Assembly (NCBI GenBank): GCA_044892505.1
Contig: CM097882.1
Location: forward strand, 25,482,001 to 25,546,000
Reading direction: 5' to 3'
Source: Schmidtea nova
Lineage: Eukaryota
Length of the DNA stretch: 64,000 nucleotides
Shown: positions 1-64,000 of the stretch, piece by piece
How positions within the stretch are numbered: the stretch's first letter is position 1
How the letters are laid out: each line of letters opens with the position of its first letter
Translations under genes and position numbers: made by a program
Notes under the pieces: generated by a model
Told to the model about the DNA's origin: nothing
Seen by the model: only the letters and a program-made list of their open reading frames with translations
Database searches by the model: none

Positions 1-268
1 AGTGTTGAAATCGTCTAAATGTAAAATTTAATTATTGTCATAAATCAAGACATTTTAATCATCGATAATCAACGGAAAATGGAAATCTGATATATCGTAG
101 TTTACTACAGAAGATGATGAAAATAATCCACGAAAGGAAACAGTGTAAATTAGGTGTTGAAAATGTTGAAAAAGAGGTATATGCTAATAATAATGGTAAC
201 TGTGAGTGTGTAATAGATAATGGTTAAAGACAGATGGTGATTGTATCATAATCACTATTCCATTAGAG

Positions 269-1069
269 ATGTCTCCATCATCACACGACGACAGAATTGA
301 ATTGATTAATTTACACAATGAGGGCTACAGCGTACAAATGCTCACGCATTTCACATTTATTAATTTTTACATTCTTATGTTTAACGTCTTGTGAAAAAAG
401 ATCGCTGTCTTCGTCGACTGTATGTAAGACTCCCACCAGGTACCTAGACAATTGCAACAACGATGGCCAACAGGATATGGTGTATCCGCTACTGCTCGAA
501 CGGTTAGAAACAGATTAATCAGCATGGAACTTCATGGCAGAATCGGTCAAAGGAAACCATTAATCAGTGCAGTGAACCGACACCAACGTGTAGCTTGGGC
601 AAAAGCGAAGAAGAATGGAATATCGAGTGATTGTGAGCAGTGTTTCTTCAATGATAAAACTGTCATTCAACTCTTTTCTAACAATCGACGCTATATCCGC
701 TGCTCAAAAAGTCAACTTTTGAAACCTCAAAATGTCCATCCATGGGTTCATTCGGGTTGTGACTCAGTCGTGGTGTGTAGTGGATTCGCAGGAGTTGGTG
801 TAACAGCCTGACTCGTGTTGATGGGAACATAAACCCTTCCGCTTACATCGCCATCCTTCAGTTGCATTTATTTACACTACAGCTACCACAATTCACTATC
901 ACATTTCAACAACATAATAAAAAAGTTGATTATTGGATTTTCAATTATGGATTGACTTCCAGTCACCCGATTTAAACCACGATGAGAATATTTGGGCTGA
1001 TATTAAGCAACAATTACAGAACCGTGAAATTCATGGGAAAGAACTATCAACAAATATCGAATGAATACC
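269..1069 (+). pseudogene. Degenerate Tc1-like transposase (5' part; interrupted by the hAT element, resumes at ~3870-3950)
   Basis: Broken frames give Tc1 motifs: MSPSSHDDRIELINLHNEGYS (HTH), TARTVRNRL...RKPLIS, RVDGNINPSAYIAIL and QSPDLN.ENIWADIKQ. After the hAT the frame continues ...TIPS.IASITDVHGSITLF*, matching the Tc1 C-terminal SMPRRIAAVIKAKG. Confidence 0.8.
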
Positions 1070-1077
1070 CTACTGAC

Positions 1078-3861
1078 TAGTGATTGCAAAAACGGTTACC
1101 CGATTAATCGATTAATCGACCAATTTTAGCAAACCAATTAATCGTTTTAACCGTCTTAAAAATCGATTATTCATATTTTACATTTTTTTCGATAATATTC
1201 TTTCCAAAATATTTCTAATCAAGAATTCCATAAAAATTTTCCGCGGAATTGTGCATTTACATGAATTTTAATTTTTTTCCTACAATATTTCCAATGAATT
1301 TTGTAGAAAAAATTTTCCGTATAATTTTCTATACAAAATTTTTGTGTACAATATTTTTTTCAAATATATTTTTTTCGGCATTGAGTACAGTAGGCATAAT
1401 TATTATTGTCAAAAATGTTTATTTGTAGTGTGAATTAGTAAAAGTATTGTACTTGTGTTTTTAAATATAAATTTAATATTATACAATTTGCAGCAAATGT
1501 AAGTTTTAAGCATAAAAATCAAACATTATATTTGTATCAATATATGAAATTATTATTAGGGTATTAATTTAATTGTTTTTTTAGTTTTAAGATAAAAACT
1601 CTTGGTCTTCTTAATAATGGAATCAAATTTCCAACCAACTGAAAAAAACAAAACAAGCTCTGAGTTACACAATATATGGCATTTCTTCGAGTATAACAAA
1701 ATCAATCAGTCAGCAAAATGTAAAAAATGCATGAAGGTGTTAAAGTGCTATGGTAGATCAACAAGTTCTTTGCATTCGCATTTAAAAACTGCACACAGTA
1801 TCAATGCCTTAAAAAGAACTACAACGGGTAAAAATTGTTTGGAAGTTGAATCTTCTTTCTGCTCTCAAAGCTCATCATTAACAAATTTTTTCCGAAATAA
1901 AACTGATGACTCTCTAGCAGCAATTATTTCAAGAATGACTGCGAAGGACGGGATTCCACTATCGATGTTTTGTACTTCGTCTGATTTAAGAAAACTTTTA
2001 AGTGCAAAAGGGTTTCAGAATGTTCCTAAATCTCCCAACACAATAAGACGATTGATTGTTAGTTACTCAAAAAAAATACGAGATGAAGTTGTAAATGAAA
2101 TATCGCACTATAAAGAGAGAGGTGGAAGATTCAGCCTCTCATTCGATGAGTGGACATCAAGTCGAAATAGAAGATACTTAAATATAAATGCTCATTCAAA
2201 TTGCGTAGGACAATTCTGGAATTTAGGTTTGGCCCGTGTTGTAGGAAGTTTACCCGCTGAAAAGTGTGTTGATCTTCTTTTGGAAAAGTTATGTGTTTTT
2301 AACATTTCAATGGAAAAAGATGTTGTTTGCATAACCACAGATGGAGCCGCCGTCATGAAAAAGGTTGGAAGACTGATTCCTGTTTCGCAGCAGCTTTGTT
2401 TTGCGCATGCGATACAGTTAGCAGTCTTAGGTGTGTTATACCGTAATAACTCGTTTGATGTTGCTGAAGTGGAGGATTTACCCGAAAACGAAGAAGATTC
2501 AACTGATGAAGATTCTGATGATAAAAATAGTAACAATCTGAACTACAATTTTGATGTAGTTATTGGCAATAAAGTAATTCCGATTTCTCACCACCGACTC
2601 ATGCCACTGATAGCAAAGGTACGCAAAGTAATCAGAATATTTCGGCTTTCTCCAACAAGAAATGACGATATATTGCAAAAGTACGTGAAAGCTGAATTTG
2701 GAAAAGAAATCATGTTGATTTTGGACTCAAAAACTCGATGGAACAGCCTACTGACTATGTTGGATCTTTTTTTAAAATTGAAATCAGCTATTCAGAAAGC
2801 TTTGATCGATATTAAATCAAGTTATCTGTTTTCTGTAGATGAATTCAACCTGCTGTCCGAAACTGTTGCTACGCTTACTCCAATTAAATTTGCACTCGAA
2901 GCTCTCTGCCGTCGAGATGCTAATTTATTGACTGCAGAAGCAACGTTGAAATTCCTGCTAAGCACGCTGGAAAAAATGAACTACAGTCTTGCAATTGAAA
3001 TGAAGGATGCATTAGAATTACGAATTAAAGAAAGGCGGACCGATTTATCAGGTTTGTTGCAGTACTTGCACAGTGGTTATGCTAATACTTCCTCTTCAAC
3101 CACTGACATATTTCCTGCTTTGAAGAAAAGCATAGTCAAGAAACTCTTATTGGATATGGTGCAACGATTATTTAAATCAGATAACGAACCTGACGTACTA
3201 GAACAGCAACGCAGCGAGGAAGATGTTGGTATGGAAGTATCAATAGTAGAAGAAACCGAAAACGAAGCTGACACAATCAAGCAACAAATGCAACGAGCTA
3301 TTGATAAGCATTTGGCTGTGCCTGAAAAACGAACCACTTTTTCTTACACTTCTTCAATAATCGAAAAAACTTTAAAACGTGAGCTTGCTCAGTTTGAAGA
3401 TGATGGACATCGCGGTAAATGGTTGGATCTCTGTTATAATACATTGAAATCAATTCCTCCTACAAGCGTGGAATCAGAGAGGGCATTTTCTGTATCAGGA
3501 AACTTCTGTACCAAACTCAGATCACGATTAAGTGATAAAACCATAGATGACTTATGCTTTCTACGTGGTCACTTCAATAAAATTTAGAAAACATGTCTTC
3601 ACAATTTTTAAAATGAATTTTTTATTTATGTTTTGTTAATGAATTATATTTTTTTTCTTTTTTTTTAAATAAATATTATATATTCTAAATTTAAAAACAT
3701 GGTAAAATAAAAATATTTGCTAGAGGGAAATATTTCGACAAGAAATAATTTCACAAAACAATTCCTTTTAAAAAACCGATTAAAAACCGATTAATCGGTT
3801 TTTGTAAAACCAAAACCGAAAAAATCGGTTTTGACTTTAACTATAGTTTTTTCAATCACTA
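1078..3861 (+). mobile_element. Full-length hAT DNA transposon (2784 bp)
   Basis: TIRs TAGTGATTGCAAAAAC / GTTTTTTCAATCACTA (15/16 match), perfect 8-bp TSD CTACTGAC (1070-1077 and 3862-3869), subterminal CGATTAATCG/AAACCGA repeats and an intact transposase ORF. Confidence 0.95.
1617..3587 (+). CDS. hAT transposase, ~656 aa, uninterrupted
   Basis: BED finger (IWHFF...CKKC...LHSHLKTAH), SLSFDEW, ITTDGA, CFAH, TRWNS and C-terminal dimerisation motif SVESERAFS. First ATG at 1617; the ORF track starts at TTG 1602. Confidence 0.93.
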   Translation: MESNFQPTEKNKTSSELHNIWHFFEYNKINQSAKCKKCMKVLKCYGRSTSSLHSHLKTAHSINALKRTTTGKNCLEVESSFCSQSSSLTNFFRNKTDDSLAAIISRMTAKDGIPLSMFCTSSDLRKLLSAKGFQNVPKSPNTIRRLIVSYSKKIRDEVVNEISHYKERGGRFSLSFDEWTSSRNRRYLNINAHSNCVGQFWNLGLARVVGSLPAEKCVDLLLEKLCVFNISMEKDVVCITTDGAAVMKKVGRLIPVSQQLCFAHAIQLAVLGVLYRNNSFDVAEVEDLPENEEDSTDEDSDDKNSNNLNYNFDVVIGNKVIPISHHRLMPLIAKVRKVIRIFRLSPTRNDDILQKYVKAEFGKEIMLILDSKTRWNSLLTMLDLFLKLKSAIQKALIDIKSSYLFSVDEFNLLSETVATLTPIKFALEALCRRDANLLTAEATLKFLLSTLEKMNYSLAIEMKDALELRIKERRTDLSGLLQYLHSGYANTSSSTTDIFPALKKSIVKKLLLDMVQRLFKSDNEPDVLEQQRSEEDVGMEVSIVEETENEADTIKQQMQRAIDKHLAVPEKRTTFSYTSSIIEKTLKRELAQFEDDGHRGKWLDLCYNTLKSIPPTSVESERAFSVSGNFCTKLRSRLSDKTIDDLCFLRGHFNKI

Positions 3862-4047
3862 CTACTGACTATATTACAAAGTTTCCACGCACAATACCAT
3901 CATGAATTGCCTCTATCACTGATGTTCATGGCTCGATTACACTATTTTAGTAAATAGATACTCTTTTTGTAGGAGCCGCGTTTCTTTTTTTTCAGGTAAT
4001 TATGGAAAAATTCTGTCATCAGGTTGTTTTTTATATTAAGCATTAAA

Positions 4048-4943
4048 ATGGCAGAAAATAAGGAGCATTTCCGACATTATGATTTTGTTATGTGTGGAAG
4101 GGCGAGAATGCTTCACACACGAAAAAAGAAATGTACTGTATACGGTGATGGTGGCGTTGACGATTCAGTGTGCTGTATGTGGTTCAGAAAGTTTCGTGAA
4201 AACAATTCTAATCTTAGCGATATAGCACGTTATAAAACGACTGACTGAAGTTGCTGGAGACGAAATATTGGCACTAATTGAAAGTGATTAGCAAAGAGCA
4301 ATTTGAGAGATCGGATAAATTATTGGAGTCAACTTGTCAAGGCTATTACTTTAACTTGGAATGGTTTGCAAGACCAATGTATGATAGACTGAATTTCTGT
4401 TAGCGATTATCTATTGAAGTGCAACTACACCGATCCATTTTTAAAGTTGATTAACAGGATTGTGTATAACAATGTTAAGCTTAAAAGATCAAAGTATAAG
4501 CAGGGAGATGTTCCTTCAACACCTGCCAAAGTCAGTTGACAACTATGCATTTGGTGGAACTGGAAAGAAGTCGTTTATTATGAACTGCTATCTGTAAACC
4601 GGACCAATTATTTAGAGAAATATTGATCACAACTAAATGAATTAAAGCAAGCAATCGAACAAAAGCGCCCTGAATTAGCCAAGAGAAAGGGCACCAGGTT
4701 CCATTAAGACAAAACCAGGCCATGTTTTTGGACACCCGGCACAAACTTTTACAACTTGACTTTGATGTCTTAGGCCATACCATTTACTTACAACGCTCCA
4801 AAACAGCTTTGATGGCAATCACTTTATCCATTGTAAAACTTGAAAAATCACCTGTATCAGTTTTTAGCCAGAAGCTTCAGAGCTTCTTTGAGAACGGGAT
4901 TACGCTACTACCAGAGAAACAAAATTTTCTTCAATTTTTGTAG
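4048..4943 (+). pseudogene. Degenerate mariner transposase
   Basis: Fragments MAENKEHFRH, VYGDGGV...WFRKFRE, CIWWNWK.VVYYELL, LKQAIEQKRPELAKRKG, separated by many stops and frameshifts. Confidence 0.8.
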
Positions 4944-7900
4944 TGTTTAAATCTGTTTTTCAACTTTGTCACTCTAATTCAAGACGGATTTGAATTGAAT
5001 GACCTTCTTTACTTTTTAAAAATAGTTTAGTTAGATCTTTATTTTGATACCAAATATTATTGGGCAATGTTTTACTACTTTTATGCGTATTTAAGTATTT
5101 ATAAAGTTTCCAAAAAAGTGTTTCATACCAAAACTAGCATCTAATTGCTCGGTTGTTGGTGGAATTTAAAATCTACCAATTAATTCTCTGTTAATTAAAT
5201 CTCTGGCCCAATAGACTTCGACTCTTCTTTTTCGATTAATTCTTGTTTTGCTACGCTCAATTTAATCTTCTCAAATTGACTCAATGAGTTTCTTTTCGAA
5301 TCTCCTCTACTACAATTTCGATTTCTCCAATTTAATTTACTCCTTTCTAACTTTTCCTTTTCTTATTTTTTATTTCTCCTATCTGAATTCTAATTCAGCT
5401 ACTGTGGTTTCTCCCTTTTATATCTTGTCATTCTCTAGAACTTTTTTTTTGTTTTTTCATTTCTTTTCCTGTAGCATACTTTCTTTATAGCTCCATCATT
5501 ATCTATGATAACTGTCGAAATATATCGTTCTTTTCTTTTGTTCCACTTTTCCCCCGCACTCTTGATATTTCTGACAAACTGTCAAGATATGAATTTTCCT
5601 CTTGTTTTTGTTTTCCAATGTTAGAATTTCTTTTTCCCTTTTTGCACTTATTAATTATCCATGACCCTTTTTTGCTTTATTGTTCGATTTCTTTTATTTT
5701 GCTAATACTTTCTCATTTCGCAATTTTTGCTCTTCGTTCTTCTTGTCCATGTTCCAGAAATCGTCCCGTTTACCCTGTCAATTTTTTTATTTATTTACGA
5801 TATTATTTAATTTTATTATTTAGTTATCCTCAACACAATTAATGAAATATAATTCAAAGTTCTAACTTTTCGAATTTTTGTTTTCTTTATAAAAATCCCG
5901 CCTGGAAAAGGTAATATTGTTACAGAGTGACCGATATTTCCAACCCAAACATTAATAAATTATCAGACACATTAGGTAGAGCACAATATGTTTGCATTAG
6001 TGATTAATGGAATGCTTACTGAGTAAATAATTAAAAATTAATATTCTGCGGCTCCTGGTGCAAATGGAATTAGACGAGTATATTTAGACGATATCCTTAT
6101 GTTTTCAATAGAATTACATGATCAATGCAATAATATTGAATTTGACTTATAAATTTGAAAACAAATTCCTAATGTCGTTTTAAAAAAATGTAAAAAACTG
6201 CTATGGAAAATGTATTAAAGATAATAGAGAAGATTCAAAAAAACTTAGAAAAATCAGGTGAAAATGCCTTTTGAATACTTAAGGATAAATTTTATTAATG
6301 TTAATCCAGTTATCAAATTCCCAGATACTAGATTTGATTGGATTGCGATGTTTTTTTGGAGATCAGTTAAAAGTGCTATGTGAAAATATGTGAAGAATTC
6401 AAAGGGGAAATAAAGACATTTTTTCCATAATTTTAAAAGAAATTACCAAAGTAAAACCGTAAAAGATTATGAAACAATTTTTGGGTTACGCGGGTGAAAA
6501 GCATCTAATTTCCTGCATTCGATTTAAAGAATATAACAAAATATAAAATGTAATCAATCAATATACTAGTAAAGAACAGTGAAATGTTGATTTATAATTA
6601 AAATGCATAAGAATATAAAAAATAATAGGATAATTCAAGGATTTCCAATCATTTTTGCTTGTGGACTTCCATCAAAACTTCTATGGACCCCCATTTGGAA
6701 ACGCTGATTTAGATTTTCTATGGAAGGAGATTTTTTCGCGTCAACTAAAGAAAGTTCGAGAAAATATTAGTATCTTTTAACGGTGAATTTTTTGACTTTT
6801 AAATGTTTATTGTTGGACAGCAATGACAAATTTCCTCATAGAACCTGAGTTGACGGAGAAGATTAGGCCAACAACCATGGATAGATGGTACCCACCAAGC
6901 ACCGAGTCCGAGAAATTAGAACCACACACAACCAAGTCAAATTCAACAGATAAGTTTACTAAACGTAGTCGTAAGATCGCGAAGCAGAGACGGAATTCAC
7001 GGAAACAACAATTTGAGATGCAACTCTCACGCCAAATGGAATTCTTTAATGGATTGTCCGAACATGATCAGTTAAAAGAAAGTGTTATATTTAGATGTAG
7101 TGTATATGTCGTAGGATATAGGAGTACCATAGACATATCTGATTATAATGACCTTGAGTAGAAATAAAGGTAATAGTAGTGATGGAAGGCTGAAGGAAAG
7201 GGTACGACCGAAGTTAGGCCAAAAATTGTGACCAGTATCGGCGTTAAGAGAGAGAACCTAAGGTCTTCTATCGACTTAGATGAACCCATAAAGAGGAAAT
7301 TAGTAAGGAGTAGTCGTAGTAACACAGCTCACTTGTCTATAAAGACTCGAAAGAAATGAAGCACATTACGAACGCCAGTGTCAAGAATGATCGTGGGTAC
7401 ATGCATGAGGGACGTAAAGTGTCTTCTGTGTGAAGGGAAAATCGAAATCAGAAGTTACTAACCCCAGAAATTAACCCGACACACTAACAATATTTTGTCA
7501 TGAACACTTAAAATACAAATGCATTTCTCATGGAACCCACAAAGCTTCTATGGATTTCGGTTGGGAAACGCTGACACAGTTGAACATGTTATGCCTTTTA
7601 TAATAAGGAATATTGAAATTTTCTTCACTTTAAAAGGCTATTCTAAAAACATATTACACAAACAAGGCTGATCTCTCGATATTCAATCTCTTTATCACAG
7701 GATCCAAACGATTTCCAGAGATTATTTTCAGCTTTCGATCTATTTAATTGTTTTATATTCATTTCTAAAATGTTGAAATATTGACACGATGAATTTTTCT
7801 GACACTTTTGGAGATAAACCAATTAACTTTTAACAAGTATTATTCAGCTCAAGAAATCGCGGAGGAAATTTTTCATTTAAATATATCACTAGATTCCACA

Positions 7901-8405
7901 CTACATTCAAGTTCAGGAAGATCTCGGCTGAACTAATGATCTTTTCTGCTCTACAAAGTAGAAAACCGTTCGATACGACTAGATACGGGTTTTCTACATT
8001 GTAGAGCAGTATTGTTGCTAAATGATACAAAAATGGGATATACATTTTGCTAGTTATAAAGCCATTTATTTTTTAGCAACTAGAAAATTGATGACAGTTT
8101 CTCAATCAATATTAATAGGCTTTAGCTTCCAATATTTAGCTAGATCATCAAAACTTCAACGATTCATTAAAAATACCGAGTTCTGATTCAACTCCTAAAT
8201 CCCAACTTGAACCCTTTGAAATTAGAAAAAAATAATAGAAAATATAAGCTATTTAACAAAAAATCAGCAAAAAAAAAACAAATTTAACGTATTTATCCAC
8301 AAATAAATTATTAATTGTAAATCAAATCATGAAATTATATTTTAAGGTTATTTTTTTTTGTACTTTAAAATATTGTGAACTTAAATATACCTCAAATATA
8401 ATACA

Positions 8406-8850
8406 AAGCACTAATAGTGATAAAATCAATAAATAACCAACTATGTTGAATTTACATAGTTGGCGTTTTTCTATTATAAAATCAATAAAAGCCCTAATAG
8501 TGATAAAATCAATAAAAGCACTGATAATGATAAAATCAATAAAAGCACCAATAGTGATAAAATCAATAAATAACCAACTATGTTGAATTTATTTAGTTGT
8601 CGTTTTTTCTATTATAAATTCAATAAAAGCCCTAATAGTGATAAAATCAATAAAAGCACTGATAATGATAAAATCAATAAAAGCACCAATAGTGATAAAA
8701 TCAATAAATAACCAACTATGTTGAATTTATTTAGTTGTCGTTTTTTCTATTATAAATTCAATAAAAGCCCTAATAGTGATAAATTCAATAAAAGACCTAA
8801 TGTGATAAAATCAATAAAAGACCTAATAGTGATAAAATCAATAAAAGCAC
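8406..8850. repeat. 27-bp minisatellite (aaaagcactaatagtgataaaatcaat) with ~137-bp higher-order repeat
   Basis: Direct tandem copies visible; the taaccaactatgttgaattt block recurs at ~8434, ~8571 and ~8709. Confidence 0.9.
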
Positions 8851-8902
8851 TTAAAAATCACCAAATGCATTAAAAAGAGTTATTATTATAAATATATATT
8901 CT

Positions 8903-11900
8903 CTATAAAATTGGTGTACCTGGAGTACTACTTGAGGGTTCTTCTTTGACTTTAGAAGCGTCTTCTTGCGATTCTGACCCGGAACTGTTTCCAGGAGAAA
9001 CATCTAACAGCGTTATACACATGTGACCGGAACATTTTGTCGGTGGATTACGATGGAATAAAATTAAAACTAATGGTTCATTGTAATGCATTGCTAATCG
9101 CGACGCAGCTTGTAAATATGCAAATTCATCTTTGATAATTTCTTCATTTCTCGCTTCAAAAAGTGCTCCAGTTCCAGTGATACTTATTCTGAATTGTATT
9201 GATTATGTATGGAGGTATTTTCCTAATGAATTTCTACTAACTTTAACTTGTTCTCACGTTCATCTTGACCATAAAAGTGCTTACTACACTGTTTAAATAA
9301 AGCAGATAATTTTCTACTGAAATTGTCAGTGCAGCTGATTATTTGTAACTGTTTCACTAGAGTAGTGATCAATTTATCCATGCTGAACCAAATATATCCA
9401 TGAATCCCAAACATTTCCCTCATTTTATCTTCAAAATTAGCTGTGTCTTCGCAGCTGTCGAGTAAATCTTTCACCAAATTAATTGCTTCTTGATAATAAT
9501 CTTCGGGATTTAATTGGTCTAAATAAATTTTCAATAAAGAGTTTTGTATAGAAATTCAAATAGAATTCGAGCCGTAAAATATCAATTGGAATTGTTCGAT
9601 GTTAAGTGTGCAATTAACTAGTCAAATTCAGAGAGATATGATTTATAATTCAAAATATCATAACTATCATAATAGCAAATAAAATTTATAAACAATAATG
9701 AATTCAAAATGATATTCAATATGATGGACTTGCTACCAATTGCGGATTTTATTGAAAGATAGCATTAGCTGAACTTTGAAGCGCGGTTATGCCTCAAGGT
9801 CATTTGATATGTTATTAGTTGGTACTCTATTAAACATTCAGTAGCAAACTTGCATCGACCTGCTGAAGAGTGTTTGTGTGACGTCGATTAAAATATAGTG
9901 AAACAAAACGATCATTATTGTCATATTTTTCGTTATTATTTTCGCAAAGGAAAAAATGTATCGCAAACTCAAAGGAGCCTTAAAAAAGGATGTCAGTGTC
10001 AAAATTAGTATGCTAATTTTCCTGATTTTTCACTCTAAGATAAGAAACACTCTGGGCTAACACACTAAATTTATGACAGCCAAGGATCGTCATAGTACAA
10101 CGCGCGTGATTGCAGAGATGCAAAATGTATCACAAACATGTATTGAAAAGCGTTTAAAACACTGGCTACCTATAAAAGCTCGATATATGGGTTCCTTACA
10201 AACTTAAAGAAATCATCTTAGCAAAACGCATTAGCATTTGCGATATGCTTTTTAAACTTAATGAAAATGAACCGATTTTGAAAAAGATTATAACTGGTGA
10301 TTAAAATTGGATTGTATACAACAATATGGTATGGAAAGGATAATGAAATCCAACCAGGTGAACCAGCGCACAAACAACCTCAAAAACTGATATTCAAACA
10401 AAAAAGGTCATGTTATCAGTTTGGTGGGATTACATTTTGAAATTTTACCTAATTTTAACGATCTATTCATATTTATACATCCAACAACTGACAACACTGT
10501 ATGATGCAATTCAAGAAAAGCGACTGTAATTGGCGAACCGGAAAGGATTGTTTTACATCATGGTAATGCTTGACCATTCAAAAAAATTATTGTATCTTGG
10601 TTGGAATGTGTTACCACATCTCTCATATAGTCCCGATATTGCACGTTCAGATTATTATTTATCTCGTTCTTTGCTTAATAATGAATCCCAAGTAAAATGG
10701 CAGTTGATACAGTTTTTTGTTGAGAAAAACCACAAATTTTATAAACATGACATTATGATGTTGCCTGACAATTGGCAAAAGGTCATTGATAATAATGGCC
10801 AATGCAATAGTTGATTAAAGTTATTTTGGGTTAAAAAATAATTGTTTTCTTTTATAGCACCGTAATTCTTTAGTTGCAGCCTATTAGTAGAAAATGTTAA
10901 ACAATTATCAAATGACACAATAAATCTTTCCAATGTTCTTTTTCAATTTAATTCAGCAATTTACACTATATATCGGAGCTTTCATTAAGGATGTCTTCTA
11001 TATGAAAAGAAATTTTTGTACACCTTCATATGTCTTATATTGAAGAAAATATTTAATAAAAATATTATATCACATATTGATTGGTCTGTTAAATTTGTAG
11101 ATCAGAGTCTATTTTATTAAACGTCCTAACATTAACTTTGATCATCCACATTGTCAACATATTTTTAACCCCCCTTTAAATTATTTTACTAAACTTGTGA
11201 ATTCAGTATTATAATTTGCATTTATTGACGTTTTTAAAATTTTCTTAGAAAATTTTTAACTTAAAAATGGAAAATTAGAAAAATTGAGAAAAAAATTATT
11301 AATAACATTTTTTATTTTCATCTTTTCTCTTTCAGAAATTTTTATTTTTCTAAAGACTAGATCAGTTTTTTAAAAACACGAATTTTTGATACGTCTTTTT
11401 TTAAAAACACGAATTTTTGACATGTCTTTTTTTAAAAACTTGATGAACATTAATAAAATTTATATAAAGTGCAATATAATGTGATTTAATCAATAAACAA
11501 ATATTATTAAAAAATATTGAGTAACAATAAAATAAAATTTATAAAGTGCAATATAATGTGATTTAATCAATAAACAAATATAATTAAAAATATTGATTAA
11601 TATTAAAGTAGAATTTATATAAAGTGCAACATAATGTGATTTAATTAATAAACAAATATAATTAAAAAAATATTATTATTATCAATAATTCTCATAATGA
11701 CTATAGATCAAAATTTTTTTTTTATAAACAATAACACAATATTTCGGCACAGCCTTTATCAAGTGTGTATTTCTATGTATTTTTATGTATTTTGATCTAT
11801 AGTCATTATGAGAATTATTGATAATAATAATAAAAAAAGATCAAAGGTGAAAAAAGATAATTATGATAAAAAAATATTGATTAATATTAAAGTAAAATTT

Positions 11901-14900
11901 ATATAAAGTGCAATATAATGTGATTTAATCAATAAACAAATATAATTAAAAAATATTGATTAATATTAAAGTAAAATTTATATTAAGTGCAATATAATGT
12001 GATTTAATCAATAAACATATAGAATTGAAAAATATTGATTTATAATTCAAATACAAAGAATATAAAATAACATTAGACAAAAAAGCAAAAATACTTACTG
12101 GATTTTTTATACAATAATAAATCTGCGACTTCTTTTATATTTTGTTTCTTTTCTTCTTTGTATTTGGAAACCAACTGTTCCGCCTTTACTTTTAAAGACG
12201 CCAGTCTGTCAATGAGAAGATGATAAAGTCGAATAAACACATACCTAACACAATGTCGAATTCTTAGTAACTTATCTCTGTCCAAAAAGTCAATAAATTA
12301 CCATTGCTTGTTTCCCACAAATAATTTATAATGATTTTCTTTGTCGGCATTATTTTTAGTACGAGAACAAGAAGACGCATCCAAATGACAATTATTTCCA
12401 TTTACAGAGTCTTCTTCATCATCTGAAACATTGAATCGTTCATCGATGAAAATATCTTGCATAGTTATTCGCATCTGAACGACAAAAACAGGACGATAAG
12501 AGATTTTCCTTTATTTGTAATTAATTTCCTTTACCAGTATTTTCATATTTGTCTTATCATCTTTGCTAAAATTACTCTGGCGTTTCAGGTGATGTATCAC
12601 TAATGAGGCGGCATCCGATAACAGATCATACCAATCTAATTTATCGAATAAATACATTTTTTGTTGAAATGGGAAATCTAGAATGGATTTTGCATATTGC
12701 GAATCACATGGAAACAACAATAACATGTGGTAATCAGGCGAAGGCGAAATTTTATCATTATACTCAATTACTCCACCTGTACTGTAGGAAAGAGTTCCCC
12801 ATTTCTCGGGCTTTTCTAATTTCCAAGTACGTTTAGTATTTAATAATGATTCTATCAAGCAAGTAACCGAGCTTATATCTTGATAGTTAATAAGATGTAA
12901 CGGTTTAATCTAGAATAATATTAAAAAATGAACTTATGCAAAAGATTATTGAGAATATTCAGAATGCACGATAAGAACATGAGTGCAAATGAAACCTTTA
13001 ATTATTAGAAAGTTATCGGGTGTAAAGTTTTCGCATGAATGCTATTTATGATATGTTTTATAGACAATTTGAAAAAAAAATCATTGAGATCTGTAAATTT
13101 AAATGAAGTAGTGAGCATTTATTCTCCATGTGTAGTATAAAAATTCAAATTATCTCTTTTTAAAATGATGAAAATTTACAATGATATCTCATCTGAAATT
13201 CAAAAATTTAACATTTGGAAAATATTCGGTTATTGGAGATATTTTTAATAAAACAATTTATGATTTGTTAGATATAATTGAATCAGGTTTTATAAATTAC
13301 TGTATTTACCTTAAGCTTGTTGCAATTAAAAAAGTTAAAAACAATTTGAAAATCGATATTTTATTAGCAAAAATTGTTTTGATTATCTCATTTTTAGGGA
13401 AGAATTCTAATAAATTACCACTTTTTCAAATAAAATAAATAGTTTTCCAGTGGAATTTATATATATATATATATATATATATCAAATTTTTTTGTTAAAT
13501 AAGTACACAATATTCAAAAAGTACACACTTGATAAAGGCTGTGCCGAAATATTGTGTACTTATTTAAAGAAATTTTGATCTATAGTCATCCATTATGGGA
13601 ATTATTGATATTAATAATAAAAAAAGATCAAGTGAAAAAAAGATAATTATGATTATATATATAGTGTGTGTGTGTGTTTCTATTAAATAATTTTGATTTT
13701 ACAATGTCTACGAATCATTAAAATTTGTGCAATAAATCAAAACATGAATTAATAGAAGTATTATTTAATAAAATTGTACTAAGCTATTTGGTTAATCCAA
13801 AAAATATGATTTTAAAAATGAAATTAATTGGTGTTTTTACTTATCAATGTTGTCCATATGTAGTAATAAGATAAAGAATGCGTATTTAAATGGAATTTTC
13901 AAATAAGGTGTTATCTTCCTTGAGAATTAATGATTTACTATTCACAATACAATTTTGTATTTATAATGCCAACAATAGAAAGTGAAACTTATAAAAAAAC
14001 CTTAAGGGTAATTTTAATTTCTCAGTAAAAACAAGATTTATGAACTAAATACCAAATGATAACATCAATATATGACTTAACAATGTCAGAAGTTTAAAAA
14101 TATATTAGGTTTAGTCTTTATGAAAAATTTCTATTTGAACATTTCGTGTTTATATATATAATTGTTTAATTCTAGAATATTGAATTTAATTTCATGGCTT
14201 TTTGTTTGATTGTGTCACTTTTTTATTGAGAAGAATATTTTGATGTATTTAAAATATATTTATATTTTTAAGTGAATATCAGCCAATATAAAGCTCCTGT
14301 CTATCCTAATTTTGTTAATGCCGTTAATATCGAAGATCTTCCGTTGAATATAAGTCCAAAATATTTAAAATCATTCAAAATGCACGGGTTCACAGCATTC
14401 TGTACATTAATATTTGGATTCCAAGCTTTTATTAGCAACGCTTCATTATGATTATTGAGATTTTTTGACAATGCATTATTATTTTTTCTCTAATTGTGAT
14501 CACTAATATTCAGTCGACAATATTCAAGAACTTGAGTACAGAGATAACGGGCTGTATCTCCAACGTTTGTAGCATTACATCCATAACATGTAAATTGATA
14601 AACCAGATATGAATACAATCCAACCGGAATTTGCGACTTACTAACGAACATACTACTCACTTTGCACGAATTGGAAACAATCCTAAAGTTAAAACTGTTC
14701 AACTGCTTCCTTTAATAATCTTTAAACCCGTCTACACGAAAAAAAAGCAAGGAAAAAGAATTTAGGTAGATCCAATACTGCTATTCACTACATCATCCGA
14801 TTTACTATAAATCGATTATTTCTGGAAGGTGACAGGGAGTCCGTCGAAATATATAATACGAAGGTTATATTAGTGGAGCTTTTTTAAATAATAGTTCTCT

Positions 14901-17900
14901 TTGATTTGATTATCATTGAATATTTAAAAGAATTCATCAAAATGAAATGTAGAAACTTACAAATTTAAAGAATAAAAAAATGTTTTTTCTGATTTTTTAA
15001 AGTTTAATCTTAAATTAAATTAATTCATGACTTATTTTCCAAAGATAATAATTTACCCTGGACATCCTATATATATATATATATATGATTATACAATAAA
15101 TAAATTTGATCTATAGTCATCATTATGAGAATTATTGATTATATATATGTGTGTGTGTGTATGTGAATATGATTATACAATAATATGAGTGCGCATTTTA
15201 ATTTTTAAAAAAATATCTAATAAAAAAATCTAATAATAGAGAAATTAAATAATTTAAAAATTTTTAAAAATATTCGACATGTGTTATACCTTTACAATAC
15301 TATCTAATTGACACAATAATGCCTTCGGTCGTGTCACCACGGCATCTTTGGCTCTGAAATTTATAGCTTGATAATCTAAAGACTTCAATAAATATAAGTC
15401 TTGATCACGCCAATGTCTTCGAAATTGTTTAATTTTTTCTTTCCATTCTACATCTTTTTCTTTGAGTCGTTCAAGAACTATCGGAACTACGATAGCGGGA
15501 TGATTTTTTAATCCATTTATAATATCAACAGCTTTATCGCCATAAATCCTTAAAGCAATAAAAAGAAGTATAAAAATAACTTGATTTCAAAAATCGTAAA
15601 TTTTTTTATTGAATTATGAAAAATTTTCTTATTGGATAAAAAACTAATAAACTACTTTTCAACAGAGTTTGCAGGGTGATTGGAATTTTCGATCAAAATC
15701 CGAATACCAAAACTGGGATCCCATTTTTAATAGCTGTATTGCGAGGGGGGAATCTTTAATTTTGAATTAATACAATATCCCCGTAAAATTGAGAGTTCAT
15801 TCAATTGTCATCGGATTTTTATACAAAAAGTCGCTGATAATGCCCTCTCATAATCAACACTGGTAAGTATTATTGACTAGGTTGTTCTAAGGCACCAAGG
15901 CGCCCCCTTAGTCAATTTTGCACTTTTGGCAGTTTCATTTTTTAGTATTAAATAATTGAAAAAAAATAAATGTTTTTTATCTAACTCATTATTTTCGTTT
16001 TCCTTACCTTTAAAATTTAATTTACTTCTTAGTGTTGGATATGGAATAAAGAATTTGATTTGATGTTGATATGATATGAAGGAAAAATGGACGTTGTAAG
16101 GATCATCTTCAATGGAANNNNNNNNNNNNNNNNNNNNNNNNNNNNNNNNNNNNNNNNNNNNNNNNNNNNNNNNNNNNNNNNNNNNNNNNNNNNNNNNNNN
16201 NNNNNNNNNNNNNNNNNNNNNNNNNNNNNNNNNNNNNNNNNNNNNNNNNNNNNNNNNNNNNNNNNNNNNNNNNNNNNCAACGTATATATATGATATCAAT
16301 ATATATAGTTAATATGATAAAGATATGGAATATAATAATTAGCTACTTACTTTTCGATTTATTCGTAGATTTATGCTTTAAGCTTGTTTTTGTTCGTTGA
16401 AAAAAATTTTTTACATTTATTTAGAAATAATGATGATCACTATGATCTCCTTAACCAAGAAAAGCATAAGCTTGTCACACAAATATAATTTAATCGAGTG
16501 TGTGGAAGTTATAATTAGTTCCTGTATATCCAAGATCAATATAGTCATAAACTCTCTTCAAAAAATCCCCAAAAAGAAAAAATGTGGAAAACATTGAATA
16601 AAAAGTAATCGTAGTAAACTTTGAGAGTTCCGGAATCACAGATAAATAAATAAATAAACAGATAATGTAGGGTAAATATTATATTTATAAGAGAATATCG
16701 TATATTGATTGTAAATGCTTGCCTCTTATGCTTCCAGTTTCTAAATATCTTATTTCTTAAAAGTTTTTTTTATTTTCGAAACTTCATTTTCTTAACATTA
16801 CATTTTTAATTTACAGTTTATATTTTAACAGCAGTTCTTATCCTGCTTATTGCTCCCAATCTGGAATTTTATTATCTTCACTTTCAATTACAGAAGTTTC
16901 TGAAGACTGCAACTGTTTTAGGTTATCACAAAAGAGGCGTTCCTCTAAATTATCAAATAATTGTTAGTCTATTTTCAAAATCAAATTCTTCATCTTCGTC
17001 ACAGTCTTCTGGATCTTCTTGATTTTTGTTCTATAAGTTTTTTTGCTGATTATGCAATAGTTTTAAAAAGAAAACCAAAAGCTAAACATTAGTCATAAAT
17101 GAGGCTCCATCCGTTGTAATGCAAACGATGTTTTCGTTTAAAGAAAATCCGTTATCTTTGTTCTAATAAATACATTTATTAGCTGGTAGCGAGTCATGCA
17201 CATGAGCTAACTCCAGATTCCAAAAGGTATTTGCAAGCTAAATGTAGCGTTTACTTTTTATGGATACCTATTCATCAAATTTATGAATGAAACTCTATGT
17301 TACGTTCCCTCTATGTTACGCTAGATATGTACCCAAAAATTTTGAATGGCGCATACGAAATTTCATAATAATAATTTCTTTAAATACATAGAATGAAAAT
17401 AAAAATAAAGTATAAAAATATATTTAAAATATCTTTTTCGCGAAAAATTAATAGTCTTTAGCAGAATGAATTTAATTAAAGCAAAATATAGGAATAAATG
17501 ATAAGTCGGTCTTTTAGGGTGCTTATAAAGAATAAATTTCGACCTGGATAAAGTATACTAATATCGGAAAAACAATAGACAAGAGATAGAAAATAATTAA
17601 TTATGTAAAAGTTTTAAATTGTTTGTTATAATAATTGGCTCATTTTTATTAATTTTTTTCATATAAACCACTTTGGGAATCTAGTAAAAAAATCAAACAA
17701 CTTGGTAAGAGCATTATTACTCAATGAACATGTCAAAAATAGGATTTGAATATTTTACGACAATATTTTCCACTTCACCCTGCACTATATTTATTGGGAT
17801 CGATATTATGCACTTTATCGATAATATTAATTAATCTAAAAAATTTAGATAAATACCACAAATATTTAAAACATAAGTGTATTAAAAAGAGAATTAGATC

Positions 17901-20900
17901 GATATAAGCTCTTTATCAATATTATCAATAAATACAAAAATATAGGTAAACAGTACAAATATTTAAATAAAACATTAAAGTGAATTAAAAAGAGAATTAG
18001 ATCAATATTAGCACTATCAATAAATACAAAATATAGGTAAACAGTACAAATATTTAAATAAAGCATAAAAGAGAATTAAAAAGAGAATCAGATCAATATT
18101 AGCACTTTATCAATATTATCAATAAATACAAAATATAGGTAAACAGTACAAATATTTAAATAAAGCATAAAAGTGAATAAAAAAGAGAAATAGATCAATA
18201 TTAGCACTTTATCAATAAATACAAAATATAGGTAAACAGTACAAATATTAAAATAAAACATTAAAGAGAATTAAAAAGAGAATCAGATCAATATTAGCAC
18301 TTTATCAATATTATCAATAAATACAAAATATAGGTAAACAGTACAAATATTTAAATAAAACATAAAAGAGAATTAAAAAGAGAATCAGATCAATATTAGC
18401 ACTTTATCAATAAATACAAAATATAGGTAAACAGTACAAATATTAAAATAAAACATAAGTGAATTTAAAAGAGAATTAGATCAATATTAGCACTTTATCA
18501 ATATTATCAATAAATACAAAATATAGGTAAACAGTACAAATATTTAAATAAAACATAAGTGAATAAAAAGAGAATTAGATCAATATTAGCACTTTATCAA
18601 TATTATCAATATATACAAAATATAGGTAGTACAAATGCTTACCTTTGAATAGCCTTATTAAATAAAATTGAAGAGCTTCTATAAAGATTTTCTTCAAAAT
18701 TAAATTCATTTATTTGATCATGTGTCATTTCTTTCAATCTTATTTGCATATCAGCCAATCGAATCATAGCTGCTTTATTCATTTCCATTACCATATCGAT
18801 TTCATATCTTTCATCTTCAATTTTAAATACAGACTCTTCGAAAACCGTTTTCTTGGAAAACACAAATGGAGTATCTTCAGCTGACAATGATCGATGGCAA
18901 ATAAAATTGTAATTTAATACCTGGAAACGAAAAAAGTGCAAAAAATCAGAAAAATATTTAAAATTTAGAATCAAAAATATTTCTCACCTGTTTACAGATC
19001 TTATTTTTAGATTGAGCTACTGATCGAGGTTCAGTATATTCTTCTGGTAAAATACGATAATGCGAGCCACAAATTTCCAATTTACTTAATTCGACATTTT
19101 TTCTCCAGAATACATTTTTCGATAGCATAGAGTTGGAACCCGATATCAGATTCATATTGATGCTTGGTGCATTAATGCTTACATTCGATATGGAATTGCA
19201 ATCTTTGGTGTTGGAAATCGAAACAACAGGCTGGAAGATTATAATTTATTACAATGTGTGTGCGAGAGAGAAAGAAAATAAGCGAGAATTAGCAGATATT
19301 ATTTATAAAAAAGACGTATTATTCAAAAGTTGATTAAAAAGTTCTTAATTTTAATTTTTAAAATCCTATAAATTAAATTTAAGAATAATTTAATTTGAGA
19401 ATTATTAATCGACCTAAAAATATGTATCGGATAAAGAAGGAAGATATGGGAACAGTGGTTTTTAACGTGTTACATTCTATGAAATGGTATTTTGATACTA
19501 TATACCAGAGGTGCTCAAACTGCGGCGATTTGACATTTTTGTGGCTCAATAGTAAGTTGTAGCTGAAATTTTGAGAATTTTTTTCACAAGGCCTACGCTA
19601 ATGTAAGTAAACATAAATTTTTCATAAATAATTTAAAATAAATATTTTTTTTTAAAAATTAATTATTTGTTTTAAAAATAAATCTAAATTTAAGTTTAGA
19701 TTGAAAATCTTGCAGGTCTACAGCGTTTTACGATTTTCAAACATAGCTCCTCATACATAAAGCTTTGAGCACCCCTGCTGTATACTGAGTTATTTTCTTT
19801 CTTTTTTCTAAATCTTTGAGGAAGAAATACAATTTGGTGTTTTTGTTATATTGCAGAAACTGTAAAAAGCCTCGATCACGGAATTTACGATATCTCTCCT
19901 AAAAGTTATACAATTCGCAAAGGAAGAATCAAACAGGACTTAGCAAGCAACAGCTTTACAAGACAAATTCCAAACCACATGATAAACTCATTGCTGATCT
20001 TGAAAGAAAAGAAAAAATTGATAGACTTCCAGTAATTGTTTCTGGCAAGGAAGTTTACAGATTTCTTACTGGGGTCTACATCGACACAAAACAAATGGGT
20101 ACACTTTTCTAAGAACCTTCTATATTTTATGACCCGCAATATATCTAATTTATCAGGACGGATTGGAATCGGCGAGTGGCAGTCGGAAGTAATTCCGATA
20201 CATTTGGCGGCTCGTTTGAAAAGCCCGTTCAAAAAAGGCCGACCGGAAAGGCAAGACTTTTTCGGTAAGTTTCTCAAAATAGTCGCCAAATTTATAAAGC
20301 TTTGTTTTGACATTCTCGCTCATCAGTTGGACGATTCTCCAATTAATGATCTTAAAGATCCTGGTGTCAAATATTTAAAGACTTACCTACTAAAATGATG
20401 AAGTTTTGCAAAAAGATGTGATCGAACAGTTTGGAAAAGGAAAATCCTTATTATCTGACTCAAAAACAAGATGGAATAGCTTATTAACTAAACTGGAAAG
20501 ATTTTATGAGCCTAAAGATTGTATTCGTAAAAGCATTATCGATTTGAACCTAGATTTTGCATTTAATCAGTCTGAATTAAAATTATTGCACGATATTATA
20601 TCCGCTTTGCAGTCGGTAGAAGTTTCTGTTTAGGCTCTTTGCGAATCAGATATTAATTTACTTTTTGCAAATGTTGTATTAAAATTTATGTTAGATGAAT
20701 TAACTGTATCAAGCATCAAATTAAAAAGTGAACTTGTGTACAGAATACAAGAAAGAAGAGCAATTTATTAAAATGTTTTACAATTTCTACATAACCCAGA
20801 ACAAAAAAATCGCAATGATCACAGAATATTTAAATTACCTTCGATAACAACGATAACCAAATTAAATCTATATGAAGAGGAAAATGTAAATGAAGATGAT

Positions 20901-23900
20901 GCAAATCCTGATGAAGTTATTTTACATGAAGAATTACCGAGCGATACCTTTTTTTGTTCATTAAAAGCAAAAGTATATATAAAAAATGTATCAAAATCTT
21001 CATTGTAATGTGCGAAATGAAAGAGTAAATAAAAGCTCGAATTTACAAACTACGATTCGCAAAGAAATGAAAACTTTTTGCGAAGAAAACATTCGTGGTA
21101 AACTGTTAGAAATGGTTTACAAATATTTATAAACCATTCGTCCTACTAGTGTAGAGTCCGAGAGAGCGTTTTCAGCGGCAGGATTGTTTGCACGAGAATA
21201 AGGTCTAAGTTAGGGGACAAAAGTTTTGATACATTGTGTTTTTTTAAATCCTATTTTAATTCTAAAAAATATTTTAAATAAATGAATTATATTTTTTTCT
21301 GTTTATTGTCATATAACATTTTAATTTAATAAATGTAATGTAATAATTTAATTTAATAATTTATTTGATCTCCTCATTGAGAACGGGAAATCAGGAATTA
21401 AAACCGATTTTAAAAACAACCCCAGCAATATAGATTAAATAATGATTTAATAGTTAAATAAATAAATCCTAATAATTCAAATTCAAAAATAATAAATAAT
21501 AATTTAATAAATAAATAAAAATAAATAAAAATGATTAAATATTATTATTCAAAATTCATGGTAAAAATAAATAAATCCTAATAATTAAAATGTATAAAAA
21601 TAAATAATAATTTAATTAATAAATAAATAATTAATAAAAATGATTAAATACTATTATTCAAAATTCATGGTAAAAATAAATAAATCCTAATAATTAAAAT
21701 GTATAAAAATAAATAATAATTTAATTAATAAATAAATAATTAATAAAAATAAATAAAAATGATTAAATACTATTATTCAAAATTCATGGTAAAAATAAAT
21801 AAATCCTAATAATAAAAATTTATAAAAATAATAATAAATATAAATTAAATAAGATTTTAATTAAGATTTAATAAATAAATAAAAATAATTAAATATTAAT
21901 ATTAAAATTCATAATAAAAATAAATAAATCCTAATAATTAAAATTTATAAAAATAATAAAAATAAATTTAATAAAAATTTAATAAATATTTAATAAATAA
22001 ATAATAGCAATTTATAACTTAATTATTAATAATAAATTATAATAAATAAATATAAACTAAATAAATATTAATAAATGAATAATAATAAATATTAGTAAAT
22101 TATTGAAGTAAACCTTGTAATTGGTCTTCATTATCTTATTAAAAATATTTTATGTTAGAAAATTTAATTTAAATTTATATGTAAACTGTAAAATGAAGTA
22201 ATGTTAGTATTATATTAATATTTCTTTATCAGTGAATCTAAACAATTTGTAAGCATAATTAATTGTACAGCAATCAAACCCGGCTTACCGAATTAACAGT
22301 ACCAGTGTCATAAATAAAATTGGAATCTTTACTGGAATCAAGGGTGTAAATTTTATCATGATCATTGACCTTCTCTAAAAGATTAACGAAATTCTGCCAG
22401 ACTTCTGATCGTTTGGAGAATAAAGGTTTAACAGTGGATTTCAGTTGCTCAGCATTCATAATGCGCTTATTGAACAAATCAATCGTATTCACGAAACTGT
22501 AATAAGCGGATTCTGATGGCAATTCCAACAATTCTTGACACATAGCATTGATAACGTCAAAATGCCAAATTTTGGATAATTCGTGATTGTTTAATAAATT
22601 GATTTTAATGGCATCTCGATTGGATATCGCTGAACTAGCTGTTCTCAATCTCTTGGTCGGTGGGTGATTACTGGTACTTACCCTTCGGTCAGTGTTTAGA
22701 TCTTGAACCAAGTTACGTTTCGCAGTTTGAGATACAGGTGGAATAGAAACAGGCGGTATAGAGGTTGAAGCTGGTCGATAATAATCAGGTGCATTCTTTT
22801 CATTTGTATCATCAACAGTATCAATTTTGCTGACATTAACAACATTTTGGATTTTTGTCTTTTCATTGACAGGAATAATATTAGAAGGATTTATAGAATT
22901 AATATAATAATTTTGAGTTGAATTTGGAATAGATTTAAAGCCAGAAGATGAGCGACGGCCAGAACATAAATCATTGTCACTCTGAAAAAAGACAATAAAA
23001 TGTTTTGCTCAAAAATGAAAAAAAAATTATATATTGGAATTAATAAATGAAATGGCTGTTAAAGAAAAGTACAATTTGAACTGGTGTTATTTTTGAAAAG
23101 GCTTTTGTGTCGAGAATCAGAATGGAAAAGATAAAAAGGCTCCAAACTACAAATTTAAAACATAAAAGGATAGAAAAGAAGTTTTCTATTACGAATCCAC
23201 ATTCGTTTCCAATCATTTTAAACGCGGTTTTGAAATATAATAAAAGTATTGATTTATTTTTCAGGTTTCATTAAACTATCAAAATTTATTATCGACTTAT
23301 TCAATTCAATCAACTGAAAACATAATCTTAAATTTAGACATTTAAAGGATATAAATTGCATTTTTTAAATAAAATTTTCGAAATATGGATTAATTTTAAT
23401 GAGGTCCTTTTTAATAAAATTGACATAACAGCAAAATGTATANNNNNNNNNNNNNNNNNNNNNNNNNNNNNNNNNNNNNNNNNNNNNNNNNNNNNNNNNN
23501 NNNNNNNNNNNNNNNNNNNNNNNNNNNNNNNNNNNNNNNNNNNNNNNNNNNNNNNNNNNNNNNNNNNNNNNNNNNNNNNNNNNNNNNNNNNNNNNNNNNN
23601 NNNNNNNNNNNNNNNNNNNNNNNNNNNNNNNNNNNNNNNNNNNNNNNNNNNNNNNNNNNNNNNNNNNNNNNNNNNNNNNNNNNNNNNNNNNNNNNNNNNN
23701 NNNNNNNNNNNNNNNNNNNNNNNNNNNNNNTAATTAATAAAAATTAATGACTATAATAATAAATAATAATAACAACAAATATTATTAATATTATTCAATA
23801 ACTTTCATTTATCAACATTATTATGAAAAAAATTGATTTAAATAAAAAAAATCAAAGGTGAAACCAAAAAATTATTATAATTATAGGCGGTTTTGTAATG

Positions 23901-26900
23901 GCAATATAAGCTGATATAAAAATATTTTTAATATTATTTTTTTATTCATATAAACATCCTTTAGAAGTTTTATCAATTTTTTTTTGCTTTTTTAAGTTTG
24001 TTTCTTATTTTTATTATTACTGATCTTTATATAGAGTGTTCGGGATAAATTTGACATTTTTATAATTGATTTATAATAAAATTGATTTATATTTATAATC
24101 AACCCACACTACTCATCATTTAAAAGTTTGGACCCTTCTTCATTCATATACAAGATGTCAGAGAGGATAGATAACAGGAACCCACATGAATCGTGGAAGA
24201 GAATAACTTGCATCATGATGATTCGTGCCGTCCATCAAAATAGGGATATTATGACAACTGCCCAATGCTCCCTGAACACAGTAAAAACAATCAGGCATGA
24301 ACTAGAAACTTGCAATAGTGACTATGAGGCTGTAGCAAGAAGAAAGATCCATAACAGACGATCTGATTGCGTTCGTACAGCAGAATTCCTCAAAGATCTG
24401 CAGGAAAAGGTGTTGAAGAACCCTGGCATTGGAATTCGGGCTTTGTCACGTGAAATGAATGTTTCATCTTTCACTATGAAGCTTGCACTCAATAAAGACC
24501 TTCGCTACTACTCATACAAGCGCCGCAAAGGTCAGCTGCTCACAGAAAGGGCCCGTGAAAATCGTTTGATAAACGTGAAGAAACTTCTGAGCAAAGTGAA
24601 ACATCCTGCTGAACCACAAACAATCTGGTTCTTTTCCGATGAGAAAAACTTTTGCCAGGATCAAAAACACCACACCCAGAATAATAGATGCCTTGCATTT
24701 AGTCCCAAGGACAATCCTCGTGAAATGCAGGCTAAATTTCCCCAAACTGTGATGGTTTTCGGATGTGTGCCCTTTGAGGGTGATGTAATGCCTTTTACAG
24801 AGGGCCTCAGGTTGAATTCAGATGGCTACGTGGATTTGCTAAAAACTATAGTCAAGCCCTGGATAACAAAAGTAGTCAATAGTAGGCCGTATGAATGGTA
24901 GCAAGATTCGGCCCCTTGCCACACCTCATGGAAAAGTCATAAATGGTTGTCTGAAAATTTTTACGACTTCACCAGTCCAAATGTTTGGCCTCCTAACTCC
25001 CCAGACCTTAACCCTATGGATTATTTTGTATGGGGCGCTGTTGAAAAAGACACCAATTGTTGTGCCAGTAATACAAAAGCCCAGTTAATGGATAAAATTA
25101 AGGGTGTTTTTGATGCCCTTCCCATGGAGACTGTAGCATCAGCTTGTTCCAGGTTCCGAAGCAGGATTGAAGCTGTGATAGATGCTAATGGTGGTTATTT
25201 TGAGTGAAACTTGTTGATAGTATTGTAATTTCTGTTCCTGTTATTTTTTTTCAATTCATTAAATTTAGCAGTTACAAAGAAGATTTCCTTTTTACTTACG
25301 AAATTGTCAAATTTATCCCAAACACCCTGTATACGGATATTACAAGAACTGTTAATTATTGTCAATTTANNNNNNNNNNNNNNNNNNNNNNNNNNNNNNN
25401 NNNNNNNNNNNNNNNNNNNNNNNNNNNNNNNNNNNNNNNNNNNNNNNNNNNNNNNNNNNNNNNNNNNNNNNNNNNNNNNNNNNNNNNNNNNNNNNNNNNN
25501 NNNNNNNNNNNNNNNNNNNNNNNNNNNNNNNNNNNATTAAAAGATAGCAAAATAATCCTTTGCTGCGAAATATGTTTTATTAATCGAAAATTTTCGATTT
25601 TAATACTTTTCTTTAAGAATTGAAGAGGATTATTATATAATCGAAAATTTTCCATTAATAAAACATATTTCGCAGCAAAGGATTATTTTACTATCTATTA
25701 ATTTATTTATTAATTAATGNNNNNNNNNNNNNNNNNNNNNNNNNNNNNNNNNNNNNNNNNNNNNNNNNNNNNNNNNNNNNNNNNNNNNNNNNNNNNNNNN
25801 NNNNNNNNNNNNNNNNNNNNNNNNNNNNNNNNNNNNNNNNNNNNNNNNNNNNNNNNNNNNNNNNNNNNNNNNNNNNNNNNNNNNNNNNNNNNNNNNNNNN
25901 NNNNNNNNNNNNNNNNNNNNNNNNNNNNNNNNNNNNNNNNNNNNNNNNNNNNNNNNNNNNNNNNNNNNNNNNNNNNNNNNNNNNNNNNNNNNNNNNNNNN
26001 NNNNNNNNNNNNNNNNNNNNNNNNNNNNNNNNNNNNNNNNNNNNNNNNNNNNNNNNNNNNNNNNNNNNNNNNNNNAATAATAATATTATCATTATTTATT
26101 ATTATTAATTATTATAATAATTAATATTACCATAATCAAATTATCATTTGGCTTCACCTTTGATCTTTTTGCCTAATTCGATAATTTTCATTAATTTTTC
26201 AATTTTTTTGGTTGTTATGTCCACAATATTTCGGCACAGCCTTTATCAAATGTGTATTTATTTGATAAAGAATGTGCCGAAATATCGTGTACCTAACAAC
26301 CAAAAAATATTTTTATCTATAATACAATAATGCAATGATTTCCCTAGCAGATATGCATAATTATGAATAATAAGTCATTAAAAATGAATAGAAAAGAGAA
26401 ATTAACCAGATTATTTCCAAAACTGACCGAATCTGGTAAAAAAGTACTGAATTCCTGCAATAAATCTTGTTCATTATCAAACAGTTTTGCGACTTCTTGT
26501 GAAACCTCAGTTTCTGTTTGCTTTCGTTTGACTAAGTCGGGATTTTTTTGTTCTTTTTGATACCAATGCAATATTTCCAGAAACCTTTTGTAGACATCTG
26601 GCTGCTTTTGAAATCGATTCTAAAATCCAAATGTAATTAAATCCTAGTTGAAAAATCAATAAACTGATAAACTTTGATTTTATTAACATATTCAACTGCG
26701 TGATTGAATTCACTTGGGGTTTGAGATTGAGGAATACCGGGAGAAATAGATTTGAGTCCAATAATCGAGTTTCCTTTAATTAAGAATATAATTGAACGAA
26801 AATTATTTTCAGAAATAATTACATTCATTATATACTTTGAATAATTGAATAAAGTGAAAATAATGTTGGATTATCAAATAGAGGAAATTCAAAGATAAAG

Positions 26901-29900
26901 AATTATCTTTCATTTTTAATATAAAAATGTATTGTTTAATTATTGTTTAAATTTTCGTTTACATTATTGTAAGTTGTAAATATTGGGTTTATGTATGTGT
27001 TTTAGAAATTGACTGTCTCAAACTGTTTTCGTGTGTTATTAAATTAATATATTCAAAGCAATGTCGAGGAGTATTTAAACAAAAACTGTTGAAATATCTG
27101 AAATTCTAAATCAATTTTGTGATCTTTCTAAATTTGAAAGAAATTTAAGTGAAGAGAAATTATTGGTATTTGAAATAATATCGATTTTAATTACGCAGTT
27201 TTATGGATTTTGGATAAATTTAAAAAGACAATTTTTGTAAAAATTACACAGCGATCACTTTATGTTTGGAAAATAATTTTAAGAAGAATTGGTATTCAAT
27301 AGGATTTTATTTAATCAAACAATATCATTCCATATGGATTTTGTAGTTCTAAATCTAGCCGCAAAATGTAAGGAGAATTAGTGGCATGTTTCGGGATAAA
27401 TAAATCCAAGTATTTAATTGATAAATATTCAGAACTTGCATTAAAAGAATCTGATGAGCTACAATAATGTGATTACTAATGTCGAGAATTTAAAATCTCT
27501 GGAAGCTTGGATAAAATGTTTCCAGTAAATTATCAAACGGTGTGTGAATTTATAAAAGTTGGTGATGATGAATGGAAAATCATTCAAATACAATGGATAG
27601 ACAAATTGAATAGCTGAAGCAATATAATGAAATTTCCACGAAAAAAAGTAATCTTCAAATCTGCAAGTCTATCAATATTCAGCAGAATTCAAATTTAAAA
27701 GATTTTGGAAGTGTGATCTGGGTCAAAATAGCAATATGTCGATATCGTATTCAATATATTGAAAATAAAAGCTCATAAATCCGTCTAGCAAGTTGTGAAA
27801 TTATTTAATTTTCTCCAATTTAACCAATATTGTTAAATATATCATATAAAATGAAATATATATTTACATAAGCACTTTGAAGAATAAAATTGATATTTTG
27901 AAACTTGACGTTGTTTTTTTACTTATAAAGGAAGTAAAGTACACCTATAAAAGTACATATTTAAATAATAATTAATTTTAATTAAATAATAATTAATTTC
28001 TTTATTTAATTATTCCTATATAACAAACACCGACAAATTATTCGACCCGTAGACTAATAAAGACGTTTTTAATGCATATTTTCAGACTAAAAGTACACAG
28101 TTGGCAACTTTAGTAATATTCGGGACTAAATATCTGGCTTTATTTATTTGGAATAAAGGATTTGAATTGAATATAAATTAAAAATTTATGCAAATATAAT
28201 CGTGTTGAAGTTTGGCTCGTGAAAATTTGATTTTAATGGTCAAATACATTAGCCTTGTGATTCCCAAAGTGGGGCGCACGCCCACGTGGTGGCAAATTGA
28301 AGCTTTTTTAAAAACCAAATCAATGGCCTTCTAGACTACACGTGAATAAGAGTTCACTTTCACATAGCCAAAAACCGTTGGTAACGCTACATAAACAAAA
28401 ATTTATGGAACAAGTAAAGAATAATGAACGGAAGAATAACAATTGTAGCAAAATATTCCTAAATAGTGCAAATGTAACGAATATTGTTTTCGATGAGTTT
28501 CATTTTTCGTAAGACTTTAGATCAAAGCAATTCTATTATTAAGTACACGATATTTCGGCACAGCCTTTATCAAATACGTAATTGATAAAGGATTGTGTTG
28601 AAATATCGTGTACCTTATACAAAAATTGTTTTGATCTAGTCTTATAAAAATTAATATGAAATTTATTTAATTAAAAAAGATTTAGTTAATGAACTACCAT
28701 CACTTACCCAAAACAGTGTTGGGCGCTTATTTTCAGCGATGTATTATATCAAATCTGGCCTACATGCTAATTTGAAAGAATATTGTTTTTTGAGAACCAA
28801 CTCTTATGTGAGATCAACATATCTTTAAAAACTTAATGGAGTCCTTCCGTAATTTACGAGAAAAATTATTTTTATTAAATATTTTTAACTATAAATACAA
28901 TGTTAAGGTCTGAAATTAAATATGCGCTTTGTTTAGTTATTATTCCTTTATAAAATGTTTAAAAATGTTATAAATAAAGTCAACTTTTTCAGTTTTCATT
29001 ACTTTATTTTTATGTATATTTGGCATATTGTGTAACCAAACTATGCATTATGTATTGTCAGTCTTGAATGTCATTAAAAATTTACATTATATTTGAGAAA
29101 AAAGTTTCTTCCACATTTCTACTTTCAACAAGACCTTTCTTGATTGATTAAAGAGTAACTTATTCGGTGTCTTAAATATTCTCGATGAGAAAACTTCAAC
29201 ACTATCTGTCTACTTAAATTGATGGTATTAAACTAACGCTAATCGGGAAAAACGTTAAAAGTGTAGTTAATTGACGAGAGAATCTTGTGGGTTACACAGC
29301 CTGAATTCCATCAAAAAAAAGATACAGGTGAGAATAAATCAAAAAGAAAAGAAACCAGTGGAAAATTTTTAATTAACCACACTGTTTCGTTTAATTTTAT
29401 CATTAGATCGCAATTGGTAAATTTAATTTTAATTACTATTTTATATCCTTTTTTCAATTAAATAACTCAAATTTACTATCCATTTCCGTTAAATAATGTT
29501 TAATTGATTATTTAATATTTATAGCGTTATTAAAGTTAATAACACAATTTATTAGAAATAAAACTAAAACCTTACCGGATTGAATAACAGGAATCTGATT
29601 GATATCCGATCGATCTGTTTCCACCACTATATTGACATTTTCATGTGACAAATCACTGTCAATGGAAACTTCAATTGGAGGATTGACAATGGAATTAGGA
29701 TAAATAGAATAAGGTTGACTATTTACAATTGTAGAGGTATTATTGATATTAATTGATGTCGGGTGGATATTCTCGGGATAATTGGTCAAGAATGGTGTTT
29801 GATAGGCACTCATTTGATAGCCCGGTGGTAGAAATGTATTAAATCCTTCAATCAGATCTTGATGTCCATGAAATAGAGTTAAAACATTTTGAATTACTGT

Positions 29901-30187
29901 TTCTGTGTTTATTCTAAAACTCACAAATTGTTTAATTATATTTACAGTTTGATTTGGACACGAATTCAATACTTTTGAGCTTTGAAATCTTTCATAACTT
30001 CGAGAAATTTTTTATAGATTTCCTCATTAAATCTTCCTTTAACTCGATCGATATATTTCAAAGCATCTTCTACTTTTAGCTTTCCTGAGTTTTCTGCAGT
30101 GGTTTGGATGTTGTAGTTTGGATTTCCACTCGTCATTGTACTGTGATAACTTGGAAAATGGGAATGATCAGTGCCTGGATTAGACAT
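8903..30187 (-). CDS. SIN3: SIN3 transcriptional co-repressor (PAH1-3, HDAC-interaction domain, Sin3 C-terminal region), ~1198 aa, 13 coding exons
   Basis: Exons (minus): 30187-29973, 29913-29576, 26773-26673, 26619-26407 (alternative donor 26428), 22981-22289, 19230-18988, 18920-18643, 15548-15290, 12909-12535, 12474-12302, 12244-12099, 9518-9242, 9188-8903. All introns are GT-AG with compatible phases; total 3597 nt. Motifs: [14 protein letters not shown]...[13 protein letters not shown] (PAH1), [31 protein letters not shown] (PAH2), [39 protein letters not shown]. Confidence 0.93.
9950..10830 (+). pseudogene. Degenerate mariner transposase in SIN3 intron 11
   Basis: [58 protein letters not shown], with stops. 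Confidence 0.82.
11455..12040. repeat. ~78-bp AT-rich tandem array split by a ~200-bp foldback insertion
   Basis: aaagtgcaatataatgtgattt recurs at ~11466, 11543, 11621, 11905 and 11984. Confidence 0.85.
11671..11832. repeat. Foldback: perfect 44-bp inverted repeat with 74-nt spacer containing a hammerhead-like motif
   Basis: 11671-11714 is the exact reverse complement of 11789-11832. Confidence 0.9.
13525..13557 (+). ncRNA. Hammerhead-like motif (U3:A8 variant), representative of a dispersed ~150-bp repeat family
   Basis: ACAC-TTGATAA-A-GGC(TGT)GCC-GAAA-TA-TT-GTGT. Other copies at 11734-11766(-), 26222-26254(-), 26258-26292(+), 28543-28577(-) and 28580-28613(+). Confidence 0.45.
14400..14760 (-). 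mobile_element. Penelope-like retroelement relic (GIY-YIG endonuclease, 3' end of ORF)
   Basis: [40 protein letters not shown]...[16 protein letters not shown] matches the PLE VY...C..C...Y.G.T.R.L..R..EH / EALYI...P.LN.Q pattern; one internal stop. Confidence 0.78.
16960..17290 (-). pseudogene. Degenerate hAT transposase related to the element at 1078-3861
   Basis: [12 protein letters not shown]...[18 protein letters not shown]...[13 protein letters not shown] aligns by eye to SFDEWTSSRNRRYL...FWNLGLARVVGSLPAEKC...[13 protein letters not shown]. Confidence 0.75.
17870..18630. repeat. ~85-97-bp tandem array (about 8 copies) in SIN3 intron 7
   Basis: Recurring aaaagagaattagatcaatattagcactttatcaata...tataggtaaacagtacaaatat. 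Confidence 0.9.
19506..19777. mobile_element. hAT-type MITE (272 bp)
   Basis: TIRs CAGAGGTGCTCAAA / TTTGAGCACCCCTG; flanking 8-mers CTATATAC / CTGTATAC (7/8 match). Confidence 0.8.
20330..21260 (+). pseudogene. Degenerate hAT transposase (C-terminal half)
   Basis: [51 protein letters not shown]...[11 protein letters not shown], with stops. Confidence 0.8.
21430..22080. repeat. Almost pure A/T tandem array (~85-bp unit, degenerating)
   Basis: Repeated ttcaaaattcatggtaaaaataaataaatcctaataat blocks. Confidence 0.8.
24032..25329 (+). mobile_element. maT-family (DD37D) Tc1/mariner element, 1298 bp
   Basis: TIRs (T/C)AG(A/G)GTGTT(C/T)GGGATAAATTTGACA flanked by TA. Transposase FFSDEKNF...W*QDSAP...SPDLNPMD has exactly 37 residues between the 2nd and 3rd Asp. 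Confidence 0.9.
24128..25207 (+). pseudogene. maT transposase with one premature TAG (24899-24901)
   Basis: ORFs 24128-24901 and 24947-25207 are in the same frame, separated by one stop in the expected W-Q-Q-D motif. Confidence 0.85.
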
Positions 30188-30917
30188 GTGTTGTAATGAC
30201 TACACATAAAATTAAATTCTAAAATTCGAATAAAAGAAAGAAATAAACATAAAAAATACATTTAATTAAATTTGTGTTAAAGATTTACAAGATTTTTCAA
30301 AAATTATAATCTATAAATTAAAAATGGGTATTTATTTATATTACATTTTAAAACAAATTGACAACAGAGTGCCAATTATTGTTTTGGAATTTTTAATAAT
30401 TTTTATAATAAATTTTTAAATGCTTAAACATTTAATTACAAATTATTATTTAGTATTTAATTAAGGATTATTTTAATAAAAATTTATTTATAAATTAACA
30501 TAAAAATATAATGATTTTGTTCATTATATATAAGCTGCTAATGTCCGGTATTAAAAATAAAATACTTTATAATTATGTTGGTGTATATGTTGTTAAAATT
30601 AATTGTTTTTTATAGCCCTTAAAACCCTTGAAACCCTCATGACTTTTTACGATGATCTCACACTTGTATCCATAATTACTTTTCGGTAATTATGTTATTA
30701 AATAGTAGATTGCTGTAAGGTTTCTGACCTTGGATTAGTATGGTAATAAATGTTGTCGGCAATCATCAGATAGTACTCTATAGACTCCTCAATCATTATC
30801 CCACATTATATATCCGTGAACGTATGACTGGGCACGTTCACATTTGTACAGCATATATGTGGTCGATAGTTTACTTTAGCAATGAGATAGATTGATGAAC
30901 TTTGTACCCACACCTAT

Positions 30918-31055
30918 TGGTGGGTTGTTGATCGTCAATATTACCTTGACGTTGCTATGGTTCACATCAACAACTCAACACATAAAACATTTAAATAACC
31001 ATCTTGTTGCCCGTCACAATGTAACGTTGGTAATGCAACAAATTGGTGGGTATTC
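30918..31055 (-). mobile_element. Terminal 138 bp of an older related LTR (left piece)
   Basis: Begins TGGTGGGTTGTTGATCGTC like the young LTR; diverged duplicate of 31060-31200; continues at 50412. Confidence 0.85.
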
Positions 31056-31059
31056 GTAA

Positions 31060-34000
31060 TGGTGGGTTGTTGATCGTCAATATGACCTTGACGTTGCTAT
31101 GGCTCCCATCAACAACTCAACACATAAAACATTTAAACTACCATCTTGTTACCCGTCACTATGTAACGTTGGTACTGTAACAAGTGGGTGGGTATTCGCA
31201 ATCAGTGAGCGTCGTCAATACGAAACTATGATTGACCGAATATCTCCTGGGTCCAAGGGCTACCGATAGAAGGTTTATTGCCCGTTTTGTCCCTTCTTCG
31301 ACGATTTATCTATAAGCATTCAACAAAATTTTCATCGGAAATTCAACATAAACACTCTACATAACTATAAATTCATTAATACATCCAAATAAATTCTTCC
31401 GAGCATCAAAAACACTAATATACCCCTATATTTTACCAATATTGCATTTTATGATAATTAATACATAAAATATTATATTTTTATAGAAAAATTTTAATCT
31501 GCATTTGAAATTTAAGAAAAATTTTAATTATTACCGTAATTTTATCGAGTTTAGAAAGAATAAAAAATAAAATTTCCGTTTGTTTAAAATTGCTAATTTA
31601 ATCAAAAGGACAAATTTACTCAATTTAAAATTTATATTAATTTTAAATGTAATTTTATGAATTTTTCGCTAAATTGATAAATTAACTATTTCTATAGTTC
31701 AGATCCACAAGAAATGGACCTTTCCAGAAACTACGAAGCCAGAGGAAAATTCTCCCACCCCAAACGGGTCAATCCGATTAGAACTCGAGCTCCTATGAAG
31801 CAAAATAGCCCGCTCTACCAACCAAGTAAAATTTTGATTATTTCAGAATTATAATTTATTTTGAACAATTTTAGAAAATTTCTTGAAGAGAATAAGTTAG
31901 AACTGGTCCTTCAAGCATTGGAAACCGGAGAAAAATCCTTGCCGGGGACTCTTATCCCTCAAACTGAATTTTTATCAATAAATCTTTAAATAAAAATTTT
32001 TCCGTCTTTACTCTTTTTCGTTTGAGTTCTTATTATTTTTATGAGATTTTTGTAAATTAAAAATAAACTGTAATGTAAATGGCCTATTTGGCTGGGTAAA
32101 TTCAATTTTATATGGTAGGTTTGAATGATAGAAATTTTTGTATGGTTTTTCTGGATGTATGTTGCCGACTAACATAACTGTGTAGAATTTTCAGTATTGT
32201 TTGCTTGTGTGTATATAACTATTGAATGCTAATAAATGATACTGTGTATGTGTGTATATTGTATTTTAAATATATGTTGCTTGTGTATTAGTATGGGAAA
32301 TGTTATTGAATGAAATGGATGTATTTTTTTGCAATTAGGGATGCATTGCGATTTTTGAGATATCGTGGGGGTATTTATAATATACTATATATATAAATTA
32401 TATAAAATAATTTTAAAATTAAAATAATAATAATAATTTTTATAATACTTTTTATAAATTTACGAAAATAATACAATAATAAAATTTCCAATTTTTATAT
32501 TATAAATTTTTATAATACTTTTTATAAACTTTAAATTTATAATTTTGTAAAATAAAATTTCTAATTTTTACAATACACATTTTTTATAATAATTTTTATA
32601 AATTTTTAATTTATAGTTTTATGAATATAATAATAAAATTTATAATTTTTATAATATACACTTATATAATACTTTTTATAAATTTCTAATTTATAATTTT
32701 ATGAAAGTAATATAATAATAAAATTTCTAATTTTTATAATATAAATTTTATAATACTTTTTATAAATTTTAGTTTTATAATTTTATGGAAATAATACAAT
32801 AATAAAATTCCTAATTTTTATATTATAAATTTTTATAATGCTTTTTATAAGTTTAATAATATAATAATACCATTTCTAATTTTTATAATATGAATTTTTA
32901 TAGTCGAATTTTTATATTTTAAGTATATATATATAGTAAAAAATTTTCCTATAGAATTTTGAAATTTTGGATTTTCTGAAATGATAAAATTTTCATTATG
33001 ATAATAATATTTTTGATTTAAAAAATTTTTATGGGTTTCAAAGATAAATTTTGATTTATAAATCCTTAGGAATTTTATAAAATAACAAAATCTTTTATAT
33101 CATAACAATATTCGGAGAATTTTGGTTCACCATTTTTCATTATAAAAATTTTTCCAATATAATAAAAAGTAAATTTTTATTTTTTGATCGAAACGAAATT
33201 CACATGATAATAAATTTTTCATCCATAAATTTCGAAATCTAAATAAGCATTTAATCTAAAAAATTTTTATATGCTAAATAAAAATAAAATAAAAATAAGT
33301 TATAAATTTTTCAACGAAAAAATTTTTTCGACATCGAATAAAGTTAATTTCGGTTTCATTATTATTCCATCGGATTTGAGCATTAATTCGAACGATTTAC
33401 TTTTTCATATCGGTTTTTAATATTCTGGATCTTGGATGAGAAGAAAATTATTGTGAAGGTGAAGGCGAAGGACGAGTAAAATGTTTTTGCATAATTATTT
33501 TTCCTAATGGAAAAGACATTGTTGGAGAGATTTGTCTTTACGTTTTCATGTGGTATTACTTTTCAATATATTAAAATTTATAAATTCGGATAAGTTACAT
33601 TTATTATAAATAAATATCATTAATATAACACCTTGCCTTGGGCCAAGCCACTGTTCCCCAGTTGGGATGAAGTGATCTTGGATGGTTAGGCTATTCACCT
33701 GACTCGGAAAAATGGACTGATCGATTTACGTATCGAACCAGCGATCCGCTCAGGCTACTTCCACCCGATCGGCACAAGGCCAGACACAGGCTTCAGGGGG
33801 TATGGAAAAAAAAAATTTTTGTTTTATTTAGATACTTTTATCATTTATTAAGATAATATTGCGAATTTAATTCTCGGAGATTTTGTGACAAAATCAAAAA
33901 CAAAAAAAAAAAAATTATTAGTAAATATTCTAATATTCATTCAATAATACAAAAATATCATAGCAATAATAATATAAAATTATAAAAATATTACCGGTAC

Positions 34001-34780
34001 GGGGTAATCGAACAGGCATGGTGTTCCATGACCCCGCGCCAACAAAAGAATAGGACTTACGAAATCAAAATTTACAAGCTTCAAAAAATTTCACAAAATT
34101 CTTGACAGAAAAAATTTTTTCACAAATTCTGCACAAATTCTGAATAGATTCCATTTTGATGGCGGTATATATACCGTCGATTTTCGTCACCTTCACCAGT
34201 GTAATAAAACAAATTGTTCTAGAATTTTCGATTTAATTTTTCTAAATTAATTCTAATGATTTTCCGAAAATTAAATCCATATTTTTGTGTAACAATTTTT
34301 TACAAAACACAAATAATTTATTTTAATCCAAAATTTTTATTTTTGAATCGAAATTTGTTCGATTTAATTTAATTTACGATATTTCAATCAATATTAATTC
34401 TTTTTATTGTTAATGTGAAATATTTTGCTAAAATCACAATTTTCGGCTAAAATTCTGTTAATTCTTTCTGCATGAAGGTTTTATAACACAATTCCGCTGT
34501 TTATGGGTATTTTCAATGGGTTTTCCGCCTTATTCTAACTTTTAAACGTTCTTCTTTTGATGGTATTTGATTTTTCTCGAGGTTTCCATGTAAGGGCTTT
34601 CAGACTCACAGCTAGCGCGTTCTCTACTGGTTGATGTGTTGTGAGTTCACTTCACCTTTTGTTGTTTTTCACTTAATTGCTTGGATTTTTAATGGGTTTT
34701 TGGGTTAAAACTGAATCTTGCGCGCTCTCTACCTATGGGGTTATCGTTTGTTTAAAACAATTTGTGGTTTTTGCCCAACA
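31060..34780 (-). repeat. 3' LTR (3721 bp)
   Basis: Direct repeat of 46689-50407. Spot checks found only a 2-bp indel (~32179) and one substitution (~32323). Confidence 0.95.
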
Positions 34781-35021
34781 TAAAATACTCGGGGGCCCGC
34801 AAAAATTGCGTCCCGCAATTTCTCAGAGGGGTTAAGAACCAAGATTAATCAAAGGTCAAAAGGTTGTACATTATACACGAGCTACTTGGTCGTGATCATG
34901 CCATTTGCGACAATAAAAATAAAAAGTGATAAAAATTAATAAAAAGTTAATACGTATACACTAATATGAGTCTACATCGACTCGCAAGCAAAAAAAAAAT
35001 TTAAATATAATGTAATATATG

Positions 35022-35141
35022 TGCCTACAGCGGCTAATCAAAGTTCAATATGAGTCTACAACGACTCGGATAAAAGTTTTATGCCTACAGCGGCTAATCA
35101 AAGTTCAATATGAGTCTACAACGACTCGGATAAAGGTTTTA
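35022..35141. repeat. Two 60-bp tandem copies (plus a partial copy at ~34963) in the element's 3' UTR
   Basis: tgcctacagcggctaatcaaagttcaatatgagtctacaacgactcggataaa present twice. Confidence 0.9.
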
Positions 35142-36110
35142 TAAAGTTCAGTTAAATTGTTTATATTCTGGAACTTGACGAATAGTATTGTATTGGTTGT
35201 TCTATTGTAAATTGAGGATTTGTTTCTCGTTTTCTGGGTCGTCTTGGGGATTGTTCCGGTTTGGTTGACATAGTTGACAATTCATTGGATAATAGCACGG
35301 AGCGATTATAAGGTGATTGAATATGCTCCGTAATTTTTCTCAGTTCGGTCTTGATTTGGATCATATAATTCGGGTTTTCGGATGTGACCGCTCGTAGTTC
35401 ATCATTTGACTTTGTCCATTCTTTCATAGATTATCTGATCTCGATTCATTGGACGATTTATTAAGGTAATTGTTCTGGAATTTGATTGATCGTATGTGGG
35501 GATTTTGGTTCTTGCTTCAAAGGTTTGATTTTTCTCTTGATTGGAGCTTTGTTTTAAGATTTTGGTGGCTTCTTTTTCGCATTATTGCTTTTAATTGTTT
35601 CTTTCAAATTTTTCTTGATTTAACTTAGGTTTCTGCTTCAGTAGTTAAATTAGTATCTTTTCCTTTCCACTTTTCTGGTTTGGATTGTTTTGATTTCATT
35701 GGCTTTCTGATTTGTCTGGTCTTGATGTTTGATAATTTTTGTTGATGTTCGGTCTTTTTATTCTCTATTTTTTCTGATTTACTCAAATATTTTTCTGGCT
35801 TTCCGATTAATTCATTTTTTAATGGCAACTTTTCTGCGAACAAGCTTGACTTTGACTTTAAATGATCTCTTTAATTTATTTCGACCAGTTTTTGTTTTTG
35901 TTTTTGTTTTTATCATTTTTATCATTTTTATCATTTTCTAATTTTTATTTGGTTTTCATTTTTTTCTAATTTTTATTGAATTTTTATTTTTTCTGCTTTT
36001 TATTTAATTTTTTGGATATATATTTTTTCTTTTTACATTTCTTTACAACATTTTCTTTTTACGCTTTACATTTCAATTTCTTTTTACACTTTACCTTTCT
36101 CTTTTATTAT

Positions 36111-37658
36111 TCATACAAACGTCTCTTCAATTTCTCCGAACCCTTCATCTTCAATTCGAGGATTTTCTTGCTCCAATAGTACAGGTTGTATTGGTGTTGG
36201 ATATAGTGGCCATAGAATGATTGGAGGTTGATTTTGTAGGCTCTGAACTCTCTCTCGCAAAGTTCTTGAGATTTTCATCTCTTCATCTAGCAAATATGTC
36301 ATATAATCGAGTTCTTCACTCAGCTGTTCCTTTTCTATCTCGAGCTCTCTCGTATTTTCCATATTTTTCAACCTTTCAATCTCTCTTTCATAGTTTTGGC
36401 GGTTTTCTTCCAAACTTTGGATAGCCATTTCAATCTCATACTGCGATTGCTGGATCGCTTTCTCACATTCGGCCTTTGTTTCTTCTATCTGCCGTCGCTG
36501 GTGTTGAATGACAATGTCTTTATGAGTATTTGTACCTCGATATCCATTGACTTCACGGTTTGCAATAGTCAATTCGATTGTCAATTCTTCAATACTTCTA
36601 TCATCCATATTTTTCTGTTGATCATATTGCCTGTTTTCAAATTCCAGATATTTGATACGAGCTTCTTGATTCCTGGTAAATTTCATTCTCCTTTGATTCC
36701 ATTCGGTTTTTAATTGAATTTGCCGTCTTAATTCTTTGTTTTCTATCTCTTGCTTTTCTGCATTTTCCCACAATTCTGCTTCATTTATTGACATCAGCTT
36801 CTTTGGGAATTCTCGTAGTTCGTCTCGGGTTCTTTTCCAGGTCTTTTTCCATGTTCTGGCTTGTTCTATTAGCCACTTTATTTGATGCTTTATACTTCTT
36901 TCTCTGAACTGTCCGCTCGTTTTCAACTGGAATATTTCTTTTCTGAGTTTCTCCGTTTCCTCATGACGTATGTCTGCATACCAATGACATTCCTCTTTCA
37001 GAGCCTCGATTTGAACGTCTCTCCGTCTTAGTAATTCTTCCTGTAGCATTTTTCTGTGTCGAGCCATTTCCAATAAATCTTGGTGTTCTTGTTTCCATTT
37101 CCTAGCCTCTGCTTTAACTTTTCTAATGATCTTTTCTTGTTCGCTTTCAGGCTCAATGTTTCTTGTTCTGACTTTAAGCTTCTTTTGAGGTTGTCCTCTC
37201 AAAACAAATGCTTCATCTCGACACTTTTCCCATTTCTTTTTCATGGCTTCATATCTGTTCCTTTCACTTTCGAGTTGCTGCTGATAGAATCTTATGGAGT
37301 TGTCATATCTTGTTTCGGTATCTCTTTTATAGGTTTCGAGCTCATCTTTTCTTAATCTCGCTTGATTTTTCAACGGTACCGACTTTCGTTGTTCGTGCTC
37401 GAGTTTTCTCTCCATTTCCCTGTACTCTCGTTTATAATTTTCTAGTTCAGCTTCGATATGCGCTTTATCGTTTATTATCTTTCGCAGTTCCTCGTTTTCC
37501 TCTTTTATTTTGTTGATCTCTTGGGTTCGTTTTTCAATTATTCTGACGTTTTCTTGGATGGCTTCCATTCTTTGTTCATAGCTTTTCATTTGACTTAGTT
37601 GCTCTTGTCTTTTTGCCATCTCCTGATCTAGGATGTCTATCAATTGTTGTATATTCAT
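36111..37658 (-). CDS. 515-aa coiled-coil protein of the LTR element, function unknown
   Basis: Long uninterrupted ORF in very AT-rich DNA, E/K/R/Q-rich heptad pattern, Pro-rich C-terminus, splice acceptor TATTTCAG 1 nt before the ATG. Confidence 0.8.
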   Translation of the reverse strand: MNIQQLIDILDQEMAKRQEQLSQMKSYEQRMEAIQENVRIIEKRTQEINKIKEENEELRKIINDKAHIEAELENYKREYREMERKLEHEQRKSVPLKNQARLRKDELETYKRDTETRYDNSIRFYQQQLESERNRYEAMKKKWEKCRDEAFVLRGQPQKKLKVRTRNIEPESEQEKIIRKVKAEARKWKQEHQDLLEMARHRKMLQEELLRRRDVQIEALKEECHWYADIRHEETEKLRKEIFQLKTSGQFRERSIKHQIKWLIEQARTWKKTWKRTRDELREFPKKLMSINEAELWENAEKQEIENKELRRQIQLKTEWNQRRMKFTRNQEARIKYLEFENRQYDQQKNMDDRSIEELTIELTIANREVNGYRGTNTHKDIVIQHQRRQIEETKAECEKAIQQSQYEIEMAIQSLEENRQNYEREIERLKNMENTRELEIEKEQLSEELDYMTYLLDEEMKISRTLRERVQSLQNQPPIILWPLYPTPIQPVLLEQENPRIEDEGFGEIEETFV

Positions 37659-49600: not shown

Positions 49601-50407
49601 ATAAAATTATAAAAATATTACCGGTACGGGGTAATCGAACAGGCATGGTGTTCCATGACCCCGCGCCAACAAAAGAATAGGACTTACGAAATCAAAATTT
49701 ACAAGCTTCAAAAAATTTCACAAAATTCTTGACAGAAAAAATTTTTTCACAAATTCTGCACAAATTCTGAATAGATTCCATTTTGATGGCGGTATATATA
49801 CCGTCGATTTTCGTCACCTTCACCAGTGTAATAAAACAAATTGTTCTAGAATTTTCGATTTAATTTTTCTAAATTAATTCTAATGATTTTCCGAAAATTA
49901 AATCCATATTTTTGTGTAACAATTTTTTACAAAACACAAATAATTTATTTTAATCCAAAATTTTTATTTTTGAATCGAAATTTGTTCGATTTAATTTAAT
50001 TTACGATATTTCAATCAATATTAATTCTTTTTATTGTTAATGTGAAATATTTTGCTAAAATCACAATTTTCGGCTAAAATTCTGTTAATTCTTTCTGCAT
50101 GAAGGTTTTATAACACAATTCCGCTGTTTATGGGTATTTTCAATGGGTTTTCCGCCTTATTCTAACTTTTAAACGTTCTTCTTTTGATGGTATTTGATTT
50201 TTCTCGAGGTTTCCATGTAAGGGCTTTCAGACTCACAGCTAGCGCGTTCTCTACTGGTTGATGTGTTGTGAGTTCACTTCACCTTTTGTTGTTTTTCACT
50301 TAATTGCTTGGATTTTTAATGGGTTTTTGGGTTAAAACTGAATCTTGCGCGCTCTCTACCTATGGGGTTATCGTTTGTTTAAAACAATTTGTGGTTTTTG
50401 CCCAACA
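46689..50407 (-). repeat. 5' LTR (3719 bp)
   Basis: Direct repeat of 31060-34780, flanked internally by the PBS and externally by TSD GTAA. Confidence 0.95.
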
Positions 50408-50411
50408 GTAA

Positions 50412-53400
50412 TCAGTGAGCGTCGAAAATTCGAAACTATGATTGACCGAATATCTCCTGGGCCCAAGGGCTACCGATAGAAGGTTTAATGTCCATTTTGT
50501 CCCTCCTTCGACAATTTAACTGCAGATATCTAGTTTACATTAGCAAAATGAAATAATTTCATCGATAAAAATTTTGTTAATTTGTCCCAATCAATCATCA
50601 TACGCGGTATTGTCTCAAAACACAGGAGTTTTCGCGCATTCATTTTTTTCGCAAGCTCATGTTCAAACATATTATCGCAAACTCAATTCAGGGACCTAAA
50701 TCTCAACCAAACAACATATATTTTCGGGGATATTTGATCGCAATTATTTTAGTCTAAAAAATTATTAATTTAAAATTTTTCGATTTCTGTATTTTTCCCA
50801 TTTATCAAAAATCCAATTAAAGATTTTTAATCCCCTATACCTAGTGTCTATCTTGCTTTATATTTGTGATTTAAATTTTAATTAAAAATTTAACATCATA
50901 GCTTTTAAATTTTTGCCGCGGCCTTGACAACGGCAACGGTTACAGCTATTGTTAAAAAGGAAAACTTGGGTTTTTTAAACCTTAAAATTTTCCTGTAGAT
51001 AAAAGTGAGGAGATAGGGTATTTAATTTTAAACTACAAAATTAGGTTATTCCCAGCTCCTTTACCCCTCGAAACGGCAAATTTCGGTTTTAAATTTAAAC
51101 TATATAAGTGAATATCAAGATTAAACGATTTTCATTCGACGAATTCACTTTATACAACTTTTATCAATATAATGAGTATTGATTTCAGATTTATATTGGA
51201 GAATTCGATTTTACCTCGTGTAGGGATTCTATCTGGTAATTTATATTTATTTTCTTTCGAATTTATTTTTATATTTATTATTAAGGACTCACGCCTGTTT
51301 CGAAAATGTCTCATGATGCAAATATTTCGCAAGGGATTAGACTACAACAAAATTTACGGAAGACTATTTCATCAAATTCTTAAAGATGGAAAATTGTATC
51401 TTTCCGACTGATTTTCAAACCACTGGGAGATTTTCTCATTCCCTCGTCGTGGAATTCTACTAGAATGAGGATTCTCCTCTCATGGAATTCATTTATGCTA
51501 ACTGGAGTTTTCGCTCTTCATTTCGATCCACTGAACAAACAGTGGATCTGTTATCCATGGGAAAATTTGAATTTTCAAACGACTACAATTTTTTAAAGTG
51601 AAATATATGTTTTTCTGATTTTCAATTATTGTTGATGATGTGGATTTTTCCGATTTATGAATTAAAGCACCGATGGGAAATGTTAACGATAAAAATTTTT
51701 TAGGAGGGTACTGATAGAGTTTCAATAAAGAATAGGGTGTGTTGGAAAATTTTTGGTGAAGAATAAGTTTGGATTTCTACAACAGATAATTTTTCAAGGA
51801 ATACAAATTTAAAATTCAGATACCTCTGGGTGACTGTTGAAATTTTATGTGGGAATTACGATCTTGAGGAAATTAATGAAACTGTTTTAGATTACGACTT
51901 CCCTAAACTGAGATTACATGATCTCAATCTGTTGGTTTCATAAATCATTTTTTAAAGGGTATAATTGGACATAGAGTGTATTATTGATGGTATTAACAGC
52001 TTCCTGATAACTATAGCTGATTATATTTCTGTATGGGATCTTTGGGTGTAGCTTGCGGTATCTAAGATGTGGATGACTGAAGTAATGTGATTTGAATGTA
52101 TGCACGGTGGAATGAATGATCGTAGGTGACTGTATGTTGGATCGAATGTTGTATGAAATAGGAAATTCAATGATTGATGAGATGAAGTGATTTGTATGAA
52201 TGTATGGATTTTCATGTAGATTGTTGATTGCAAGTTTGTGTGTATGTACACTATTGTAAATTTAAGATGAATGTCCTATTGTTGTGAACGTAGGTGATGG
52301 TGTGTTGGGTGAAATAAGTAATGATGGATGTGAATACTTGTACAAATTCTGGATGTATGATGCAAACAACTGTCGTTAAATGAAACAATGTTGTGTATGT
52401 TGGTGAATGGATGTAGTGGCTATTGTAGGGTCTAGTATAGGAGATCTTATTGATTGAAATGTGGTAGTATGTGTATTGTATTTAACTAAATGTTGCATGC
52501 GGTATTGTATGGATGGTGTTAACGAGTGTGATGTATGTATTGTTTTGCAAATATGGATGTATTATGATTTTGTGATATCGTGGGGGGGGTATTTTATAAA
52601 AAACTATATATTTGTATATAAAATATTTTTAGGAGTAAAATAATAATAATAATAATTTTACAATTCCTTTTACAAAATTCCAAATTTACAATTTTATAAA
52701 AGTTATTTAATAATAAAATTTCAAATTTTTATAATATAAATTTTTGAATTCAAATTTTTATATTCTAAAGATATACATATATATTAATTGTAAATTTCCC
52801 TACGAAATTTCAATTTTAGAATTTTATAAAATAATAAAAATTAATAATAATAAATTTTTTGGCTTATAATTTTCATGTATTCCAATATAAGGTTTGATAT
52901 AAGAATTTCTAGGAAAAAATTTTGATTTATAATTTTTATATTATAATTTTTACACAACATAGTATTTTTATTTTTATAACCGAATCTAAAAATTCTATAA
53001 GATTTATACAATAATAAAAAATTTTTATTCGCAAATTCAACAATCTAAATATTTCAATAAATAAAAGAATTTATATTAAATTATCTTTAAAAAATAAATT
53101 ATAAATTTTTAAAAAATTATTTCCAATCATATATGAACTTCTGAAATAAAATATATATAAAATTCGAGACGGTTCTCTTGGCGATCTCTGCACCTCTTAG
53201 AAGTTTTTACCAATGATGTTTACGGTTTGGTAAATATTCAATGAACTATTATCGAGCATAATCAGTAAGCATTATTTTAATATAACATTTTTGCTATTCT
53301 TCGAGTGGTCATTTATGATCCTTTATACATTTGACTTTCCGATCGATATTGCAAATTCTTTCCTAATGAAGTAAAGACGACGTTTATGGAGCGAAGACGA

Positions 53401-54795
53401 ATAACGAGCTGTGTGTTTTATACTAATAAGTTTGATGGAAATAAAGATAACACTGGACGAATTGACGTTGATTTTCATCAAGATATAAAATCTTAATTTA
53501 CTGTATGTTGTAAAATATAATTCAAATAAAAATACATTAATATAAATTGGTGATCATTAATATGAAAAACCTTGCCCTTGGCCAAGCAACTGTTCCCCAG
53601 TTGGGATGAAGTGATCATGGATGTTTGGGCGTATCACCCGAAGTCGGAAAAATGGACTGATCAATTAAGAATCGAACAGCGATCCTCTCAGGCTACTTTC
53701 AGCCGTACGGCTCAAGGCCTGAACGGATGTCAGAGGGTATGGAAGAGGTTTTAATGAAATACATAAATATATATATGATAAATAACAATAACATGATATT
53801 AGTAACTGAGAAAATGCGACGAAATTTAATAAAAGTTTAAATATAAAAATTATAATTTTCATAAAAGAAACATAAAATATCATATAGTACACATAGATTA
53901 AGGTTAAAATAAGGAAAAATACCTAGGCCGGGTAGCGAGTGCATGATTTTGTGGGCCTTTATAATTTGGAAACAAAATCAAGTTTCTTACGAATAATTCG
54001 ATTCACGACCACAAATAATCTTCTTTCGTAATATTCTGGTAGAGTCACACTCGTATACTAGTAGTAAGAGATTTTTGTTAAAATTTCCCTGCTAAAAAGC
54101 TCAAAATTTTTAGCAACAAAATTCCTCCACAAATCCTTTGCAAAATAGCATTAAATGTCTCCATTTTGATGGCGGTATTTTAATATAAAATTTTCTGCAT
54201 TTTTAATTCCATTGAGGTATTAAAACAAATCGTTCTAGAAGGAGTTTTTAATTTTCTTGAAATTAATTTCAACAATTTTCCGCAAAACTAAATTAATAAT
54301 TTTACATCAAATTTTCATAAAACTTTAAATAATTTCTTTTTAATCCAAAATTTTACTTTTGAATTAAAGTTTATTCTAATTTGATTTAATTTGTTGTAAT
54401 TTCGATCAAAATCATTTTCTTTTATATTTTTACGAATTTTTAAGATAAAATCGTAATCTTCCTTCTGCAAACATGCTAAATTTCCACAACCGAGGTTTCA
54501 TATCATGAATGCGTTCTCCACGTGCATATTCGCTGTGTTTTTGTCTATTCTAGCTTTTTAGACTTGCTTTTTTTAACCATTTTGATTTTTCCTTGATGTT
54601 TTGATTAAAGGACTTTAAATTAGAATCTTGCGCGCTCTCTACTTGTTAATGCACTTTGGTCCACTTTAATATTTAGGTGTGTTTTCACTTAACTACTACG
54701 ATTTTACTCTATGCTTAGGTTAAATTAGAATCTTGCGCGCTCTCTACTTGTTGTGTTACCGATTCATTTAAACGATTTGCAGTTTTTGCCCAACA
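50412..54795 (-). mobile_element. Remainder of the older, diverged LTR of the same family (~4.5 kb in total with 30918-31055)
   Basis: Resumes TCAGTGAGCGTCG...gggcccaagggctaccgatagaagg exactly where the left piece stops. Homologous blocks at ~52470-52620, 53570-53750, 54160-54200 and 54620-54795; ends CCCAACA. Confidence 0.85.
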
Positions 54796-56169
54796 CAACC
54801 AATACCGCAACACAAATGTTGTCTACTTCACCCATGTACCCATAGTTACTCCTCGGTAAGTTTTGTTGGTAATGTACACGGTGACGAGAATCCAGTGAGC
54901 AGGTGAGCTTCGTTGCCGAAACTACTCCTCAATGTATCCTCTTTTTCGGGTTCTCGTTGCCAATAGAAGGTCTTAAGCGTCTAACTACTCTCTATTTCCT
55001 TAGGTCCTCAAATTCTATATCCCCGCGCTATTTTATTACCACCAAAATCACTACCTCTTTATCCTAAAACAATTCTAATAACACTCCGAAATAGCAATTT
55101 TTCCCCTCGCCGTATTATATAATTTAATAATACAACGGTCCGGAGGAACCAATCATTCGGCCCAAACAGCTCCTAACCATCGAAGTCATCGGGACTGGTG
55201 AGTCAACCGAGGTTCTCCTATATTCAGCTTAATTGGGACAAATCAATTTGAACAAAGCAAATTTATCGTTAAAATAAAATATTTATAATTGATTAAAATT
55301 TACAAAAATGCAGTTACAAATGAAGCATGATAATTACAACAAACTCTAAAAGAATACACAAAAAACATACTTGTTACTGATGTACCACACAATCCAATAG
55401 AAAATTACTAACTGGTGCTGGCTGGCAGAATTGAAAATCGTGAATTAACGCGCTACTCTGTTCAAAATGTACTCAAGTGTATCAAAAGTGATTCAAGCTC
55501 GTGTTAAATTATGATTTTTCAGGGTCTATTTACACTATTTTTTGTGTGACTCTTAGTCATTGTTCATTAAAACAAGAATGTTTAAAATTTAATTCATATA
55601 TTTAGTTTTATATTTAACTTATTTATTTTTATAAATGATTTATTTATTTATTTTCCTTAAATTTAATTTTATAATTTATTTTATTTATTCCTAAATATTT
55701 AATTTTAATTTTATTAAATAATGTGTGTATTCATATTTTAAGCGCGTTAATTGATTGATTAAAACAATCATATTTAATTTCAATTTAATTTCCATGCTTA
55801 TCTCCGTTATTTCTTTAAGATTTTTAATGGGGATTTTTTCTTTAATTTTTAATAAATTATTATCTTTATTTTGATACTAGTTTTATTCTTTGATCATACT
55901 TTTTATTACCAATAATTTCCCCTATTCAATTCTCGTGCGGTCTTTTGTATGTAAATTTGACCTACGCTCAAATTGTGTGCTCTCCTTTGAGATTTCTCTT
56001 TTCATCGTTTCTCCTTAACTCGACCGATTTATGGAAAGCGGTTCGTATGACTACTATTTATGCTTTCATATCCTATATTTTTCCTGCTATTTTCCAGTTT
56101 AATTTTCTTATGAGTTAACGTGTTAATTTAATTTTATTTTGATGTATTAAAACAAAATCTAGACTTTAA

Positions 56170-56345
56170 TTCTACCAGCCCAACAAAACATTAGTTGACC
56201 ATATTGTTGCTCGCTACAATGTAACGTTGGCACTGCAACAAATGGGTGGACATTCGTTAAATATGAGCGTCGAATAAATTGAAATTATAATTGAATGTCA
56301 CGGGGGGGTTCATTGGCGACTGATAGGAGGTATAATGTCAGTTTT
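56170..56345. mobile_element. Further diverged fragment of the same LTR terminus (a weaker match also at ~54860-54975)
   Basis: tacaatgtaacgttggcactgcaacaaatgggtggacattcg...tgagcgtcgaa resembles 31017-31055 joined to 50412 onward. Confidence 0.7.
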
Positions 56346-56754
56346 GTTTGACGGGCGTGTCGGAGTGCGTGTGAATTAGTGCGATAAAGCTTGTTGCCAA
56401 ATAAAATTAAATGTATCAGATTTGTCAGATTCATAGTCGTTCAATAGATTATTATTTCATCTGTTATTTTTTAACATGGAGTTATATTACTAGTCAATTG
56501 ATAAAAATTTCAATTTACAATTAAAAAAACTTATGAATTAAAAAAACTTATTTTGATTTTTAAAACTTATTAGAAGTTAGAAAACCTTTTTTGTAATAAT
56601 AAAAATTGTTTTTGATTTTTTGAGTGTTTTAATACACCATATACTTGTTTATTTAATTGAGTGCTATTGTAACTTTTTAAAAAATATAAATATATCCAGT
56701 TGAATTTGAAATTCAAGTTTCTGTTCTTGTTAAACATTGTTTTAAATTGACATT

Positions 56755-57200
56755 TCCGTCCAAAAATTCGATCTTGATTTACTAGAAACTCTTTGCAAAC
56801 AAGATATTAGCTAAAATGTAATATGTACACCACTGATCAATTACATGGCATTGGAAATGAAGATTTATGGGACCAAAGGCAATTCAATTGAAATGATGAA
56901 AATAATCCATTGGGATCAGTCTAATTGTGAATCATTTCATCAACAATGGTCGGAGTGCATTAAAACTAGTAATGTCGATGAGGAAGACGACGGAAAAATC
57001 CGAGTGTCAAATAAGTTATTTCTGGAAAACAAATATCATTTGCTAGAATCGTATGTGAATGCGGTCGATAAATTTTATAGTGCCGCAATTGAGAAAATGG
57101 ATTTCCAATCGAATCCTGACAAATTCTGCCGAGATATTAACAGAAAAGACGTTTATTTTTTTCTTTTGATGTGTGTTCTATACTCGTTTAATATTTCAAA
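56755..57200 (+). pseudogene. Serpin pseudogene (N-terminal third)
   Basis: SVQKFDLDLLETLCKQDIS*NVICTPLINYMALEMKIYGTKGNS...IRVSNKLFLENKYHLLESYVNAVDKFYSAAIEKMDFQSNPDKFCRDIN follows the serpin hA-s6B-hB...s2A-hE-s1A-hF pattern. In-frame TAA at 56812-56814; ILV*YFKC resembles s3A LVNAIYFKG. Confidence 0.65.
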
Positions 57201-57539
57201 TGTCATGGGCGAAATGCCACATACTTTGGAGAAGACTGGCCGTCTTTTCTGTACTCGAGTAATAGAGCATTATCAATTTGGAATTATAGATTTTGTTTTC
57301 AATCATTCTGTTGTTTATAAATATGAAAATATTTATAAATATTCTTAAAAAAATATTTTTTTATAAAAAAGAGAATATTATATTTTTAAGATTTATTTAC
57401 TTAAATTAAAAAATTTTTAATCGTTTTAAATTTTTTGACTATTTTATAAAATTTATAAAATACATTTTATTAAAAAATGATTATTAATTTGTTTGATAAA
57501 TCATTTGATTTGATTTATATTTGAATGGATGATTGAGTA

Positions 57540-57580
57540 GCACCTGATGAAGAGAATTAAGTTCTCGAAATATATTGTGC
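57540..57580 (+). ncRNA. Minimal type-I hammerhead ribozyme (Penelope-type)
   Basis: GCAC-CTGATGA-A-GAGAA(TTAAG)TTCTC-GAAA-TATA-TT-GTGC: stem I GCAC/GTGC, intact core, 5-bp stem II, palindromic ATATAT stem III. Confidence 0.7.
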
Positions 57581-57614
57581 AGTATTGGCGTTTGTTTTTA
57601 ACTTATATCAGATA

Positions 57615-59493
57615 CGGGCCCCGCGCCAGGAATGAATCAATGGGGAGCAATTACTGAAACTGGTGGGGCAACCCCTTAAATTTTAAATTACAAATAAAAT
57701 ACGGTCCTATCGACATTTGTCTTATTGTCTGTGAGTATCATCCTATATTTATCATCATATTTAGAACCCTTTGCTCATCTATGTATCAAATATTGATAGA
57801 TAAAAGCCAATATTGGTATATTCTACTTTAACAATACAAAAATATAAAAAACACATGCAGCATGTGTTCAACAGCAGTATAAAAGCAGGCTTTACAAAAT
57901 TAGACGCCGACTACTCTCCTGAAACAATGGTAGAACATATTCGCAACTGACGAGCTTCGATACTTCCTTCTCTTAAGCTAACAACGCCAGGTCTAGTTTT
58001 CTTTGCACAGCCTTGCACTTTCAGTAGGGCGACATTAAATGCGTCAATATTGAGAATGTTGCTTCACATGTTACTGTGGAAGCCGGCAACAGAAGAGAGC
58101 AACAGATAAGGTGATAAAAGTGTGGGAATGCATCTCTGTAATTTGACAGGAATGAAGCAAGAACATCTAATTTTTTTGAATTGGCAAAAGATGATTTGTT
58201 AATTTGCTCTTTCGCGACGACAATCTCAGCAGTCAGAGATTTGTCAGTAAATTTCTTATCACTTGCAGCTACAAGACTTTCCAATGGTTCAATCTTTTGT
58301 TCCTGAAGGAAACTGTCTTTGTTACCAGGTAATAGTGCATCCAGCGCCGCAATCAAATCACAGTTTGATTTGGAAAAACGTGTCTATAATTCATTAATTA
58401 CTTCATCCAAAATCTTGAAAAACACTTGACATTTGCCATTTTGCATGGAATTATTTTCGTCTTCGCAATCTTCATTACTCAACGTGCTCATAATAAGGCT
58501 GCAGTTAAGTCTTTCAGGAATCTTGCGTGACCGATTTTGTAGAGGTTGAGGAATTAAGGAATATTCCTGAACTTTTGCTAACAAATCCTGCATTTCATGT
58601 GAAGTATTCTTAGCATTAGCAGGTATCGTTTGAGAAATCTCGTTCAATTTGGGATCAATATCAAGCATGTATTCACACATTTGAAGAAATTTCCCACTAT
58701 TTACATGTCCCAACGCTTCAACATCTCCACGCGAAGTCAGCTCATTAACAGCTATCCATTTTGCAATTTTAACAAGCGCACCAAAATAATATCTGTTTCG
58801 CTCAATTCGGATAGATCGCAATTGTTCACCTATTGTTTTGCCTTGCTTTTCTCTCATCTGCTTTTCTTGCCAACATTTCATCGCATTTAAATGAACTTCT
58901 GAACTCTCGTGTTTACTTAAGCCATTCTTTTGATCTGTAGCACTTTCCCAATTAGAGTAGTCAGTTACAGTAAAAGTGTCTACATTTTCATCAGAACAAT
59001 GTGCGAATTTCCGGCAAGCAAAACAAAAGCACTTATCTGATTTGCTCGAATACTCCAACCAAGGATGACTAGAACACCACTTTGATTGAAACGAACGATT
59101 TACTCCTTGTATTTTGGTTACTGGGTAATTTCGTTTAAGAGGTTGCATTAGTTTGTCATCGCCAAGGTCTTTCGGAGGAATTTTTGATAAAGATGTGAAA
59201 CCTACGAAAAAGGCATAAAGGCGATAAAGCTCATATAATGTTACTCACCGTTTGCAATTTTGCCCTGTTGGCCTGCTTGATTTGCTTGAGCATGAGAAGT
59301 TTGACCAGAAGAAGCAACTGAAGACGTGGTCCCCACACGAATCGAACAAGAACAGTAATCCAGCAATATTTTTGTTCCTTTGACATCTGGTTTATCCAAA
59401 GCAACACGTTAACATTTTATTTTTATTTTTGGGGGGCATTTTCCTTTTCAAGAGGGGCATTGCCTCCAAATGCCCCCCGTGGCGCCGGGCCCG
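57615..59493 (-). mobile_element. Internally deleted hAT (Tip100/ZMYM1-like) element, 1879 bp
   Basis: TIRs CGGGCCCCGCGCCAGG / CCGTGGCGCCGGGCCCG; flanks ATCAGATA / ATCAAATA (7/8). Contains a TTF-type Zn finger (RSFQSKW...WLEYS...CFCFACRKF) and a dimerisation remnant (LPASTVTCEATFS); the DDE core is missing. Confidence 0.88.
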
Positions 59494-60339
59494 ATCAAAT
59501 ACCTCGTTGTCTTTATCATTCAAAAATGAAATTCGGTGCATAAACAACTTAGAGTTGAACCTATCTTTATATGGCTGTAAAAAATTTGATTAAATTCTAT
59601 ACCTCGAATCAGGTTCGAGTTATTATGTCATATTTGACACAGCTCCAGTGTCATGCTAAACTGAAATTTTGCTGAATTAAAATCAATTACGCATAAAAAT
59701 CCCGTCGAAAAAATGTATTATATAATTTAATTCTATTATAAAATGTCTTTAATCTGACATAAAGATTAAAGGGAACAAAACACTACATAGAATTATTGTC
59801 ATATATCGATATCTTGTGAAAATAAAGGTAGAAAAGAGTCATCTTCAGTGTCACCAGAATTGACATAAAAATCCGAGTGTGGGGTTTAGTCCATTTTCGA
59901 AACGATCATATAAAATTCCATGCCTGAGATGAAGATGAAGAAATTGTTCAGGTGGAAGATAAATCACTAGAGGGAAAATCCATTTTGTCGATAGGAGAGC
60001 AAGCGAATTATTTCCACGCAATGAGAAATCCACACCATTGAGAGATGGGAACGACGATTGATTCAAATATCCAGTAGGTGAATTCACATGTAATCGTGAG
60101 CCATTTGCTTAGAGTTTGCTTCTCTACCGCCGTTTTGTTTAAATAAAGTAAATTAATAATTATTTTTTTTGGCGCAATTTTTGAATTTTACCGCATTTTT
60201 TTTTGAATTTTAGTTTAAATTTTTTGTCGCAATTTTTTGAATTTAAGCGTCATTTTGTTTAATCAAAGTAAATTTTTAGCGAAATTTTCAAAAGTTTTAA
60301 ATAATTTTTTTTTTTTTAATTTTATTTATTATTTTTTTT

Positions 60340-60612
60340 ATTACTAATAATATTTTATAAGTATTATTTTTTATTAATATTTTAGAAGTATTATTTTATT
60401 TAATATTATTTTTATTACTAATAATATTTTATAAGTATTATTATTTTATTTAATATTATTTTTATTACAATTATTATTATAATTATTATAATAATTATTA
60501 TTATTATTAAAATTATCCAATGTATTATTATTATTATTAAAATTATCCAATGTATTATTATTATTACTTTTATTATTATTATTACTATTATTATTATTAT
60601 TATTATTATTAA
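60340..60612. repeat. (TAT/AAT)n microsatellite with local duplications
   Basis: Direct reading of the sequence. Confidence 0.85.
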
Positions 60613-62369
60613 TATCTATCAAGGAAAGAGAAGACAAGATGAAGAACAAGTGCTTAATATTGCCAGTCTTAAAGAGCAGTGATTAAATGCCTGTGCTTAA
60701 AAGACACGCTGGGCAAGTAATCGCGTCCACAAGGGTCGTCTGTGCCTCCCCCAAAGTGGGGTCAATAGGACCTGGGCATCAATAGTTCACTATCTATAGC
60801 GATCATGTCTAGGATAATCAAGGGTAGCCAGCTACCAAGACATCACCCACAACGTAGTGTTTCATACGCCATGAATGTGCCGGCAAGATATCGTCATAGA
60901 CACTATGACCGAATTTAATTAATATGTTGTCAAAAATAAGCAAACATCGCAGAGGCCTCCAATTTGGTTGGATTACGGTCGCCCACCACAACGACTGGCA
61001 TGTTTCAAAAAATAAAGGGTGAAAACGAAACCCACCCACCCTAATATATTTTAAAATAAAAAACAAATAAAATTTTTCTCTTCTTTTTGTCATCAAGCGT
61101 CTAGTTTTATCTAAAATTAATAAATAATTAAAAATAAAAATAAATTACCATTTCTAGAGGTTTCTCCCTGCCCGTTGAAATAATTATCTAAAATAAAAGT
61201 TTAAATTAATATCGAAGTTGTTTTAATTAATTGTTTGTACTGAAATATATTTATTTAAAAAAAAACTATTACTAATTTAACTAAACATTATTTAAATTAT
61301 TAGTTTACACTGAAATACAAAATGTTTTCTAAAATAATTACTTAAAGTTAAATTAATCTTGTTTAAATTATTTATTTTCCTTAAACTGCGGAAATTTAAA
61401 ATATTTATAAAAAGTTAATTTAAAATTATTATTAAGTTTAATTATTATAAAATTTACTAATTAAATTTGTTTTAATTCATTGTTTGCATTAAAATGTGTT
61501 TATTTAAAAATAATAACAAAATTTACTAAAATACTAAATTAAATTAGCAAAACTAAAAATAAATTGTTTTGATTAATAATTTTCCTAAGTGTGGAAATTT
61601 AATAAAATAAAAAGTCAATTTAAAATTACTGCTAAGATTAATTATTATTAAATTGACTAATGCAATTTGTTGTGATAATAATTCCCTTAAAAATGTAAAA
61701 ATTTAAACTTTAATTATTAAAATTAACTAAAATATTACACAAAGAAATTTAATTACTTTAAAATAAAAATACTTACATAACCAAATTTTACATTTGTTTC
61801 TCCATATATTAAAATACCTAAATTATCTAAATTAAAAATATATTTATAAATAAAAAATAAACTTACAATTATCCAATTTCATTTAAAATAACATTTAAAT
61901 AAAAAGTAATTAATTAGTTAAAAATTAAAAGATTTCTTACTATTAATTTTGAATTTCATCTAAAATAAAATAATTAATTTGAAATAATAAAACAAAAAGA
62001 CTTACTTGAATTATTTATTATTTAAAAAGTTTTTACTTAAACTTTGCATTAAACTAAATTAATGTTTCAGCCAAAGTTTGCGTGTAGCAAACTTTGGCTT
62101 TCTGCCTTTTTCGTTATCGCGTCGTGTGCGTGTTAAATGTGTCTTATCAGCGTCTGTGTGCGCTGCGAATGGCTTTTGTCAGCGTCTGTGTGCGCATTCA
62201 TATTGAACTTGGTTTAATTGGAGTTATTTTGGATATGTAATTTGTAATTTGGAGATTTGGTCAGGAAAAGGATTTCAATTGGCAAGACGGGCAGAGTAAC
62301 TTCAAGGCGTCTGAAAAGGTTGTCAATAGAAAGTACCCACGTCCTCAAAGTGAACTGCGACATTTTCCT

Positions 62370-63215
62370 GTGATAAAACAGGTTGACAGGAAAAGGTACT
62401 CACACTTTACAACCGCTTGCAATGATGTAAAACGAAACGCGAGTAAGGGTGGAGAACGAATAACGGCACTAAGAGGTGGGAAACAAAATGTGAACACGTT
62501 AATGGAGACTTGTCAAAGAGAACAGTGTGAAAAGGAATATATCGAAAGTTTTGCACCTAAAGCTCAGGAAGTAGCCCATGGTGAGGTTCGAACTGGTGAT
62601 GGTGATTTGAATTCAGGTCGAGGTAAGAATAGCGCAGTGAATAGTGGTGTGTCTAGTAAAATGGTTGGTAACTCTGAGTCGGTTGATATTGCAAACGAGG
62701 ATGGAATAAATACTTCTTCAAACGAATTAGTGCAAGAAGTAATGACGGAAATTGAATCTACAATGTCAGTAAAAAATGAGCAGGCAGTAAATGAATATAA
62801 TTTTGAAGAAAACTGCATTGTCGATGAGAAAATTGTAGAAAATATTAACGATATTAAAGAAAACTGCATGGTCGATGAGAAAATTGTGGAAAATATTAGC
62901 GATATTGAAGAAAGTTGTAATTTTGGGGAAATTATTGGAGAGAACTCTTTTAATGGTGAAAACATTGAGCAAGCAATAGTTGAAAATTCCAATGTTGATA
63001 AAAGGGAAAATGGAAAAATTAACGATCTTGACACAGACCTAGGAAATTATGAAGATGTTATCGGAAATTCTAGTATTAAATGTAAAAAGGAAGAAGCGAC
63101 TGAACTTATAAATTGTCCAGATTCTACACGATCCAACACGAGAAACTGCAGAACGAACAATCTAAAAACTATCAGCGAATCGATCCATCTGACCTGTATA
63201 ATCAAACCTGTGTGA
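62370..63215 (+). other. Unassigned acidic low-complexity ORF (frame open from ~62241), probably TE-derived
   Basis: E/N/I-rich, with a 17-aa internal duplication (ENCIVDEKIVENINDIK / ENCMVDEKIVENISDIE); no recognisable domain. Confidence 0.35.
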
Positions 63216-63910
63216 AAAATAGGCACCTAACCAACAGGATACCCCAGAATATTGAGGATTTTAACGGCAGCTGTGATAGCGGGATATTCAATTCTCTCCG
63301 ATCGGACGAGGGTATTCTCGAGAAAGGTGACTCGAGCAATGAACCATCACCACAAATGTCAATCAAGACGGTCTGTGATAACCCCGAAGACCCTCCAGTA
63401 GCACCACCAAGGAGAAAATCTTTGTATTATTCTCTCCGCCAAAAGAATAACCAAAGGCCATCGTTAATACTCGAATCGCCTTCATCGAATGATTCCACTC
63501 TTTCATCCCAAATGACCACCGGCTCCCATTATGAGCAAATATTCGATTGCCGACACAGTAGCAACAACAACAACTTGATGGATGATTCCATGTCCATGAG
63601 CGTGTTTGATTCAACCGAATTGCCTAGCAACAGCAAAGATCCATCACAGACCAGTCCTTGTTCCGATAGGAAATCATCTTCCAACCGTTCGGGTTTATCA
63701 CGCATCCTCTCCCTGCGAACCCCAGTTATCGACCAGCAGCAGCAAGGCAACAGTTTCAAACAACTAGAGAAATCTCACAATTTCAAACAGCACAGATTTG
63801 TTGGACCCCAATGGTGTGATTTCTGTGCCCATTTCATGTGGGGTCTCGTTGCTCAGGGAGTTCAATGTTTCGATTGTGGATTTCAGGCCCACAAGAAATG
63901 TTCCGACAAA
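63121..63910 (+). CDS. chn: Internal exon of a chimaerin-like Rac-GAP (C1 domain); rest of gene not resolved in this window
   Basis: [42 protein letters not shown] closely follows the chimaerin C1 ([35 protein letters not shown]). Acceptor tgtccag at 63120; probable donor GT at 63911. Confidence 0.7.
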
Positions 63911-64000
63911 GTTGGTCTAAATTCAACTAAAAACCCAAATCCACAAAGAAATCGAAACTTCCTCTAAATTCCATTAAAAACCAAATTAACCTAAATTCAA

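What the first reader, a model, noticed from the sequence alone, without database searches (positions are those of the whole stretch)
31060..50407. Very young giant LTR element with no visible pol that carries a ubiquitin-pathway-like cargo
Seen: 3.7-kb LTRs almost identical on spot checks, TG...CA ends, 4-bp TSD GTAA, a tRNA-Pro PBS, and ~11.9 kb of interior. The interior holds a RING ORF, a UBL-protease-ankyrin fusion and a coiled-coil ORF, with no RT (YxDD), RNase H, integrase or CCHC gag motif. Known: gypsy pol runs PR-RT-RH-IN, whereas here the protease is followed by ankyrins. Giant cargo-bearing gypsy elements (Burro) have been reported in the planarian Schmidtea (recalled from the literature, not checked), but those encode pol. 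Inference: a non-autonomous yet coding-intact satellite element, mobilised in trans, that encodes host-manipulating ubiquitin or apoptosis modules.
Basis: partly seen in the sequence, partly recalled or inferred. Interest (0 to 1): 0.9.

Follow-up and report, generated by a model that had tools for sequence, protein, structure and literature searches.

The report
Pol-less young giant LTR retroelement
A 19.3-kb LTR retroelement with almost identical 3.7-kb LTRs has recently inserted into an older LTR of its own kind; it keeps three long intact genes (an IAP-type RING protein, a protease-ankyrin protein and a coiled-coil protein) but shows no reverse transcriptase, integrase or gag in the readable sequence, so it most likely depends on a complete relative, and its gene set matches what is already reported for the giant planarian 'Burro' elements.

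Summary
The LTRs at 31060-34780 and 46689-50407 differ by one mismatch and one 2-nt indel. They end TG...CA and are flanked by a GTAA duplication. The two flanks are adjacent pieces of an older related LTR that overlap by exactly those 4 nt, which shows a real integration. The element lies on the minus strand, as do its primer-binding site (46661-46678) and all its ORFs.

The interior encodes a 160-aa protein with an IAP-type RING, a 1036-aa protein with a retropepsin followed by ankyrin repeats, and a 515-aa coiled-coil protein. The ubiquitin-like call in the 1036-aa protein is weak. No RT, RNase H, integrase, gag or CCHC signal was found in any open stretch of 45 codons or more on either strand.

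Both N gaps lie in non-coding leader. No sense-strand frame stays open for more than 35 codons at a gap edge.

The best reading is a non-autonomous derivative or relative of the Burro-type giant gypsy elements, whose published domain list already includes RING, SUMO-like, protease, ankyrin and Smc-like motifs. Homology to Burro could not be tested, because no relatives were retrievable. This is a new variant of a known kind, of moderate interest.

The parts
31056..31059 (.). Target-site duplication GTAA, left copy
   Evidence: The flank continues an older LTR up to this tetranucleotide.
31060..34780 (-). 3' LTR in the element's (minus) orientation; 3721 nt, with AT-rich 84/154-nt tandem repeats at about 32470-32854
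   Evidence: It differs from the other LTR by 1 mismatch and one 2-nt indel.
34781..36110 (-). 3' non-coding stretch with short tandem repeats; no canonical polypurine tract next to the LTR
36111..37658 (-). Intact 515-aa ORF, E/R/K/Q-rich (47%), coiled-coil-like, with no family hit
   Evidence: no PDB relative; composition.
38392..41502 (-). Intact 1036-aa ORF. It has a helical N-terminal part, a weak SUMO/ubiquitin-like signal (40642-40788), a retropepsin domain with DTGA (40213-40494), ankyrin repeats (about 39388-39792), an acidic low-complexity stretch and an unassigned C-terminal part.
   Evidence: RVP 25.4 bits (above cut-off), Asp_protease 25.6, Ank_2 E=3.7e-10, PF11976 16.3 bits (below cut-off); the nearest solved proteases are DDI1-type, E about 0.05; ankyrin hits only; structure models too poor to use.
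42261..42708 (.). Tandem array of a 26-nt unit (about 17 copies) in the 2.2-kb non-coding spacer between the RING ORF and the 1036-aa ORF
43748..44230 (-). Intact 160-aa ORF ending in an IAP-type C3HC4 RING (43754-43915); no BIR domain
   Evidence: zf-C3HC4_3, E=1.1e-13. BIRC3 RING E=2.3e-11, BIRC2 and XIAP next, with the match running to the C-terminus as in IAPs.
44231..46660 (-). Leader between the PBS and the first ORF. It is stop-rich in all sense frames and is interrupted by the two N gaps (45265-45423 and 46178-46527). The 754-nt island 45424-46177 is linked only by scaffolding.
46661..46678 (-). Primer-binding site: 18 nt beginning TGG on the minus strand, 10 nt downstream of the 5' LTR. 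It looks like the complement of a tRNA 3' end; the Pro assignment was not tested.
   Evidence: no tRNA gene in the window to compare with.
46689..50407 (-). 5' LTR in the element's orientation; 3719 nt
50408..50411 (.). Target-site duplication GTAA, right copy
30918..31059 (-). Left part of the older, related LTR that received the insertion (its positions 1-142; 92% identical to the young LTR here)
50408..54795 (-). Right part of the older LTR. It is 91% identical at first, then 69-82% in patches, with about 1.9 kb (50522-52466) unlike the young LTR. It ends with the same terminal motif.

Best explanation
This is a recently integrated, non-autonomous LTR retroelement, 19,348 bp long and minus-oriented. 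It belongs to, or is closely allied with, the giant Ty3/gypsy-like lineage known from dugesiid planarians as Burro/GYPSM1.

It retains the cis-acting parts needed for retrotransposition: LTRs with TG...CA ends and a tRNA-type PBS. It also retains part of that lineage's protein repertoire: an IAP-type RING protein, a protein that joins a retropepsin to ankyrin repeats, and a coiled-coil protein. It has lost gag with its zinc knuckles, RT, RNase H and integrase.

Shown: the integration is real, with a 4-bp duplication into an older LTR of the same kind. The LTRs are nearly identical. The three ORFs are intact. No polymerase, integrase or gag signal is present in the readable interior.

Inferred: its RNA is transcribed from the right-hand LTR. 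That RNA is reverse-transcribed from the PBS and integrated by enzymes supplied by a complete relative with compatible LTR ends. The retained protease processes the 1036-aa precursor. The RING, ankyrin and coiled-coil proteins act on host ubiquitin or cell-death pathways, or on the helper's particles. The long ORFs are intact because the source copy was under selection, or because the deletion derivative is very young.
For: - LTR pair with 1 mismatch and one 2-nt indel over 3.7 kb.
- GTAA duplication, and flanks that are contiguous pieces of an older LTR overlapping by exactly 4 nt.
- PBS, all ORFs and the A-rich strand are all on the minus strand.
- The protease lies in the middle of a gap-free 1036-aa ORF and is followed by ankyrin repeats, not RT.
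- From the 3' LTR to 45264 the sequence is continuous (10.5 kb) and has no RT, RH, IN, gag or CCHC signal.
- The gap edges are non-coding, and one gap abuts a microsatellite.
- The ORFs are far longer than chance allows.
- The published Burro domain list is Gag-CCHC, AIR1/RING, Smc, MATH, BIR, ankyrin, PF11976 SUMO-like, BCL2-like, env, PR, dUTPase, RT, RH and IN, with tandem repeats and accessory ORFs, in AT-rich planarian genomes (PMC6431247; PMC11410931). It includes every domain type seen here, down to the same weak Pfam family PF11976.
- The window is about 28% G+C and carries animal genes.
- Older LTRs and LTR fragments of the family lie in the same window.
Against: - No sequence relative of any of the three proteins could be retrieved, so kinship with Burro rests on domain types and host-like composition, not on homology.
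- The host species was not identified.
- The two halves of the element are joined only through two gaps, which lie where gag-pol normally sits.
- No autonomous partner with the same LTR ends or PBS was seen; the window has none.
- No clear polypurine tract is present.
- The PBS is 10 nt from the LTR, which is on the long side.
- Near-identity of LTRs in a gapped assembly can be inflated if reads from many copies were pooled.
Confidence: 0.58

Rival explanations
1. The element is complete. Gag and pol lie inside one of the two assembly gaps, whose true length would be several kb. The three ORFs seen would then be accessory genes downstream of pol.
For: The gaps lie between the PBS and the first ORF, which is the canonical gag-pol position. 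Their lengths are only estimates. The 754-nt island between them is attached by scaffolding alone. Accessory ORFs downstream of pol are known in this lineage.
Against: No sense-strand frame is open for more than 35 codons at any gap edge, so a gag-pol would have to begin and end wholly inside a gap. Gap 1 abuts a (TAA)n run, an ordinary cause of a short gap. All six gaps in the window have individually estimated lengths of 159-356 nt, not a fixed placeholder value. The only protease sits downstream, inside a continuous ORF, and is followed by ankyrins, so a hidden pol would be separated from its protease or would need a second one.
Confidence: 0.12
2. This is an unrelated LTR element, not Burro-derived, that trapped host gene fragments between its LTRs in the manner of a large retrotransposon derivative. 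The fragments would be a DDI1-like UBL-retropepsin gene, an IAP RING exon and an ankyrin gene.
For: The nearest solved relatives of the protease are DDI1 proteins, which pair a ubiquitin-like domain with a retropepsin. The best Pfam scores are tied between the DDI1-type family and retroviral families. The RING is about 45% identical to cellular IAP RINGs. Trapping of foreign DNA between LTRs is documented.
Against: The DDI1 matches are marginal (E about 0.05), and LTR-element proteases generally resemble DDI1. No UBA domain was found, and the UBL is sub-threshold. The ORFs are intron-free, strongly A-rich on the sense strand like the rest of the interior, and all co-oriented with the LTR transcript. 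The same combination of domains is already described inside Burro polyproteins. No host homologue was recovered.
Confidence: 0.18
3. This is an assembly artefact. The two LTRs, or the link between the two halves, were created by collapsing or mis-scaffolding reads from many copies of a high-copy family.
For: The assembly is gapped and the family is repetitive. The halves 26076-45264 and 46528-64000 are joined only by scaffolding. LTR identity may be a pooled-read effect.
Against: Each LTR is continuous with a unique junction. The two outer flanks are complementary parts of one older LTR with a clean 4-nt overlap, as expected of a single insertion and not of a chimera. The LTRs are not perfectly identical.
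Confidence: 0.05

Closest known systems
Burro / GYPSM1 giant Ty3/gypsy-like retroelements of dugesiid planarians (Grohme et al. 2018; Jurka 2007; reviewed in PMC6431247)
   Same: Both have multi-kb LTRs, internal tandem repeats and separate accessory ORFs in an AT-rich animal genome. The domain types overlap: RING, SUMO-like PF11976, retropepsin, ankyrin and Smc-like coiled coil, a set linked to ubiquitination and apoptosis control.
   Different: Burro elements are over 30 kb and encode one polyprotein of about 4,900 aa with Gag-CCHC, env-like, dUTPase, RT, RH and IN. This element is 19.3 kb with three separate ORFs. The readable sequence shows no gag, env, dUTPase, RT, RH, IN, BIR, MATH or BCL2 signal. 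Sequence homology to Burro was not testable here.
Large retrotransposon derivatives (LARDs; Kalendar et al. 2004, as cited in PMC6431247) and other non-autonomous LTR elements
   Same: LTRs and a PBS enclose a long interior without RT or IN. Mobilisation by a helper is presumed.
   Different: LARD interiors are non-coding. This interior keeps three long intact ORFs, including an apparently active-site-intact protease. At 11.9 kb it exceeds the roughly 10 kb said to be rarely passed.
Non-autonomous LTR elements that keep part of their coding capacity, such as barley BARE-2 (named from my own knowledge, not checked here)
   Same: These are helper-dependent elements that still express proteins of their own.
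   Different: In those cases the retained protein is Gag. Here no Gag is recognisable, and the retained proteins are a protease-ankyrin fusion, a RING protein and a coiled-coil protein.
DDI1 family (ubiquitin-like domain plus retropepsin domain)
   Same: The nearest solved structures to the protease domain are DDI1 retropepsins, and a weak ubiquitin/SUMO-like signal lies about 50 residues upstream.
   Different: The matches are marginal. There is no UBA domain, ankyrin repeats follow the protease, and the gene sits inside an LTR element.
IAP (BIRC) proteins
   Same: The C-terminal RING is of the IAP subtype and runs to the last residues of the protein (BIRC3 E=2.3e-11).
   Different: There is no BIR domain. 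The 105 residues upstream of the RING have no recognisable family.

Membership tests
LTR retrotransposon (structural definition) | Two direct long terminal repeats with TG...CA ends | tested here: met
LTR retrotransposon (structural definition) | Short target-site duplication created on integration | tested here: met
   4-nt GTAA; the older-LTR flanks overlap by exactly these 4 nt.
LTR retrotransposon (structural definition) | tRNA-complementary primer-binding site next to the 5' LTR | tested here: inconclusive
   An 18-nt TGG-initiated site at 46661-46678, 10 nt from the LTR, has the layout of a tRNA 3' end. The tRNA species (Pro) could not be checked, because no tRNA gene was at hand.
LTR retrotransposon (structural definition) | Polypurine tract next to the 3' LTR | tested here: not met
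   The 20-40 nt upstream of the 3' LTR on the sense strand are not purine-rich.
Ty3/gypsy (Metaviridae) | pol with the order PR-RT-RH-IN, and RT phylogeny | tested here: not met
   Only PR is present. No RT, RH or IN hit or motif was found in the readable interior. Placement in the superfamily therefore rests on inference.
Burro / GYPSM1 | Giant size (over 30 kb; interior up to 25 kb) | tested here: not met
   19.3 kb in total, with an 11.9-kb interior including the estimated gaps.
Burro / GYPSM1 | Gag with retrotrans_gag and CCHC knuckles at the N-terminus of a giant polyprotein | tested here: not met
   No gag hit and no CCHC motif in the readable sequence. The gaps were not read.
Burro / GYPSM1 | Accessory domains tied to ubiquitination and apoptosis (RING, BIR, ankyrin, MATH, SUMO-like, BCL2-like, Smc-like) | tested here: met
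   Met in part. IAP-type RING, ankyrin, coiled coil and a weak PF11976 signal are present; BIR, MATH and BCL2 are absent.
Burro / GYPSM1 | Sequence homology of LTRs or proteins to described Burro copies | not testable with these tools
   No Burro sequence is reachable. Protein and locus searches returned no relatives.
Burro / GYPSM1 | Host is a dugesiid planarian | tested here: inconclusive
   Animal genes and about 28% G+C fit the >70% A/T reported for Schmidtea, but the species was not identified.
LARD-type non-autonomous element | LTRs and PBS present; no RT or IN | tested here: met
   subject to the two gaps.
LARD-type non-autonomous element | Interior without protein-coding capacity | tested here: not met
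   Three intact ORFs of 160, 1036 and 515 aa.
DDI1-like proteins | N-terminal ubiquitin-like domain, central retropepsin and (often) a C-terminal UBA | tested here: inconclusive
   The retropepsin is met (RVP above cut-off; DDI1 structures are the nearest, E about 0.05). The UBL is sub-threshold and was not recovered by the PDB search or the structure model. No UBA was found.
IAP proteins | At least one BIR domain | tested here: not met
   Only the C-terminal RING is present.

The most novel reading that the evidence does not exclude
A 'satellite' retroelement has discarded gag, RT and integrase and yet is kept coding-intact by selection. Its protease-ankyrin, IAP-type RING and coiled-coil proteins would then be needed for its own spread. 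They might commandeer a helper element's particles or blunt host ubiquitin or cell-death defences. In that case the accessory module of Burro-type elements can persist and propagate on its own.
Probability: 0.25. Interest if true: 0.7.

Novelty: new variant of a known kind. Interest (0 to 1): 0.42.

Why it matters
Giant planarian retroelements are notable for carrying ubiquitin- and apoptosis-related domains whose role is unknown. This is a very young copy that has shed the replication enzymes but kept a subset of those extra genes intact. It would show which accessory genes the lineage keeps when the replication genes are gone. It also offers a compact, well-bounded example for studying their expression and distribution. 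If it turns out to be an ordinary deletion derivative among thousands of copies, it is mainly an annotation point. Either way, such elements should not be mistaken for host RING, ankyrin or DDI1-like genes.

Tried and rejected
- **Word-indexed protein searches.** Three searches (whole 1036-aa ORF, its residues 200-570, and the RING ORF) gave no hit.
- **Full HMMER search of 1.8 billion representatives.** The 1036-aa ORF returned only ankyrin-driven matches in the 150 listed, so nothing was learned about the protease or the flanking parts.
- **Exact-sequence look-ups.** The three element ORFs and the neighbouring hAT transposase were not on record, so neither other copies nor the host species were identified.
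- **Metagenome locus scan.** No relative was found.
- **Structure prediction.** Single-sequence models of residues 1-340 and 870-1036 of the long ORF had pLDDT of 50 and 40. They were too poor to use, so no fold search was run.
- **RNA and tRNA scans.** Rfam and ARAGORN found nothing in the window.
- **Self-comparison.** No other copy of the interior lies in the window, by DNA or by translation.
- **Literature.** The original Burro paper is not held, and the supplement with Burro probe sequences is not held.
- **Rejected ideas.** The plus orientation was rejected, because there is no TGG-initiated site after the left LTR and all ORFs are antisense to it. The 'ORFs' that the ORF listing shows across the gaps were rejected, because they are runs of X.
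Full report
**Observation**

A self-comparison of the window finds two direct repeats, 31060-34780 and 46689-50407. They are 3721 and 3719 nt long and differ by one mismatch and one 2-nt indel. Their ends read TG...CA on either strand. GTAA lies immediately outside both, at 31056-31059 and 50408-50411.

The flanks settle the matter. The 142 nt to the left (30918-31059) match the first 142 positions of the LTR itself at about 92%. The sequence to the right (from 50408) matches LTR positions 139 onward at about 91%. When the pieces are aligned separately to the LTR, they overlap by exactly the four bases GTAA (alignment A1). The element therefore integrated into an older LTR of a related subfamily and duplicated 4 bp. 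The older LTR runs on to 54795 with decreasing similarity. The match is not a chance tetranucleotide, and the LTR pair is not an assembly duplication.

**Gaps, tested first**

The window has six N runs of 159-356 nt. Two fall in the element, at 45265-45423 and 46178-46527. The 'ORFs' that the mechanical ORF list shows across them consist of X.

On the element's sense strand, every frame leaving either gap meets a stop within 47 nt. No frame entering a gap has been open for more than 105 nt. Nothing is in frame across the gaps, and the read sequence on all four edges is non-coding. A (TAA)n microsatellite abuts the first gap.

One caveat remains. The stretches 26076-45264 and 46528-64000 are each continuous, but they are joined only by scaffolding through a 754-nt island. 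What ties the two halves to one insertion is the complementary pair of older-LTR flanks.

**Orientation and cis elements**

All long ORFs lie on the minus strand, and the interior is strongly A-rich on that strand. On the minus strand the right-hand LTR is followed, after 10 nt, by an 18-nt site beginning TGG (46678 down to 46661). Its layout is that of the complement of a tRNA 3' end. No such site follows the left-hand LTR on the plus strand. The element is therefore minus-oriented, with its 5' LTR at 46689-50407.

I use no remembered sequence as evidence. A convincing polypurine tract is not present next to the 3' LTR, and this stays unexplained.

**Coding content, in sense order**

1. **RING ORF, 160 aa (44230..43748).** Its last 55 residues are an IAP-type RING: Pfam zf-C3HC4_3 E=1.1e-13, BIRC3 RING E=2.3e-11, then BIRC2 and XIAP. 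There is no BIR domain.
2. **Spacer, 2.2 kb.** It is non-coding and holds about 17 copies of a 26-nt unit.
3. **Long ORF, 1036 aa (41502..38392).**
   - It has a retropepsin domain at residues 337-430. RVP scores 25.4 bits, above its cut-off, and the DDI1-type and gag-protease families score the same. The single DTGA motif of the interior lies here.
   - Ankyrin repeats follow at about residues 571-705 (Ank_2 E=3.7e-10).
   - The nearest solved proteases are DDI1 retropepsins, at a marginal E of about 0.05.
   - The ubiquitin-like call rests on a sub-threshold hit to PF11976 at residues 239-287 (16.3 bits against 23.8). Neither the PDB sequence search nor the structure model supports it.
   - The N-terminal 230 residues are predicted helical at low confidence. 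The C-terminal 330 residues have no assignment.
4. **Coiled-coil ORF, 515 aa (37658..36111).** It is 47% E/R/K/Q and matches no family or solved structure.

The longest open frame is 1053 codons, against at most 143 in 200 shuffles. All three genes are intact, with no stops or frameshifts to count.

**What is absent**

Every stop-to-stop piece of 45 codons or more on the sense strand, and the ten longest on the antisense strand, were scanned against Pfam at lenient thresholds. None hit RT, RNase H, integrase, gag, env, dUTPase, BIR, MATH or BCL2.

Pattern searches found no CCHC knuckle, no HHCC integrase finger and no YxDD inside a real ORF. The protease sits inside a continuous, gap-free ORF and is followed by ankyrins, so the usual PR-RT-RH-IN string is interrupted in read sequence, not in a gap. 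Highly decayed remnants in pieces shorter than 45 codons cannot be excluded, but they would not restore autonomy.

**What it is**

The review PMC6431247 describes the giant gypsy-like Burro/GYPSM1 elements of Schmidtea and Dugesia/Girardia.

- Their LTRs are several kb long, and they have internal tandem repeats and accessory ORFs.
- Their polyprotein carries Gag-CCHC, AIR1/RING, Smc, MATH_TRAF_C, BIR, ankyrin, a SUMO-like PF11976 motif, BCL2-like and env-like regions, then PR, dUTPase, RT, RH and IN.
- Planarian genomes are over 70% A/T.

The window is about 28% G+C and carries animal genes: a serpin exon, Sin3-type PAH exons, a C1 domain and a hAT transposase. Every domain type found in this element is on the Burro list, including the same weak PF11976 family. 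The 'ubiquitin-pathway cargo' is therefore the known repertoire of a known lineage.

What is unusual is that a copy without gag and pol has kept a subset of that repertoire intact and has moved very recently. The closest general category is the non-autonomous LTR derivative (LARD). It differs from that category in being coding, and in having an interior longer than the roughly 10 kb said to be rarely exceeded.

**Limits**

I could not obtain any sequence relative. Three word-indexed protein searches gave nothing. The exhaustive HMMER search returned only ankyrin-driven matches. Four exact-sequence look-ups and one metagenome scan found nothing.

Membership in Burro is therefore a resemblance in architecture and domain content, not a demonstrated homology. 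The Ty3/gypsy membership test (pol order, RT) is formally not met. No helper element was seen in the window. The near-identity of the LTRs could be somewhat inflated by read pooling in a gapped assembly.

**Mechanism (committed view, confidence about 0.58)**

Shown: an LTR-element integration with a 4-bp duplication, a tRNA-type PBS, and intact ORFs without RT or IN.

Inferred:
- Transcription starts in the right-hand LTR.
- Priming at the PBS, reverse transcription and integration are carried out by enzymes of a complete relative that shares the LTR ends.
- The retained protease cuts the 1036-aa precursor.
- The RING, ankyrin and coiled-coil products act on ubiquitin or cell-death pathways or on helper particles.

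How three well-separated ORFs are translated from one transcript is unknown. Splicing or trans-splicing is a guess.

**Rivals**

- Gag-pol hidden in a gap: 0.12.
- Independent capture of host DDI1-, IAP- and ankyrin-like genes by an unrelated LTR element: 0.18.
- Assembly artefact: 0.05.

**Verdict**

The element is a new variant of a known kind, of moderate interest (0.42).

Noticed in passing
window 1602-3587 (+): An intact 661-aa ORF with a BED zinc finger and a hAT dimerisation domain. This looks like an apparently complete hAT DNA-transposon transposase.
   Followed up: partly
window 22274-22711 and 29508-29969 (-): Two ORF pieces with Sin3-type paired amphipathic helix repeats, probably exons of a host Sin3-like gene. 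It lies just downstream, in minus sense, of the insertion site.
   Followed up: no
window 56845-57348 (+) and 63113-63967 (+): A serpin-like exon and an ORF with a C1 (phorbol-ester/DAG-binding) domain. These are host genes that show the window is animal DNA.
   Followed up: no
window 30918-31059 and 50408-54795: The older LTR that received the insertion has non-matching 4-nt flanks (30914-30917 against 54796-54799) and a 1.9-kb stretch (50522-52466) unlike the young LTR. It is therefore not a simple solo LTR with a preserved duplication.
   Followed up: partly
window 21597-22101, 56198-56347, 60282-60615: Further fragments resemble the LTR, mostly its AT-rich 84/154-nt tandem-repeat region. 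They lie in both orientations, so the family or its repeats are dispersed locally.
   Followed up: no
window 34781-34830 (sense = minus): There is no purine-rich tract next to the 3' LTR. A short palindromic G+C-rich motif lies there instead, and how plus-strand priming would work is unexplained.
   Followed up: no
window 16118-16277, 23443-23730, 25370-25535, 25720-26075: Four more N gaps with individually estimated lengths lie outside the element. The ORFs that the ORF listing reports over them are artefacts of X translation.
   Followed up: no
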